Source: Azolla caroliniana
Lineage: Eukaryota; Plantae; Polypodiophyta
Reading direction: 5' to 3'
Length of the DNA: 64,000 nt
Assembly: GCA_043228905.1 (NCBI GenBank)
Contig: JBHGNT010000100.1
Location: forward strand, 1-64,000
In this document: in pieces, positions 1-64,000 of the stretch
Layout of the letters: each line of letters opens with the position of its first letter
Numbering within the stretch: position 1 is the stretch's first letter
The notes under the pieces: generated by a model
What the model was told of the DNA's origin: nothing
The model's database searches: none
The model's input: only the letters and a program-made list of their open reading frames with translations
Position numbers and translations under genes: made by a program

Positions 1-3000
1 AACATTTTAATATACTCAAGGGCTCTTCTCAACTCCCTCCTCAAGTTTGCTAATTTCTTCATATCTCCTGACCTGAGTTTCAAAATCTTGATTTTCTAAT
101 TCTATATCATACCTAGCGTTGCTACCTTCGATTCGCATATTTGAACACAGAAATCCGATATCACACGAGCCAGGTATGAACATTTTAATTTACTCAAGGG
201 CTCTTCTCAACTCCCTCCTCAAGTTTGCTAATTTCGTCATGTCTCTCGACCTGAGTTTCAAAATCTTGATTTTTGAATTCTATATCATACCTAGCGTTGC
301 TAGCTTCGATTCGCATATTTGAACACAGAAATCCGATATCACACGAGCCAGGTATGAACATTTTAATTTACTCAAGGGCTCTTCTCAACTCCCTCATCAA
401 GTTTGCTAATTTCTTCATATCTCCTGACCTGAGTTTCAAAATATTGATTTTCTAATTCTATATCATAGCTTGCGTTGCTACCTTCGAATCGCATATTTGA
501 ACACAGAAATCCGATATCACACGAGCCAGGTATGAACATTTTAATTTACTCAAGGGCTCTTCTCAACTCCCTCCTCAAGTTTGCTAATTTCGTCATGTCT
601 CTCGACCTGAGTTTCAAAATCTTGATTTTTGAATTCTATATCATACCTAGCGTTCCTAGCTTCGATTCGCATATTTGAACACAGAAATCCGATATCACAC
701 GAGCCAGGTATGAACATTTTAATTTACTCAAGGGCTCTTCTCAACTCCCTCCTCAAGTTTGCTAATTTCGTCATGTCTCTCGACCTGAGTTTCAAAATCT
801 TGATTTTTGAATTCTATATGATACCTAGCGTTGCTAGCTTCGATTCGCATATTTGAACACAGAAATCCGATATCACACGAGCCAGGTATGAACATTTTAA
901 TTTACTCAAGGGCTCTTCTCAACTCCCTCCTCAAGTTTGCTAATTTCTTCATATCTCCTGACCTGAGTTTCAAAATCTTGATTTTCTATTTCTATATCAT
1001 AGCTCGAGTTGCTAGCTTCGATTCGCATATTTGAACACAGAAATCCGATATCACACGAGCCAGGTATGAACATTTTAATTTACTCAAGGGCTCTTCTCAA
1101 CTCCATCTTCATCTTTGCTAATTTCCTCATGTCTCTCGACCTGAGTTACAAAATCTTGATTTTTTAATTGTATATCATAGCTAGCGTTGCTAGCTTCGAT
1201 TCGAATATTTGAACACAGAAATCCGATATCACACGAGCCAGGTATGAACATTTTAATATACTCAAGGGCTCTTCTCAACTCCCTCCTCAAGTTTGCTAAT
1301 TTCTTCATATCTCCTGACCTGAGTTTCAAAATCTTGATTTTCTAATTCTATATCATACCTAGCGTTGCTACCTTCGATTCGCATATTTGAACACAGAAAT
1401 CTGATATCACACGAGCCAGGTATGAACATTTTAATTTACTCAAGGGCTCTTCTCAACTCCCTCCTCAAGTTTGCTAATTTCGTCATGTCTCTCGACCTGA
1501 GTTTCAAAATCTGGATTTTTGAATCCTATATCATAGCTAGCGTTGCTAGCTTCGATTCGAATATTTGAACACGGAAATCCGATATCACACGAGCCAGGTA
1601 TGAACATTTTATTTTACTCAAGCGCTCTTCTCAATTCCATCCTCATCTTTGCTAATTTCGTCATGTCTCTCGACCTGAGTTTCAAAATCTTGATTTTTGA
1701 ATTCTATATCATAGCTAACGTTGCTAGCTTCGATTCGCATATTTGAACACAGAAATCCGATATCACACGAGCCAGGTATGAACATTTTAATTTACTCAAG
1801 GGCTCTTCTCAACTCCCTCCTCAAGTTTGCTAATTTCTTCAAATCTCCTGACCTGAGTTTCAAAATCTTGATTTTTGAATTCTATATCATAGCTCGAGTT
1901 GCTAGCTTCGATTCGCATATTTGAACACAGAAATCCGATATCAGACGAGCCAAGTATGAACATTTTAATTTACTCAAGCGCTCTTCTCAACTCCATCCTC
2001 ATCTTTCCTAATTTCCTCATGTCTCTCGACCTGAGTTACAAAATCTTGATTTTTTAATTGTATATCATAGCTAGCGTTGCTAGCTTCGATTCGCATATTT
2101 GAACACAGAAATCTGATATCACACGAGCCAGGTATGAACATTTTAATTTACTCAAGGGCTCTTCTCAACTCCCTCCTCAAGTTTGCTAATTTCGTCATGT
2201 CTCTCGACCTGAGTTTCAAAATCTTGATTTTTGAATTCTATATGATACCTAGCGTTGCTAGCTTCGATTCGCATATTTGAACACAGAAATCCGATATCAC
2301 ACGAGCCAGGTATGAACATTTTAATTTACTCAAGGGCTCTTCTCAACTCCCTCCTCAAGTTTGCTAATTTCTTCATATCTCCTGACCTGAGTTTCAAAAT
2401 CTTGATTTTTGAATTCTATATCATAGCTCGAGTTACTAGCTTCGATTCGAATATTTGAACTTCAAAATCCGATATCACACGAGCCAGGTATGAACATTTA
2501 AATTTACTCAAGCGCTCTTCTCAACTCCATCTTCATCTTTGCTAATTTCCTCATGTCTCTCGACCTGAGTTACAAAATCTTGATTTTTTAATTGTATATC
2601 ATAGCTAGCGTTGCTAGCTTCGATTCGAATATTTGAACACAGAAATCCGATATCACACGAGCCAGGTATGAACATTTTAATATACTCAAGGGCTCTTCTC
2701 AACTCCCTCCTCAAGTTTGCTAATTTCTTCATATCTCCTGACCTGAGTTTCAAAATCTTGATTTTCTATTTCTATATCATAGCTAGCGTTGCTACCTTCG
2801 ATTCGCATATTTGAACACAGAAATCCGATATCACACGAGCCAGGTATGAACATTTTAATATACTCAAGGGCTCTTCTCAACTCCCTCCTCAAGTTTGCTA
2901 ATTTCTTCATATCTCCTGACCTGAGTTTCAAAATCTTGATTTTCTATTTCTATATCATAGCTAGCGTTGCTACCTTCGATTCGCATATTTGAACACAGAA

Positions 3001-6000
3001 ATCTGATATCACACGAGCCAGGTATGAACATTTTAATTTACTCAAGGGCTCTTCTCAACTCCCTCCTCAAGTTTGCTAATTTCTTCAAATCTCCTGACCT
3101 GAGTTTCAAAATCTTGATTTTTGAATTCTATATGATACCTAGCGTTGCTAGCTTCGATTCGCATATTTGAACACAGAAATCCGATATCAGACGAGCCAAG
3201 TATGAACATTTTAATTTACTCAAGCGCTCTTCTCAACTCCATCCTCATCTTTCCTAATTTCCTCATGTCTCTCGACCTGAGTTACAAAATCTTGATTTTT
3301 TAATTGTATATCATAGCTAGCGTTGCTAGCTTCGATTCGCATATTTGAACACAGAAATCCGATATCACACGAGCTAGGTATGAACATTTTAATTTACTCA
3401 AGGGCTCTTCTCAACTCCCTCATCAAGTTTGCTAATTTCTTCATATCTCCTGACCTGAGTTTCAAAATATTGATTTTCTAATTCTATATCATAGCTTGCG
3501 TTGCTACCTTCGAATCGCATATTTGAACACAGAAATCCGATATCACACGAGCCAGGTATGAACATTTTAATTTACTCAAGGGCTCTTCTCAACTCCCTTC
3601 TCAAGTTTGCTAATTTCGTCATGTCTCTCGACCTGAGTTTCAAAATCTTGATTTTTGAATTCTATATCATACCTAGCGTTGCTAGCTTCGATTCGCATAT
3701 TTGAACACAGAAATCCGATATCACACGAGCCAGGTATGAACATTTTAATTTACTCAAGGGCTCTTCTCAACTCCCTCCTCAAGTTTGCTAATTTCTTCAT
3801 ATCTCCTGACCTGAGTTTCAAAATCTTGATTTTCTATTTCTATATCATAGCGAGCGTTGCTAGCTTCGATTCGCATTTTTGAACACAGAAATCCGATATC
3901 ACACGAGCCAGGTATGAACATTTTAATTTACTCAAGGGCTCTTCTCAACTCCCTCATCAAGTTTGCTAATTTCTTCATATCTCCTGACCTGAGTTTCAAA
4001 ATATTGATTTTCTAATTATATATCATAGCTTGCGTTGCTACCTTCGAATCGCATATTTGAACACAGAAATCCGATATCACACGAGCCAGGTATGAACATT
4101 TTAATTTACTCAAGGGCTCTTCTCAACTCCCTCCTCAAGTTTGCTAATTTCGTCATGTCTCTCGACCTGAGTTTCAAAATCTTGATTTTTGAATTCTATA
4201 TCATACCTAGCGTTGCTAGCTTCGATTCGCATATTTGAACACAGAAATCCGATATCACACGAGCCAGGTATGAACATTTTAATTTACTCAAGGGCTCTTC
4301 TCAACTCCCTCCTCAAGTTTGCTAATTTCTTCATATCTCCTGACCTGAGTTTCAAAATCTTGATTTTCTATTTCTATATCATAGCGAGCGTTGCTAGCTT
4401 CGATTCGCATATTTGAACACAGAAATCCGATATCACACGAGCCAGGTATGAACATTTTAATTTACTCAAGGGCTCTTCTCAACTCCCTCCTCAAGTTTGC
4501 TAATTTCTTCATATCTCCTGACCTGAGTTTCAAAATCTTGATTTTCTAATTCTATATCATACCTAGCGTTGCTACCTTCGATTCGCATATTTGAACACAG
4601 AAATCTGATATCACACGAGCCAGGTATGAACATTTTAATTTACTCAAGGGCTCTTCTCAACTCCCTCCTCAAGTTTGCTAATTTCGTCATGTCTCTCGAC
4701 CTGAGTTTCAAAATCTTGATTTTTGAATTCTATAGCATACCTAGCGTTGCTAGCTTCGATTCGCATATTTGAACACAGAAATCCGATATCACACGAGCCA
4801 GGTATGAACATTTTAATTTACTCAAGGGCTCTTCTCAACTCCCTCCTCAAGTTTGCTAATTTCTTCATATCTCCTGACCTGAGTTTCAAAATCTTGATTT
4901 TTGAATTCTATATCATAGCTCGAGTTGCTAGCTTCGATTCGAATATTTGAACTTCAAAATCCGATATCACACGAGCCAGGTATGAACATTTTAATTTACT
5001 CAAGCGCTCTTCTCAACTCCATCTTCATCTTTGCTAATTTCCTCATGTCTCTCGACCTGAGTTACAAAATCTTGATTTTTTAATTGTATATCATAGCTAG
5101 CGTTGCTAGCTTCGATTCGAATATTTGAACACAGAAATCCGATATCACACGAGCCAGGTATGAACATTTTAATTTACTCAAGGGCTCTTCTCAACTCCCT
5201 CATCAAGTTTGCTAATTTCTTCATATCTCCTGACCTGAGTTTCAAAATCTTGATTTTCTAATTCTATATCATACCTAGCGTTGCTACCTTCGATTCGCAT
5301 ATTTGAACACAGAAATCTGATATCACACGAGCCAGGTATGAACATTTTAATTTACTCAAGGGCTCTTCTCAACTCCCTCCTCAAGTTTGCTAATTTCGTC
5401 ATGTCTCTCGACCTGAGTTTCAAAATCTGGATTTTTGAATCCGATATCATAGCTAGCGTTGCTAGCTTCGATTCGAATATTTGAACACGGAAATCCGATA
5501 TCACACGAGCCAGGTATGAACATTTTATTTTACTCAAGCGCTCTTCTCAATTCCATCCTCATCTTTGCTAATTTCGTCATGTCTCTCGACCTGAGTTTCA
5601 AAATCTTGATTTTTGAATTCTATATCATAGCTAACGTTGCTAGCTTCGATTCGCATATTTGAACACAGAAATCCGATATCACACGAGCCAGGTATGAACA
5701 TTTTAATTTACTCAAGGGCTCTTCTCAACTCCCTCCTCAAGTTTGCTAATTTCTTCATATCTCCTGACCTGAGTTTCAAAATCTTGATTTTTGAATTCTA
5801 TATCATAGCTCGAGTTGCTAGCTTCGATTCGCATATTTGAACTTCAAAATCCGATATCAGACGAGCCAAGTATGAACATTTTAATTTACTCAAGCGCTCT
5901 TCTCAACTCCATCCTCATCTTTGCTAATTTCCTCATGTCTCTCGACCTGAGTTTCAAAATCTTGATTTTTTAATTGTATATCATAGCTAGCGTTGCTAGC

Positions 6001-9000
6001 TTCGATTCGCATATTTGAACACAGAAATCCGATATCACACGAGCCAGGTATGAACATTTTAATTTACTCAAGGGCTCTTCTCAACTCCCTCCTCAAGATT
6101 GCTAATTTCTTCATATCTCCTGACCTGAGTTTCAAAATCTTGATTTTCTAATTCTATATCATACCTAGCGTTGCTACCTTCGATTCGCATATTTGAACAC
6201 AGAAATCTGATATCACACGAGCCAGGTATGAACATTTTAATTTACTCAAGGGCTCTTCTCAACTCCCTCCTCAAGTTTGCTAATTTCGTCATGTCTCTCG
6301 ACCTGAGTTTCAAAATCTTGATTTTTGAATTCTATATCATACCTAGCGTTGCTAGCTTCGATTCGCATATTTGAACACAGAAATCCGATATCACACGAGC
6401 CAGGTATGAACATTTTAATTTACTCAAGGGCTCTTCTCAACTCCCTCCTCAAGTTTGCTAATTTCTTCATATCTCCTGACCTGAGTTTCAAAATCTTGAT
6501 TTTCTATTTCTATATCATAGCGAGCGTTGCTAGCTTCGATTCGCATATTTGAACACAGAAATCCGATATCACACGAGCCAGGTATGAACATTTTAATTTA
6601 CTCAAGGGCTCTTCTCAACTCCCTCATCAAGTTTGCTAATTTCTTCATATCTCCTGACCTGAGTTTCAAAATATTGATTTTCTAATTATATATCATAGCT
6701 TGCGTTGCTACCTTCGAATCGCATATTTGAACACAGAAATCCGATATCACACGAGCCAGGTATGAACATTTTAATTTACTCAAGGGCTCTTCTCAACTCC
6801 CTCCTCAAGTTTGCTAATTTCGTCATGTCTCTCGACCTGAGTTTCAAAATCTTGATTTTTGAATTCTATATCATACCTAGCGTTGCTAGCTTCGATTCGC
6901 ATATTTGAACACAGAAATCCGATATCACACGAGCCAGGTATGAACATTTTAATTTACTCAAGGGCTCTTCTCAACTCCCTCCTCAAGTTTGCTAATTTCT
7001 TCATATCTCCTGACCTGAGTGTCAAAATCTTGATTTTCTATTTCTATATCATAGCGAGCGTTGCTAGCTTCGATTCGCATATTTGAACACAGAAATCCGA
7101 TATCACACGAGCCAGGTATGAACATTTTAATTTACTCAAGGGCTCTTCTCAACTCCCTCCTCAAGATTGCTAATTTCTTCATATCTCCTGACCTGAGTTT
7201 CAAAATCTTGATTTTCTAATTCTATATCATACCTAGCGTTGCTACCTTCGATTCGCATATTTGAACACAGAAATCAGATATCACACGAGCCAGGTATGAA
7301 CATTTTAATTTACTCAAGGGCTCTTCTCAACTCCCTCCTCAAGTTTGCTAATTTCGTCATGTCTCTCGACCTGAGTTTCAAAATCTTGATTTTTGAATTC
7401 TATATGATACCTAGCGTTGCTAGCTTCGATTCGCATATTTGAACACAGAAATCCGATATCACACGAGCCAGGTATGAACATTTTAATTTACTCAAGGGCT
7501 CTTCTCAACTCCCTCCTCAAGTTTGCTAATTTCTTCATATCTCCTGACCTGAGTTTCAAAATCTTGATTTTTGAATTCTATATCATAGCTCGAGTTGCTA
7601 GCTTCGATTCGAATATTTGAACTTCAAAATCCGATATCACACGAGCCAGGTATGAACATTTTAATTTACTCAAGCGCTCTTCTCAACTCCATCTTCATCT
7701 TTGCTAATTTCCTCATGTCTCTCGACCTGAGTTACAAAATCTTGATTTTTTAATTGTATATCATAGCTAGCGTTGCTAGCTTCGATTCGAATATTTGAAC
7801 ACAGAAATCCGATATCACACGAGCCAGGTATGAACATTTTAATATACTCAAGGGCTCTTCTCAACTCCCTCCTCAAGTTTGCTAATTTCTTCATATCTCC
7901 TGACCTGAGTTTCAAAATCTTGATTTTCTAATTCTATATCATACCTAGCGTTGCTACCTTCGATTCGCATATTTGAACACAGAAATCCGATATCACACGA
8001 GCCAGGTATGAACATTTTAATTTACTCAAGGGCTCTTCTCAACTCCCTCCTCAAGTTTGCTAATTTCGTCATGTCTCTCGACCTGAGTTTCAAAATCTTG
8101 ATTTTTGAATTCTATATCATACCTAGCGTTGCTAGCTTCGATTCGCATATTTGAACACAGAAATCCGATATCACACGAGCCAGGTATGAACATTTTAATT
8201 TACTCAAGGGCTCTTCTCAACTCCCTCATCAAGTTTGCTAATTTCTTCATATCTCCTGACCTGAGTTTCAAAATATTGATTTTCTAATTCTATATCATAG
8301 CTTGCGTTGCTACCTTCGAATCGCATATTTGAACACAGAAATCCGATATCACACGAGCCAGGTATGAACATTTTAATTTACTCAAGGGCTCTTCTCAACT
8401 CCCTCCTCAAGTTTGCTAATTTCGTCATGTCTCTCGACCTGAGTTTCAAAATCTTGATTTTTGAATTCTATATCATACCTAGCGTTCCTAGCTTCGATTC
8501 GCATATTTGAACACAGAAATCCGATATCACACGAGCCAGGTATGAACATTTTAATTTACTCAAGGGCTCTTCTCAACTCCCTCCTCAAGTTTGCTAATTT
8601 CGTCATGTCTCTCGACCTGAGTTTCAAAATCTTGATTTTTGAATTCTATATGATACCTAGCGTTGCTAGCTTCGATTCGCATATTTGAACACAGAAATCC
8701 GATATCACACGAGCCAGGTATGAACATTTTAATTTACTCAAGGGCTCTTCTCAACTCCCTCCTCAAGTTTGCTAATTTCTTCATATCTCCTGACCTGAGT
8801 TTCAAAATCTTGATTTTCTATTTCTATATCATAGCTCGAGTTGCTAGCTTCGATTCGCATATTTGAACACAGAAATCCGATATCACACGAGCCAGGTATG
8901 AACATTTTAATTTACTCAAGGGCTCTTCTCAACTCCATCTTCATCTTTGCTAATTTCCTCATGTCTCTCGACCTGAGTTACAAAATCTTGATTTTTTAAT

Positions 9001-12000
9001 TGTATATCATAGCTAGCGTTGCTAGCTTCGATTCGAATATTTGAACACAGAAATCCGATATCACACGAGCCAGGTATGAACATTTTAATATACTCAAGGG
9101 CTCTTCTCAACTCCCTCCTCAAGTTTGCTAATTTCTTCATATCTCCTGACCTGAGTTTCAAAATCTTGATTTTCTAATTCTATATCATACCTAGCGTTGC
9201 TACCTTCGATTCGCATATTTGAACACAGAAATCTGATATCACACGAGCCAGGTATGAACATTTTAATTTACTCAAGGGCTCTTCTCAACTCCCTCCTCAA
9301 GTTTGCTAATTTCGTCATGTCTCTCGACCTGAGTTTCAAAATCTGGATTTTTGAATCCTATATCATAGCTAGCGTTGCTAGCTTCGATTCGAATATTTGA
9401 ACACGGAAATCCGATATCACACGAGCCAGGTATGAACATTTTATTTTACTTAAGCGCTCTTCTCAATTCCATCCTCATCTTTGCTAATTTCGTCATGTCT
9501 CTCGACCTGAGTTTCAAAATCTTGATTTTTGAATTCTATATCATAGCTAACGTTGCTAGCTTCGATTCGCATATTTGAACACAGAAATCCGATATCACAC
9601 GAGCCAGGTATGAACATTTTAATTTACTCAAGGGCTCTTCTCAACTCCCTCCTCAAGTTTGCTAATTTCTTCAAATCTCCTGACCTGAGTTTCAAAATCT
9701 TGATTTTTGAATTCTATATCATAGCTCGAGTTGCTAGCTTCGATTCGCATATTTGAACACAGAAATCCGATATCAGACGAGCCAAGTATGAACATTTTAA
9801 TTTACTCAAGCGCTCTTCTCAACTCCATCCTCATCTTTCCTAATTTCCTCATGTCTCTCGACCTGAGTTACAAAATCTTGATTTTTTAATTGTATATCAT
9901 AGCTAGCGTTGCTAGCTTCGATTCGAATATTTGAACACAGAAATCCGATATCACACGAGCCAGGTATGAACATTTTAATTTACTCAAGGGCTCTTCTCAA
10001 CTCCCTCATCAAGTTTGCTAATTTCTTCATATCTCCTGACCTGAGTTTCAAAATATTGATTTTCTAATTGTATATCATAGCTTGCGTTGCTACCTTCGAA
10101 TCGCATATTTGAACACAGAAATCCGATATCACACGAGCCAGGTATGAACATTTTAATTTACTCAAGGGCTCTTCTCAACTCCCTCCTCAAGTTTGCTAAT
10201 TTCGTCATGTCTCTCGACCTGAGTTTCAAAATCTTGATTTTTGAATTCTATATCATACCTAGCGTTGCTAGCTTCGATTCGCATATTTGAACACAGAAAT
10301 CCGATATCACACGAGCCAGGTATGAACATTTTAATTTACTCAAGGGCTCTTCTCAACTCCCTCCTCAAGTTTGCTAATTTCTTCATATCTCCTGACCTGA
10401 GTTTCAAAATCTTGATTTTCTAATTCTATATCATACCTAGCGTTGCTACCTTCGATTCGCATATTTGAACACAGAAATCTGATATCACACGAGCCAGGTA
10501 TGAACATTTTAATTTACTCAAGGGCTCTTCTCAACTCCCTCCTCAAGTTTGCTAATTTCGTCATGTCTCTCGACCTGAGTTTCAAAATCTTGATTTTTGA
10601 ATTCTATATGATACCTAGCGTTGCTAGCTTCGATTCGCATATTTGAACACAGAAATCCGATATCACACGAGCCAGGTATGAACATTTTAATTTACTCAAG
10701 GGCTCTTCTCAACTCCCTCCTCAAGTTTGCTAATTTCTTCATATCTCCTGACCTGAGTTTCAAAATCTTGATTTTTGAATTCTATATCATAGCTCGAGTT
10801 GCTAGCTTCGATTCGAATATTTGAACTTCAAAATCCGATATCACACGAGCCAGGTATGAACATTTTAATTTACTCAAGCGCTCTTCTCAACTCCATCTTC
10901 ATCTTTGCTAATTTCCTCATGTCTCTCGACCTGAGTTACAAAATCTTGATTTTTTAATTGTATATCATAGCTAGCGTTGCTAGCTTCGATTCGAATATTT
11001 GAACACAGAAATCCGATATCACACGAGCCAGGTATGAACATTTTAATTTACTCAAGGGCTCTTCTCAACTCCCTCATCAAGTTTGCTAATTTCTTCATAT
11101 CTCCTGACCTGAGTTTCAAAATCTTGATTTTCTAATTCTATATCATACCTAGCGTTGCTACCTTCGATTCGCATATTTGAACACAGAAATCTGATATCAC
11201 ACGAGCCAGGTATGAACATTTTAATTTACTCAAGGGCTCTTCTCAACTCCCTCCTCAAGTTTGCTAATTTCGTCATGTCTCTCGACCTGAGTTTCAAAAT
11301 CTGGATTTTTGAATCCGATATCATAGCTAGCGTTGCTAGCTTCGATTCGAATATTTGAACACGGAAATCCGATATCACACGAGCCAGGTATGAACATTTT
11401 ATTTTACTCAAGCGCTCTTCTCAATTCCATCCTCATCTTTGCTAATTTCGTCATGTCTCTCGACCTGAGTTTCAAAATCTTGATTTTTGAATTCTATATC
11501 ATAGCTAACGTTGCTAGCTTCGATTCGCATATTTGAACACAGAAATCCGATATCACACGAGCCAGGTATGAACATTTTAATTTACTCAAGGGCTCTTCTC
11601 AACTCCCTCCTCAAGTTTGCTAATTTCTTCATATCTCCTGACCTGAGTTTCAAAATCTTGATTTTTGAATTCTATATCATAGCTCGAGTTGCTAGCTTCG
11701 ATACGCATATTTGAACTTCAAAATCCGATATCAGACGAGCCAAGTATGAACATTTTAATTTACTCAAGCGCTCTTCTCAACTCCATCCTCATCTTTGCTA
11801 ATTTCCTCATGTCTCTCGACCTGAGTTTCAAAATCTTGATTTCTTAATTGTATATCATAGCTAGCGTTGCTAGCTTCGATTCGCATATTTGAACACAGAA
11901 ATCCGATATCACACGAGCCAGGTATGAACATTTTAATTTACTCAAGGGCTCTTCTCAACTCCCTCCTCAAGATTGCTAATTTCTTCATATCTCCTGACCT

Positions 12001-15000
12001 GAGTTTCAAAATCTTGATTTTCTAATTCTATATCATACCTAGCGTTGCTACCTTCGATTCGCATATTTGAACACAGAAATCTGATATCACACGAGCCAGG
12101 TATGAACATTTTAATTTACTCAAGGGCTCTTCTTAACTCCCTCCTCATGTTTGCTAATTTCGTCATGTCTCTCGACCTGAGTTTCAAAATCTTGATTTTT
12201 GAATTCTATATCATACCTAGCGTTGCTCGCTTTGATTCGCATATTTGAACACAGAAATCCGATATCACACGAGCCAGGTATGAACATTTTAATTTACTCA
12301 AGGGCTCTTCTCAACTCCCTCCTCAAGTTTGCTAATTTCTTCATATCTCCTGACCTGAGTTTCAAAATCTTGATTTTCTATTTCTATATCATAGCGAGCG
12401 TTGCTAGCTTCGATTCGCATATTTGAACACAGAAATCCGATATCACACGAGCCAGGTATGAACATTTTAATTTACTCAAGGGCTCTTCTCAACTCCCTCA
12501 TCAAGTTTGCTAATTTCTTCATATCTCCTGACCTGAGTTTCAAAATATTGATTTTCTAATTATATATCATAGCTTGCGTTGCTACCTTCGAATCGCATAT
12601 TTGAACACAGAAATCCGATATCACACGAGCCAGGTATGAACATTTTAATTTACTCAAGGGCTCTTCTCAACTCCCTCCTCAAGTTTGCTAATTTCGTCAT
12701 GTCTCTCGACCTGAGTTTCAAAATCTTGATTTTTGAATTCTATATCATACCTAGCGTTGCTAGCTTCGATTCGCATATTTGAACACAGAAATCCGATATC
12801 ACACGAGCCAGGTATGAACATTTTAATTTACTCAAGGGCTCTTCTCAACTCCCTCCTCAAGTTTGCTAATTTCTTCATATCTCCTGACCTGAGTTTCAAA
12901 ATCTTGATTTTCTATTTCTATATCATAGCGAGCGTTGCTAGCTTCGATTCGCATATTTGAACACAGAAATCCGATATCACACGAGCCAGGTATGAACATT
13001 TTAATTTACTCAAGGGCTCTTCTCAACTCCCTCCTCAAGATTGCTAATTTCTTCATATCTCCTGACCTGAGTTTCAAAATCTTGATTTTCTAATTCTATA
13101 TCATACCTAGCGTTGCTACCTTCGATTCGCATATTTGAACACAGAAATCTGATATCACACGAGCCAGGTATGAACATTTTAATTTACTCAAGGGCTCTTC
13201 TCAACTCCCTCCTCAAGTTTGCTAATTTCGTCATGTCTCTCGACCTGAGTTTCAAAATCTTGATTTTTGAATTCTATATGATACCTAGCGTTGCTAGCTT
13301 CGATTCGCATATTTGAACACAGAAATCCGATATCACACGAGCCAGGTATGAACATTTTAATTTACTCAAGGGCTCTTCTCAACTCCCTCCTCAAGTTTGC
13401 TAATTTCTTCATATCTCCTGACCGGAGTTTCAAAATCTTGATTTTTGAATTCTATATCATAGCTCGAGTTGCTAGCTTCGATTCGAATATTTGAACTTCA
13501 AAATCCGATATCACACGAGCCAGGTATGAACATTTTAATTTACTCAAGGGCTCTTCTCAACTCCCTCATCAAGTTTGCTAATTTCTTCATATCTCCTGAC
13601 CTGAGTTTCAAAATATTGATTTTCTAATTATATATCATAGCTTGCGTTGCTACCTTCGAATCGCATATTTGAACACAGAAATCCGATATCACACGAGCCA
13701 GGTATGAACATTTTAATTTACTCAAGGGCTCTTCTCAACTCCCTCCTCAAGTTTGCTAATTTCTTCATATCTCCTGACCTGAGTTTCAAAATCTTGATTT
13801 TTGAATTCTATATCATAGCTCGAGTTGCTAGCTTCGATACGCATATTTGAACTTCAAAATCCGATATCAGACGAGCCAAGTATGAACATTTTAATTTACT
13901 CAAGCGCTCTTCTCAACTCCATCCTCATCTTTGCTAATTTCCTCATGTCTCTCGACCTGAGTTTCAAAATCTTGATTTTTTAATTGTATATCATAGCTAG
14001 CGTTGCTAGCTTCGATTCGCATATTTGAACACAGAAATCCGATATCACACGAGCCAGGTATGAACATTTTAATTTACTCAAGGGCTCTTCTCAACTCCCT
14101 CCTCAAGATTGCTAATTTCTTCATATCTCCTGACCTGAGTTTCAAAATCTTGATTTTCTAATTCTATATCATACCTAGCGTTGCTACCTTCGATTCGCAT
14201 ATTTGAACACAGAAATCTGATATCACACGAGCCAGGTATGAACATTTTAATTTACTCAAGGGCTCTTCTCAACTCCCTCCTCATGTTTGCTAATTTCGTC
14301 ATGTCTCTCGACCTGAGTTTCAAAATCTTGATTTTTGAATTCTATATCATACCTAGCGTTGCTAGCTTCGATTCGCATATTTGAACACAGAAATCCGATA
14401 TCACACGAGCCAGGTATGAACATTTTAATTTACTCAAGGGCTCTTCTCAACTCCCTCCTCAAGTTTGCTAATTTCTTCATATCTCCTGACCTGAGTTTCA
14501 AAATCTTGATTTTCTATTTCTATATCATAGCGAGCGTTGCTAGCTTCGATTCGCATATTTGAACACAGAAATCCGATATCACACGAGCCAGGTATGAACA
14601 TTTTATTTTACTCAAGGGCTCTTCTCAACTCCCTCATCAAGTTTGCTAATTTCTTCATATCTCCTGACCTGAGTTTCAAAATATTGATTTTCTAATTATA
14701 TATCATAGCTTGCGTTGCTACCTTCGAATCGCATATTTGAACACAGAAATCCGATATCACACGAGCCAGGTATGAACATTTTAATTTACTCAAGGGCTCT
14801 TCTCAACTCCCTCCTCAAGTTTGCTAATTTCGTCATGTCTCTCGACCTGAGTTTCAAAATCTTGATTTTTGAATTCTATATCATACCTAGCGTTGCTAGC
14901 TTCGATTCGCATATTTGAACACAGAAATCCGATATCACACGAGCCAGGTATGAACATTTTAATTTACTCAAGGGCTCTTCTCAACTCCCTCCTCAAGTTT

Positions 15001-17150
15001 GCTAATTTCTTCATATCTCCTGACCTGAGTTTCAAAATCTTGATTTTCTATTTCTATATCATAGCGAGCGTTGCTAGCTTCGATTCGCATATTTGAACAC
15101 AGAAATCCGATATCACACGAGCCAGGTATGAACATTTTAATTTACTCAAGGGCTCTTCTCAACTCCCTCCTCAAGATTGCTAATTTCTTCATATCTCCTG
15201 ACCTGAGTTTCAAAATCTTGATTTTCTAATTCTATATCATACCTAGCGTTGCTACCTTCGATTCGCATATTTGAACACAGAAATCTGATATCACACGAGC
15301 CAGGTATGAACATTTTAATTTACTCAAGGGCTCTTCTCAACTCCCTCCTCAAGTTTGCTAATTTCGTCATGTCTCTCGACCTGAGTTTCAAAATCTTGAT
15401 TTTTGAATTCTATATGATACCTAGCGTTGCTAGCTTCGATTCGCATATTTGAACACAGAAATCCGATATCACACGAGCCAGGTATGAACATTTTAATTTA
15501 CTCAAGGACTCTTCTCAACTCCCTCCTCAAGTTTGCTAATTTCTTCATATCTCCTGACCTGAGTTTCAAAATCTTGATTTTTGAATTCTATATCATAGCT
15601 CGAGTTGCTAGCTTCGATTCGAATATTTGAACTTCAAAATCCGATATCACACGAGCCAGGTATGAACATTTTAATTTACTCAAGCGCTCTTCTCAACTCC
15701 ATCTTCATCTTTGCTAATTTCCTCATGTCTCTCGACCTGAGTTACAAAATCTTGATTTTTTAATTGTATATCATAGCTAGCGTTGCTAGCTTCGATTCGA
15801 ATATTTGAACACAGAAATCCGATATCACACGAGCCAGGTATGAACATTTTAATTTACTCAAGGGCTCTTCTCAACTCCCTCATCAAGTTTGCTAATTTCT
15901 TCATATCTCCTGACCTGAGTTTCAAAATCTTGATTTTCTAATTCTATATCATACCTAGCGTTGCTACCTTCGATTCGCATATTTGAACACAGAAATCTGA
16001 TATCACACGAGCCAGGTATGAACATTTTAATTTACTCAAGGGCTCTTCTCAACTCCCTCCTCAAGTTTGCTAATTTCGTCATGTCTCTCGACCTGAGTTT
16101 CAAAATCTGGATTTTTGAATCCTATATCATAGCTAGCGTTGCTAGCTTCGATTCGAATATTTGAACACGGAAATCCGATATCACACGAGCCAGGTATGAA
16201 CATTTTATTTTACTCAAGCGCTCTTCTCAATTCCATCCTCATCTTTGCTAATTTCGTCATGTCTCTCGACCTGAGTTTCAAAATCTTGATTTTTGAATTC
16301 TATATCATAGCTAACGTTGCTAGCTTCGATTCGCATATTTGAACACAGAAATCCGATATCACACGAGCCAGGTATGAACATTTTAATTTACTCAAGGGCT
16401 CTTCTCAACTCCCTCCTCAAGTTTGCTAATTTCTTCATATCTCCTGACCTGAGTTTCAAAATCTTGATTTTTGAATTCTATATCATAGCTCGAGTTGCTA
16501 GCTTCGATTCGCATATTTGAACTTCAAAATCCGATATCACACGAGCCAAGTATGAACATTTTAATTTACTCAAGCGCTCTTCTCAACTCCATCCTCATCT
16601 TTGCTAATTTCCTCATGTCTCTCGACCTGAGTTTCAAAATCTTGATTTTTTAATTGTATATCATAGCTAGCGTTGCTAGCTTCGATTCGCATATTTGAAC
16701 ACAGAAATCCGATATCACACGAGCCAGGTATGAACATTTTAATTTACTCAAGGGCTCTTCTCAACTCCCTCCTCAAGATTGCTAATTTCTTCATATCTCC
16801 TGACCTGAGTTTCAAAATCTTGATTTTCTAATTCTATATCATACCTAGCGTTGCTACCTTCGATTCGCATATTTGAACACAGAAATCTGATATCACACGA
16901 GCCAGGTATGAACATTTTAATTTACTCAAGGGCTCTTCTCAACTCCCTCCTCAAGTTTGCTAATTTCGTCATATCTCTCGACCTGAGTTTCAAAATCTTG
17001 ATTTTTGAATTCTATATGATACCTAGCGTTGCTAGCTTCGATTCGCATATTTGAACACAGAAATCCGATATCACACGAGCCAGGTATGAACATTTTAATT
17101 TACTCAAGGGCTCTTCTCAACTCCCTCCTCAAGTTTGCTAATTTCTTCAT
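1..17150. repeat. Satellite subfamily A, domain A1 (178-bp monomers; 3-, 11/22/33/44- and 12-monomer duplications)
   Basis: Carries the A diagnostics GTTGCTAGC, GCATATTTGAACACAGAAATCC and CCCTCCTCAAGTTTGCTAAT. A1-specific variants include GAGTTACAAAA, TTAATTGTATA and GAACACGGAAA. TTAATTGTATA is last seen near 16650. The right boundary is approximate. Confidence 0.8.
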
Positions 17151-20100
17151 ATCTCCTGACCTGAGTTTCAAAATATTGATTTTCGAATTCTATATCATAG
17201 CTTGCGTTGCTACCTTCGAATCGCATATTTGAACACAGAAATCCGATATCACACGAGCCAGGTATGAACATTTTAATTTACTCAAGGGCTCTTCTCAACT
17301 CCCTCCTCAAGTTTGCTAATTTCGTCATGTCTCTCGACCTGAGTTTCAAAATCTTGATTTTTGAATTCTATATCATACCTAGCGTTGCTAGCTTCGATTC
17401 GCATATTTGAACACAGAAATCCGATATCACACGAGCCAGGTATGAACATTTTAATTTACTCAAGGGCTCTTCTCAACTCCCTCCTTAAGTTTGCTAATTT
17501 CTTCATATCTCCTGACCTGAGTTTCAAAATCTTGATTTTTGAATTCTATATCATAGCTAGCGTTGCTAGCTTCGATTTGTATATTTGAACACAGAAATCC
17601 GATATCACACGAGCTAGGTATGAACATTTTAATTTACTCAAGGGCTCTTCTCAATTCCCTCCTCATCTTTGCTAATTTCGTCATGTCTCTCGACCTGAGT
17701 TTCAAAATCTTGATTTTTGAATTCTATATCATAGCTCGCGTTGCTAGATTCGATTCGAATATTTGAACATAAAAATCCGATATCACACGTGCCAGGTATG
17801 AACATTTTAATTTACTTAAGGGCTCTTCTCAACTCCCTCCCCAGGTTTGCTAATTTCTTCATATCTCCTGACCTGAGTTTCAAAATCTTGATTTTTGAAT
17901 TCTATAGCATAGCTCGCGTTGCTAGCTTCCATTCGAATATTTTAACACAGAAATCCAATATCACACGAGCCAGGTATGAACCTTTTAATTTACTCAAGGG
18001 CTCTTCTCAACTCCCTCCATAAGTTTGTTAATTTCTTCATATCTCCTGACCTGAGTTTCAAAATCTTGATTTTTGAATTCTATATCATAGCTCGCGTTGC
18101 TAGCTTCGATTCGAATATTTCAACTTCAAAATCCAATATCACACGAGCCAGGTATGAACATTTTAATTTACTCAAGGGCTCCTCTCAACTCCATCCTCAA
18201 GTTTGCTAATATTATTCATGTGTCTCGACCTGAGTTTCAAAATCTTGATTTTTGAATTCTATATCATAGCTAGCGTTGCTAGCTTCGATTCGAATATTTG
18301 AACACAGAAATCCGATATCACACGAGCCAGGTATGAACATTTTAATTTACTCAAGGGCTCTTCTCAACTCCCTCCTCAAGTTTGCTGATTTCTTCATATC
18401 TCCTGACCTGAGTTTCAAAATCTTGATTTTTGAATTCTATATCATAGCTCGAGTTGCTAGGTTCGATGCGAATATTTGAACTTCAAAATCCGATATCACA
18501 CGAGCCAGGTATGAACATTTTAATTTACTCAAGGGCTCCTCTCAACTCCATCCTCAAGTTTGCTAATATTATTCATGTGTCTCGACCTGAGTTTCAAAAT
18601 CTTGATTTTCTAATTCTATATCATAGCTAGCGTTGCTAGCTTCGATTCGCATATTTGAACACAGAAATCCGATATCACACGAGCCAGGTATGAACATTTT
18701 AATTTACTCAAGGGCTCTTCTCAACTCCCTCCTCAAGATTGCTAATTTCTTCATATCTCCTGACCTGAGTTTCAAAATCTTGATTTTCTAATTCTATATC
18801 ATACCTAGCGTTGCTACCTTCGATTCGCATATTTGAACACAGAAATCTGATATCACACGAGCCAGGTATGAACATTTTAATTTACTCAAGGGCTCTTCTC
18901 AACTCCCTCCTCAAGTTTGCTAATTTCGTCATGTCTCTCGACCTGAGTTTCAAAATCTTGATTTTTGAATTCTATATGATACCTAGCGTTGCTAGGTTCG
19001 ATTCGCATATTTGAACACAGAAATCCGATATCACACGAGCCAGGTATGAACATTTTAATTTACTCAAGGGCTCTTCTCAACTCCCTCCTCAAGTTTGCTA
19101 ATTTCTTCATATCTCCTGACCTGAGTTTCAAAATATTGATTTTCGAATTCTATATCATAGCTTGCGTTGCTACCTTCGAATCGCATATTTGAACACAGAA
19201 ATCCGATATCACACGAGCCAGGTATGAACATTTTAATTTACTCAAGGGCTCTTCTCAACTCCATCTTCATCTTTGCTAATTTCGTCATGTCTCTCGACCT
19301 GAGTTTCAAAATCTTGATTTTTGAATTCTATATCATACCTAGCGTTGCTAGCTTCGATTCGCATATTTGAACACAGAAATCCGATATCACACGAGCCAGG
19401 TATGAACATTTTAATTTACTCAAGGGCTCTTCTCAACTCCCTCCTTAAGTTTGCTAATTTCTTCATATCTCCTGACCTGAGTTTCAAAATCTTGATTTTT
19501 GAATTCTATATCATAGCTAGCGTTGCTAGCTTCGATTTGTATATTTGAACACAGAAATCCGATATCACACGAGCTAGGTATGAACATTTTAATTTACTCA
19601 AGGGCTCTTCTCAATTCCCTCCTCATCTTTGCTAATTTCGTCATGTCTCTCGACCTGAGTTTCAAAATCTTGATTTTTGAATTCTATATCATAGCTCGCG
19701 TTGCTAGATTCGATTCGAATATTTGAACATAAAAATCCGATATCACACGTGCCAGGTATGAACATTTTAATTTACTTAAGGGCTCTTCTCAACTCCCTCC
19801 CCAAGTTTGCTAATTTCTTCATATCTCCTGACCTGAGTTTCAAAATCTTGATTTTTGAATTCTATAGCATAGCTCGCGTTGCTAGCTTCCATTCGAATAT
19901 TTTAACACAGAAATCCAATATCACACGAGCCAGGTATGAACCTTTTAATTTACTCAAGGGCTCTTCTCAACTCCCTCCATAAGTTTGCTAATTTCTTCAT
20001 ATCTCCTGACCTGAGTTTCAAAATCTTGATTTTTGAATTCTATATCATAGCTCGCGTTGCTAGCTTCGATTCGAATATTTCAACTTCAAAATCCAATATC

Positions 20101-23100
20101 ACACGAGCCAGGTATGAACATTTTAATTTACTCAAGGGCTCCTCTCAACTCCATCCTCAAGTTTGCTAATATTATTCATGTGTCTCGACCTGAGTTTCAA
20201 AATCTTGATTTTTGATTTCTATATCATAGCTAGCGTTGCTAGCTTCGATTCGAATATTTGAACACAGAAATCCGATATCACACGAGCCAGGTATGAACAT
20301 TTTAATTTACTCAAGGGCTCTTCTCAACTCCCTCATCAAATTTGCTAATTTCTTCATATCTCCTGACCTGAGTTTCAAAATCTTGATTTTCTAATTCTAT
20401 ATCATACCTAGCGTTGCTACCTTCGATTCGCATATTTGAACACAGAAATCTGATATCACACGAGCCAGGTATGAACATTTTAATTTACTCAAGGGCTCTT
20501 CTTAACTCCCTCCTCAAGTTTGCTAATTTCGTCATGTCTCTCGACCTGAGTTTCAAAATCTTGATTTTTGAATTCTATATCATAGCTAGCGTTGCTAGCT
20601 TCGATTCGCATATTTGAACACAGAAATCCGATATCACACGAGCCAGGTATGAACATTTTAATTTACTCAAGGGCTCTTCTCAACTCCCTCCCCAAGTTTG
20701 CTAATTTCTTCATATCTCCTGACCTGAGTTTCAAAATCTTGATTTTTGAATTCTATAGCATAGCTCGCGTTGCTAGCTTCCATTCGAATATTTTAACACA
20801 GAAATCCAATATCACACGAGCCAGGTATGAACCTTTTAATTTACTCAAGGGCTCTTCTCAACTCCATCCTCAAGTTTGCTAATATTATTCATGTGTCTCG
20901 ACCTGAGTTTCAAAATCTTGATTTTTGAATTCTATATCATAGCTAGCGTTGCTAGCTTCGATTCGAATATTTGAACACAGAAATCCGATATCACACGAGC
21001 CAGGTATGAACATTTTAATATACTCAAGGGCTCTTCTCAACTCCCTCCTCAAGTTTGCTAATTTCTTCATATCTCCTGACCTGAGTTTCAAAATCTTGAA
21101 TGTTGAATTCTATATCATACCTAGCGTTGCTACCTTCGATTCGCATATTTGAACACAGAAATCTGATATCACACGAGCCAGGTATGAACATTTTAATTTA
21201 CTCAAGGGCTCTTCTCAACTCCCTCCTCAAGTATTCTAATTTCTTCATATCTCCTGACCTGAGTTTCAAAATCTTGATTTTTGAATTCTATATCATAGCT
21301 CGAGTTGCTAGCTTCGATTCGCATATTTGAACTTCAAAATCGGATATCAGACGAGCCAAGTATGAACATTTTAATTTACTCAAGCGCTCTTCTCAACTCC
21401 ATCCTCATCTTTGCTAATTTCCTCATGTCTCTCGACCTGAGTTTCAAAATCTTGATTTTTTAATTCTATATCATAGCTAGCGTTGCTAGCTTCGATTCGC
21501 ATATTTGAACACAGAAATCCGATATCACACGAGCCAGGTATGAACATTTTAATTTACTCAAGGGCTCTTCTCAACTCCCTCCTCAAGATTGCTAATTTCT
21601 TCATATCTCCTGACCTGAGTTTCAAAATCTTGATTTTCTAATTCTATATCATACCTAGCGTTGCTACCTTCGATTCGCATATTTGAACACAGAAATCCGA
21701 TATCACACGAAGCAGGTATGAACATTTTAATTTACTCAAGGGCTCCTCTCAACTCCATCCTCAAGTTTGCTAATATTATTCATGTGTCTCGACCTGAGTT
21801 TCAAAATCTTGATTTTTGAATTCTATATCATAGCTAGCGTTGCTAGCTTCGATTCGAATATTTGAACACAGAAATCCGATATCACACGAGCCAGGTATGA
21901 ACATTTTAATTTACTCAAGGGCTCTTCTCAACTCCCTCCTCAAGTTTGCTAATTTCTTCATATCTCCTGACCTGAGTTTCAAAATATTGATTTTCTAATT
22001 CTATATCATACCTAGCGTTGCTAGCTTCGATTCGCATATTTGAACACAGAAATCCGATATCACACGAGCCAGGTATGAACATTTTAATTTACTCAAGGGC
22101 TCTTCTCAACTCCCTCCTCAAGATTGCTAATTTCGTCATGTCTCTCGACCTGAGTTTCAAAATCTGGATTTTTGAATCCGATATCATAGCTAGCGTTGCT
22201 AGCTTCGATTCGAATATTTTAACACAGAAATCCAATATCACACGAGCCAGGTATGAACCTTTTAATTTACTCAAGGGCTCTTCTCAACTCCCTCCTCAAG
22301 TTTGCTAATTTCTTCATATCTCCTGACCTGAGTTTCAAAATCTTGATTTTTGAATTCTATATCATAGCTCGAGTTGCTAGCTTCGATTCGAATATTTGAA
22401 CTTCAAAATCCGATATCACACGAGCCAGGTATGAACATTTTAATTTACTCAAGGGCTCCTCTCAACTCCATCCTCAAGTTTGCTAATATTATTCATGTGT
22501 CTCGACCTGAGTTTCAAAATCTTGATTTTCTAATTCTATATCATAGCTAGCGTTGCTAGCTTCGATTCGCATATTTGAACACAGAAATCCGATATCACAC
22601 GAGCCAGGTATGAACATTTTAATTTACTCAAGGGCTCTTCTCAACTCCCTCCTCAAGATTGCTACTTTCTTCATATCTCCTGACCTGAGTTTCAAAATCT
22701 TGATTTTCTAATTCTATATCATACCTAGCGTTGCTACCTTCGATTCGCATATTTGAACACAGAAATCTGATATCACACGAGCCAGGTATGAACATTTTAA
22801 TTTACTCAAGGGCTCTTCTCAACTCCCTCCTCAAGTTTGCTAATTTCGTCATGTCTCTCGACCTGAGTTTCAAAATCTTGATTTTTGAATTCTATATGAT
22901 ACCTAGCGTTGCTAGCTTCGATTCGCATATTTGAACACAGAAATCCGATATCACACGAGCCAGGTATGAACATTTTAATTTACTCAAGGGCTCTTCTCAA
23001 CTCCCTCCTCAAGTTTGCTAATTTCTTCATATCTCCTGACTTGAGTTTCAAAATCTTGATTTTTGAATTCTATATCATAGCTAGCGTTGCTAGCTTCGAT

Positions 23101-26100
23101 TTGTATATTTGAACACAGAAATCCGATATCACACGAGCTAGGTATGAACATTTTAATTTACTCAAGGGCTCTTCTCAATTCCCTCCTCATCTTTGCTAAT
23201 TTCGTCATGTCTCTCGACCTGAGTTTCAAAATCTTGATTTTTGAATTCTATATCATAGCTCGCGTTGCTAGATTCGATTCGAATATTTGAACATAAAAAT
23301 CCGATATCACACGTGCCAGGTATGAACATTTTAATTTACTTAAGGGCTCTTCTCAACTCCCTCCCCAAGTTTGCTAATTTCTTCATATCTCCTGACCTGA
23401 GTTTCAAAATCTGGATTTTTGAATCCGATATCATAGCTAGCGTTGCTAGCTTCGATTCGAATATTTTAACACAGAAATCCAATATCACACGAGCCAGGTA
23501 TGAACCTTTTAATTTACTCAAGGGCTCTTCTCAACTCCCTCCTCAAGTTTGCTAATTTCTTCATATCTCCTGACCTGAGTTTCAAAATCTTGATTTTTGA
23601 ATTCTATATCATAGCTCGAGTTGCTAGCTTCGATTCGAATATTTGAACTTCAAAATCCGATATCACACGAGCCAGGTATGAACATTTTAATTTACTCAAG
23701 GGCTCCTCTCAACTCCATCCTCAAGTTTGCTAATATTATTCATGTGTCTCGACCTGAGTTTCAAAATCTTGATTTTCTAATTCTATATCATAGCTAGCGT
23801 TGCTAGCTTCGATTCGCATATTTGAACACAGAAATCCGATATCACACGAGCCAGGTATGAACATTTTAATTTACTCAAGGGCTCTTCTCAACTCCCTCCT
23901 CAAGATTGCTACTTTCTTCATATCTCCTGACCTGAGTTTCAAAATCTTGATTTTCTAATTCTATATCATACCTAGCGTTGCTACCTTCGATTCGCATATT
24001 TGAACACAGAAATCTGATATCACACGAGCCAGGTATGAACATTTTAATTTACTCAAGGGCTCTTCTCAACTCCCTCCTCAAGTTTGCTAATTTCGTCATG
24101 TCTCTCGACCTGAGTTTCAAAATCTTGATTTTTGAATTCTATATGATACCTAGCGTTGCTAGCTTCGATTCGCATATTTGAACACAGAAATCCGATATCA
24201 CACGAGCCAGGTATGAACATTTTAATTTACTCAAGGGCTCTTCTCAACTCCCTCCTCAAGTTTGCTAATTTCTTCATATCTCCTGACCTGAGTTTCAAAA
24301 TATTGATTTTCGAACTCTATATCATAGCTTGCGTTGCTACCTTCGAATCGCATATTTGAACACAGAAATCCGATATCACACGAGCCAGGTATGAACATTT
24401 TAATTTACTCAAGGGCTCTTCTCAACTCCATCTTCATCTTTGCTAATTTCGTCATGTCTCTCGACCTGAGTTTCAAAATCTTGATTTTTGAATTCTATAT
24501 CATACCTAGCGTTGCTAGCTTCGATTCGCATATTTGAACACAGAAATCCGATATCACACGAGCCAGGTATGAACATTTTAATTTACTCAAGGGCTCTTCT
24601 CAACTCCCTCCTTAAGTTTGCTAATTTCTTCATATCTCCTGACCTGAGTTTCAAAATCTTGATTTTTGAATTCTATATCATAGCTAGCGTTGCTAGCTTC
24701 GATTTGTATATTTGAACACAGAAATCCGATATCACACGAGCTAGGTATGAACATTTTAATTTACTCAAGGGCTCTTCTCAATTCCCTCCTCATCTTTGCT
24801 AATTTCGTCATGTCTCTCGACCTGAGTTTCAAAATCTTGATTTTTGAATTCTATATCATAGCTCGCGTTGCTAGATTCGATTCGAATATTTGAACATAAA
24901 AATCCGATATCACACGTGCCAGGTATGAACATTTTAATTTACTTAAGGGCTCTTCTCAACTCCCTCCCCAAGTTTGCTAATTTCTTCATATCTCCTGACC
25001 TGAGTTTCAAAATCTTGATTTTTGAATTCTATAGCATAGCTCGCGTTGCTAGCTTCCATTCGAATATTTTAACACAGAAATCCAATATCACACGAGCCAG
25101 GTATGAACCTTTTAATTTACTCAAGGGCTCTTCTCAACTCCCTCCATAAGTTTGCTAATTTCTTCATATCTCCTGACCTGAGTTTCAAAATCTTGATTTT
25201 TGAATTCTATATCATAGCTCGCGTTGCTAGCTTCGATTCGAATATTTCAACTTCAAAATCCAATATCACACGAGCCAGGTATGAACATTTTAATTTACTC
25301 AAGGGCTCCTCTCAACTCCATCCTCAAGTTTGCTAATATTATTCATGTGTCTCGACCTGAGTTTCAAAATCTTGATTTTTGATTTCTATATCATAGCTAG
25401 CGTCGCTAGCTTCGATTCGAATATTTGAACACAGAAATCCGATATCACACGAGCCAGGTATGAACATTTTAATTTACTCAAGGGCTCTTCTCAACTCCCT
25501 CCTCAAATTTGCTAATTTCTTCATATCTCCTGACCTGAGTTTCAAAATCTTGATTTTCTAATTCTATATCATACCTAGCGTTGCTACCTTCGATTCGCAT
25601 ATTTGAACACAGAAATCTGATATCACACGAGCCAGGTATGAACATTTTAATTTACTCAAGGGCTCTTCTTAACTCCCTCCTCAAGTTTGCTAATTTCGTC
25701 ATGTCTCTCGACCTGAGTTTCAAAATCTTGATTTTTGAATTCTATATCATAGCTAGCGTTGCTAGCTTCGATTCGCATATTTGAACACAGAAATCCGATA
25801 TCACACGAGGCAGGTATGAACATTTTAATTTACTCAAGGGCTCTTCTCAACTCCCTCCATAAGTTTGCTAATTTCTTCATATCTCCTGACCTGAGTTTCA
25901 AAATCTTGATTTTTGAATTCTATATCATAGCTCGCGTTGCTAGCTTCGATTCGAATATTTCAACTTCAAAATCCAATATCACACGAGCCAGGTATGAACA
26001 TTTTAATTTACTCAAGGGCTCCTCTCAACTCCATCCTCAAGTTTGCTAATATTATTCATGTGTCTCGACCTGAGTTTCAAAATCTTGATTTTCTAATTCT

Positions 26101-29100
26101 ATATCATAGCTAGCGTTGCTAGCTTCGATTCGCATATTTGAACACAGAAATCTGATATCACACGAGCCAGGTATGAACATTTTAATTTACTCAAGGGCTC
26201 TTCTCAACTCCCTCCTCAAGTATTCTAATTTCTTCATATCTCCTGACCTGAGTTTCAAAATCTTGATTTTTGAATTCTATATCATAGCTCGAGTTGCTAG
26301 CTTCGATTCGCATATTTGAACTTCAAAATCGGATATCAGACGAGCCAAGTATGAACATTTTAATTTACTCAAGCGCTCTTCTCAACTCCATCCTCATCTT
26401 TGCTAATTTCCTCATGTCTCTCGACCTGAGTTTCAAAATCTTGATTTTTTAATTCTATATCATAGCTAGCGTTGCTAGCTTCGATTCGCATATTTGAACA
26501 CAGAAATCCGATATCACACGAGCCAGGTATGAACATTTTAATTTACTCAAGGGCTCTTCTCAACTCCCTCCTCAAGATTGCTAATTTCTTCATATCTCCT
26601 GACCTGAGTTTCAAAATCTTGATTTTCTAATTCTATATCATACCTAGCGTTGCTACCTTCGATTCGCATATTTGAACACAGAAATCCGATATCACACGAA
26701 GCAGGTATGAACATTTTAATTTACTCAAGGGCTCCTCTCAACTCCATCCTCAAGTTTGCTAATATTATTCATGTGTCTCGACCTGAGTTTCAAAATCTTG
26801 ATTTTTGAATTCTATATCATAGCTAGCGTTGCTAGCTTCGATTCGAATATTTGAACACAGAAATCCGATATCACACGAGCCAGGTATGAACATTTTAATT
26901 TACTCAAGGGCTCTTCTCAACTCCCTCCTCAAATTTGCTAATTTCTTCATATCTCCTGACCTGAGTTTCAAAATCTTGATTTTCTAATTCTATATCATAC
27001 CTAGCGTTGCTACCTTCGATTCGCATATTTGAACACAGAAATCTGATATCACACGAGCCAGGTATGAACATTTTAATTTACTCAAGGGCTCTTCTTAACT
27101 CCCTCCTCAAGTTTGCTAATTTCGTCATGTCTCTCGACCTGAGTTTCAAAATCTTGATTTTTGAATTCTATATCATAGCTAGCGTTGCTAGCTTCGATTC
27201 GCATATTTGAACACAGAAATCCGATATCACACGAGCCAGGTATGAACATTTTAATTTACTCAAGGGCTCTTCTCAACTCCCTCCCCAAGTTTGCTAATTT
27301 CTTCATATCTCCTGACCTGAGTTTCAAAATCTTGATTTTTGAATTCTATAGCATAGCTCGCGTTGCTAGCTTCCATTCGAATATTTTAACACAGAAATCC
27401 AATATCACACGAGCCAGGTATGAACCTTTTAATTTACTCAAGGGCTCTTCTCAACTCCATCCTCAAGTTTGCTAATATTATTCATGTGTCTCGACCTGAG
27501 TTTCAAAATCTTGATTTTTGAATTCTATATCATAGCTAGCGTTGCTAGCTTCGATTCGCATATTTGAACACAGAAATCCGATATCACACGAGCCAGGTAT
27601 GAACATTTTAATTTACTCAAGGGCTCTTCTCAACTCCCTCCTCAAGTTTGCTAATTTCTTCATATCTCCTGACCTGAGTTTCAAAATATTGATTTTCGAA
27701 TTCTATATCATAGCTTGCGTTGCTACCTTCGATTCGCATATTTGAACACAGAAATCCGATATCACACGAGCCAGGTATGAACATTTTAATTTACTCAAGG
27801 GCTCTTCTCAACTCCATCTTCATCTTTGCTAATTTCGTCATGTCTCTCGACCTGAGTTTCAAAATCTTGATTTTTGAATTCTATATCATACCTAGCGTTG
27901 CTAGCTTCGATTCGCATATTTGAACACAGAAATCCGATATCACACGAGCCAGGTATGAACATTTTAATTTACTCAAGGGCTCTTCTCAACTCCCTCCTTA
28001 AGTTTGCTAATTTCTTCATATCTCCTGACCTGAGTTTCAAAATCTTGATTTTTGAATTCTATATCATAGCTAGCGTTGCTAGCTTCGATTTGTATATTTG
28101 AACACAGAAATCCGATATCACACGAGCTAGGTATGAACATTTTAATTTACTCAAGGGCTCTTCTCAATTCCCTCCTCATCTTTGCTAATTTCGTCATGTC
28201 TCTCGACCTGAGTTTCAAAATCTTGATTTTTGAATTCTATATCATAGCTCGCGTTGCTAGATTCGATTCGAATATTTGAACATAAAAATCCGATATCACA
28301 CGTGCCAGGTATGAACATTTTAATTTACTTAAGGGCTCTTCTCAACTCCCTCCCCAAGTTTGCTAATTTCTTCATATCTCCTGACCTGAGTTTCAAAATC
28401 TTGATTTTTGAATTCTATAGCATAGCTCGCGTTGCTAGCTTCCATTCGAATATTTTAACACAGAAATCCAATATCACACGAGCCAGGTATGAACCTTTTA
28501 ATTTACTCAAGGGCTCTTCTCAACTCCCTCCATAAGTTTGCTAATTTCTTCATATCTCCTGACCTGAGTTTCAAAATCTTGATTTTTGAATTCTATATCA
28601 TAGCTCGCGTTGCTAGCTTCGATTCGAATATTTCAACTTCAAAATCCAATATCACACGAGCCAGGTATGAACATTTTAATTTACTCAAGGGCTCCTCTCA
28701 ACTCCATCCTCAAGTTTGCTAATATTATTCATGTGTCTCGACCTGAGTTTCAAAATCTTGATTTTTGATTTCTATATCATAGCTAGCGTCGCTAGCTTCG
28801 ATTCGAATATTTGAACACAGAAATCCGATATCACACGAGCCAGGTATGAACATTTTAATTTACTCAAGGGCTCTTCTCAACTCCCTCCTCAAATTTGCTA
28901 ATTTCTTCATATCTCCTGACCTGAGTTTCAAAATCTTGATTTTCTAATTCTATATCATACCTAGCGTTGCTACCTTCGATTCGCATATTTGAACACAGAA
29001 ATCTGATATCACACGAGCCAGGTATGAACATTTTAATTTACTCAAGGGCTCTTCTTAACTCCCTCCTCAAGTTTGCTAATTTCGTCATGTCTCTCGACCT

Positions 29101-32100
29101 GAGTTTCAAAATCTTGATTTTTGAATTCTATATCATAGCTAGCGTTGCTAGCTTCGATTCGCATATTTGAACACAGAAATCCGATATCACACGAGGCAGG
29201 TATGAACATTTTAATTTACTCAAGGGCTCTTCTCAACTCCCTCCATAAGTTTGCTAATTTCTTCATATCTCCTGACCTGAGTTTCAAAATCTTGATTTTT
29301 GAATTCTATATCATAGCTCGCGTTGCTAGCTTCGATTCGAATATTTCAACTTCAAAATCCAATATCACACGAGCCAGGTATGAACATTTTAATTTACTCA
29401 AGGGCTCCTCTCAACTCCATCCTCAAGTTTGCTAATATTATTCATGTGTCTCGACCTGAGTTTCAAAATCTTGATTTTCTAATTCTATATCATAGCTAGC
29501 GTTGCTAGCTTCGATTCGCATATTTGAACACAGAAATCTGATATCACACGAGCCAGGTATGAACATTTTAATTTACTCAAGGGCTCTTCTCAACTCCCTC
29601 CTCAAGTATTCTAATTTCTTCATATCTCCTGACCTGAGTTTCAAAATCTTGATTTTTGAATTCTATATCATAGCTCGAGTTGCTAGCTTCGATTCGCATA
29701 TTTGAACTTCAAAATCGGATATCAGACGAGCCAAGTATGAACATTTTAATTTACTCAAGCGCTCTTCTCAACTCCATCCTCATCTTTGCTAATTTCCTCA
29801 TGTCTCTCGACCTGAGTTTCAAAATCTTGATTTTTTAATTCTATATCATAGCTAGCGTTGCTAGCTTCGATTCGCATATTTGAACACAGAAATCCGATAT
29901 CACACGAGCCAGGTATGAACATTTTAATTTACTCAAGGGCTCTTCTCAACTCCCTCCTCAAGATTGCTAATTTCTTCATATCTCCTGACCTGAGTTTCAA
30001 AATCTTGATTTTCTAATTCTATATCATACCTAGCGTTGCTACCTTCGATTCGCATATTTGAACACAGAAATCCGATATCACACGAAGCAGGTATGAACAT
30101 TTTAATTTACTCAAGGGCTCCTCTCAACTCCATCCTCAAGTTTGCTAATATTATTCATGTGTCTCGACCTGAGTTTCAAAATCTTGATTTTTGAATTCTA
30201 TATCATAGCTAGCGTTGCTAGCTTCGATTCGAATATTTGAACACAGAAATCCGATATCACACGAGCCAGGTATGAACATTTTAATTTACTCAAGGGCTCT
30301 TCTCAACTCCCTCCTCAAATTTGCTAATTTCTTCATATCTCCTGACCTGAGTTTCAAAATCTTGATTTTCTAATTCTATATCATACCTAGCGTTGCTACC
30401 TTCGATTCGCATATTTGAACACAGAAATCTGATATCACACGAGCCAGGTATGAACATTTTAATTTACTCAAGGGCTCTTCTTAACTCCCTCCTCAAGTTT
30501 GCTAATTTCGTCATGTCTCTCGACCTGAGTTTCAAAATCTTGATTTTTGAATTCTATATCATAGCTAGCGTTGCTAGCTTCGATTCGCATATTTGAACAC
30601 AGAAATCCGATATCACACGAGCCAGGTATGAACATTTTAATTTACTCAAGGGCTCTTCTCAACTCCCTCCCCAAGTTTGCTAATTTCTTCATATCTCCTG
30701 ACCTGAGTTTCAAAATCTTGATTTTTGAATTCTATAGCATAGCTCGCGTTGCTAGCTTCCATTCGAATATTTTAACACAGAAATCCAATATCACACGAGC
30801 CAGGTATGAACCTTTTAATTTACTCAAGGGCTCTTCTCAACTCCATCCTCAAGTTTGCTAATATTATTCATGTGTCTCGACCTGAGTTTCAAAATCTTGA
30901 TTTTTGAATTCTATATCATAGCTAGCGTTGCTAGCTTCGATTCGCATATTTGAACACAGAAATCCGATATCACACGAGCCAGGTATGAACATTTTAATTT
31001 ACTCAAGGGCTCTTCTCAACTCCCTCCTCAAGTTTGCTAATTTCTTCATATCTCCTGACCTGAGTTTCAAAATATTGATTTTCGAATTCTATATCATAGC
31101 TTGCGTTGCTACCTTCGATTCGCATATTTGAACACAGAAATCCGATATCACACGAGCCAGGTATGAACATTTTAATTTACTCAAGGGCTCTTCTCAACTC
31201 CATCTTCATCTTTGCTAATTTCGTCATGTCTCTCGACCTGAGTTTCAAAATCTTGATTTTTGAATTCTATATCATACCTAGCGTTGCTAGCTTCGATTCG
31301 CATATTTGAACACAGAAATCCGATATCACACGAGCCAGGTATGAACATTTTAATTTACTCAAGGGCTCTTCTCAACTCCCTCCTTAAGTTTGCTAATTTC
31401 TTCATATCTCCTGACCTGAGTTTCAAAATCTTGATTTTTGAATTCTATATCATAGCTAGCGTTGCTAGCTTCGATTTGTATATTTGAACACAGAAATCCG
31501 ATATCACACGAGCTAGGTATGAACATTTTAATTTACTCAAGGGCTCTTCTCAATTCCCTCCTCATCTTTGCTAATTTCGTCATGTCTCTCGACCTGAGTT
31601 TCAAAATCTTGATTTTTGAATTCTATATCATAGCTCGCGTTGCTAGATTCGATTCGAATATTTGAACATAAAAATCCGATATCACACGTGCCAGGTATGA
31701 ACATTTTAATTTACTTAAGGGCTCTTCTCAACTCCCTCCCCAAGTTTGCTAATTTCTTCATATCTCCTGACCTGAGTTTCAAAATCTTGATTTTTGAATT
31801 CTATAGCATAGCTCGCGTTGCTAGCTTCCATTCGAATATTTTAACACAGAAATCCAATATCACACGAGCCAGGTATGAACCTTTTAATTTACTCAAGGGC
31901 TCTTCTCAACTCCCTCCATAAGTTTGCTAATTTCTTCATATCTCCTGACCTGAGTTTCAAAATCTTGATTTTTGAATTCTATATCATAGCTCGCGTTGCT
32001 AGCTTCGATTCGAATATTTCAACTTCAAAATCCAATATCACACGAGCCAGGTATGAACATTTTAATTTACTCAAGGGCTCCTCTCAACTCCATCCTCAAG

Positions 32101-35100
32101 TTTGCTAATATTATTCATGTGTCTCGACCTGAGTTTCAAAATCTTGATTTTTGATTTCTATATCATAGCTAGCGTCGCTAGCTTCGATTCGAATATTTGA
32201 ACACAGAAATCCGATATCACACGAGCCAGGTATGAACATTTTAATTTACTCAAGGGCTCTTCTCAACTCCCTCCTCAAATTTGCTAATTTCTTCATATCT
32301 CCTGACCTGAGTTTCAAAATCTTGATTTTCTAATTCTATATCATACCTAGCGTTGCTACCTTCGATTCGCATATTTGAACACAGAAATCTGATATCACAC
32401 GAGCCAGGTATGAACATTTTAATTTACTCAAGGGCTCTTCTTAACTCCCTCCTCAAGTTTGCTAATTTCGTCATGTCTCTCGACCTGAGTTTCAAAATCT
32501 TGATTTTTGAATTCTATATCATAGCTAGCGTTGCTAGCTTCGATTCGCATATTTGAACACAGAAATCCGATATCACACGAGGCAGGTATGAACATTTTAA
32601 TTTACTCAAGGGCTCTTCTCAACTCCCTCCATAAGTTTGCTAATTTCTTCATATCTCCTGACCTGAGTTTCAAAATCTTGATTTTTGAATTCTATATCAT
32701 AGCTCGCGTTGCTAGCTTCGATTCGAATATTTCAACTTCAAAATCCAATATCACACGAGCCAGGTATGAACATTTTAATTTACTCAAGGGCTCCTCTCAA
32801 CTCCATCCTCAAGTTTGCTAATATTATTCATGTGTCTCGACCTGAGTTTCAAAATCTTGATTTTCTAATTCTATATCATAGCTAGCGTTGCTAGCTTCGA
32901 TTCGCATATTTGAACACAGAAATCTGATATCACACGAGCCAGGTATGAACATTTTAATTTACTCAAGGGCTCTTCTCAACTCCCTCCTCAAGTATTCTAA
33001 TTTCTTCATATCTCCTGACCTGAGTTTCAAAATCTTGATTTTTGAATTCTATATCATAGCTCGAGTTGCTAGCTTCGATTCGCATATTTGAACTTCAAAA
33101 TCGGATATCAGACGAGCCAAGTATGAACATTTTAATTTACTCAAGCGCTCTTCTCAACTCCATCCTCATCTTTGCTAATTTCCTCATGTCTCTCGACCTG
33201 AGTTTCAAAATCTTGATTTTTTAATTCTATATCATAGCTAGCGTTGCTAGCTTCGATTCGCATATTTGAACACAGAAATCCGATATCACACGAGCCAGGT
33301 ATGAACATTTTAATTTACTCAAGGGCTCTTCTCAACTCCCTCCTCAAGATTGCTAATTTCTTCATATCTCCTGACCTGAGTTTCAAAATCTTGATTTTCT
33401 AATTCTATATCATACCTAGCGTTGCTACCTTCGATTCGCATATTTGAACACAGAAATCCGATATCACACGAAGCAGGTATGAACATTTTAATTTACTCAA
33501 GGGCTCCTCTCAACTCCATCCTCAAGTTTGCTAATATTATTCATGTGTCTCGACCTGAGTTTCAAAATCTTGATTTTTGAATTCTATATCATAGCTAGCG
33601 TTGCTAGCTTCGATTCGAATATTTGAACACAGAAATCCGATATCACACGAGCCAGGTATGAACATTTTAATTTACTCAAGGGCTCTTCTCAACTCCCTCC
33701 TCAAATTTGCTAATTTCTTCATATCTCCTGACCTGAGTTTCAAAATCTTGATTTTCTAATTCTATATCATACCTAGCGTTGCTACCTTCGATTCGCATAT
33801 TTGAACACAGAAATCTGATATCACACGAGCCAGGTATGAACATTTTAATTTACTCAAGGGCTCTTCTTAACTCCCTCCTCAAGTTTGCTAATTTCGTCAT
33901 GTCTCTCGACCTGAGTTTCAAAATCTTGATTTTTGAATTCTATATCATAGCTAGCGTTGCTAGCTTCGATTCGCATATTTGAACACAGAAATCCGATATC
34001 ACACGAGCCAGGTATGAACATTTTAATTTACTCAAGGGCTCTTCTCAACTCCCTCCCCAAGTTTGCTAATTTCTTCATATCTCCTGACCTGAGTTTCAAA
34101 ATCTTGATTTTTGAATTCTATAGCATAGCTCGCGTTGCTAGCTTCCATTCGAATATTTTAACACAGAAATCCAATATCACACGAGCCAGGTATGAACCTT
34201 TTAATTTACTCAAGGGCTCTTCTCAACTCCATCCTCAAGTTTGCTAATATTATTCATGTGTCTCGACCTGAGTTTCAAAATCTTGATTTTTGAATTCTAT
34301 ATCATAGCTAGCGTTGCTAGCTTCGATTCGAATATTTGAACACAGAAATCCGATATCACACGAGCCAGGTATGAACATTTTAATATACTCAAGGGCTCTT
34401 CTCAACTCCCTCCTCAAGTTTGCTAATTTCTTCATATCTCCTGACCTGAGTTTCAAAATCTTGAATGTTGAATTCTATATCATACCTAGCGTTGCTACCT
34501 TCGATTCGCATATTTGAACACAGAAATCTGATATCACACGAGCCAGGTATGAACATTTTAATTTACTCAAGGGCTCTTCTCAACTCCCTCCTCAAGTATT
34601 CTAATTTCTTCATATCTCCTGACCTGAGTTTCAAAATCTTGATTTTTGAATTCTATATCATAGCTCGAGTTGCTAGCTTCGATTCGCATATTTGAACTTC
34701 AAAATCGGATATCAGACGAGCCAAGTATGAACATTTTAATTTACTCAAGCGCTCTTCTCAACTCCATCCTCATCTTTGCTAATTTCCTCATGTCTCTCGA
34801 CCTGAGTTTCAAAATCTTGATTTTTTAATTCTATATCATAGCTAGCGTTGCTAGCTTCGATTCGCATATTTGAACACAGAAATCCGATATCACACGAGCC
34901 AGGTATGAACATTTTAATTTACTCAAGGGCTCTTCTCAACTCCCTCCTCAAGATTGCTAATTACTTCATATCTCCTGACCTGAGTTTCAAAATCTTGATT
35001 TTCTAATTCTATATCATACCTAGCGTTGCTACCTTCGATTCGCATATTTGAACACAGAAATCCGATATCACACGAAGCAGGTATGAACATTTTAATTTAC

Positions 35101-38100
35101 TCAAGGGCTCCTCTCAACTCCATCCTCAAGTTTGCTAATATTATTCATGTGTCTCGACCTGAGTTTCAAAATCTTGATTTTTGAATTCTATATCATAGCT
35201 AGCGTTGCTAGCTTCGATTCGAATATTTGAACACAGAAATCCGATATCACACGAGCCAGGTATGAACATTTTAATTTACTCAAGGGCTCTTCTCAACTCC
35301 CTCCTCAAGTTTGCTAATTTCTTCATATCTCCTGACCTGAGTTTCAAAATATTGATTTTCTAATTCTATATCATACCTAGCGTTGCTAGCTTCGATTCGC
35401 ATATTTGAACACAGAAATCCGATATCACACGAGCCAGGTATGAACATTTTAATTTACTCAAGGGCTCTTCTCAACTCCCTCCTCAAGATTGCTAATTTCG
35501 TCATGTCTCTCGACCTGAGTTTCAAAATCTGGATTTTTGAATCCGATATCATAGCTAGCGTTGCTAGCTTCGATTCGAATATTTTAACACAGAAATCCAA
35601 TATCACACGAGCCAGGTATGAACCTTTTAATTTACTCAAGGGCTCTTCTCAACTCCCTCCTCAAGTTTGCTAATTTCTTCATATCTCCTGACCTGAGTTT
35701 CAAAATCTTGATTTTTGAATTCTATATCATAGCTCGAGTTGCTAGCTTCGATTCGAATATTTGAACTTCAAAATCCGATATCACACGAGCCAGGTATGAA
35801 CATTTTAATTTACTCAAGGGCTCCTCTCAACTCCATCCTCAAGTTTGCTAATATTATTCATGTGTCTCGACCTGAGTTTCAAAATCTTGATTTTCTAATT
35901 CTATATCATAGCTAGCGTTGCTAGCTTCGATTCGCATATTTGAACACAGAAATCCGATATCACACGAGCCAGGTATGAACATTTTAATTTACTCAAGGGC
36001 TCTTCTCAACTCCCTCCTCAAGATTGCTACTTTCTTCATATCTCCTGACCTGAGTTTCAAAATCTTGATTTTCTAATTCTATATCATACCTAGCGTTGCT
36101 ACCTTCGATTCGCATATTTGAACACAGAAATCTGATATCACACGAGCCAGGTATGAACATTTTAATTTACTCAAGGGCTCTTCTCAACTCCCTCCTCAAG
36201 TTTGCTAATTTCGTCATGTCTCTCGACCTGAGTTTCAAAATCTTGATTTTTGAATTCTATATGATACCTAGCGTTGCTAGCTTCGATTCGCATATTTGAA
36301 CACAGAAATCCGATATCACACGAGCCAGGTATGAACATTTTAATTTACTCAAGGGCTCTTCTCAACTCCCTCCTCAAGTTTGCTAATTTCTTCATATCTC
36401 CTGACCTGAGTTTCAAAATCTTGATTTTTGAATTCTATATCATAGCTAGCGTTGCTAGCTTCGATTTGTATATTTGAACACAGAAATCCGATATCACACG
36501 AGCTAGGTATGAACATTTTAATTTACTCAAGGGCTCTTCTCAATTCCCTCCTCATCTTTGCTAATTTCGTCATGTCTCTCGACCTGAGTTTCAAAATCTT
36601 GATTTTTGAATTCTATATCATAGCTCGCGTTGCTAGATTCGATTCGAATATTTGAACATAAAAATCCGATATCACACGTGCCAGGTATGAACATTTTAAT
36701 TTACTTAAGGGCTCTTCTCAACTCCCTCCCCAAGTTTGCTAATTTCTTCATATCTCCTGACCTGAGTTTCAAAATCTGGATTTTTGAATCCGATATCATA
36801 GCTAGCGTTGCTAGCTTCGATTCGAATATTTTAACACAGAAATCCAATATCACACGAGCCAGGTATGAACCTTTTAATTTACTCAAGGGCTCTTCTCAAC
36901 TCCCTCCTCAAGTTTGCTAATTTCTTCATATCTCCTGACCTGAGTTTCAAAATCTTGATTTTTGAATTCTATATCATAGCTCGAGTTGCTAGCTTCGATT
37001 CGAATATTTGAACTTCAAAATCCGATATCACACGAGCCAGGTATGAACATTTTAATTTACTCAAGGGCTCCTCTCAACTCCATCCTCAAGTTTGCTAATA
37101 TTATTCATGTGTCTCGACCTGAGTTTCAAAATCTTGATTTTCTAATTCTATATCATAGCTAGCGTTGCTAGCTTCGATTCGCATATTTGAACACAGAAAT
37201 CCGATATCACACGAGCCAGGTATGAACATTTTAATTTACTCAAGGGCTCTTCTCAACTCCCTCCTCAAGATTGCTACTTTCTTCATATCTCCTGACCTGA
37301 GTTTCAAAATCTTGATTTTCTAATTCTATATCATACCTAGCGTTGCTACCTTCGATTCGCATATTTGAACACAGAAATCTGATATCACACGAGCCAGGTA
37401 TGAACATTTTAATTTACTCAAGGGCTCTTCTCAACTCCCTCCTCAAGTTTGCTAATTTCGTCATGTCTCTCGACCTGAGTTTCAAAATCTTGATTTTTGA
37501 ATTCTATATGATACCTAGCGTTGCTAGCTTCGATTCGCATATTTGAACACAGAAATCCGATATCACACGAGCCAGGTATGAACATTTTAATTTACTCAAG
37601 GGCTCTTCTCAACTCCCTCCTCAAGTTTGCTAATTTCTTCATATCTCCTGACCTGAGTTTCAAAATATTGATTTTCGAATTCTATATCATAGCTTGCGTT
37701 GCTACCTTCGAATCGCATATTTGAACACAGAAATCCGATATCACACGAGCCAGGTATGAACATTTTAATTTACTCAAGGGCTCTTCTCAACTCCATCTTC
37801 ATCTTTGCTAATTTCGTCATGTCTCTCGACCTGAGTTTCAAAATCTTGATTTTTGAATTCTATATCATACCTAGCGTTGCTAGCTTCGATTCGCATATTT
37901 GAACACAGAAATCCGATATCACACGAGCCAGGTATGAACATTTTAATTTACTCAAGGGCTCTTCTCAACTCCCTCCTTAAGTTTGCTAATTTCTTCATAT
38001 CTCCTGACCTGAGTTTCAAAATCTTGATTTTTGAATTCTATATCATAGCTAGCGTTGCTAGCTTCGATTTGTATATTTGAACACAGAAATCCGATATCAC

Positions 38101-41100
38101 ACGAGCTAGGTATGAACATTTTAATTTACTCAAGGGCTCTTCTCAATTCCCTCCTCATCTTTGCTAATTTCGTCATGTCTCTCGACCTGAGTTTCAAAAT
38201 CTTGATTTTTGAATTCTATATCATAGCTCGCGTTGCTAGATTCGATTCGAATATTTGAACATAAAAATCCGATATCACACGTGCCAGGTATGAACATTTT
38301 AATTTACTTAAGGGCTCTTCTCAACTCCCTCCCCAAGTTTGCTAATTTCTTCATATCTCCTGACCTGAGTTTCAAAATCTTGATTTTTGAATTCTATAGC
38401 ATAGCTCGCGTTGCTAGCTTCCATTCGAATATTTTAACACAGAAATCCAATATCACACGAGCCAGGTATGAACCTTTTAATTTACTCAAGGGCTCTTCTC
38501 AACTCCCTCCATAAGTTTGCTAATTTCTTCATATCTCCTGACCTGAGTTTCAAAATCTTGATTTTTGAATTCTATATCATAGCTCGCGTTGCTAGCTTCG
38601 ATTCGAATATTTCAACTTCAAAATCCAATATCACACGAGCCAGGTATGAACATTTTAATTTACTCAAGGGCTCCTCTCAACTCCATCCTCAAGTTTGCTA
38701 ATATTATTCATGTGTCTCGACCTGAGTTTCAAAATCTTGATTTTTGATTTCTATATCATAGCTAGCGTCGCTAGCTTCGATTCGAATATTTGAACACAGA
38801 AATCCGATATCACACGAGCCAGGTATGAACATTTTAATTTACTCAAGGGCTCTTCTCAACTCCCTCCTCAAATTTGCTAATTTCTTCATATCTCCTGACC
38901 TGAGTTTCAAAATCTTGATTTTCTAATTCTATATCATACCTAGCGTTGCTACCTTCGATTCGCATATTTGAACACAGAAATCTGATATCACACGAGCCAG
39001 GTATGAACATTTTAATTTACTCAAGGGCTCTTCTTAACTCCCTCCTCAAGTTTGCTAATTTCGTCATGTCTCTCGACCTGAGTTTCAAAATCTTGATTTT
39101 TGAATTCTATATCATAGCTAGCGTTGCTAGCTTCGATTCGCATATTTGAACACAGAAATCCGATATCACACGAGGCAGGTATGAACATTTTAATTTACTC
39201 AAGGGCTCTTCTCAACTCCCTCCATAAGTTTGCTAATTTCTTCATATCTCCTGACCTGAGTTTCAAAATCTTGATTTTTGAATTCTATATCATAGCTCGC
39301 GTTGCTAGCTTCGATTCGAATATTTCAACTTCAAAATCCAATATCACACGAGCCAGGTATGAACATTTTAATTTACTCAAGGGCTCCTCTCAACTCCATC
39401 CTCAAGTTTGCTAATATTATTCATGTGTCTCGACCTGAGTTTCAAAATCTTGATTTTTGATTTCTATATCATAGCTAGCGTTGCTAGCTTCGATTCGAAT
39501 ATTTGAACACAGAAATCCGATATCACACGAGCCAGGTATGAACATTTTAATTTACTCAAGGGCTCTTCTCAACTCCCTCCTCAAATTTGCTAATTTCTTC
39601 ATATCTCCTGACCTGAGTTTCAAAATCTTGATTTTTGAATTCTATATCATAGCTAGCGTTGCTAGCTTCGATTTGTATATTTGAACACAGAAATCCGATA
39701 TCACACGAGCTAGGTATGAACATTTTAATTTACTCAAGGGCTCTTCTCAATTCCCTCCTCATCTTTGCTAATTTCGTCATGTCTCTCGACCTGAGTTTCA
39801 AAATCTTGATTTTTGAATTCTATATCATAGCTCGCGTTGCTAGATTCGATTCGAATATTTGAACATAAAAATCCGATATCACACGTGCCAGGTATGAACA
39901 TTTTAATTTACTTAAGGGCTCTTCTCAACTCCCTCCCCAAGTTTGCTAATTTCTTCATATCTCCTGACCTGAGTTTCAAAATCTTGATTTTTGAATTCTA
40001 TAGCATAGCTCGCGTTGCTAGCTTCCATTCGAATATTTTAACACAGAAATCCAATATCACACGAGCCAGGTATGAACCTTTTAATTTACTCAAGGGCTCT
40101 TCTCAACTCCATCCTCAAGTTTGCTAATATTATTCATGTGTCTCGACCTGAGTTTCAAAATCTTGATTTTTGAATTCTATATCATAGCTAGCGTTGCTAG
40201 CTTCGATTCGCATATTTGAACACAGAAATCCGATATCACACGAGGCAGGTATGAACATTTTAATTTACTCAAGGGCTCTTCTCAACTCCCTCCATAAGTT
40301 TGCTAATTTCTTCATATCTCCTGACCTGAGTTTCAAAATCTTGATTTTTGAATTCTATATCATAGCTCGCGTTGCTAGCTTCGATTCGAATATTTCAACT
40401 TCAAAATCCAATATCACACGAGCCAGGTATGAACATTTTAATTTACTCAAGGGCTCCTCTCAACTCCATCCTCAAGTTTGCTAATATTATTCATGTGTCT
40501 CGACCTGAGTTTCAAAATCTTGATTTTTGATTTCTATATCATAGCTAGCGTTGCTAGCTTCGATTCGAATATTTGAACACAGAAATCCGATATCACACGA
40601 GCCAGGTATGAACATTTTAATTTACTCAAGGGCTCTTCTCAACTCCCTCCTCAAATTTGCTAATTTCTTCATATCTCCTGACCTGAGTTTCAAAATCTTG
40701 ATTTTTGAATTCTATATCATAGCTAGCGTTGCTAGCTTCGATTTGTATATTTGAACACAGAAATCCGATATCACACGAGCTAGGTATGAACATTTTAATT
40801 TACTCAAGGGCTCTTCTCAATTCCCTCCTCATCTTTGCTAATTTCGTCATGTCTCTCGACCTGAGTTTCAAAATCTTGATTTTTGAATTCTATATCATAG
40901 CTCGCGTTGCTAGATTCGATTCGAATATTTGAACATAAAAATCCGATATCACACGTGCCAGGTATGAACATTTTAATTTACTTAAGGGCTCTTCTCAACT
41001 CCCTCCCCAAGTTTGCTAATTTCTTCATATCTCCTGACCTGAGTTTCAAAATCTTGATTTTTGAATTCTATAGCATAGCTCGCGTTGCTAGCTTCCATTC

Positions 41101-44100
41101 GAATATTTTAACACAGAAATCCAATATCACACGAGCCAGGTATGAACCTTTTAATTTACTCAAGGGCTCTTCTCAACTCCATCCTCAAGTTTGCTAATAT
41201 TATTCATGTGTCTCGACCTGAGTTTCAAAATCTTGATTTTTTAATTCTATATCATAGCTAGCGTTGCTAGCTTCGATTCGCATATTTGAACACAGAAATC
41301 CGATATCACACGAGCCAGGTATGAACATTTTAATTTACTCAAGGGCTCTTCTCAACTCCCTCCTCAAGATTGCTAATTTCTTCATATCTCCTGACCTGAG
41401 TTTCAAAATCTTGATTTTTGAATTCTATATCATAGCTAGCGTTGCTAGCTTCGATTCGCATATTTGAACACAGAAATCCGATATCACACGAACCAGGTAT
41501 GAACATTTTAATTTACTCAAGGGCTCCTCTCAACTCCATCCTCAAGTTTGCTAATATTATTCATGTGTCTCGACCTGAGTTTCAAAATCTTGATTTTTGA
41601 ATTCTATATCATAGCTAGCGTTGCTAGCTTCGATTCGAATATTTGAACACAGAAATCCGATATCACACGAGCCAGGTATGAACATTTTAATTTACTCAAG
41701 GGCTCTTCTCAACTCCCTCCTTAAGTTTGCTAATTTCTTCATATCTCCTGACCTGAGTTTCAAAATCTTGATTTTTGAATTCTATATCATAGCTAGCGTT
41801 GCAAGCTTCGATTTGTATATTTGAACACAGAAATCCGATATCACACGAGCTAGGTATGAACATTTTAATTTACTCAAGGGCTCTTCTCAATTCCCTCCTC
41901 ATCTTTGCTAATTTCGTCATGTCTCTCGACCTGAGTTTCAAAATCTTGATTTTTGAATTCTATATCATAGCTCGCGTTGCTAGATTCGATTCGAATATTT
42001 GAACATAAAAATCCGATATCACACGTGCCAGGTATGAACATTTTAATTTACTTAAGGGCTCTTCTCAACTCCCTCCCCAAGTTTGCTAATTTCTTCATAT
42101 CTCCTGACCTGAGTTTCGAAATCTTGATTTTTGAATTCTATAGCATAGCTCGCGTTGCTAGCTTCCATTCGAATATTTTAACACAGAAATCCAATATCAC
42201 ACGAGCCAGGTATGAACCTTTTAATTTACTCAAGGGCTCTTCTCAACTCCCTCCATAAGTTTGCTAATTTCTTCATATCTCCTGACCTGAGTTTCAAAAT
42301 CTTGATTTTTGAATTCTATATCATAGCTCGCGTTGCTAGCTTCGATTCGAATATTTCAACTTCAAAATCCAATATCACACGAGCCAGGTATGAACATTTT
42401 AATTTACTCAAGGGCTCTTCTCAACTCCCTCCTCAAGTTTGCTAATTTCTTCATATCTCCTGACCTGAGTTTCAAAATATTGATTTTCGAATTCTATATC
42501 ATAGCTTGCGTTGCTACCTTCGAATCGCATATTTGAACACAGAAATCCGATATCACACGAGCCAGGTATGAACATTTTAATTTACTCAAGGGCTCTTCTC
42601 AACTCCCTCCTCAAGTTTGCTAATTTCGTCATGTCTCTCGACCTGAGTTTCAAAATCTTGATTTTTGAATTCTATATCATACCTAGCGTTGCTAGCTTCG
42701 ATTCGCATATTTGAACACAGAAATCCGATATCACACGAGCCAGGTATGAACATTTTAATTTACTCAAGGGCTCTTCTCAACTCCCTCCTTAAGTTTGCTA
42801 ATTTCTTCATATCTCCTGACCTGAGTTTCAAAATCTTGATTTTTGAATTCTATATCATAGCTAGCGTTGCTAGCTTCGATTTGTATATTTGAACACAGAA
42901 ATCCGATATCACACGAGCTAGGTATGAACATTTTAATTTACTCAAGGGCTCTTCTCAATTCCCTCCTCATCTTTGCTAATTTCGTCATGTCTCTCGACCT
43001 GAGTTTCAAAATCTTGATTTTTGAATTCTATATCATAGCTCGCGTTGCTAGATTCGATTCGAATATTTGAACATAAAAATCCGATATCACACGTGCCAGG
43101 TATGAACATTTTAATTTACTTAAGGGCTCTTCTCAACTCCCTCCCCAGGTTTGCTAATTTCTTCATATCTCCTGACCTGAGTTTCAAAATCTTGATTTTT
43201 GAATTCTATAGCATAGCTCGCGTTGCTAGCTTCCATTCGAATATTTTAACACAGAAATCCAATATCACACGAGCCAGGTATGAACCTTTTAATTTACTCA
43301 AGGGCTCTTCTCAACTCCCTCCATAAGTTTGTTAATTTCTTCATATCTCCTGACCTGAGTTTCAAAATCTTGATTTTTGAATTCTATATCATAGCTCGCG
43401 TTGCTAGCTTCGATTCGAATATTTCAACTTCAAAATCCAATATCACACGAGCCAGGTATGAACATTTTAATTTACTCAAGGGCTCCTCTCAACTCCATCC
43501 TCAAGTTTGCTAATATTATTCATGTGTCTCGACCTGAGTTTCAAAATCTTGATTTTTGAATTCTATATCATAGCTAGCGTTGCTAGCTTCGATTCGAATA
43601 TTTGAACACAGAAATCCGATATCACACGAGCCAGGTATGAACATTTTAATTTACTCAAGGGCTCTTCTCAACTCCCTCCTCAAGTTTGCTGATTTCTTCA
43701 TATCTCCTGACCTGAGTTTCAAAATCTTGATTTTTGAATTCTATATCATAGCTCGAGTTGCTAGGTTCGATGCGAATATTTGAACTTCAAAATCCGATAT
43801 CACACGAGCCAGGTATGAACATTTTAATTTACTCTAGGGCTCCTCTCAACTCCATCCTCAAGTTTGCTAATATTATTCATGTGTCTCGACCTGAGTTTCA
43901 AAATCTTGATTTTCTAATTCTATATCATAGCTAGCGTTGCTAGCTTCGATTCGCATATTTGAACACAGAAATCCGATATCACACGAGCCAGGTATGAACA
44001 TTTTAATTTACTCAAGGGCTCTTCTCAACTCCCTCCTCAAGATTGCTAATTTCTTCATATCTCCTGACCTGAGTTTCAAAATCTTGATTTTCTAATTCTA

Positions 44101-47100
44101 TATCATACCTAGCGTTGCTACCTTCGATTCGCATATTTGAACACAGAAATCTGATATCACACGAGCCAGGTATGAACATTTTAATTTACTCAAGGGCTCT
44201 TCTCAACTCCCTCCTCAAGTTTGCTAATTTCGTCATGTCTCTCGACCTGAGTTTCAAAATCTTGATTTTTGAATTCTATATGATACCTAGCGTTGCTAGG
44301 TTCGATTCGCATATTTGAACACAGAAATCCGATATCACACGAGCCAGGTATGAACATTTTAATTTACTCAAGGGCTCTTCTCAACTCCCTCCTCAAGTTT
44401 GCTAATTTCTTCATATCTCCTGACCTGAGTTTCAAAATATTGATTTTCGAATTCTATATCATAGCTTGCGTTGCTACCTTCGAATCGCATATTTGAACAC
44501 AGAAATCCGATATCACACGAGCCAGGTATGAACATTTTAATTTACTCAAGGGCTCTTCTCAACTCCATCTTCATCTTTGCTAATTTCGTCATGTCTCTCG
44601 ACCTGAGTTTCAAAATCTTGATTTTTGAATTCTATATCATACCTAGCGTTGCTAGCTTCGATTCGCATATTTGAACACAGAAATCCGATATCACACGAGC
44701 CAGGTATGAACATTTTAATTTACTCAAGGGCTCTTCTCAACTCCCTCCTTAAGTTTGCTAATTTCTTCATATCTCCTGACCTGAGTTTCAAAATCTTGAA
44801 TGTTGAATTCTATATCATACCTAGCGTTGCTACCTTCGATTCGCATATTTGAACACAGAAATCTGATATCACACGAGCCAGGTATGAACATTTTAATTTA
44901 CTCAAGGGCTCTTCTCAACTCCCTCCTCAAGTATTCTAATTTCTTCATATCTCCTGACCTGAGTTTCAAAATCTTGATTTTTGAATTCTATATCATAGCT
45001 CGAGTTGCTAGCTTCGATTCGCATATTTGAACTTCAAAATCGGATATCAGACGAGCCAAGTATGAACATTTTAATTTACTCAAGCGCTCTTCTCAACTCC
45101 ATCCTCATCTTTGCTAATTTCCTCATGTCTCTCGACCTGAGTTTCAAAATCTTGATTTTTTAATTCTATATCATAGCTAGCGTTGCTAGCTTCGATTCGC
45201 ATATTTGAACACAGAAATCCGATATCACACGAGCCAGGTATGAACATTTTAATTTACTCAAGGGCTCTTCTCAACTCCCTCCTCAAGATTGCTAATTTCT
45301 TCATATCTCCTGACCTGAGTTTCAAAATCTTGATTTTTGAATTCTATATCATAGCTAGCGTTGCTAGCTTCGATTCGCATATTTGAACACAGAAATCCGA
45401 TATCACACGAACCAGGTATGAACATTTTAATTTACTCAAGGGCTCCTCTCAACTCCATCCTCAAGTTTGCTAATATTATTCATGTGTCTCGACCTGAGTT
45501 TCAAAATCTTGATTTTTGAATTCTATATCATAGCTAGCGTTGCTAGCTTCGATTCGAATATTTGAACACAGAAATCCGATATCACACGAGCCAGGTATGA
45601 ACATTTTAATTTACTCAAGGGCTCTTCTCAACTCCCTCCTTAAGTTTGCTAATTTCTTCATATCTCCTGACCTGAGTTTCAAAATCTTGATTTTTGAATT
45701 CTATATCATAGCTAGCGTTGCAAGCTTCGATTTGTATATTTGAACACAGAAATCCGATATCACACGAGCTAGGTATGAACATTTTAATTTACTCAAGGGC
45801 TCTTCTCAATTCCCTCCTCATCTTTGCTAATTTCGTCATGTCTCTCGACCTGAGTTTCAAAATCTTGATTTTTTAATTCTATATCATAGCTCGCGTTGCT
45901 AGATTCGATTCGAATATTTGAACATAAAAATCCGATATCACACGTGCCAGGTATGAACATTTTAATTTACTTAAGGGCTCTTCTCAACTCCCTCCCCAAG
46001 TTTGCTAATTTCTTCATATCTCCTGACCTGAGTTTCGAAATCTTGATTTTTGAATTCTATAGCATAGCTCGCGTTGCTAGCTTCCATTCGAATATTTTAA
46101 CACAGAAATCCAATATCACACGAGCCAGGTATGAACCTTTTAATTTACTCAAGGGCTCTTCTCAACTCCCTCCATAAGTTTGCTAATTTCTTCATATCTC
46201 CTGACCTGAGTTTCAAAATCTTGATTTTTGAATTCTATATCATAGCTCGCGTTGCTAGCTTCGATTCGAATATTTCAACTTCAAAATCCAATATCACACG
46301 AGCCAGGTATGAACATTTTAATTTACTCAAGGGCTCTTCTCAACTCCCTCCTTAAGTTTGCTAATTTCTTCATATCTCCTGACCTGAGTTTCAAAATATT
46401 GATTTTCGAATTCTATATCATAGCTTGCGTTGCTACCTTCGAATCGCATATTTGAACACAGAAATCCGATATCACACGAGCCAGGTATGAACATTTTAAT
46501 TTACTCAAGGGCTCTTCACAACTCCCTCCTCAAGTTTGCTAATTTCGTCATGTCTCTCGACCTGAGTTTCAAAATCTTGATTTTTGAATTCTATATCATA
46601 CCTAGCGTTGCTAGCTTCGATTCGCATATTTGAACACAGAAATCCGATATCACACGAGCCAGGTATGAACATTTTAATTTACTCAAGGGCTCTTCTCAAC
46701 TCCCTCCTTAAGTTTGCTAATTTCTTCATATCTCCTGACCTGAGTTTCAAAATCTTGATTTTTGAATTCTATATCATAGCTAGCGTTGCTAGCTTCGATT
46801 TGTATATTTGAACACAGAAATCCGATATCACACGAGCTAGGTATGAACATTTTAATTTACTCAAGGGCTCTTCTCAATTCCCTCCTCATCTTTGCTAATT
46901 TCGTCATGTCTCTCGACCTGAGTTTCAAAATCTTGATTTTTGAATTCTATATCATAGCTCGCGTTGCTAGATTCGATTCGAATATTTGAACATAAAAATC
47001 CGATATCACACGTGCCAGGTATGAACATTTTAATTTACTTAAGGGCTCTTCTCAACTCCCTCCCCAGGTTTGCTAATTTCTTCATATCTCCTGACCTGAG

Positions 47101-50100
47101 TTTCAAAATCTTGATTTTTGAATTCTATAGCATAGCTCGCGTTGCTAGCTTCCATTCGAATATTTTAACACAGAAATCCAATATCACACGAGCCAGGTAT
47201 GAACCTTTTAATTTACTCAAGGGCTCTTCTCAACTCCCTCCATAAGTTTGTTAATTTCTTCATATCTCCTGACCTGAGTTTCAAAATCTTGATTTTTGAA
47301 TTCTATATCATAGCTCGCGTTGCTAGCTTCGATTCGAATATTTCAACTTCAAAATCCAATATCACACGAGCCAGGTATGAACATTTTAATTTACTCAAGG
47401 GCTCCTCTCAACTCCATCCTCAAGTTTGCTAATATTATTCATGTGTCTCGACCTGAGTTTCAAAATCTTGATTTTTGAATTCTATATCATAGCTAGCGTT
47501 GCTAGCTTCGATTCGAATATTTGAACACAGAAATCCGATATCACACGAGCCAGGTATGAACATTTTAATTTACTCAAGGGCTCTTCTCAACTCCCTCCTC
47601 AAGTTTGCTGATTTCTTCATATCTCCTGACCTGAGTTTCAAAATCTTGATTTTTGAATTCTATATCATAGCTCGAGTTGCTAGGTTCGATGCGAATATTT
47701 GAACTTCAAAATCCGATATCACACGAGCCAGGTATGAACATTTTAATTTACTCTAGGGCTCCTCTCAACTCCATCCTCAAGTTTGCTAATATTATTCATG
47801 TGTCTCGACCTGAGTTTCAAAATCTTGATTTTGTAATTCTATATCATAGCTAGCGTTGCTAGCTTCGATTCGCATATTTGAACACAGAAATCCGATATCA
47901 CACGAGCCAGGTATGAACATTTTAATTTACTCAAGGGCTCTTCTCAACTCCCTCCTCAAGATTGCTAATTTCTTCATATCTCCTGACCTGAGTTTCAAAA
48001 TCTTGATTTTCTAATTCTATATCATACCTAGCGTTGCTACCTTCGATTCGCATATTTGAACACAGAAATCTGATATCACACGAGCCAGGTATGAACATTT
48101 TAATTTACTCAAGGGCTCTTCTCAACTCCCTCCTCAAGTTTGCTAATTTCGTCATGTCTCTCGACCTGAGTTTCAAAATCTTGATTTTTGAATTCTATAT
48201 GATACCTAGCGTTGCTAGGTTCGATTCGCATATTTGAACACAGAAATCCGATATCACACGAGCCAGGTATGAACATTTTAATTTACTCAAGGGCTCTTCT
48301 CAACTCCCTCCTCAAGTTTGCTAATTTCTTCATATCTCCTGACCTGAGTTTCAAAATATTGATTTTCGAATTCTATATCATAGCTTGCGTTGCTACCTTC
48401 GAATCGCATATTTGAACACAGAAATCCGATATCACACGAGCCAGGTATGAACATTTTAATTTACTCAAGGGCTCTTCTCAACTCCATCTTCATCTTTGCT
48501 AATTTCGTCATGTCTCTCGACCTGAGTTTCAAAATCTTGATTTTTGAATTCTATATCATACCTAGCGTTGCTAGCTTCGATTCGCATATTTGAACACAGA
48601 AATCCGATATCACACGAGCCAGGTATGAACATTTTAATTTACTCAAGGGCTCTTCTCAACTCCCTCCTTAAGTTTGCTAATTTCTTCATATCTCCTGACC
48701 TGAGTTTCAAAATCTTGATTTTTGAATTCTATATCATAGCTAGCGTTGCTAGCTTCGATTTGTATATTTGAACACAGAAATCCGATATCACACGAGCTAG
48801 GTATGAACATTTTAATTTACTCAAGGGCTCTTCTCAATTCCCTCCTCATCTTTGCTAATTTCGTCATGTCTCTCGACCTGAGTTTCAAAATCTTGATTTT
48901 TGAATTCTATATCATAGCTCGCGTTGCTAGATTCGATTCGAATATTTGAACATAAAAATCCGATATCACACGTGCCAGGTATGAACATTTTAATTTACTT
49001 AAGGGCTCTTCTCAACTCCCTCCCCAAGTTTGCTAATTTCTTCATATCTCCTGACCTGAGTTTCAAAATCTTGATTTTTGAATTCTATAGCATAGCTCGC
49101 GTTGCTAGCTTCCATTCGAATATTTTAACACAGAAATCCAATATCACACGAGCCAGGTATGAACCTTTTAATTTACTCAAGGGCTCTTCTCAACTCCCTC
49201 CATAAGTTTGCTAATTTCTTCATATCTCCTGACCTGAGTTTCAAAATCTTGATTTTTGAATTCTATATCATAGCTCGCGTTGCTAGCTTCGATTCGAATA
49301 TTTCAACTTCAAAATCCAATATCACACGAGCCAGGTATGAACATTTTAATTTACTCAAGGGCTCCTCTCAACTCCATCCTCAAGTTTGCTAATATTATTC
49401 ATGTGTCTCGACCTGAGTTTCAAAATCTTGATTTTTGATTTCTATATCATAGCTAGCGTTGCTAGCTTCGATTCGAATATTTGAACACAGAAATCCGATA
49501 TCACACGAGCCAGGTATGAACATTTTAATTTACTCAAGGGCTCTTCTCAACTCCCTCCTCAAATTTGCTAATTTCTTCATATCTCCTGACCTGAGTTTCA
49601 AAATCTTGATTTTTGAATTCTATATCATAGCTCGAGTTGCTAGGTTCGATGCGAATATTTGAACTTCAAAATCCGATATCACACGAGCCAGGTATGAACA
49701 TTTTAATTTACTCTAGGGCTCTTCTCAACTCCCTCCTCAAATTTGCTAATTTCTTCATATCTCCTGACCTGAGTTTCAAAATCTTGATTTTCTAATTCTA
49801 TATCATACCTAGCGTTGCTACCTTCGATTCGCATATTTGAACACAGAAATCTGATATCACACGAGCCAGGTATGAACATTTTAATTTACTCAAGGGCTCA
49901 TCTTAACTCCCTCCTCAAGTTTGCTAATTTCGTCATGTCTCTCGACCTGAGTTTCAAAATCTTGATTTTTGAATTCTATATCATAGCTAGCGTTGCTAGC
50001 TTCGATTCGCATATTTGAACACAGAAATCCGATATCACACGAGCCAGGTATGAACATTTTAATTTACTCAAGGGCTCTTCTCAACTCCCTCCTCAAGTTT

Positions 50101-51061
50101 GCTAATTTCTTCATATCTCCTGACCTGAGTTTCAAAATCTTGATTTTTGAATTCTATATCATAGCTCGAGTTGCTAGCTTCGATTCGAATATTTGAACTT
50201 CAAAATCCGATATCACACGAGCCAGGTATGAACATTTTAATTTACTCAAGGGCTCCTCTCAACTCCATCCTCAAGTTTGCTAATATTATTCATGTGTCTC
50301 GACCTGAGTTTCAAAATCTTGATTTTTGAATTCTATATCATAGCTAGCGTTGCTAGCTTCGATTCGAATATTTGAACACAGAAATCCGATATCACACGAG
50401 CCAGGTATGAACATTTTAATATACTCAAGGGCTCTTCTCAACTCCCTCCTCAAGTTTGCTAATTTCTTCATATCTCCTGACCTGAGTTTCAAAATCTTGA
50501 ATGTTGAATTCTATATCATACCTAGCGTTGCTACCTTCGATTCGCATATTTGAACACAGAAATCTGATATCACACGAGCCAGGTATGAACATTTTAATTT
50601 ACTCAAGGGCTCTTCTCAACTCCCTCCTCAAGTTTTCTAATTTCTTCATATCTCCTGACCTGAGTTTCAAAATCTTGATTTTTGAATTCTATATCATAGC
50701 TCGAGTTGCTAGCTTCGATTCGCATATTTGAACTTCAAAATCCGATATCAGACGAGCCAAGTATGAACATTTTAATTTACTCAAGCGCTCTTCTCAACTC
50801 CATCCTCATCTTTGCTAATTTCCTCATGTCTCTCGACCTGAGTTTCAAAATCGTGATTTTTGAATTCTATATCATAGCTAGCGTTGCTAGCTTCGATTCG
50901 CATATTTGAACACAGAAATCCGATATCACACGAGCCAGGTATGAACATTTTAATTTACTCAAGGGCTCTTCTCAACTCCCTCCTCAAGTTTGCTAATTTC
51001 TTCATATCTCCTGACCTGAGTTTCAAAATCTTGATTTTTGAATTCTATATCATAGCTTGCG
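17151..51061. repeat. Satellite subfamily A, domain A2 (includes 179-bp variant monomers; 6-, 7-, 11-, 19- and 22-monomer duplications)
   Basis: New marker monomers appear: GATTTGTATATTTG (first ~17574), GAACATAAAAATCCGATATCACACGTGCC (first ~17765) and a 179-bp monomer with GCTAATATTATTCATGTGTCTC (first ~18205). The left boundary is approximate. Confidence 0.8.
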
Positions 51062-52330
51062 CGATTCGCATGTTTGAACACAAAAATCCGATATCACACG
51101 AGCCAGGTATGAACATTTTAATTTACTCAAGGGCTTCTCTCAACTCACTCCTCAAATTTGGTAATTTCGTCATGTCTCGCGACCTGAGTTTCAAAATCTT
51201 GATTTTTTAACTCCATATCATAGGTAGCATTGTTAGCTTCGATTCGCATGTTTGAACACAAAAATCCGATATCACACGAGCCAGGTATGAACATTTTAAT
51301 TTAACTCATAGCTCTTCTTAACTCACTCCTCAAATTTGGTAATTTCGTCATGTCTCTCGACCTGAGTTTGAAAATCTTGATTTTTTAATTCCATATCATA
51401 GCTAGCGTTGTTAGCTTCGATTCGCATGTTTGAACACAAAATTCGGATATCACACGAGCCAGGTATGAACATTTTAATTTACTCAAGGGCTTCTCTCAAC
51501 TCACTCCTCAAATTTGGTAATCTCATCATGTCTCTCGACCTGAGTTTGAAAATCTTGATATTTTAATTCCATATCATAGCTAGCGTTGTTAGCTTCTATT
51601 CGCATGTTTGAACACAAAAATCCGATATCACACGAGCCAGGTATGAACATTTTAATTTAACTCATAGCTCTTCTTAACTCACTCCTCAAATTTAGTAATT
51701 TCGTCATGTCTCTCGACCTGAGTTTGAAAATCTTGATTTTTTAATTCTATATCATAGCTAGCGTTGTTAGCTTCGATTCGCATGTTTGAACACAAAAATC
51801 CGATATCACACGAGCCAGGTATGAACATTTTAATTTAACTCATAGCTCTTCTTAACTCACTCCTCAAATTTGGTATTTTCGTCATGTCTCTCGACCTGAG
51901 TTTCAAAATCTTGATTTTCTAATTCTATATCACAGCTAGTGTTGTTAGCTTCGATTCGCTTGTTTGAACACAAAAATCCGATATCACACGAGCCAGGTAT
52001 GAACATTTTAATTTACTCAAGGGCTTCTCTGAACTCACTCCTCAAATTTAGTAATCTCATCATGTCTTCCGACCTGAGTTTCAAAATCTTGATTTTTTAA
52101 TTCCATATCATAGCTAGCGTTGTTAGCTTCGATTCGCATGTTTGAACACAAAAATCCGATATCACACGAGCCAGGTATGAACATTTTAATTTAACTCATA
52201 GCTCTTCTTAACTCACTCCTCAAATTTGGTAATTTCGTCATGCCTCTCGACCTGAGTTTGAAAATCTTGATTTTCTAATTCTATATCACAGCTAGTGTTG
52301 TTAGCTTCGATTCGCTTGTTTGAACACAAA
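51062..52330. repeat. Satellite subfamily B island (~7 monomers)
   Basis: Carries the B diagnostics GTTGTTAGC, GCATGTTTGAACACAAAAATCC, CACTCCTCAAATTTGGTAAT and GGGCTTCTCTC or TAACTCATAGCTCTTCTT. It starts at a 10-bp deletion (51061/51062) and reverts to A within the invariant block at 52330-52381. Confidence 0.92.
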
Positions 52331-53900
52331 AATCCGATATCACACGAGCCAGGTATGAACATTTTAATTTACTCAAGGGCTCTTCTCAACTCCCTCCTCA
52401 AATTTGCTAATTTCTTCATATCTCCTGACCTGAGTTTCAAAATCTTGATTTTTGAATTCTATATCATAGCTCGAGTTGCTAGGTTCGATGCGAATATTTG
52501 AACTTCAAAATCCGATATCACACGAGCCAGGTATGAACATTTTAATTTACTCTAGGGCTCTTCTCAACTCCCTCCTCAAATTTGCTAATTTCTTCATATC
52601 TCCTGACCTGAGTTTCAAAATCTTGATTTTCTAATTCTATATCATACCTAGCGTTGCTACCTTCGATTCGCATATTTGAACACAGAAATCTGATATCACA
52701 CGAGCCAGGTATGAACATTTTAATTTACTCAAGGGCTCATCTTAACTCCCTCCTCAAGTTTGCTAATTTCGTCATGTCTCTCGACCTGAGTTTCAAAATC
52801 TTGATTTTTGAATTCTATATCATAGCTAGCGTTGCTAGCTTCGATTCGCATATTTGAACACAGAAATCCGATATCACACGAGCCAGGTATGAACATTTTA
52901 ATTTACTCAAGGGCTCTTCTCAACTCCCTCCTCAAGTTTGCTAATTTCTTCATATTTCCTGACCTGAGTTTCAAAATCTTGATTTTTGAATTCTATATCA
53001 TAGCTCGAGTTGCTAGCTTCGATTCGAATATTTGAACTTCAAAATCCGATATCACACGAGCCAGGTATGAACATTTTAATTTACTCAAGGGCTCCTCTCA
53101 ACTCCATCCTCAAGTTTGCTAATATTATTCATGTGTCTCGACCTGAGTTTCAAAATCTTGATTTTTGAATTCTATATCATAGCTAGCGTTGCTAGCTTCG
53201 ATTCGAATATTTGAACACAGAAATCCGATATCACACGAGCCAGGTATGAACATTTTAATATACTCAAGGGCTCTTCTCAACTCCCTCCTCAAGTTTGCTA
53301 ATTTCTTCATATCTCCTGACCTGAGTTTCAAAATCTTGAATGTTGAATTCTATATCATACCTAGCGTTGCTACCTTCGATTCGCATATTTGAACACAGAA
53401 ATCTGATATCACACGAGCCAGGTATGAACATTTTAATTTACTCAAGGGCTCTTCTCAACTCCCTCCTCAAGTTTTCTAATTTCTTCATATCTCCTGACCT
53501 GAGTTTCAAAATCTTGATTTTTGAATTCTATATCATAGCTCGAGTTGCTAGCTTCGATTCGCATATTTGAACTTCAAAATCCGATATCAGACGAGCCAAG
53601 TATGAACATTTTAATTTACTCAAGCGCTCTTCTCAACTCCATCCTCATCTTTGCTAATTTCCTCATGTCTCTCGACCTGAGTTTCAAAATCGTGATTTTT
53701 GAATTCTATATCATAGCTAGCGTTGCTAGCTTCGATTCGCATATTTGAACACAGAAATCCGATATCACACGAGCCAGGTATGAACATTTTAATTTACTCA
53801 AGGGCTCTTCTCAACTCCCTCCTCAAGTTTGCTAATTTCTTCATATCTCCTGACCTGAGTTTCAAAATCTTGATTTTTGAATTCTATATCATAGCTTGCG
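52331..53900. repeat. Satellite subfamily A block, duplicate of ~49492-51061
   Basis: Private variants recur at a 2839-bp offset (GGGCTCATCTT at ~49894 and ~52733; AAAATCGTGAT at ~50847 and ~53686; ORFs 49815/52654 and 50884/53723). Confidence 0.92.
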
Positions 53901-56900
53901 CGATTCGCATGTTTGAACACAAAAATCCGATATCACACGAGCCAGGTATGAACATTTTAATTTACTCAAGGGCTTCTCTCAACTCACTCCTCAAATTTGG
54001 TAATTTCGTCATGTCTCGCGACCTGAGTTTCAAAATCTTGATTTTTTAACTCCATATCATAGGTAGCATTGTTAGCTTCGATTCGCATGTTTGAACACAA
54101 AAATCCGATATCACACGAGCCAGGTATGAACATTTTAATTTAACTCATAGCTCTTCTTAACTCACTCCTCAAATTTGGTAATTTCGTCATGTCTCTCGAC
54201 CTGAGTTTGAAAATCTTGATTTTTTAATTCCATATCATAGCTAGCGTTGTTAGCTTCGATTCGCATGTTTGAACACAAAATTCGGATATCACACGAGCCA
54301 GGTATGAACATTTTAATTTACTCAAGGGCTTCTCTCAACTCACTCCTCAAATTTGGTAATCTCATCATGTCTCTCGACCTGAGTTTGAAAATCTTGATAT
54401 TTTAATTCCATATCATAGCTAGCGTTGTTAGCTTCGATTCGCATGTTTGAACACAAAAATCCGATATCACACGAGCCAGGTATGAACATTTTAATTTAAC
54501 TCATAGCTCTTCTTAACTCACTCCTCAAATTTAGTAATTTCGTCATGTCTCTCGACCTGAGTTTGAAAATCTTGATTTTTTAATTCTATATCATAGCTAG
54601 CGTTGTTAGCTTCGATTCGCATGTTTGAACACAAAAATCCGATATCACACGAGCCAGGTATGAACATTTTAATTTAACTCATAGCTCTTCTTAACTCACT
54701 CCTCAAATTTAGTAATTTCGTCATGTCTCTCGACCTGAGTTTGAAAATCTTGATTTTTTAATTCTATATCATAGCTAGCGTTGTTAGCTTCGATTCGCAT
54801 GTTTGAACACAAAAATCCGATATCACACGAGCCAGGTATGAACATTTTAATTTAACTCATAGCTCTTCTTAACTCACTCCTCAAATTTGGTATTTTCGTC
54901 ATGTCTCTCGACCTGAGTTTCAAAATCTTGATTTTCTAATTCTAAATCACAGCTAGTGTTGTTAGCTTCGATTCGCTTGTTTGAACACAAAAATCCGATA
55001 TCACACGAGCCAGGTATGAACATTTTAATTTACTCAAGGGCTTCTCTGAACTCACTCCTCAAATTTAGTAATCTCATCATGTCTCTCGACCTGAGTTTGA
55101 AAATCTTGATTTTTTAATTCCATATCATAGCTAGCGTTGTTAGCTTCGATTCGCATGTTTGAACACAAAATTCGGATATCACACGAGCCAGGTATGAACA
55201 TTTTAATTTACTCAAGGGCTTCTCTCAACTCACTCCTCAAATTTGGTAATCTCATCATGTCTCTCGACCTGAGTTTGAAAATCTTGATATTTTAATTCCA
55301 TATCATAGCTAGCGTTGTTAGCTTCGATTCGCATGTTTGAACACAAAAATCCGATATCACACGAGCCAGGTATGAACATTTTAATTTAACTCATAGCTCT
55401 TCTTAACTCACTCCTCAAATTTAGTAATTTCGTCATGTCTCTCGACCTGAGTTTGAAAATCTTGATTTTTTAATTCTATATCATAGCTAGCGTTGTTAGC
55501 TTCGATTCGCATGTTTGAACACAAAAATCCGATATCACACGAGCCAGGTATGAACATTTTAATTTAACTCATAGCTCTTCTTAACTCACTCCTCAAATTT
55601 GGTATTTTCGTCATGTCTCTCGACCTGAGTTTCAAAATCTTGATTTTCTAATTCTAAATCACAGCTAGTGTTGTTAGCTTCGATTCGCTTGTTTGAACAC
55701 AAAAATCCGATATCACACGAGCCAGGTATGAACATTTTAATTTACTCAAGGGCTTCTCTGAACTCACTCCTCAAATTTAGTAATCTCATCATGTCTTTCG
55801 ACCTGAGTTTCAAAATCTTGATTTTTTAATTCCATATCATAGCTAGCGTTGTTAGCTTCGATTCGCATGTTTGAACACAAAAATCCGATATCACACGAGC
55901 CAGGTATGAACATTTTAATTTAACTCATAGCTCTTCTTAACTCACTCCTCAAATTTGGTAATTTCGTCATGCCTCTCGACCTGAGTTTGAAAATCTTGAT
56001 TTTTTAATTCCATATCATAGCTAGCGTTGTTAGCTTCGATTCGCATGTTTGAACACAAAAATCCGATATCACACGAGCCAGGTATGAACATTTTAATTTA
56101 CTCAAGGGCTTCTCTCAACTCACTCCTCAAATTTGGTAATTTCGTCATATCTCGCGACCTGAGTTTCAAAATCTTGATTTTTTAACTCCATATCATAGCT
56201 AGCATTGTTAGCTTCGATTCGCATGTTTGAACACAAAAATCCGATATCACACGAGCCAGGTATGAACATTTTAATTTAACTCATAGCTCTTCTTAACTCA
56301 CTCCTCAAATTTGGTAATCTCATCATGTCTCTCGACCTGAGTTTAAAAATCTTGATTTTTTAATTCCATATCATAGCTAGCGTTTTTAGCTTCGATTCGC
56401 ATGTTTGAACACAAAAATCCGATATCACACGAGCCAGGTATGAACATTTTAATTTACTCAAGGGCTTCTCTCAACTCACTCCTCAAATTTGGTAATCTCA
56501 TCATGTCTCTCGACTTGAGTTTGAAAATCTTGATTTTTTAATTCCATATCATAGCTAGCGTTGTTAGCTTCGATTCGCATGTTTGAACACAACAATCCGA
56601 TCTCACACGAGCCAGGTATGAACATTTTAATTTACTCAAGGGCTTCTCTGAAATCACTCCTCAAATTTGGTAATCTCATCATGTCTTTCGACCTGAGTTT
56701 CAAAATCTTGATTTTTTAATTCCATATCATAGCTAGCGTTGTTAGCTTCGATTCGCATGTTTGAACACAAAAATCCGATATCACACGAGCCAGGTATGAA
56801 CATTTTAATTTAACTCATAGCTCTTCTTAACTCACTCCACAAATTTGGTAATTTCGTCATGTCTCTCGACCTGAGTTTGAAAATCTTGATTTTTTAATTC

Positions 56901-59900
56901 CATATCATAGCTAGCGTTGTTAGCTTCGATTCGCATGTTTGAACACAAAATTCGGATATCACACGAGCCAGGTATGAACATTTTAATTTACTCAAGGGCT
57001 TCTCTCAACTCACTCCTCAAATTTGGTAATCTCATCATGACTCTCGACCTGAGTTTGAAAATCTTGATTTTTTAATTCCATATCATAGCTAGCGTTGTTA
57101 GCTTCGATTCGCATGTTTGAACACAAAAATCCGATATCACACGAGCCAGGTATGAACATTTTAATTTAACTCATAGCTCTTCTTAACTCACTCCTCAAAT
57201 TTGGTAATTTCGTCATGTCTCTCGACCTGAGTTTGAAAATCTTGATTTTTTAATTCCATATCATAGCTAGCGTTGTTAGCTTCGATTCGCATGTTTGAAC
57301 ACAAAATTCGGATATCACACGAGCCAGGTATGAACATTTTAATTTACTCAAGGGCTTCTCTCAACTCACTCCTCAAATTTGGTAATTTCGTCATATCTCG
57401 CGACCTGAGTTTCAAAATCTTGATTTTCTAATTCTATATCACAGCTAGTGTTGTTAGCTTCGATTCGCTTGTTTGAACACAAAAATCCGATATCACACGA
57501 GCCAGGTATGAACATTTTAATTTACTCAAGGGCTTCTCTCAACTCACTCCTCAAATTTGGTAATCTCATCATGTCTCTCAACTTGAGTTTGAAAATCTTG
57601 ATTTTTTAATTCCATATCATAGCTAGCGTTGTTAGCTTCGATTCGCATGTTTGAACACAAAAATCCGATATCACACGAGCCAGGTATGAACATTTTAATT
57701 TAACTCATAGCTCTTCTTAACTCACTCCTCAAATTTGGTATTTTCGTCATGTCCCTCGACCTGAGTTTCAAAATCTTGATTTTCTAATTCTATATCATCT
57801 CTAGCGTTGTTAGCTTCGATTCGCATGTTTGAACACAAAAATCCGATATCACACGAGCCAGGTATGTACATTTTAATTTACTCAAGGGCTTCTCTCAACT
57901 CACTCCTCAAATTTGGTAATTTCGTCATATCTCGCGACCTGAGTTTCAAAATCTTGATTTTCTAATTCTATATCACAGCTAGTGTTGTTAGCTTCGATTC
58001 GCTTGTTTGAACACAAAAATCCGATATCACACGAGCCAGGTATGAACATTTTAATTTACTCAAGGGCTTCTCTCAACTCACTCCTCAAATTTGGTAATCT
58101 CATCATGTCTCTCGACTTGAGTTTGAAAATCTTGATTTTTTAATTCCATATCATAGCTAGCGTTGTTAGCTTCGATTCGCATGTTTGAACACAAAAATCC
58201 GATATCACACGAGCCAGGTATGAACATTTTAATTTACTCAAGGGCTTCTCTGAACTCACTCCTCAAATTTGGTAATCTCATCATGTCTTTCGACCTGAGT
58301 TTCAAAATCTTGATTTTTTAATTCCATATCATAGCTAGCGTTGTTAGCTTCGATTCGCATGTTTGAACACAAAAATCCGATATCACACGAGCCAGGTATG
58401 AACATTTTAATTTAACTCATAGCTCTTCTTAACTCACTCCTCAAATTTGGTATTTTCGTCATGTCTCTCGACCTGAGTTTCAAAATCTTGATTTTCTAAT
58501 TCTATATCACAGCTAGTGTTGTTAGCTTCGATTCGCTTGTTTGAACACAAAAATCCGATATCACACGAGCCAGGTATGAACATTTTAATTTACTCAAGGG
58601 CTTCTCTCAACTCACTCCTCAAATTTGGTAATCTCATCATGTCTCTCGACCTGAGTTTGAAAATCTTGATTTTTTAATTCCATATCATAGCTAGCGTTGT
58701 TAGCTTCGATTCGCATGTTTGAACACAAAAATCCGATATCACACGAGCCAGGTATGACCATTTTAATTTAACTCATAGCTCTTCTTAACTCACTCCTCAA
58801 ATTTGGTAATTTCGTCATGTCTCTCGACCTGAGTTTGAAAATCTTGATTTTTTAGTTCTATATGATAGCTAGCGTTGTTAGCTTCGATTCGCATGTTTGA
58901 ACACAAAATTCGGATATCACACGAGCCAGGTATGAACATTTTAATTTACTCAAGGGCTTCTCTGAACTCACTCCTCAAATTTGGTAATCTCATCATGTCT
59001 CTCGACCTGAGTTTGAAAATCGTGATTTTTTAACTCCATATCATAGCTAGCGTTGTTAGCTTCGATTCGCATGTTTGAACACAAAAATCCGATATCACAA
59101 GAGCCAGGTATGAACATTCTAATTTACTCAAGGGCTTCTCTCAACTCACTCCTCAAATTTGGTAATTTCGTCATGTCTCGCGACCTGAGTTTGAAAATCT
59201 TGATTTTTTAATTCCATATCATAGCTAGCGTTGTTAGCTTCGATTCGCATGTTTGAACACAAAAATCCGATATCACACGAGCCAGGTATGAACATTTTAA
59301 TTTACTCAAGGGCTTCTCTGAACTCACTCCTCAAATTTGGTAATCTCATCATGTCTTTCGACCTGAGTTTCAAAATCTTGATTTTTTAATTCCATATCAT
59401 AGCTAGCGTTGTTAGCTTCGATTCGCATGTTTGAACACAAAAATCCGATATCACACGAGCCAGGTATGAACATTTTAATTTAACTCATAGCTCTTCTTAA
59501 CTCACTCCTCAAATTTAGTAATTTCGTCATGTCTCTCGACCTGAGTTTGAAAATCTTGATTTTTTAATTCCATATCATAGCTAGCGTTGTTAGCTTCGAT
59601 TCGCATGTTTGAACACAAAATTCGGATATCACACGAGCCAGGTATGAACATTTTAATTTACTCAAGGGCTTCTCTCAACTCACTCCTCAAATTTGGTAAT
59701 CTCATCATGTCTCTCGACCTGAGTTTGAAAATCTTGATTTTTTAATTCCATATCATAGCTAGCGTTGTTAGCTTCGATTCGCATGTTTGAACACAAAAAT
59801 CCGATATCACACGAGCCAGGTATGAACATTTTAATTTAACTCATAGCTCTTCTTAACTCACTCCTCAAATTTAGTAATTTCGTCATGTCTCTCGACCTGA

Positions 59901-62900
59901 GTTTGAAAATCTTGATTTTTTAATTCTATATCATAGCTAGCGTTGTTAGCTTCGATTCGCATGTTTGAACACAAAAATCCGATATCACACGAGCCAGGTA
60001 TGAACATTTTAATTTACTCAAGGGCTTCTCTGAACTCACTCCTCAAATTTGGTAATCTCATCATGTCTTTCGACCTGAGTTTCAAAATCTTGATTTTTTA
60101 ATTCCATATCATAGCTAGCGTTGTTAGCTTCGATTCGCATGTTTGAACACAAAAATCCGATATCACACGAGCCAGGTATGAACATTTTAATTTACTCAAG
60201 GGCTTCTCTCAACTCACTCCTCAAATTTGGTAATTTCGTCATATCTCGCGACCTGAGTTTCAAAATCTTGATTTTCTAATTCTATATCACAGCTAGTGTT
60301 GTTAGCTTCGATTCGGTTGTTTGAACACAAAAATCCGATATCACACGAGCCAGGTATGAACATTTTAATTTACTCAAGGGCTTCTCTCAACTCACTCCTC
60401 AAATTTGGTAATCTCATCATGTCTCTCGACTTGAGTTTGAAAATCTTGATTTTTTAATTCCATATCATAGCTAGCGTTGTTAGCTTCGATTCGCATGTTT
60501 GAACACAAAAATCCGATATCACACGAGCCAGGTATGAACATTTTAATTTACTCAAGGGCTTCTCTGAACTCACTCCTCAAATTTGGTAATCTCATCATGT
60601 CTTTCGACCTGAGTTTCAAAATCTTGATTTTTTAATTCCATATCATAGCTAGCGTTGTTAGCTTCGATTCGCATGTTTGAACACAAAAATCCGATATCAC
60701 ACGAGCCAGGTATGAACATTTTAATTTACTCAAGGGCTTCTCTCAACTCACTCCTCAAATTTGGTAATTTCGTCATATCTCGCGACCTGAGTTTCAAAAT
60801 CTTGATTTTCTAATTCTATATCACAGCTAGTGTTGTTAGCTTCGATTCGCTTGTTTGAACACAAAAATCCGATATCACACGAGCCAGGTATGAACATTTT
60901 AATTTACTCAAGGGCTTCTCTCAACTCACTCCTCAAATTTGGTAATCTCATCATGTCTCTCGACTTGAGTTTGAAAATCTTGATTTTTTAATTCCATATC
61001 ATAGCTAGCGTTGTTAGCTTCGATTCGCATGTTTGAACACAAAAATCCGATATCACACGAGCCAGGTATGAACATTTTAATTTACTCAAGGGCTTCTCTG
61101 AACTCACTCCTCAAATTTGGTAATCTCATCATGTCTTTCGACCTGAGTTTCAAAATCTTGATTTTTTAACTCCATATCATAGCTAGCATTGTTAGCTTCG
61201 ATTCGCATGTTTGAACACGAAAATCCGATATCACACGAGCCAGGTATGAACATTTTAATTTAACTCATAGCTCTTCTTAACTCACTCCTCAAATTTGGTA
61301 TTTTCGTCATGTCTCTCGACCTGAGTTTCAAAATCTTGATTTTCTAATTCTATATCACAGCTAGTGTTGTTAGCTTCGATTCGCTTGTTTGAACACAAAA
61401 ATCCGATATCACACGAGCCAGGTATGAACATTTTAATTTACTCAAGGGCTTCTCTCAACTCACTCCTCAAATTTGGTAATCTCATCATGTCTCTCGACCT
61501 GAGTTTGAAAATCTTGATTTTTTAATTCCATATCATAGCTAGCGTTGTTAGCTTCGATTCGCATGTTTGAACACAAAAATCCGATATCACACGAGCCAGG
61601 TATGAACATTTTAATTTAACTCATAGCTCTTCTTAACTCACTCCTCAAATTTAGTAATTTCGTCATGTCTCTCGACCTGAGTTTGAAAATCTTGATTTTT
61701 TAATTCCATATCATAGCTAGCGTTGTTAGCTTCGATTCGCATGTTTGAACACAAAATTCGGATATCACACGAGCCAGGTATGAACATTTTAATTTACTCA
61801 AGGGCTTCTCTCAACTCACTCCTCAAATTTGGTAATCTCATCATGTCTCTCGACCTGAGTTTGAAAATCTTGATTTTTTAATTCCATATCATAGCTAGCG
61901 TTGTTAGCTTCGATTCGCATGTTTGAACACAAAAATCCGATATCACACGAGCCAGGTATGAACATTTTAATTTAACTCATAGCTCTTCTTAACTCACTCC
62001 TCAAATTTAGTAATTTCGTCATGTCTCTCGACCTGAGTTTGAAAATCTTGATTTTTTAATTCTATATCATAGCTAGCGTTGTTAGCTTCGATTCGCATGT
62101 TTGAACACAAAAATCCGATATCACACGAGCCAGGTATGAACATTTTAATTTACTCAAGGGCTTCTCTGAACTCACTCCTCAAATTTGGTAATCTCATCAT
62201 GTCTTTCGACCTGAGTTTCAAAATCTTGATTTTTTAATTCCATATCATAGCTAGCGTTGTTAGCTTCGATTCGCATGTTTGAACACAAAAATCCGATATC
62301 ACACGAGCCAGGTATGAACATTTTAATTTACTCAAGGGCTTCTCTCAACTCACTCCTCAAATTTGGTAATTTCGTCATATCTCGCGACCTGAGTTTCAAA
62401 ATCTTGATTTTTTAACTCCATATCATAGCTAGCATTGTTAGCTTCGATTCGCATGTTTGAACACGAAAATCCGATATCACACGAGCCAGGTATGAACATT
62501 TTAATTTAACTCATAGCTCTTCTTAACTCACTCCTCAAATTTGGTATTTTCGTCATGTCTCTCGACCTGAGTTTCAAAATCTTGATTTTCTAATTCTATA
62601 TCACAGCTAGTGTTGTTAGCTTCGATTCGCTTGTTTGAACACAAAAATCCGATATCACACGAGCCAGGTATGAACATTTTAATTAACTCAAGGGCTTCTC
62701 TCAACTCACTCCTCAAATTTGGTAATCTCATCATGTCTCTCGACCTGAGTTTCAAAATCTTGATTTTTTAATTCCATATCATAGCTAGCGTTGTTAGCTT
62801 CGATTCGCATGTTTGAACACAAAAATCCGATATCACACGAGCCAGGTATGAACATTTTAATTTACTCAAGGGCTTCTCTGAACTCACTCCTCAAATTTGG

Positions 62901-63386
62901 TAATCTCATCATGTATTTCGACCTGAGTTTCAAAATCTTGATTTTTTAATTCCATATCATAGCTAGCGTTGTTAGCTTCGATTCGCATGTTTGAACACAA
63001 AAATCCGATATCACACGAGCCAGGTATGAACATTTTAATTTACTCAAGGGCTTCTCTCAACTCACTCCTCAAATTTGGTAATTTCGTCATGTCTCGCGAC
63101 CTGAGTTTCAAAATCTTGATTTTTTAACTCCATATCATAGCTAGCATTGTTAGCTTCGATTCGCATGTTTGAACACAAAAATCCGATATCACACGAGCCA
63201 AGTATGAACATTTTAATTTACTCAAGGGCTTCTCTCAACTCACTCCTCAATTTTGGTAATTTCGTCATGTCATATCATAGCTAGCATTGTTAGCTTCGAT
63301 TCGCATGTTTGAACACAAAAATCCGATATCACACGAGCCAGGTATGAACATTTTAATTTAACTCATAGCTCTTCTTAACTCACTCC
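53901..63386. repeat. Satellite subfamily B domain (~53 monomers)
   Basis: B diagnostics throughout, with two interspersed monomer types (TACTCAAGGGCTTCTCTC and TAACTCATAGCTCTTCTT). B lacks the GAATTC (EcoRI) site common in A. Confidence 0.95.
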
Positions 63387-63457
63387 TGTCATAACTAGAC
63401 TCGAACCCATAACCTTTTGTTACACGGGTCGAGACTTTACCATTAGGTTATGAATTG
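63387..63457 (-). other. Degenerate tRNA-like unit with Pol III A box and B box at the U3 end of the LTR
   Basis: The minus strand reads CAATTCA-TAACCTAATGGTAAAGT-CTCGACCCGTGTAACAAA-AGGTT-ATGGGTTCGAGTCTAGT-TATGACA. An A-box-like TAACCTAATGG lies at 63450-63440 and a B box GGTTCGAGTCT at 63407-63397, with tRNA-canonical spacing. Acceptor and anticodon stems do not pair, so it is not a functional tRNA. Confidence 0.6.
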
Positions 63458-63509
63458 TAATTTGAAGGATATTATTTTCATTTAGGTTTTATTGGGAAAT
63501 TGATGTATA

Positions 63510-63557
63510 TTCCAGATTTCTCTGGAACATTCTAGAAACTTCAGGAGTATTCCTGAA
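63510..63557. promoter_or_regulatory. Heat-shock element array (alternating nGAAn/nTTCn, 10 in-phase units)
   Basis: TTC-ca-GAT-tt-CTC-tg-GAA-ca-TTC-ta-GAA-ac-TTC-ag-GAG-ta-TTC-ct-GAA: 7 of 10 units are perfect, including four consecutive perfect units at 63525-63542. This matches the established HSF binding consensus. Confidence 0.78.
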
Positions 63558-63562
63558 GACAC

Positions 63563-63570
63563 TGTAAAAG
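63563..63570 (+). promoter_or_regulatory. TATA-like box of the LTR promoter
   Basis: TGTAAAAG (one mismatch to TATAAAAG) lies just downstream of the HSE array and ~30 bp upstream of the transcription start predicted independently from the self-primer (63596). Confidence 0.55.
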
Positions 63571-63595
63571 GAGGCGCAAGGCATTAGTTCGAACC

Positions 63596-63607
63596 AAATC
63601 GGTTCAA
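63596..63607 (+). other. Predicted self-primer (5' end of the transcript, start of R)
   Basis: AAATCGGTTCAA is the exact reverse complement of TTGAACCGATTT at 63854-63865. Confidence 0.75.
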
Positions 63608-63676
63608 CGCCAGTCTTAAGCCTTCTAACTACTGTTGTATATCTTCCGTCATATAATACATATATCTTTCGCATCA

Positions 63677-63680
<4 letters not shown>

Positions 63681-63718
<38 letters not shown>
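63681..63718. repeat. (TC)19 microsatellite within the LTR
   Basis: Perfect 38-bp TC dinucleotide run. Confidence 0.98.
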
Positions 63719-63722
<4 letters not shown>

Positions 63723-63752
63723 ATTCCTTCTCTCAAAGTTCGACACCTCTCA

Positions 63753-63819
63753 TAGTACTAATCGTTCTCTGTCTTAGTACTATTCCCCAACAATAGTACT
63801 AATCCTTCTTTTAGTACTA
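63753..63819. repeat. Four copies of the palindrome TAGTACTA in the U5 part of the LTR
   Basis: TAGTACTA at 63753, 63775, 63794 and 63812 (spacing 22, 19, 18 bp), each followed by a short pyrimidine-rich stretch. Confidence 0.9.
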
Positions 63820-63853
63820 ATTCCTTCTCTGCCTTAATAGAGTTCCTGACAGT

Positions 63854-63865
63854 TTGAACCGATTT
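63854..63865 (+). other. Primer binding site, self-priming type
   Basis: Begins 2 nt after the LTR end (TGACA-GT-TTGAACCGATTT). It lacks the TGG start expected for pairing with a tRNA CCA end and is complementary to 63596-63607. Confidence 0.75.
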
Positions 63866-63939
63866 TGACTACTAGTCTCCCTCTTCCTTCTGTCTCCCTC
63901 CTTTCCTACTAGTCTCTTATTTCCCTTTTCCTTCATCCC

Positions 63940-64000
63940 ATGGCCACCGTTAGCGCTGAAGAGTATCAATCCGTTTTCTCGGAATTTCAATGCTTGAAAG
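63940..64000 (+). CDS. Probable gag/gag-pol N-terminus, truncated by the window edge (MATVSAEEYQSVFSEFQCLK...)
   Basis: First ATG after the PBS and leader, context CCCATGG, with 20 open codons to the window end. The product is inferred from position only. Confidence 0.5.
   Translation, partial: MATVSAEEYQSVFSEFQCLK

Follow-up and report, generated by a model that had tools for sequence, protein, structure and literature searches.

The Element and its Insertion Site

The window, by which we mean the whole stretch of 64,000 nucleotides analyzed here, contains a 178-bp tandem satellite array followed by the 5' part of an LTR retrotransposon (Table 1); the array picks up again 3' of the element and reaches the end of the contig. 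The host is a green plant, with 19 chlorophyll a/b-binding matches in its 523-Mb assembly, and the reported range of the Tcn1 clade suggests that it is a non-seed plant. The element is an intact, young, self-priming, Tcn1-like chromovirus of 5.76 kb sitting within this satellite. The 5' LTR differs at 5 of 465 bases from the 3' LTR (G000:C100:68686-69150), which is preceded by a polypurine tract. The first-pass annotation had placed the outer end of the LTR at 63387, and this was confirmed by 30 family copies together with the target site duplication (TSD). The gag gene is separate, and pol is open over 1203 codons with the Ty3/gypsy order PR-RT-RH-IN, followed by a C-terminal chromodomain (Pfam Chromo, E 3.8e-14) that keeps the Y-W-Y residues of the aromatic cage, as this is defined in passages of PMC3350952; an SH3 domain is also present. 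At the locus L031 (2082-2109) pol, in the -1 frame, overlaps the end of gag, which suggests a ribosomal frameshift.

Table 1. Positions of the features discussed in the text, as numbered in the window.
Feature	Position	Strand	Remarks
178-bp tandem satellite array	1..63386	.	About 355 copies within the window
First T-run facing a hypothetical outward Pol III transcript	63317..63321	-	Satellite sequence; T4/T5 run at +137 (63321)
TSD, left copy (ACTCC, 5 bp)	63382..63386	+	Right copy beyond the 3' LTR, outside the window
5' LTR, 465 bp	63387..63851	+	TGTCA...TGACA
Putative antisense tRNA-derived unit, outer end of U3	63387..63457	-	No cloverleaf; both strands form a long hairpin in this family
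B box, tRNA positions 52-62	63397..63407	-	GGTTCGAGTC at 63407-63398; G53 at 63406
Variable-loop motif AGGT(T/C), tRNA positions 44-48	63411..63415	-	AGGTT here
A-box-like element, tRNA positions 8-20	63439..63450	-	TAACCTAATGGTAAAG; T8 at 63450
AT-rich stretch (78%) upstream of the unit	63458..63497	-	Putative TFIIIB seat
Pol II TATA-box position	63563..63570	+	TATAAAAG in the 3' LTR and relatives; TGTAAAAG in this 5' LTR
Self-primer, predicted first 12 nt of the transcript	63596..63607	+	33 nt 3' of the TATA box; complementary to the primer-binding site; predicted start site
Self-priming primer-binding site (PBS)	63854..63865	+	2 nt beyond the LTR; co-varies with the self-primer in relatives
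gag, start (389 aa)	63940..64000	+	Open pol frame continues outside the window

We found no tRNA-complementary PBS in the element; its PBS pairs instead with its own LTR, over the 12 nt of the predicted transcript start. The same complementarity, over 11-13 nt and with co-varying letters, was seen in 8 of 11 two-LTR loci, the other three having badly called LTR ends. A B-box-like word at 63601-63610 is part of this self-primer and is missing in the L116 family, and was discounted. The TATA box of the 5' LTR carries an A-to-G change at 63564, without counterpart in the 3' LTR or in relatives; since this single change destroys the box, the copy in the window may be poorly transcribed.

Some rearranged copies and satellite variants were also seen. 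Shortened family copies are arranged in tandem with a spacing of 3190 bp at G000:C2:12246932-12277775, and the locus L030 has an LTR whose first 220 bases are duplicated. Satellite monomers shortened to 137-151 bp recur in the array (window positions 63131-63387, just left of the insertion; L031 7654-7932; L272; L273). Eight monomers of the window carry a variant word resembling a B box on the plus strand (18460, 18995, 43764, 44299, 47683, 48218, 49643 and 52482), at which the tRNA profile found nothing beyond the word itself.

A tRNA-like Unit at the Outer End of the LTR

The first-pass annotation described the outer end of the LTR as an antisense, tRNA-like Pol III promoter with decayed cloverleaf stems. 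The motif positions that it gave (A-box-like element, AGGTT, B box, T8 and G53) are all correct, and tRNA-derived A and B boxes are present in both LTRs; the 3' LTR has a fuller B box, GGTTCGAGTCC, owing to a change at the counterpart of 63397 that is private to it. To score the unit we used a structured and a sequence-only tRNA model, made from 14 tRNAs of the host genome (7 nuclear-type, of 6 isotypes, and 7 organelle-type). With the sequence-only model, positions 63390-63453 on the minus strand are the top match in all 64,000 bases (22.7 bits, E 4.7e-6; runner-up 3.9 bits). The combined A-box and B-box score is 30.6 bits (25.6-41.3 in the training tRNAs) and was reached by none of 200 dinucleotide shuffles, whose maximum was 10.0. 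The structured model, in contrast, gave 11.3 bits (E 0.048 over 6 kb), ARAGORN predicted no tRNA gene at the unit, and Rfam had no tRNA match there at E<=10. The stems are thus decayed as described. Because a strong sequence-only match goes with a weak structured one, we regard the unit as tRNA-like in sequence, not in fold. A tRNA derivation is supported by this likeness in letters, and the A/B-box head is also a feature of tRNA-derived SINEs.

Two more specific identities were considered and rejected. The unit is not a tRNA gene, given the ARAGORN, Rfam and structured-model results and the unpaired stems. Descent from tRNA-Arg(TCT) was dropped as well: this tRNA is the best match only for the family in the window and for L132 (0.67-0.69), and other families prefer other tRNAs.

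Two further details of the first description hold as letters and lose their significance among relatives. tRNA position 72 does coincide with the first LTR base, 63387; however, the distance between B box and LTR edge, 10 nt in this element, is 5-39 nt in relatives, so that the coincidence is meaningless. The closing arms TCATAAC/GTTATGA are present (63389-63395 and 63447-63453), but their register is not fixed and they are family-specific, other families having different closures or none.

Conservation of the Boxes among Related Elements

Relatives were gathered by protein similarity, independently of the motif, and comprised 70 loci of the genome (SH3-domain search) and 79 metagenome loci; viral contigs yielded a single distant locus, outside this set. 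Their LTR starts were read from the bases 3' of the polypurine tract; these were located automatically in 74 of 150 loci, some of them wrongly; the box scores were computed on 36 rows picked by eye (33 located automatically and three added by hand), over the first 130 LTR bases. Within the two clades of the element, 19 of the 20 LTR starts had a box score above all 200 shuffles, and the twentieth, which has a deletion, had p=0.035; these 20 carrier rows are not independent and represent about 11 families. On the minus strand, none of 16 outgroup LTR starts scored above all of its shuffles, the lowest p being 0.15. The spacing from A to B box is that of tRNAs, 42-44 nt, in 17 of the 20 carrier rows, and 50 nt in L116/L099.

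The alignment was anchored on GG and GTTCRA, so that those columns are conserved by construction. Positions 44-48, neither scored nor anchored, are nonetheless 93% conserved over the 11 families, with G46 and T47 in all 11, whereas the spacer (27-43) reaches 48% and the tail (63-67) 55%. In likeness between the two clades the unit stands above shuffles (0.57 against 0.46), and the adjacent 60 nt of U3 do not (0.50 against 0.49). The conserved AGGT(C) at 44-48 falls outside the canonical B box, and its conservation may reflect another constraint. Upstream, the 40 nt preceding the unit are 72-88% AT in 12 of 12 rows.

A profile search over 243 kb recovered the carriers L131, L096, L112, L092, L103 and L132 at E 3e-5 to 6e-4, and no outgroup sequence matched. 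The most diverged carriers scored weakly (L133 3.9, L116 5.4-5.6, L135 8.9 and L134 10.6 bits). The subfamily in the window is itself drifted in its A box, and its B box ends in T rather than C in 100 of the 100 copies listed. A start motif CAA, found in only 4 of 12 rows, all of one subclade, was discounted. We also noted, at one outgroup metagenome LTR start (L191 4147-4220, plus strand), a sense A-box-like word with a weak B-box-like word, scoring 23.5 bits for the boxes and 4 bits in the profile.

Box conservation relative to the flanks had been set beforehand as a test of the first-pass annotation, and its outcome is in favour: the boxes are kept among relatives while the flanks diverge. 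Since the box-side columns are retained at fixed spacing, with neither a common fold nor a single tRNA being tracked, selection would appear to act on a DNA-binding site. The unit is apparently a selected, lineage-wide site of Pol III type, putatively for TFIIIC.

Distribution and Copy Number

Carriers share 51-100% integrase identity, with sister families at 51-72%, and include five metagenome contigs (L132, L153, L133, L134 and L135). In an integrase tree of 39 of 41 rows, built without a named Tcn1 reference, they form two well-supported clades (100/99 and 100/99). What unites the two clades is no more than a weakly supported group (89/86, 24 rows), which also holds the non-carriers L139, L140 and L137. 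One gain with later losses is plausible. L137 and L140, nested in or beside the carrier clades, have no unit, which indicates that it is dispensable in some lineages.

A pattern for the first clade matched the genome 3018 times and a strict pattern for the second 130 times, with no matches for the reversed controls; the exact LTR start of the window occurs 558 times. Of 43 pattern matches viewed in context, 27 precede an intact LTR end of the TGACA type and most others a decayed end. Where gag or pol was nearby (33 matches), the unit was antisense in 30 cases and on the same strand in three, and across both carrier clades it is retained in one orientation at the LTR edge.

At L244 (~1330-1760), three tandem units of ~104 bp carry the A/B module of the second clade; beyond them the opposite strand bears another, dissimilar tRNA-like stretch, and there is no evident LTR end. 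L270 resembles this arrangement and also lacks an evident LTR end. These loci are possibly a derivative or a donor element.

Folding and Potential Transcripts

Across carriers we found no consensus fold in an unfitted alignment of 13 rows. Imposing the cloverleaf on the alignment paired 54% of cells (26% in the anticodon stem), a value equalled by 59 of 500 shuffles, and a candidate 5-bp rod helix gave no clear gain over shuffles (28-274 of 500). Most families of the host genome nevertheless form long hairpins on both strands, with z down to -5.5 and -6.3 in several, as opposed to four metagenome carriers, whose minus strand folded no better than shuffles. Separately, short terminal hairpins starting with TGTC occur at LTR starts of both carriers and non-carriers (L116, L135, L139 and L159).

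In 11 relatives, the first T4 downstream of the unit lies at +47 to +178, inside the LTR in four of them, or is absent within 900 nt. From the 3' LTR of the window's family it lies at +108, inside pol, and there is no T5 within ~1.2 kb. As the T4 varies in position or is missing, no RNA of fixed length is conserved, and short outward or antisense RNAs from such units would be by-products without a fixed end. A run search yielded contig-type runs with small word shares; four of them that were compared consisted mostly of relatives at 85-99%, a kind of data that carries neither strand nor start site.

A Candidate TFIIIC Site beside the Pol II Promoter

A and B boxes are recognized by TFIIIC. In our preferred reading, to which we give a probability of roughly 0.45, the antisense boxes at the LTR end are a TFIIIC site that would hold the adjacent Pol II promoter open wherever the element lands. 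An ancestral U3 would have captured a tRNA gene or the head of a tRNA-derived SINE, and selection would since have acted on the boxes as DNA; the lack of a common fold and of any single tracked tRNA points to DNA boxes rather than RNA. TFIIIC would bind the boxes, and TFIIIB could load onto the AT-rich stretch next to them, on the side facing the Pol II TATA box, which lies 110-200 bp inward of the unit. The outward-facing unit, the AT-rich 40 nt upstream of it and the inward TATA box together suggest a back-to-back Pol III/Pol II promoter, which may be poor in nucleosomes and resist silencing from the flank. Such an open promoter would suit an element whose chromodomain presumably targets heterochromatin, and the satellite would be merely one landing site. 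Precedents for single steps exist in passages of the literature: tDNA barriers depend on TFIIIC as well as Pol III and function regardless of orientation (PMC2040200), conservation of the boxes alone has been taken as evidence of a Pol III promoter in the Helenus elements (PMC10886601), and targeting to heterochromatin by the chromodomain has been proposed for RLG1 of moss (PMC7466625). A more tentative extension is that an autonomous, heterochromatin-seeking lineage of non-seed plants domesticated a tRNA promoter as a portable barrier, one TFIIIC site per LTR back to back with the Pol II promoter, so that the element could stay transcribable in silent chromatin while seeding thousands of extra-TFIIIC sites.

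The alternative that we consider unlikely, rather than remote, is that the unit works as RNA or single-stranded DNA, the U3 end pairing with the D and T arms of a host tRNA, or forming a hairpin beside the polypurine tract, and so aiding packaging or reverse transcription. In the passages available, the primer tRNA of Ty3 is bound at its T-psi-C and D arms by U3 of the genomic RNA (PMC5371799), and a tRNA-like sequence in U3-R of HIV-1 reportedly aids strand transfer; U3 is complementary to tRNA arms in the window's element as well. A role of this kind requires the fixed antisense orientation that we see, is helped by the otherwise unexplained AGGT(C), and fits the strong hairpins of the host-genome families; differences from the best-matching tRNA also lean slightly towards wobble-compatible ones (43 versus 32). 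However, the U3 of Ty3 and HIV-1 matches the primer of the element itself, while a self-priming element has no primer tRNA to guide, and here no single tRNA serves across families: the best match shifts from one to another, with exact matches of 7-13 nt confined to the boxes (six nuclear isotypes sampled). The missing consensus structure, a rod helix not clearly above shuffles and the shuffle-level minus strands of the four metagenome carriers also speak against it. If the unit is instead a true Pol III promoter, its selected product might be an antisense RNA from the 3' LTR, running over the chromodomain end of pol and curbing the expression or copy number of the element. Orientation and position agree with this, as does the first T4 within pol, yet that T4 is variable or absent in the 11 relatives, leaving no defined product that is kept, and we judge such self-control quite unlikely.

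Less likely still, the unit could be no more than a neutral remnant, left by a tRNA or SINE that inserted long ago and retained through common descent or because the LTR end is itself constrained. Its loss in L137 and L140, its weakness in some carriers and its falling below Rfam detection are what a relic would show; but under neutral decay the box columns should have eroded together with the spacer, the tail and the adjacent U3, which have dropped to the level of shuffles, and with the B box 5-39 nt from the LTR end, contact with integrase is unlikely to be the cause of conservation. The reading we find highly improbable is the one proposed in the first-pass annotation, an insulator or a promoter of chimeric RNA adapted to the satellite. 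It is true that the 5' unit faces the satellite and that a run of 137 nt to the first T5 exists, the length of the chimeric RNA that was envisaged. But there is no conserved terminator, and the T-run is ordinary satellite sequence, an accident of the insertion site. The satellite flanks one of 30 family LTR loci (about 20 insertions, these being the best-scoring copies and not a random sample) and no other fetched locus outside the contig of the window, while the LTR end is present 558 times. With the unit in thousands of dispersed LTRs, and the only satellite-borne element among the loci examined having a damaged 5' TATA box, a role tied to the satellite is not supported.

Relation to Known Elements

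The first-pass annotation knew of no description of such an arrangement. For autonomous elements our search agrees: in the mostly open-access literature covered, including passages from work on Tcn1 and RLG1 and from a preprint on TRIMs of beet, we found no description of an antisense tRNA promoter in their LTRs. That annotation overlooked the nearest parallel, however, which is found in the Helenus TRIMs (TRIMp3; Kojima 2024, PMC10886601), whose LTRs are tRNA-like. According to the passages searched, Helenus elements have tRNA-derived sequence in their LTRs, with A and B boxes kept and tRNA function lost, and share the 5-bp TSD with the element described here; a SINE insertion into an LTR has been proposed as their origin, and one family comes from the non-seed plant Selaginella. 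On the other hand, they are non-coding, 311-1263 bp long and tRNA-primed, unlike our 5.76-kb, self-primed element with open gag and pol and a Pol II TATA box. Transcription of the Helenus element itself is the proposed role of its Pol III promoter, whereas the unit here is antisense to gag and pol and points outward from the 5' LTR, and thus cannot produce genomic RNA. Since three Helenus features are lacking (a short non-coding body, a tRNA PBS and a promoter that transcribes the element), the element is not a member of that group. The same source remarks that "not a few" Repbase LTRs resemble parts of tRNAs, its analysis being confined to TRIMs under 1 kb, and in the passages searched we found no statement on the orientation of the tRNA unit in Helenus. 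While tRNA boxes in LTRs are therefore already known, an autonomous version in reversed orientation is apparently undescribed in the literature covered.

The Cassandra and Ajax TRIMs also have an internal Pol III promoter within the LTR (passages of PMC10886601); these are 5S-derived and non-autonomous, and Cassandra is transcribed from its promoter into the element, unlike the case here. The element resembles the Tcn1 chromoviruses of mosses and club-mosses (passages of PMC6317226, PMC2864245 and PMC3350952), with which it shares domain order, the aromatic-cage chromodomain, LTRs of ~450 bp and separate gag and pol genes. Members of that clade are likewise described, in PMC6317226, as having no tRNA PBS and as predicted to self-prime, the match being by description, without named references on the tree; the nearest database proteins carry no element name. 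The passages searched in these three papers make no mention of a tRNA-like unit in the LTR. Among chromatin boundaries, the tDNA barriers of S. pombe centromeres (PMC2040200, in part) also place A/B-box DNA at a chromatin border, the difference being that they are host tRNA genes with measured occupancy and ours are boxes within an autonomous LTR, known from sequence. B2 SINE boundaries (PMC8136502) are another instance of a mobile element carrying a boundary, in this case free SINEs, likewise with measured occupancy; the factor given in the abstract is CTCF and not TFIIIC.

A compact, conserved and mutable A/B-box unit at the LTR edge offers a direct test of how elements that land in heterochromatin remain transcribed. 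RLG1 has been reported, in passages of PMC7466625, to be expressed despite its location in heterochromatic islands. Should the units prove to be bound, the genome would offer no fewer than 3000 candidate TFIIIC sites at LTR ends, many more than its expected tRNA genes (Physcomitrella has 432 annotated; PMC3729371), which would bear on chromatin borders in plants. LTR promoters derived from small RNAs would then no longer be confined to tiny, non-autonomous TRIMs but occur, in reversed orientation, in full elements as well, and a route from autonomous LTRs to TRIMs with such promoters would be possible.

Host tRNA Genes

In the host genome, genes for tRNA-Arg(TCT), tRNA-Lys(TTT), tRNA-Thr(TGT) and tRNA-Ile(TAT) occur in long tandem clusters with many decayed copies (L213, L225, L226, L223, L227 and L049). 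At L215 (~2480-2640), a tRNA-Lys copy is apparently split by a palindromic insert of ~110 bp; the ends of this insert are similar to the beginning of the LTR in the L072 gypsy family.

What the first reader, a model, noticed from the sequence alone, without database searches (positions are those of the whole stretch)
63387..64000. Candidate integrated system: a satellite-dwelling retroelement combining a Pol III-type module, a heat-shock switch and self-priming
Within 480 bp the element stacks an outward-facing tRNA-like A/B-box unit, a 10-unit HSE, a TATA-like box, a self-primer, (TC)19, palindromic U5 repeats and a self-complementary PBS. Each part has a separate precedent, but the combination is unknown to me. 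Notably, an element that seems not to need a tRNA primer carries a tRNA-like sequence at the opposite LTR end. Hypothesis: the modules let it stay inducible inside silenced satellite chromatin.
Basis: inference. Interest (0 to 1): 0.8.

Follow-up and report, generated by a model that had tools for sequence, protein, structure and literature searches.

The report
Heat-switch LTR of a self-priming chromovirus

Summary
Every listed feature is present at the stated coordinates and exceeds chance. Positions 63387-63851 are a 465-bp 5' LTR (TGTCA...TGACA). A primer-binding site, a leader and the first 20 codons of gag follow, and the LTR abuts a 63-kb array of 178-bp satellite.

Related copies from metagenome and genome assemblies encode gag plus PR-RT-RH-INT-chromodomain. 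The element is therefore a Ty3/gypsy chromovirus, closest to the Tcn1/Tf1-sushi group.

- **Self-priming:** known for this clade and strongly supported here. Twelve bases that start 31-33 nt after the TATA box are the exact complement of the site 2 nt past the LTR. Five different primer/site pairs across seven families change in step.
- **Heat-shock elements:** arrays lie upstream of the TATA box in most families.
- **tRNA-derived segment:** it lies antisense at the outer edge of U3, has A/B-box geometry and is kept throughout one well-supported subclade. It is not a tRNA gene.

Each module has precedents (ONSEN, Tf1/Tcn1, Helenus/Cassandra). The antisense tRNA-derived unit in an autonomous element appears undescribed.

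Heat induction, Pol III or TFIIIC use, and the anti-silencing idea are untested. "Satellite-dwelling" rests on one insertion.

The parts
1..63386 (.). Array of 178-bp satellite (about 355 monomers) into which, or at whose edge, the element is inserted. One truncated monomer lies near 63260-63271.
   Evidence: TRF; sequence; lag identities.
63387..63851 (+). 5' LTR, 465 bp, with terminal inverted repeats TGTCA (63387-63391) and TGACA (63847-63851).
   Evidence: It aligns over its length with the LTRs of L004 (85%), L008, L005, L006 and L002. In L008 and L002 the same start follows a polypurine tract.
63387..63452 (-). tRNA-derived segment read on the minus strand, facing out of the element. The B-box-like site is at 63397-63407 and the A-box-like site at 63440-63450. 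It is not a tRNA gene.
   Evidence: A/B pair in 6 of 3000 shuffles. No tRNA by ARAGORN or Rfam. Alignment A2 shows invariant columns concentrated in the A- and B-box columns (enrichment P = 0.0013). Cloverleaf not kept. Present in all six families of one subclade.
63510..63557 (.). Heat-shock element array of ten alternating nTTCn/nGAAn units, seven of them perfect.
   Evidence: Conserved in the family. HSE arrays sit in the same place in L017, L018, L019, L014 and L024.
63563..63570 (+). TATA-like box TGTAAAAG. Related copies have TATAAAAG.
   Evidence: It lies 33 nt before the self-primer; the same spacing of 31-33 nt holds in 11 LTRs.
63587..63595 (+). Left arm (GTTCGAACC) of an imperfect palindrome whose right arm is the self-primer. 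Its role is unknown.
   Evidence: Absent in L017.
63596..63607 (+). Self-primer AAATCGGTTCAA. Position 63596 is the inferred transcription start and first base of R.
   Evidence: Exact reverse complement of 63854-63865, with 0 of 5000 shuffles reaching 12 nt. Compensatory changes in other families. The duplex forms in the minimum-energy fold with pair probability about 0.9.
63608..63622 (+). Conserved stretch CGCCAGTCTTAAGCC next to the primer. Part of it pairs with the LTR end (GAC) and with the GT before the PBS, extending the duplex.
   Evidence: Conserved across families. Pairing appears in the predicted folds.
63650..63666 (+). AT-rich block CATATAATACATATATC, a candidate polyadenylation signal that would mark the end of R. 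This is inference only.
   Evidence: Conserved within the family. No test was possible.
63681..63718 (+). (TC)19 microsatellite in the inferred R/U5 region.
   Evidence: (TC)n is kept at the same place in family copies and in L018.
63753..63819 (+). Four copies of the palindromic octamer TAGTACTA in U5, specific to the window family.
   Evidence: 4 found, 0.4 expected. Copies in relatives.
63854..63865 (+). Primer-binding site TTGAACCGATTT, 2 nt after the LTR and complementary to the self-primer.
63940..64000 (+). Start of gag (MATVSAEEYQSVFSEFQCLK...), which runs off the window.
   Evidence: It aligns with the gag starts of L008, L005, L004 and L001. Those ORFs carry Retrotrans_gag and Ty3_capsid domains.

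Best explanation
**Identity.** The region is the 5' LTR, primer-binding site, leader and first codons of gag of an autonomous Ty3/gypsy chromovirus. It belongs to the self-priming Tcn1/Tf1-sushi kind and is inserted in, or at the edge of, a 178-bp satellite array.

**How it most likely works.**
1. **Integration (inferred).** The integrase of the family ends in a classical chromodomain with an intact aromatic cage. By analogy with MAGGY, this would tether integration to H3K9-methylated heterochromatin such as satellite.
2. **Transcription (architecture shown, induction inferred).** U3 is a heat-shock promoter. An HSE array sits just upstream of a TATA box, and Pol II would start about 32 nt downstream.
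3. **Priming (complementarity, co-variation and spacing shown; cleavage inferred).** That start is the first base of a 12-nt self-primer. It folds back onto the site 2 nt past U5. RNase H would cut after base 12 to prime minus-strand DNA, as in Tf1, so no tRNA is needed.
4. **tRNA-derived unit (conservation shown, function inferred, low confidence).** The outer 65 bp of U3 is an old, antisense tRNA-derived sequence that has lost its cloverleaf but kept A/B-box positions. It is most likely a TFIIIC/Pol III-type binding unit.

The window copy's TATA box differs at one position from its relatives, so this copy may be a weak promoter.
For: **Classification.**
- Related copies were found by an exact LTR-end/PBS pattern. 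They align with the window LTR at 68-85% identity.
- They encode gag and PR-RT-RH-INT-SH3_Tf2-1-Chromo.
- The chromodomain aligns with HP1/CBX1 and keeps the Y, W and Y cage residues.
- Among the 120 best homologues, the few named ones are fungal or algal and none is from a seed plant.

**Self-priming.**
- The complement is 12 nt and exact, with 0 of 5000 shuffles reaching that length.
- Five different primer/PBS pairs are seen. Four are exact 12-nt complements and L021 is 11 nt:
  - window: AAATCGGTTCAA / TTGAACCGATTT
  - L016: ATTCCGGTTCAA / TTGAACCGGAAT
  - L017: AATTCGGATCAA / TTGATCCGAATT
  - L014 and L024: CAGTCTCGACAA / TTGTCGAGACTG
  - L021: ACTCTTGTCAA / TTGACAAGAGT
- The primer begins 31-33 nt after the TATA box in 11 LTRs.
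- The duplex forms 12 of 12 pairs in the minimum-energy fold, with pair probability 0.89-0.96, in six RNAs.
- Neumann et al. 2019 predict self-priming for the Tcn1 clade (PMC6317226).

**Heat-shock elements.** LTRs hold 3-22 perfect dimers per roughly 0.3-0.7 kb, against 0.7-2.4 per kb inside the elements.

**tRNA-derived unit.**
Against: - Only 614 bp of the element are in the window. The coding capacity, 3' LTR and target-site duplication of this copy are unseen, and classification rests on relatives that are 68-85% identical in the LTR.
- The transcription start is inferred from spacing, not mapped.
- No expression, HSF-binding or Pol III data exist.
- L016 has the same primer architecture but no HSEs, so HSEs are not obligatory.
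- L018 shows no PBS after its LTR.
- Clade membership was not tested against labelled reference RT sequences.
- The host organism is unknown.
Confidence: 0.75

Rival explanations
1. The tRNA-derived A/B-box unit binds TFIIIC and acts as a heterochromatin barrier at the outer LTR edge. This keeps the adjacent heat-shock promoter inducible inside silenced satellite, so the modules work as one adaptation to life in heterochromatin.
For: - The unit lies exactly between the flanking DNA and the HSE/TATA block.
- Its invariant positions are concentrated in the A- and B-box columns while the stems have decayed.
- It has been kept through a whole subclade while the rest of U3 became unalignable.
- The family's chromodomain should send copies into heterochromatin (PMC3350952).
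- From general knowledge, tRNA genes and B boxes act as barriers in yeasts.
Against: - No functional data of any kind exist.
- The sister group (L014, L021, L024) has equally strong or stronger HSE arrays and no tRNA-like unit, so heat inducibility does not require it.
- L016 has the unit but no HSEs.
- Only one insertion in satellite is known.
Confidence: 0.2
2. The modules are incidental. The HSE-like run is a short tandem-repeat expansion of TTCTAGAA-type units. The tRNA-like piece is a dead relic of an old tRNA or SINE capture, kept only by descent or by constraints on the LTR end. Neither has a regulatory role.
For: - HSE blocks in L018, L024 and L006 are visibly tandem duplications.
- The cloverleaf is not kept: 47.5% of cells paired against 45.8% in shuffles.
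- No tRNA is called at default thresholds.
- Kojima notes that many LTRs contain tRNA-like fragments (PMC10886601).
Against: - The 5-bp alternating phase of GAA/TTC is kept in families whose LTRs no longer align. The arrays always lie directly upstream of the TATA box.
- They are several-fold enriched over the internal sequence.
- Ten of the 15 invariant columns of the tRNA-like alignment fall in the 22 A/B-box columns (P = 0.0013). This is not what neutral decay predicts.
Confidence: 0.15
3. The site after the LTR is primed by a cellular tRNA or tRNA fragment rather than by the element's own 5' end. The complement of the PBS (AAATCGGTTCAA) resembles a T-arm. The match within the LTR would then serve another purpose, such as a leader stem.
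For: - The primer region contains a perfect B-box consensus, GGTTCAACGCC, at 63601.
- The sister-group families carry a tRNA-iMet-type PBS remnant a few bases further downstream.
Against: - The PBS changes together with the LTR sequence in five different versions, including CAGTCTCGACAA and ACTCTTGTCAA, which are not T-arm-like.
- The matching LTR sequence always starts at the distance from the TATA box expected for the transcript's first base.
- No tRNA 3' end complement lies next to the LTR in the window family.
Confidence: 0.05

Closest known systems
Tcn1-clade chromoviruses of non-seed plants and fungi, and the Tf1/sushi group (Tf1, MAGGY)
   Same: - gag plus PR-RT-RH-INT with a classical group-I chromodomain.
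- No tRNA-type PBS next to the LTR.
- The first bases of the transcript are complementary to the site after U5 (self-priming).
- The nearest named relatives are fungal and algal.
- Tcn1-6 of Cryptococcus sit in centromeres (PMC9942834), and the MAGGY chromodomain targets H3K9me (PMC3350952).
   Different: - Placement in the clade was not tested against labelled references.
- Novikova 2010 found no self-primer in SM-Tcn1 (PMC2864245).
- The LTRs here carry long HSE arrays and an antisense tRNA-derived unit. The papers I read do not mention either for this clade.
ONSEN (ATCOPIA78) and other heat-responsive COPIA elements of Brassicaceae
   Same: Heat-shock elements in U3 of the LTR upstream of the transcription start. 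This gives a plausible HSF-driven burst of transcription under heat.
   Different: - ONSEN is Ty1/copia from a seed plant, with a few HSE motifs. From my own knowledge it is tRNA-primed; the papers I read do not say.
- Here the element is a Ty3/gypsy chromovirus that self-primes, with arrays of 10 or more units in several families.
- No experiment supports heat induction here.
Helenus and Cassandra (TRIMp3: small LTR elements with tRNA- or 5S-derived Pol III modules in their LTRs; PMC10886601)
   Same: [quoted passage not shown] One Helenus family is known from Selaginella.
   Different: - Helenus and Cassandra are non-autonomous and at most about 1.3 kb. Their Pol III module is proposed to drive the element's own RNA.
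- Here the element is autonomous at about 5.5 kb and has its own Pol II TATA/HSE promoter.
- The tRNA-derived unit faces away from the element at the outer LTR edge.

Membership tests
LTR retrotransposon | LTR bounded by TG...CA with short inverted repeats | tested here: met
   TGTCA at 63387 and TGACA at 63847-63851. The same ends occur in relatives.
LTR retrotransposon | Two LTRs and a target-site duplication | not testable with these tools
   The window ends 149 bp after the 5' LTR. L002 shows both LTRs of a related copy.
Ty3/gypsy chromovirus | Domain order PR-RT-RH-INT followed by a chromodomain | tested here: met
   Pfam on L002 pol, and the same in L004 and L014-L024. This is shown in relatives, not in the window copy itself.
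Tcn1 clade / Tf1-sushi group | Group-I (classical) chromodomain with an aromatic cage | tested here: met
   Alignment to CBX1/HP1 keeps Y, W and Y. The criterion is from PMC3350952.
Tcn1 clade / Tf1-sushi group | Self-priming: the transcript's 5' end is complementary to the PBS | tested here: met
   Searches show exact complement, five co-varying versions and constant TATA spacing. The transcript start itself is inferred.
Tcn1 clade / Tf1-sushi group | RT/INT groups with reference Tcn1 or Tf1 sequences in a tree | not tested
   No labelled reference sequences were at hand. The only indirect evidence is that the named hits are Cunninghamella, Microbotryum and Closterium, with no seed plant among the top 120.
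Heat-shock (HSF-dependent) promoter | At least three alternating nGAAn units close to the TATA box | tested here: met
   Ten units, seven perfect, ending 6 bp before the TATA-like box.
Heat-shock (HSF-dependent) promoter | HSF binding and heat-induced transcription | not testable with these tools
   No expression or binding data.
tRNA gene | Cloverleaf recognised by ARAGORN or the Rfam tRNA model | tested here: not met
   No call at default settings in the window or in eight loci. The best case is L016, at 15.8 bits against a gathering score of 29, and found by ARAGORN only at 80% thresholds. Cloverleaf pairing is no better than in shuffles.
Pol III type-2 promoter (SINE-like or Helenus-like module) | A box and B box in tRNA-like order and spacing | tested here: met
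   The A box has 2 mismatches and the B box 1, with starts 43 nt apart; 6 of 3000 shuffles match this. Invariant columns are concentrated in the A- and B-box columns.
Pol III type-2 promoter (SINE-like or Helenus-like module) | Module oriented to transcribe the element, which is short and non-autonomous (TRIMp3 definition) | tested here: not met
   The unit is antisense and faces outward, and relatives are autonomous at about 5.5 kb.
Pol III type-2 promoter (SINE-like or Helenus-like module) | Pol III/TFIIIC occupancy and a transcript | not testable with these tools
   No data.

The most novel reading that the evidence does not exclude
An autonomous, heterochromatin-seeking chromovirus lineage has kept, since the origin of a whole subclade, an outward-facing tRNA-derived TFIIIC/Pol III unit at the edge of its LTR. 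The unit shields or primes the neighbouring heat-shock promoter, so copies buried in satellite stay inducible by heat. This would be the first Pol III-type module with a function in a full-size LTR retrotransposon.
Probability: 0.2. Interest if true: 0.75.

Novelty: new variant of a known kind. Interest (0 to 1): 0.5.

Why it matters
- **Self-priming evidence.** The data give unusually clean comparative evidence for Tf1-type self-priming outside fungi and vertebrates: five co-varying primer/site pairs and a fixed distance from the TATA box. Until now this was only a database-scale prediction for the Tcn1 clade.
- **Convergent heat-shock promoters.** Heat-shock promoters in LTRs are not confined to ONSEN-type copia elements. 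They appear, with much longer arrays, in a separate superfamily whose integrase should send copies into heterochromatin.
- **A testable model for the tRNA-derived unit.** If the antisense unit binds TFIIIC or Pol III, the family would be a natural model for how a mobile element keeps a promoter usable inside silent chromatin. It would also extend the small-RNA-gene-derived modules known from miniature elements to autonomous ones.

Tried and rejected
**Attempts to name the host organism all failed.**
- Exact look-ups of satellite and LTR ORFs in the assembly index found nothing.
- Satellite sequence strings, and a search for a 178-bp centromeric satellite in bryophytes, found nothing in the paper library.
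- The accession GCA_017884025 is not mentioned in any paper of the library.
- The gene flanking L015 has only unnamed repetitive relatives.
- The host is therefore only inferred to be a non-seed plant, most likely a bryophyte, and a fungus is not excluded.

**Other searches that led nowhere.**
- Two scans of viral contigs found nothing.
- L003, L007, L009, L011 and L012 showed no other similarity to the element and were treated as chance 20-mer hits.

**Ideas tested and rejected.**
- A real tRNA gene is rejected.
- RNAalifold on the tRNA-like alignment gave a weak long-range hairpin instead of a cloverleaf. I give it no weight.
- The Rfam hits to mir-145, snoZ178 and Fibrobacter-1 are far below threshold and come from HSE palindromes or (TC)n.
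- Higher-order periodicity in the satellite was weak and was not pursued.

**Constraints observed.**
- No contig looked human.
The majority line that the aligner prints was not used.
Full report
**1. What is in the window**

Positions 1-63271 are a tandem array of a 178-bp unit: 355 copies, 92% matching. The array continues with one truncated monomer up to 63386.

At 63387 the satellite stops in mid-monomer and a different sequence begins. It starts TGTCA and, 465 bp later, ends TGACA at 63847-63851. This is the terminal inverted repeat of an LTR.

After the LTR come GT, then the site TTGAACCGATTT (63854-63865), then a pyrimidine-rich leader. An ATG at 63940 opens a reading frame (MATVSAEEYQSVFSEFQCLK) that runs off the window.

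**2. Check of each listed feature**

- **HSE array.** It has ten units in 5-bp phase at 63510-63557, seven of them perfect. None of 2000 dinucleotide-preserving shuffles of the LTR reached seven perfect units. The 63 kb of satellite has no perfect three-unit HSE.
- **TATA-like box.** TGTAAAAG lies at 63563.
- **Self-primer.** AAATCGGTTCAA at 63596-63607 is the exact reverse complement of the site after the LTR. None of 5000 shuffles gave 12 nt; the maximum was 11.
- **(TC)19.** It lies at 63681-63718.
- **TAGTACTA.** The palindrome occurs four times in 67 bp and nowhere else in the window, against 0.4 expected.
- **tRNA-like unit.** On the minus strand the first 65 bp of the LTR hold a B-box-like GGTTCGAGTCT and an A-box-like TAACCTAATGG, with starts 43 nt apart as in a tRNA gene. 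Such a pair arose in 6 of 3000 shuffles.
- **Not a tRNA gene.** ARAGORN and the Rfam tRNA model do not call a tRNA in the window copy.

**3. What the element is**

One scan of metagenome contigs with the 20-mer across the LTR end and the site after it returned 13 loci. Eight are relatives: L004, L008, L005, L002, L010, L006, L001 and L013. Their identity to the window's 614 bp is 68-85%. The other five show no other similarity.

L002 is a nearly complete copy. Its two ORFs carry these domains:
- Retrotrans_gag, Ty3_capsid and a zinc knuckle;
- protease, RVT_1, RNase H, integrase zinc finger and core, SH3_Tf2-1 and Chromo.

L004, the closest LTR match, carries gag and pol as well. The family is therefore a Ty3/gypsy chromovirus.

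The chromodomain aligns with HP1/CBX1 and keeps the three cage residues Y, W and Y. That makes it the classical group-I type. Among plant elements this type is reported for Tcn1-like elements of mosses and lycophytes, plus green-algal Chlamyvir elements and two Galadriel-like elements of Selaginella. It is also the type that directs MAGGY into H3K9-methylated chromatin (PMC3350952).

A search of 5.8 billion proteins found thousands of relatives, nearly all from unnamed metagenome or read-archive assemblies. The few named ones among the best 120 are from Cunninghamella, Microbotryum and Closterium, and none is from a seed plant. This pattern fits the Tcn1 clade, which groups with fungal elements (PMC2864245, PMC6317226). 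I could not run a tree against labelled references.

I could not name the host. A non-seed plant, most likely a bryophyte, is my inference.

**4. Self-priming**

Neumann et al. 2019 predict self-priming for the Tcn1 clade, and for TAR copia elements. To test it independently of my search pattern, I fetched more distant families through their pol proteins: L014-L026, at 55-74% pol identity.

In each family that shows both regions, 11-13 nt starting 2 nt after the LTR's ...ACA are the exact complement of a sequence inside the LTR. The two sequences change together:

| Family | Self-primer | Site after the LTR |
|---|---|---|
| window | AAATCGGTTCAA | TTGAACCGATTT |
| L016 | ATTCCGGTTCAA | TTGAACCGGAAT |
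| L017 | AATTCGGATCAA | TTGATCCGAATT |
| L014, L024 | CAGTCTCGACAA | TTGTCGAGACTG |
| L021 | ACTCTTGTCAA | TTGACAAGAGT |

L008, L005 and L002 (3' LTR) keep the pairing through a G-U pair.

In all 11 LTRs examined the primer's first base lies 31-33 nt after the first T of the TATA box. This is the usual distance to a Pol II start.

When RNAs were started at that base, the 12-bp duplex was in the minimum-energy structure in all six tested, with pair probability 0.89-0.96. In five of the six, all except L014, the fold extends the duplex by pairs between the stretch next to the primer and the LTR end.

This is the Tf1 arrangement. The steps not shown are the actual start site and the RNase H cut.

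**5. Heat-shock elements**

The HSE block is conserved in every family copy that includes U3, and L006 carries a 30-bp duplication of it.

In families whose LTRs no longer align with the window's, HSE arrays again lie directly upstream of the TATA box: L017, L018, L019, L014 and L024. L024 has 20 perfect dimers, and its best in-phase run has 13 perfect units.

LTRs hold 3-22 perfect dimers in about 0.3-0.7 kb, against 0.7-2.4 per kb in the internal parts of the same elements.

Two families differ. L016 has none and carries three CCAAATGGCG-type repeats instead. L021 has only two dimers, plus CACGTGGC motifs.

A stress-responsive U3 is therefore the rule, and a heat-shock version is the commonest form. 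ONSEN is the known precedent for HSF-driven LTRs (PMC9942834, PMC13602373). I found no paper describing HSEs in moss or Tcn1-like LTRs. That is a limit of the library and does not prove novelty.

**6. The tRNA-derived unit**

The same kind of sequence, antisense and within the first 100 bp of U3, is present in the window family and in L016, L017, L018, L019 and L020.

In the alignment of ten copies the 15 invariant columns are not spread evenly. Ten fall in the 22 A- and B-box columns (P = 0.0013). By my own mapping of columns to tRNA positions, which is approximate because the register shifts by a base between copies, they include the positions that correspond to U8, A14, G18, G19, G53, T54, T55, A58 and C61.

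The stems are not kept:
- With a cloverleaf imposed, 47.5% of cells pair, against 45.8% in shuffles. Only the T arm holds, at 74%.
- The best single copy (L016) reaches 15.8 bits against a gathering score of 29 with the Rfam tRNA model. ARAGORN finds it only at 80% of its thresholds.

On a pol tree the six families that carry the unit form one group (support 100/99). The three without it (L014, L021, L024) form the neighbouring group (100/100). This fits a single acquisition followed by long retention.

The pattern of boxes kept and cloverleaf lost is the one described for SINE heads and for Helenus, the miniature LTR elements with tRNA-like LTR sequences (PMC10886601). Here, however, the element is autonomous and has its own Pol II promoter, and the unit points outward.

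Binding of TFIIIC, with or without Pol III transcription into the flank, is the most economical reading. I hold it at low confidence.

**7. The integrated hypothesis**

The geometry fits it: flank, then the A/B-box unit, then HSEs, TATA box and start. The chromodomain gives a reason for copies to land in heterochromatin.

The comparative data also show that the modules are separable. The sister group has HSE arrays and no tRNA-derived unit, and L016 has the unit and no HSEs.

None of the related copies I recovered is flanked by this satellite. They probably come from other species, so this says little either way.

The window copy's TATA box differs at one position from its relatives, so this copy may not be the best one to test.

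**8. Verdict**

- The identity of the element is settled at the level of a self-priming chromovirus of the Tcn1/Tf1-sushi kind.
- The heat-shock promoter is well supported as architecture.
- The tRNA-derived unit is real, conserved and not a tRNA.
- Its function, and the anti-silencing system built on it, remain hypotheses.

Each module has a precedent. The antisense tRNA-derived unit in an autonomous element, and its combination with the other modules, is a new variant of known kinds.

**Constraints.** Nothing here looked human. No spliced models were used.

Noticed in passing
L014:455-466; L021 about 780-790; L024 about 7400-7410: In the sister-group families, a tRNA-iMet-type primer-binding motif lies about 10-15 nt downstream of the self-priming site: TGGTATCAGAGC in L014 and TATCAGAGC in L021 and L024. 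It could be a relic of tRNA priming or a second, alternative primer site. It is absent in the window family.
   Followed up: partly
window 63587-63607; also L016, L014, L021, L024: The self-primer is the right arm of an imperfect palindrome whose left arm lies just upstream of the inferred start, in U3. The palindrome recurs in families with quite different primer sequences but not in L017. In the RNA it could form only at the 3' LTR copy, where it might mask the second copy of the primer. This is unexplained.
   Followed up: partly
window 63601-63611: GGTTCAACGCC, overlapping the self-primer on the plus strand, matches the B-box consensus perfectly. This could be chance or a hint at where the self-primer came from.
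   Followed up: no
window 63753-63819: Four TAGTACTA palindromes (GTAC core) lie in U5 and are specific to the window family. Candidate roles are RNA dimerisation or binding of SBP-type factors. Neither was tested.
   Followed up: partly
L014:5491-5907; L021:5578-6000; L024:6521-6871: The sister-group families have an extra ORF of 116-140 aa between pol and the 3' LTR, with no Pfam match.
   Followed up: partly
L016:4170-4260; L021 about 400-550: In place of HSEs, U3 of L016 has three GTACGCCAAATGGCG-type repeats and U3 of L021 has CACGTGGC (G-box/ABRE-like) motifs. This suggests that stress modules are swapped between families.
   Followed up: no
L020:4655-4764: The LTR start has two tandem copies of the B-box-like AGATTCGAAC. 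This is a partial duplication of the tRNA-derived unit.
   Followed up: no
L018:5220-5300: No primer-binding site follows the LTR in this contig, although the LTR has the self-primer. It may be a deleted copy or an assembly artefact.
   Followed up: no
window 63131-63387: The satellite monomer before the insertion is truncated by about 38 bp near 63260-63271.
   Followed up: partly
window 54001-63260: In the last 9 kb of the array, identity is slightly higher at lags of 356, 534 and 1780 bp than at 178 bp. This hints at weak higher-order repeats.
   Followed up: partly
L015:6243-8631: A long ORF of about 800-920 aa on the minus strand next to the element has no Pfam domain and only unnamed multi-copy relatives. 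It is probably another repeat.
   Followed up: partly

What the first reader, a model, noticed from the sequence alone, without database searches (positions are those of the whole stretch)
63510..63570. Unusually long heat-shock element array abutting the LTR TATA-like box
Ten in-phase alternating GAA/TTC units (7 perfect) span 48 bp, with three further 2-of-3 matches in phase upstream (63495-63507). They appear as inverted repeats TTCCAGA/TCTGGAA, TTCTAGAA and CTTCAGGA/TCCTGAAG. HSF trimers need only three units, and HSE-bearing LTRs drive heat activation of Arabidopsis ONSEN (Copia). Inference: a heat-inducible Gypsy-type element residing in a centromere-like satellite, able to trigger stress-dependent transcription or transposition there.
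Basis: partly seen in the sequence, partly recalled or inferred. Interest (0 to 1): 0.75.

Follow-up and report, generated by a model that had tools for sequence, protein, structure and literature searches.

The report
Heat-shock promoters across a chromovirus clade
The array is a real run of heat-shock-factor binding motifs in the promoter of a very young plant jumping-gene family with hundreds of copies, shared by five sister families, so these elements are likely switched on by heat or similar stress as Arabidopsis ONSEN is; they do not home to the satellite, and this copy's own TATA box is mutated.

Summary
The array is real: ten in-phase GAA/TTC units (7 perfect) at 63510-63557; 0 of 20,000 shuffles reach 5. 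It sits in U3 of the 5' LTR (63387-63851) of an intact 5,764-bp Tcn1-type chromovirus, 5 bp before the TATA position and 38-86 bp before a predicted start fixed by a self-primer/PBS pair. The exact 48-mer occurs 532 times in the genome. Five sister families carry different arrays at the same place, where it is the only U3 stretch aligning with this family; a sister lineage has none. Host sHSP promoters carry the same motif. Heat induction is inferred, not shown: no RNA evidence, and conservation within the lineage is not significant. Precedents: ONSEN, flatworm Ty3 elements, Cryptococcus TCN3/TCN12. The scan noted HSE-rich LTRs before in another genome (yeast copia). Side findings: antisense Pol III boxes conserved in U3, and a hypervariable junction behind the PBS. 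New member of a known kind.

The parts
1..63386 (.). 178-bp satellite array into which the element inserted; continues beyond the element to the end of the 90.6-kb contig
63382..63386 (+). 5-bp target-site duplication ACTCC (second copy follows the 3' LTR at contig position 69151)
63387..63851 (+). 5' LTR, 465 bp, TG...CA with 5-bp terminal inverted repeat; differs from its 3' LTR (contig 68686-69150) at 5 positions
63398..63444 (-). tRNA-like RNA polymerase III boxes on the minus strand, pointing out of the LTR: A-box-like 63439-63444, B-box 63398-63406; conserved in sister families with and without HSE; function inferred only
63495..63507 (+). three weak 2-of-3 units in phase with the array; probably not functional on their own
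63510..63557 (+). heat-shock element array, 10 phased nGAAn units, 7 perfect; perfect four-unit core at 63525-63542
63563..63570 (+). TATA position, 33 bases before the predicted start; TGTAAAAG here, TATAAAAG in 157 of 158 LTRs
63596..63607 (+). predicted transcript 5' end and 12-nt self-primer, complementary to the PBS
   Evidence: (I4)
63681..63722 (+). (TC)21 run in R/U5, length-variable between copies
63854..63865 (+). primer-binding site for self-priming, 2 bases after the LTR; no tRNA-Met type PBS
63866..63872 (+). junction behind the PBS that is hypervariable between copies
63940..64000 (+). start of gag (389 aa; pol follows outside the window in an overlapping frame, open for 1,203 codons)

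Best explanation
The 48-bp array is the upstream enhancer of the LTR promoter of a young, genome-wide family of self-priming Tcn1-type chromoviruses, and it likely binds host heat-shock factors so that heat or a related stress would switch on the full-length transcript. Shown: the array, its place (-86 to -38 from the predicted start, TATA at -33), the intact element, the recent burst, arrays at the same place in five sister families, host HSF genes and HSE-bearing sHSP promoters. Inferred: two to three HSF trimers bind the array; Pol II starts at 63596, so that the first 12 bases pair with the PBS and prime reverse transcription as in Tf1; new copies integrate all over the genome, occasionally in the satellite. 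The copy in the window is likely a weakened passenger, since its 5' TATA reads TGTAAA, while its 3' LTR keeps array and TATA and faces at least 21 kb of satellite.
For: Not chance. Fixed geometry: TATA at -32/-33 from the self-primer in every family where both were found (-37 in one decayed copy), arrays ending between -38 and -60. Self-primer and PBS change together across five sequence types; fold z = -6.3 with the 12-bp helix. Between this family and families B, C and D the only U3 stretch that blastn aligns is the array. Samples not chosen by the motif: 24 of 25 older copies found by Gag keep 4 or more perfect phased units; 18 of 18 family E copies found with the Gag of an HSE-less relative carry arrays; the two closest of 79 metagenome loci (76-78% identity) carry different arrays of 7/8 and 5/6. 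Five perfect units in a row occur 1,066 times in the genome against 3 for the reversed control; the examined hits are mostly LTRs of these families. Host has 10 HSF DNA-binding-domain matches; 12 of 20 sHSP loci examined (of 33 found) have 3-5 perfect units 570-700 bp upstream of the HSP20 domain. Literature: all A. lyrata ONSENs with a 4P element were heat-induced (PMC5059998, passages); HSFA2 binds the ONSEN element (PMC3907296, passages); HSE mutation abolishes induction of a flatworm Ty3 LTR (PMC12801592, passages).
Against: No expression or binding data. Within the young family the array is not significantly more conserved than the rest of the LTR (4 of 48 vs 50 of 367 variable positions, p = 0.22), and in 25 older copies core bases (0.93) are no more conserved than spacer bases (0.94) or upstream U3 (0.91, p = 0.22). 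Two of six flatworm families with a canonical HSE were not induced. Unlike ONSEN this U3 has 5 CG and 6-7 CHG sites per strand, 4 CHG per strand inside the array, so methylation could keep it silent. P. patens RLG1, a moss chromovirus, is repressed by heat (PMC7466625, passages). Family G, also young, has only three-unit elements. The loci were picked by the HSE pattern and are not independent support for its frequency.
Confidence: 0.75

Rival explanations
1. The array is an HSF site used under a stress other than heat (drying and rewetting, oxidative stress) or by a repressive class B HSF that restrains the element.
For: The one host HSF first exon I read resembles class B by recall (no test). 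Sister lineage F/H carries CATGC- and G-box-like repeats at the same place, so stress motifs seem exchangeable here. P. patens RLG2 responds to ABA as well as heat.
Against: Perfect four-unit elements next to TATA match the heat-induced type in ONSEN and TERESTRA and the host's sHSP promoters.
Confidence: 0.12
2. The phased units are a neutral 10-bp-periodic U3 repeat made by slippage and inherited by the clade, with no present function.
For: Families B, C, D have arrays built from near-identical 10-bp units of variable number; no significant excess conservation within the lineage; lineage F persisted without it.
Against: The array stays just upstream of TATA in six families whose U3s otherwise do not align; in this family the spacers differ from unit to unit while the phase holds; the repeated unit is exactly the HSE consensus.
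Confidence: 0.1
3. One reading: a satellite-resident element whose 5' LTR triggers stress-dependent transposition in the centromere.
For: The copy has intact gag and pol and a chromodomain with the aromatic cage residues; 8 copies lie in the satellite, up to three times the lowest expectation.
Against: About 97% of copies lie elsewhere (2 of 80 fetched loci touch the satellite; 8 genome-wide); expectation 2.7-8.9; this 5' LTR alone has TGTAAA; centromeric identity of the satellite is untested.
Confidence: 0.05

Closest known systems
ONSEN/COPIA78, TERESTRA, COPIA37, ROMANIAT5 of Brassicaceae (PMC3907296, PMC5059998 passages; PMC13602373 abstract)
   Same: LTR with a perfect run of four nGAAn units (4P type); young copies with identical LTRs.
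   Different: Those are Ty1/copia, few copies (8 full-length ONSEN in Col-0), arrays of 4-6 units, mostly species-specific gains; the ONSEN promoter lacks CG and CHG. Here Ty3/gypsy, about 266 near-identical copies, 10 units, arrays across six families, CG and CHG present; induction not tested.
HSE-bearing Ty3/Mdg4 elements of Macrostomum lignano (Mag, CsRN1, Gmr1/Osvaldo; PMC12801592 passages)
   Same: Ty3/gypsy LTRs with canonical HSEs upstream of the start site; shows that such LTRs can be heat-driven.
   Different: Animal, non-chromovirus clades, independent gains; tested by RNA-seq and reporter.
Cryptococcus TCN3 and TCN12 (PMC12810828 passages)
   Same: Ty3/gypsy with putative HSEs in the LTR, 5-bp TSD, mobilised at 37 C; nearest precedent among fungal Tcn elements.
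   Different: One or two putative HSEs, centromere-restricted, two copies; Hsf1 role untested there too. Relationship to this clade not tested.
Plant chromovirus clade Tcn1 / Tf1-sushi group (PMC6317226 passages and supplement row; PMC2864245 passages; bioRxiv 2022.12.06.519325 passages)
   Same: 5-bp TSD, 5.8 kb, overlapping gag and pol, chromodomain with aromatic cage, self-priming PBS.
   Different: HSE arrays in this clade were not found in my searches; P. patens RLG1 is heat-repressed, RLG2 heat- and ABA-induced, with no motif reported in the passages seen.
Helenus TRIMs (PMC10886601 abstract, part 2 of 6, passages)
   Same: tRNA-like box A and box B inside an LTR.
   Different: Helenus is non-autonomous and thought to be transcribed from these boxes; here the boxes are antisense, in an autonomous Pol II element. 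The paper says that not a few Repbase LTRs hold tRNA-like parts, so this may not be unique.

Membership tests
Canonical 4P heat-shock element | four or more adjacent alternating nGAAn units | tested here: met
   63525-63542 perfect block inside a 10-unit run
Canonical 4P heat-shock element | lies upstream of a TATA/start site | tested here: met
   -86 to -38, TATA position -33, start predicted from the self-primer
Canonical 4P heat-shock element | bound by HSF | not testable with these tools
   host HSF genes present; no binding data
Heat-activated LTR retrotransposon (ONSEN-like) | heat-induced transcript and extrachromosomal cDNA | not testable with these tools
   no RNA run with a heat treatment was available
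Heat-activated LTR retrotransposon (ONSEN-like) | promoter free of CG and CHG (ONSEN-specific) | tested here: not met
   U3 has 5 CG and 6-7 CHG per strand
ONSEN/COPIA78 family itself | Ty1/copia domain order | tested here: not met
   RT-RNase H-integrase-chromodomain order
Chromovirus Tcn1 (REXdb) | gypsy domain order with C-terminal chromodomain and aromatic cage | tested here: met
   (Y, W, Y align with HP1-family cages)
Chromovirus Tcn1 (REXdb) | self-priming: at least 10 bp of LTR complementary to a site 0-5 bp after the 5' LTR | tested here: met
   12 bp, 2 bp after the LTR, co-varying across families
Chromovirus Tcn1 (REXdb) | 5-bp TSD, 5.5-9.4 kb, overlapping gag/pol | tested here: met
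   68 of 71 two-LTR copies with matching 5-bp TSD, 5.73-5.81 kb; overlap; criteria
Chromovirus Tcn1 (REXdb) | RT phylogeny groups with reference Tcn1 elements | not tested
   no named Tcn1 reference was returned
Centromere-targeting retrotransposon (CRM, RLC5 type) | copies concentrated in centromeric repeat | tested here: not met
   8 of about 266 in the satellite
Helenus TRIM | non-autonomous, no coding region | tested here: not met
   full gag and pol

The most novel reading that the evidence does not exclude
A whole plant chromovirus clade runs on a modular LTR: an outward-facing Pol III box pair that acts as a TFIIIC barrier, then an exchangeable stress cassette (HSE array in six families, RY/G-box-like repeats in the sister lineage), then TATA and self-primer. 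The newest burst of about 270 copies followed an extension of the HSE array, making it a natural heat-driven mass amplification, and 3' LTRs lodged in the satellite, as here, make heat-induced satellite RNA.
Probability: 0.15. Interest if true: 0.72.

Novelty: new member of a known kind. Interest (0 to 1): 0.42.

Why it matters
Heat-switched retrotransposons are validated in Brassicaceae copia elements and in one flatworm, and ONSEN stays at low copy number. If confirmed, this would extend the mechanism to plant Ty3/gypsy chromoviruses, as a clade-wide trait and in a family that really amplified (about 266 copies, most with identical LTRs). It would place hundreds of strong heat-responsive promoters across one genome. 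The HSE-less sister lineage and the natural TATA variant in this copy give built-in controls.

Tried and rejected
Expression: no RNA holder listed; the four runs laid are contigs of uncertain type and say nothing on heat. Selection on the array within the family: the first count included 6 unclassified, partly misaligned LTRs; without them the difference is not significant; older copies give no core-over-spacer excess. Direction of change: the RT-RNase H tree nests the HSE-less lineage among HSE-bearing families (98/99), but a tree holding the HSE-bearing rows together is not rejected (p-AU 0.12), so loss versus a single gain is open; the Gag tree was unresolved. Satellite targeting rejected; clustering of the 8 insertion points within the monomer is borderline (Rayleigh p = 0.07). 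miRNA-like Rfam matches over the arrays are far below gathering score and reflect the palindromes. No tRNA gene called in U3 and no conserved cloverleaf. Distant metagenome and IMG/VR relatives (38-59% identity) show no run of 4 or more perfect units among the 79 metagenome loci scanned, but most lack a full LTR, so this is weak; the 10 IMG/VR loci were not scanned for HSEs. Cluster look-up gave no organism names for close relatives. Host lineage is inferred only: plant-type HSF genes and Tcn1-type elements point to a non-seed plant.

Full report
Observation. The window is a 178-bp satellite from 1 to about 63386, then an LTR. The array is as described: units at 63510+5k read TTC GAT CTC GAA TTC GAA TTC GAG TTC GAA, 7 perfect of 10 over 48 bp, with a perfect four-unit block at 63525-63542. 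In 20,000 dinucleotide shuffles of the LTR none reached 5 perfect units and 7 reached 4; the satellite and the element interior reach 2. The three upstream 2-of-3 units are there but carry little information.

The element. The neighbouring DNA completes a 5,764-bp element, contig positions 63387-69150, with 465-bp LTRs, TSD ACTCC, a polypurine tract, a 389-aa Gag and an overlapping pol frame open for 1,203 codons with RT, RNase H, integrase, SH3 and chromodomain. There is no tRNA-type PBS. Instead 63854-63865 is the exact complement of LTR bases 63596-63607, and the predicted 5' leader folds with that helix (z = -6.3). In sister families both sides change together (five sequence types) and TATA lies 32-33 bases before the primer. 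This meets the self-priming criterion of Neumann et al. (PMC6317226, passages) and every Tcn1 feature in their table: 5-bp TSD, 5.5-9.4 kb, overlapping ORFs, chromodomain (supplement row). Placement on a tree with reference Tcn1 elements was not possible. The primer fixes the predicted start at 63596, so the array lies at -86 to -38 and TATA at -33. The host has 10 HSF-domain matches, most breaking at the position of the plant intron; a non-seed plant is inferred from the Tcn1 distribution.

The family. The exact 48-mer occurs 532 times, about 266 elements; all 150 listed RT matches are 100% identical. I fetched 80 loci (20, 60 of the 150). Of 71 with both LTRs, 48 have identical LTRs, 20 differ by one base, 2 by two, and the window copy by five; 68 of 71 have matching TSDs; 72 of 77 have an intact pol frame. 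149 of 158 LTRs carry the exact array. This is a very recent, dispersed burst.

Is the array under selection? Within the lineage this is not shown: 4 of 48 array positions vary against 50 of 367 elsewhere (p = 0.22, 152 LTRs after dropping 6 unclassified ones), and in 25 older copies chosen by Gag alone (30 loci, 2 dropped as not aligned, 3 as young copies) core bases are no more conserved than spacers, although 24 of 25 keep four or more perfect units. None of these 25 has both TATA-proximal units (63550, 63555) perfect, so the long form is a recent extension in the family that burst. Across families the case is stronger. Five perfect units in a row occur 1,066 times against 3 for the control. 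The 40 loci fetched from those hits are mostly LTRs of related families B, C, D, G and older A types; they were chosen by the motif. Independent of the motif, the Gag of an HSE-less relative retrieved family E, 18 of 18 with arrays, and family F, 0 of 12, and the two closest of 79 metagenome loci carry different arrays while the next two (70%, 59%) carry none. Families share 74-85% RT-RNase H identity with this one; the only part of U3 that aligns between A and B, C or D is the array. F and H have CATGC- and G-box-like repeats in its place. The tree nests F/H among HSE families but the alternative is not rejected (p-AU 0.12). Host sHSP loci carry the same motif, 3-5 perfect units in 12 of 20 examined, none as long as this array.

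This copy and the satellite. 157 of 158 LTRs have TATAAA; this 5' LTR has TGTAAA, the sequence used as a mutant TATA box in altered-specificity TBP work (PMC10005294, passage; that wild-type TBP uses it poorly is recalled). An assembly error cannot be excluded. The 3' LTR keeps array and TATA and faces satellite to the contig end, so heat-driven satellite RNA is conceivable but untested. Pattern searches in both orientations find 8 copies in the satellite (a lower bound, exact motif needed), 7 with intact TATA. The satellite is at least 1% of the assembly (29,500 motif hits) and up to about 3%, giving 2.7-8.9 expected. There is no clear targeting. The listed satellite hits lie at contig starts; centromeric identity is untested.

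Mechanism. Likely: HSF trimers bind the array under heat, Pol II starts at the self-primer, the first 12 bases pair with the PBS and prime cDNA as in Tf1 (bioRxiv 2022.12.06.519325, passages), and integrase spreads copies genome-wide. A correct start is essential in self-priming elements; S. pombe Tf2 shifts to it under heat (PMC5341516, passages). No binding or expression evidence exists here. CG and CHG sites in U3 could allow silencing that ONSEN avoids.

Known systems and novelty. HSE-driven LTRs are validated for ONSEN (PMC3907296, PMC5059998 passages; PMC13602373 abstract) and flatworm Ty3 elements (PMC12801592 passages), and proposed for Cryptococcus TCN3 and TCN12 (PMC12810828 passages). 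In P. patens RLG1 is heat-repressed and RLG2 heat-induced (PMC7466625 passages). Four searches listed no paper on HSE arrays in plant chromoviruses; the library lacks most subscription journals. It works like ONSEN but is not a member of that family. Verdict: new member of a known kind, made more interesting by clade-wide conservation, a natural negative control and a real burst; interest 0.42.

Side findings. The minus strand of 63398-63444 holds an A-box-like and a B-box motif at tRNA spacing, pointing out of the LTR; 17 alignment columns are invariant across 8 LTRs of 7 groups, the pair is found in 27 of 30 older A, 18 of 18 E and 10 of 12 F loci, in 0 of 20 interior windows and 5 of 20,000 shuffles; stems are not conserved, which suits a DNA-level TFIIIC site. 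The pattern missed the LTR of the one family C locus tested. Behind the invariant PBS, 77 copies show 45 different junctions, against 5 variants in 78 copies on the PPT side; I infer untemplated additions when plus-strand synthesis runs off the primer's 5' end, in line with the strong template-independent synthesis of Tf1 RT (PMC3035444, passage); family E is nearly uniform there (14 of 16), so it is not universal. Two searches listed no description of such a genomic scar.

Noticed in passing
window 63398-63444, minus strand; L219, L306, L312, L031, L032, L318, L308 LTR 5' ends: Outward-facing tRNA-like Pol III A and B boxes conserved at the 5' end of U3 in HSE-bearing and HSE-less families although the rest of U3 does not align; possible TFIIIC barrier or antisense Pol III promoter in an autonomous element.
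   Followed up: partly
window 63866-63872 and 77 family copies: Hypervariable junction directly behind the invariant self-priming PBS (45 variants in 77 copies; PPT side 5 in 78); likely scar of untemplated addition at the primer's 5' end.
   Followed up: partly
L031, L256-L267, L308, L318 U3: HSE-less sister lineage carries 2-3 GCCAA(A/G)TGG-type and 2-12 CATGC repeats just before TATA, resembling G-box and RY elements (names recalled); possible ABA/desiccation cassette.
   Followed up: partly
L011:2098 (contig 65097) and 9 sister loci: Conserved GTTAAAC heptamer just before the gag stop, where pol overlaps in the -1 frame; candidate ribosomal frameshift site. Not found by the pattern in B/D loci or L033.
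   Followed up: partly
L323-L330: Eight insertions in the satellite; five fall within about 22 bases of the 178-bp monomer (Rayleigh p = 0.07).
   Followed up: partly
window 1-63386; G000 C1, C2 starts; C16 near 0.2-0.3 Mb: 178-bp satellite of at least 5 Mb with divergent variants between arrays, seen at starts of large contigs; my one search gave no description of it.
   Followed up: no
window 63131-63387: A shortened 140-bp monomer lies just before the insertion; similar 137-bp units occur downstream of the element.
   Followed up: no
L029 (C2:12.25 Mb), C12:18.91 Mb, L030: Tandem and nested arrangements of family copies with shared or duplicated LTRs.
   Followed up: no
G000 C9:17.9-18.3 Mb: Cluster of about 16 sHSP genes, many with HSEs about 600 bp upstream of the HSP20 domain.
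   Followed up: no

What the first reader, a model, noticed from the sequence alone, without database searches (positions are those of the whole stretch)
63596..63865. tRNA-independent self-priming signature (Tf1/sushi type)
The 12 nt at the PBS position (63854-63865) are the perfect reverse complement of 63596-63607, which begins ~30 bp after the TATA-like box where the transcript should start. In S. pombe Tf1 the first 11 nt of the mRNA anneal to the PBS and are cleaved to prime reverse transcription, and similar complementarity is known in related fungal and vertebrate chromoviruses. No TGG-type tRNA PBS is present. In DNA the primer also overlaps a hairpin GAACC-AAATC-GGTTC, so transcripts starting further upstream would sequester it (inference).
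Basis: partly seen in the sequence, partly recalled or inferred. Interest (0 to 1): 0.75.

Follow-up and report, generated by a model that had tools for sequence, protein, structure and literature searches.

The report
Self-priming retrotransposon in a water fern
A young jumping gene in a water-fern genome has no tRNA docking site and likely starts copying itself from the first 12 letters of its own RNA, a trick known from yeast Tf1 and predicted for mosses; scrambled copies elsewhere in the genome likely record where that RNA is cut.

Summary
Observation confirmed: 63854-63865 is the perfect complement of 63596-63607, 33 nt after the TATA position of the 5' LTR (63387-63851) of a complete 5.76-kb Ty3/gypsy chromovirus inserted in a 178-bp satellite. 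No TGG-type PBS is present. Related families each pair their own, different PBS with their own LTR at the same spacing; a tRNA-Met-primed family does not. The RT falls outside the tRNA-primed plant chromovirus clade. Copies are hypervariable exactly where the pairing ends. 65 rearranged sites run from PBS into inverted U3; their R copies stop from +11 onward, never at +1..+10, as a cut RNA predicts, and 6 of 16 tested carry a target-site duplication. Self-priming is likely (~0.9) but unproven: no transcript start could be mapped. The mechanism is known (Tf1) and predicted in print for moss/club-moss Tcn1 elements, and the scan noted it before in moss genomes. New here: a fern host (plastid rps14 97% to Azolla), the genomic 'fossils', no detectable Tf1 'pretzel' side arms, and an antisense tRNA-like cassette in U3.

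The parts
1..63381 (.). 178-bp tandem satellite array that hosts the insertion; it resumes after the 3' LTR
63382..63386 (+). 5-bp target-site duplication ACTCC (second copy right after the 3' LTR, L021 5952-5956)
63387..63851 (+). 5' LTR, 465 bp, TGTCA...TGACA; 5 differences from the 3' LTR (young insertion)
63391..63452 (-). antisense tRNA-like cassette (A-box- and B-box-like words at tRNA spacing) at the 5' edge of U3; function unknown
   Evidence: nhmmer with a profile of host tRNAs, E=4e-4, best reversed control E=2.4; no Rfam tRNA hit
63563..63569 (+). TATA box position; this copy has a private substitution at 63564
63587..63595 (+). U3 arm of a hairpin that pairs with the primer's 3' part (63601-63608); likely masks the 3'-LTR copy of the primer (inferred)
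63596..63607 (+). predicted self-primer = predicted first 12 nt of the RNA (start of R)
63852..63853 (+). 2-nt spacer between LTR end and PBS
63854..63865 (+). primer-binding site, complementary to 63596-63607
63866..63868 (+). hypervariable junction right behind the PBS (27 variants in 47 copies), the likely end of plus-strand strong-stop DNA
63940..64000 (+). start of gag (389 aa; continues beyond the window, followed by pol PR-RT-RH-IN-chromodomain in another frame, PPT and 3' LTR)
   Evidence: L021 741-1910 and 1883-5494

Best explanation
This is the 5' end of a complete, recently inserted Ty3/gypsy chromovirus of the Tf1/sushi type in a water-fern genome, and it likely primes reverse transcription with its own RNA instead of a tRNA. 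Shown: element anatomy, the 12-bp complementarity, its family-specific covariation at a fixed distance from TATA, and the genomic scars. Inferred steps: (1) Pol II starts at about 63596; (2) the first 12 nt fold back onto the PBS; (3) the RNA is cut at about +12/+13, by analogy with Tf1 probably by the element's RNase H, and the 12-mer primes minus-strand DNA through U5 and R; (4) plus-strand strong-stop DNA copies the primer to its 5' end, where RT adds untemplated bases or copies the cap, which mutates the bases just behind the PBS at each cycle; (5) now and then a strand ending in the primer sequence with U3 attached (nascent plus strand, or the cut 3'-LTR copy of R) is extended on the PBS, leaving integrated U3-primer-inverted(U5-R) scars whose R part ends where the cut template began.
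For: Chance 6/20,000. The RNA from 63596 folds with the 12-bp duplex in both MFE and centroid, z=-4.8. 79 of 84 copies keep the exact pair; one copy has a two-sided change in primer (both LTRs) and PBS; the other 4 are one single-base insertion in the primer, one rearranged PBS and two 5' LTRs that the script did not read correctly. In a 17-element matrix with 12 distinct PBS types, each PBS matches its own LTR by 9-12 nt and other families' by at most 8 (elements picked because they matched). Unselected set: of 30 Gag-domain loci in the genome, 26 had the LTR-end/PBS motif, 24 of those paired >=9 of 11 nt, 23 of them 33-34 nt after a TATA-like word; 2 failed, 4 lacked the motif. Control: 5 of 5 delimited tRNA-Met-primed elements have no self-match of even 6 nt. 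RT-RH tree: tRNA-Met-primed elements of this genome plus Closterium and Asteraceae rows form a clade (100/99) without the window element. Junction: columns 1-14 after the LTR are nearly invariant, column 15 is T46/C30/G6/A2; 27 variants in 47 copies against 1-3 in neighbouring 5-mers; Tf1 RT is reported to add untemplated bases (PMC11042837, passage). Scars: 42 sites in this family group and 23 in family B; R copies end at +11..+21 in 10 of 32 and 4 of 15 independent truncated events, at +1..+10 in none; 6 of 16 fetched whole have one TSD around the rearranged element, so they formed before integration; none shows the pattern of a plain DNA inversion between the two 12-mers.
Against: No transcript start was measured; no raw RNA reads were offered. 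The +11..+21 window was chosen after seeing the data, so its P values (2e-6 and 0.04) are optimistic, and breakpoints further 3' are blurred by subfamily divergence. A transcript starting at about +12 would give the same breakpoints. The two-sided change is at a CpG and could be two independent decays. A milder hot spot also follows the 12-nt PBS of the tRNA-Met control family (T27/A7/G1 of 35), so junction variability marks the end of primer copying but not the kind of primer. The Tf1 'pretzel' side arms are not detectable in this element (273 and 257 of 300 shuffles as good). Organelle-type tRNAs match 11 nt of the site through their T arm. No TSD was found for 10 of the 16 scars.
Confidence: 0.9

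Rival explanations
1. The site is primed by an internal tRNA fragment (T arm), and the LTR match is incidental.
For: Four genomic tRNA loci carry a T arm matching 11 nt of the PBS region; ARAGORN calls them tRNA genes, one beside plastid genes. The tRNA sample was incomplete (62 Rfam matches, 44 distinct calls).
Against: These are organelle-type tRNAs and the match is internal, not a 3' end or anticodon half. Sister families have unrelated PBS sequences that each track their own LTR. The LTR match (12 nt) is longer than the best tRNA match (11 nt).
Confidence: 0.03
2. The complementarity is an RNA structure for another purpose (packaging, dimerisation, strand transfer or translation), and priming uses some other cellular RNA.
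For: Covariation shows pairing, not priming. The pretzel side arms that Tf1 needs are missing here.
Against: Invariant position 2 nt after the LTR end, sharp mutational boundary at the end of the duplex, and TSD-flanked scars in which the primer sequence runs directly into a copy of U5-R that stops just behind the primer.
Confidence: 0.06
3. Chance match or assembly artefact.
For: Short match; the window lies on a small satellite contig.
Against: 6/20,000 by shuffling; 267 exact LTR-end/PBS junctions genome-wide, many on chromosome-size scaffolds, and the 20 copies read have different flanks.
Confidence: 0.01

Closest known systems
Tf1/Tf2 of Schizosaccharomyces pombe and the Tf1/sushi group (bioRxiv 10.1101/2022.12.06.519325, passages; PMC11042837, passages)
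   Same: Chromodomain-bearing Ty3/gypsy element; PBS complementary to the predicted 5' end of its own RNA; no tRNA site; signs of untemplated additions at cDNA ends.
Plant Tcn1-clade chromoviruses (REXdb, PMC6317226, passages; SM-Tcn1, PMC2864245, passages; PMC3350952, passages)
   Same: About 5.7 kb, two ORFs, about 450-bp LTRs, 5-bp TSD, chromodomain with the three aromatic residues, no tRNA PBS; self-priming predicted for most members.
   Different: Reported only from mosses and Selaginella; a PCR survey of 26 ferns and horsetails found none. This host is a fern. No Tcn1 reference sequence was on hand, so clade membership is untested. The prediction in print rests on complementarity alone, without the scars shown here.
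Helenus / TRIMp3 (PMC10886601, passages)
   Same: tRNA-like sequence inside the LTR.
   Different: Helenus is non-autonomous and tRNA-primed; here a decayed antisense tRNA-like cassette sits at the 5' edge of U3 of autonomous, Pol II-type elements.

Membership tests
Ty3/gypsy chromovirus | gag, then PR-RT-RH-IN order with C-terminal chromodomain; LTRs, TSD, PPT | tested here: met
   Pfam hits in that order incl. PF00385 at aa 1129-1179; TSD and PPT
Tf1/sushi group | no tRNA PBS; >=10-nt complement of the PBS inside the 5' LTR (REXdb rule) | tested here: met
   12 nt, 2 nt after the LTR end
Tf1/sushi group | RT groups with fungal/vertebrate chromoviruses, not with tRNA-primed plant clades | tested here: met
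   outside the 100/99 clade of tRNA-Met-primed plant rows; nearest named proteins are fungal (Absidia 65%, Cunninghamella 61%) and amphibian/fish (51-61%) against 43-52% for seed plants. The backbone among fungal and vertebrate rows is unresolved and Tf1 and sushi themselves were not in the tree.
Tf1/sushi group | primer is the 5' end of the transcript | not testable with these tools
   no raw RNA reads; indirect support from TATA spacing and scars
Tf1/sushi group | cleavage of the primer from the RNA | tested here: inconclusive
   scar breakpoints start at +11 and avoid +1..+10; indirect
Tf1-type three-duplex 'pretzel' structure | two further duplexes between PBS-flanking sequence and R-U5 | tested here: not met
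   window element: leader arm 273/300, U5-end arm 257/300 shuffles as good; leader arm absent in all 11 fern-type rows, present (<=3/300) in 6 of 6 distant environmental rows; U5-end arm significant in 2 of the 11 fern-type rows
Tcn1 clade | phylogenetic grouping with Tcn1, PpatensLTR, SM-Tcn1 | not tested
   no named reference among the hits
Tcn1 clade | group I chromodomain with aromatic cage | tested here: met
   Y...W..Y read directly in the Pol translation; residue scheme from PMC3350952
Tcn1 clade | host range moss or Selaginella (descriptive, not defining) | tested here: not met
   plastid rps14 in the assembly 97% to Azolla filiculoides, 91% to Salvinia, all named hits ferns
tRNA-Met-primed plant chromoviruses (Reina, Tekay, CRM, Galadriel) | PBS complementary to the tRNA-Met 3' end | tested here: not met
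   no TGG site; such a family exists in this genome and is a separate clade

The most novel reading that the evidence does not exclude
Fern Tf1/sushi-type chromoviruses use a distinct variant of self-priming: they have dropped the Tf1 pretzel's leader arm and carry a U3 decoy hairpin, co-evolving with primer and PBS, that hides the 3'-LTR copy of the primer; failures of this guard are fixed in the genome as dozens of integrated primer-plus-strong-stop chimeras that map the cleavage site, the first physical trace of self-priming in a plant, in a lineage (ferns) said to lack these elements.
Probability: 0.4. Interest if true: 0.65.

Novelty: new variant of a known kind. Interest (0 to 1): 0.45.

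Why it matters
In the passages I read, self-priming is traced to experiments on fission-yeast Tf1, and in plants it is a prediction from complementarity. The scars give a genome-only read-out of where the primer is cut, usable on any proposed self-priming family (Tcn1, TAR copia and others). At least four high-copy self-priming families in a fern extend the range beyond mosses and Selaginella and bear on the debated fungus-to-plant horizontal transfer. The missing pretzel arm suggests that the structural needs of the reaction differ between lineages. The basic mechanism itself is not new.

Tried and rejected
Transcript start from public runs: 24 runs listed, all contigs, none raw RNA; laying 4 of them gave no start or end information. 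Rfam: no tRNA or other real family in the LTR. Sequestration of the primer by modest upstream starts: not supported. U3 hairpin significance is weak for the window's own family (38 of 300 shuffles as good), strong for B, C and one environmental row (0-4 of 300), absent in D and the distant rows. A plain DNA inversion between primer and PBS as source of the scars: rejected, since none has primer plus inverted leader at the far junction. A looser alignment of scar ends wandered and was discarded (redone). Centromere/satellite targeting: not supported, 1 of 84 copies (the window's) has a satellite flank, though such arrays are under-assembled. One environmental group (L178, L179, L189, L193, L197, L205-L207, L209, L210) matched its LTR by only 8-11 nt far 3' in the LTR and was not counted as support; most of the 79 environmental loci lacked a usable 5' LTR. 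The RT under L402 belongs to another insertion and was ignored in the tree. Named moss or Selaginella references: none found. Two primary Tf1 sources could not be read, so the Tf1 cut site and the role of RNase H are recalled. Literature: no paper on the scars, the U3 hairpin or Tcn1 in ferns turned up in listings; the library lacks most subscription journals, and supplements (REXdb element tables, fern genome repeat tables) were not read and may list fern Tcn1.

Full report
Setting. The window is G000:C100:1-64000 of a 523-Mb eukaryote assembly. Almost all of it is a 178-bp satellite. At 63387 a retrotransposon begins. The neighbouring stretch L021 shows it whole: 465-bp LTRs differing at 5 positions, TSD ACTCC, a PPT, gag (389 aa) and pol (1203-aa frame) with protease, RT, RNase H, integrase and a chromodomain. 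The exact LTR-end/PBS junction occurs 267 times in the genome. A note from the scan (e1-10617911) called this genome a fern, which I tested: plastid rps14 from the assembly is 97% identical to Azolla filiculoides and 91% to Salvinia, and all named hits are ferns.

Observation. Confirmed exactly: 63854-63865 is the reverse complement of 63596-63607, 2 nt after the LTR end; such a match arose in 6 of 20,000 shuffles. The primer starts 33 nt after the TATA position; 83 of 84 copies have a regular TATA there and the window's 5' LTR alone has a substitution. RNA folded from 63596 forms the duplex in both MFE and centroid structures (z -4.8).

Covariation. Within the family 79 of 84 copies keep the pair, and one has matching changes in both LTRs and the PBS; a sister subfamily has fixed the same two-sided change. 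Other families in the genome (RT 61-64% identical for B and C) and environmental relatives have different PBS sequences, each matched by its own LTR about 31-36 nt after a TATA-like word: in a 17 x 17 matrix own matches are 9-12 nt and cross-family matches at most 8 (rows chosen because they matched, and some environmental contigs may come from related ferns). In an unselected set of 30 Gag loci, 26 had the LTR-end motif; 11 paired 11 of 11 nt, 11 paired 10, 2 paired 9 and 2 failed. Five tRNA-Met-primed elements of the same genome have no self-match. A tRNA primer cannot explain a site that changes with the LTR. The best tRNA match found was 11 nt to the T arm of organelle-type tRNAs, from an incomplete tRNA sample.

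Phylogeny. In a 48-row RT-RNase H tree the tRNA-Met-primed family, Closterium and Asteraceae rows form a 100/99 clade that excludes the window element; it sits in an unresolved backbone with fungal and vertebrate rows (L400 and L406 gave no RT piece, L404 was too short). The nearest named proteins are from Mucoromycota fungi at 61-65%. No Tcn1, Tf1 or sushi reference was available, so Tcn1 membership is untested.

Scar 1: the junction. The 14 bases after the LTR are nearly invariant in 84 copies; the 15th, first behind the duplex, is T46/C30/G6/A2. One subfamily shows 27 junction variants in 47 copies, another 16 in 35, against 1-3 variants in neighbouring 5-mers. This fits plus-strand strong-stop DNA ending at the primer's 5' end with untemplated additions, which Tf1 RT makes (PMC11042837, passages). 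The tRNA-Met control shows a weaker hot spot at the end of its own 12-nt site, so this marks where primer copying ends, not what the primer is; here that place is the edge of the self-complement.

Scar 2: primer-strong-stop chimeras. At 42 sites (family A group) and 23 sites (family B) the PBS runs straight into inverted U3. Read the other way, these are U3 + primer + a reverse copy of U5 and R + a jump to internal sequence. Of the 42, 7 continue into U3, 1 was unresolved, 2 were duplicates, and 32 are independent truncations: 10 end at +11..+21, none at +1..+10. Of the 23, 2 are complete, 1 unresolved, 5 duplicates, 15 truncations: 4 at +11..+21, none at +1..+10. Six of 16 fetched whole have one TSD around the rearranged element, and two whole-LTR forms have TSDs too, so they arose during reverse transcription. 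They show that a strand ending in the primer is extended on PBS-U5-R, and that the template usually lacked its first ~11 nt, as a Tf1-type cut predicts. Caveats: the window was chosen after the fact; a start at about +12 would look the same; I cannot tell whether the U3-bearing strand was nascent plus-strand DNA or the 3' R copy of the RNA.

Structure. Tf1 needs a three-duplex 'pretzel' (bioRxiv 2022.12.06.519325, passages). In the window element neither side arm beats shuffles; the leader arm is missing in all 11 fern-type rows but strong in 6 of 6 distant environmental rows. It does raise pairing of the primer's last 8 nt in the 3'-LTR context (unpaired probability 0.50 to 0.13), so masking of the second copy is my inferred role.

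Comparison with print. Neumann et al. [quoted passage not shown] Novikova et al. 2010 (PMC2864245, passages) found no Tcn1-like clones in 26 ferns and horsetails and no priming signal in SM-Tcn1. I found no paper on fern Tcn1, on these scars or on the U3 hairpin in the listings; coverage of subscription journals is poor and supplements were not read. The scan has noted the same signature in moss genomes (e1-7226285, e1-7364707). The Tf1 cut position and the role of RNase H are recalled, not read.

Verdict. A real, young, self-priming-type chromovirus; mechanism likely (0.9) and of a known kind. What is added is the fern host, the genomic scars of the reaction, the changed RNA structure and an antisense tRNA-like cassette in U3 (compare Helenus, PMC10886601, passages). 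New variant of a known kind; interest 0.45.

Noticed in passing
window 63391-63452, minus strand; also L235, L304, L312, L296, L141: Antisense tRNA-like cassette near the 5' edge of U3 in several autonomous families (nhmmer E 1e-5 to 2e-3 in 6 of 21 LTR regions, weaker in 4 more; none in family C, the distant rows or the tRNA-Met control). Possible Pol III/TFIIIC site acting as insulator or outward promoter; resembles Helenus but in autonomous elements.
   Followed up: partly
L309/L365 (G000:C2:3115534) and L343 (G000:C4:19610140): TSD-flanked mini-elements made of one whole LTR + PBS + inverted U3, TG...CA at both ends: integrated fold-back products.
   Followed up: partly
L021 1896-1945 (just beyond the window): gag/pol overlap with a slippery-site-like heptamer followed 6 nt later by an 11-bp hairpin (-16 kcal/mol): likely -1 frameshift signal (motif type recalled).
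   Followed up: partly
window 63564 and L021 gag zinc knuckle: This copy has private substitutions in the 5' TATA box (1 of 84) and at the last knuckle cysteine (1 of 28 family copies read), so it may be impaired although both ORFs are open.
   Followed up: yes
window 1-63381: 178-bp satellite, 354-355 copies in the window at 91-100% identity, centromere-like monomer length.
   Followed up: no
first base after the PBS, families B, C and environmental rows: Often C (27 of 31 in family B; 30 of 84 in family A), as copying of the RNA cap would give; inference only.
   Followed up: partly
L035, L057: Tandem copies sharing an LTR or joined through a PBS remnant, like the integrase-independent tandem insertions described for Tf1 (PMC11042837, passages).
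   Followed up: no
L221-L226, L423-L452: A single-ORF (1479 aa) tRNA-Met-primed chromovirus-side family with 283 exact LTR-end/PBS junctions, branching between Closterium and seed-plant rows.
   Followed up: partly
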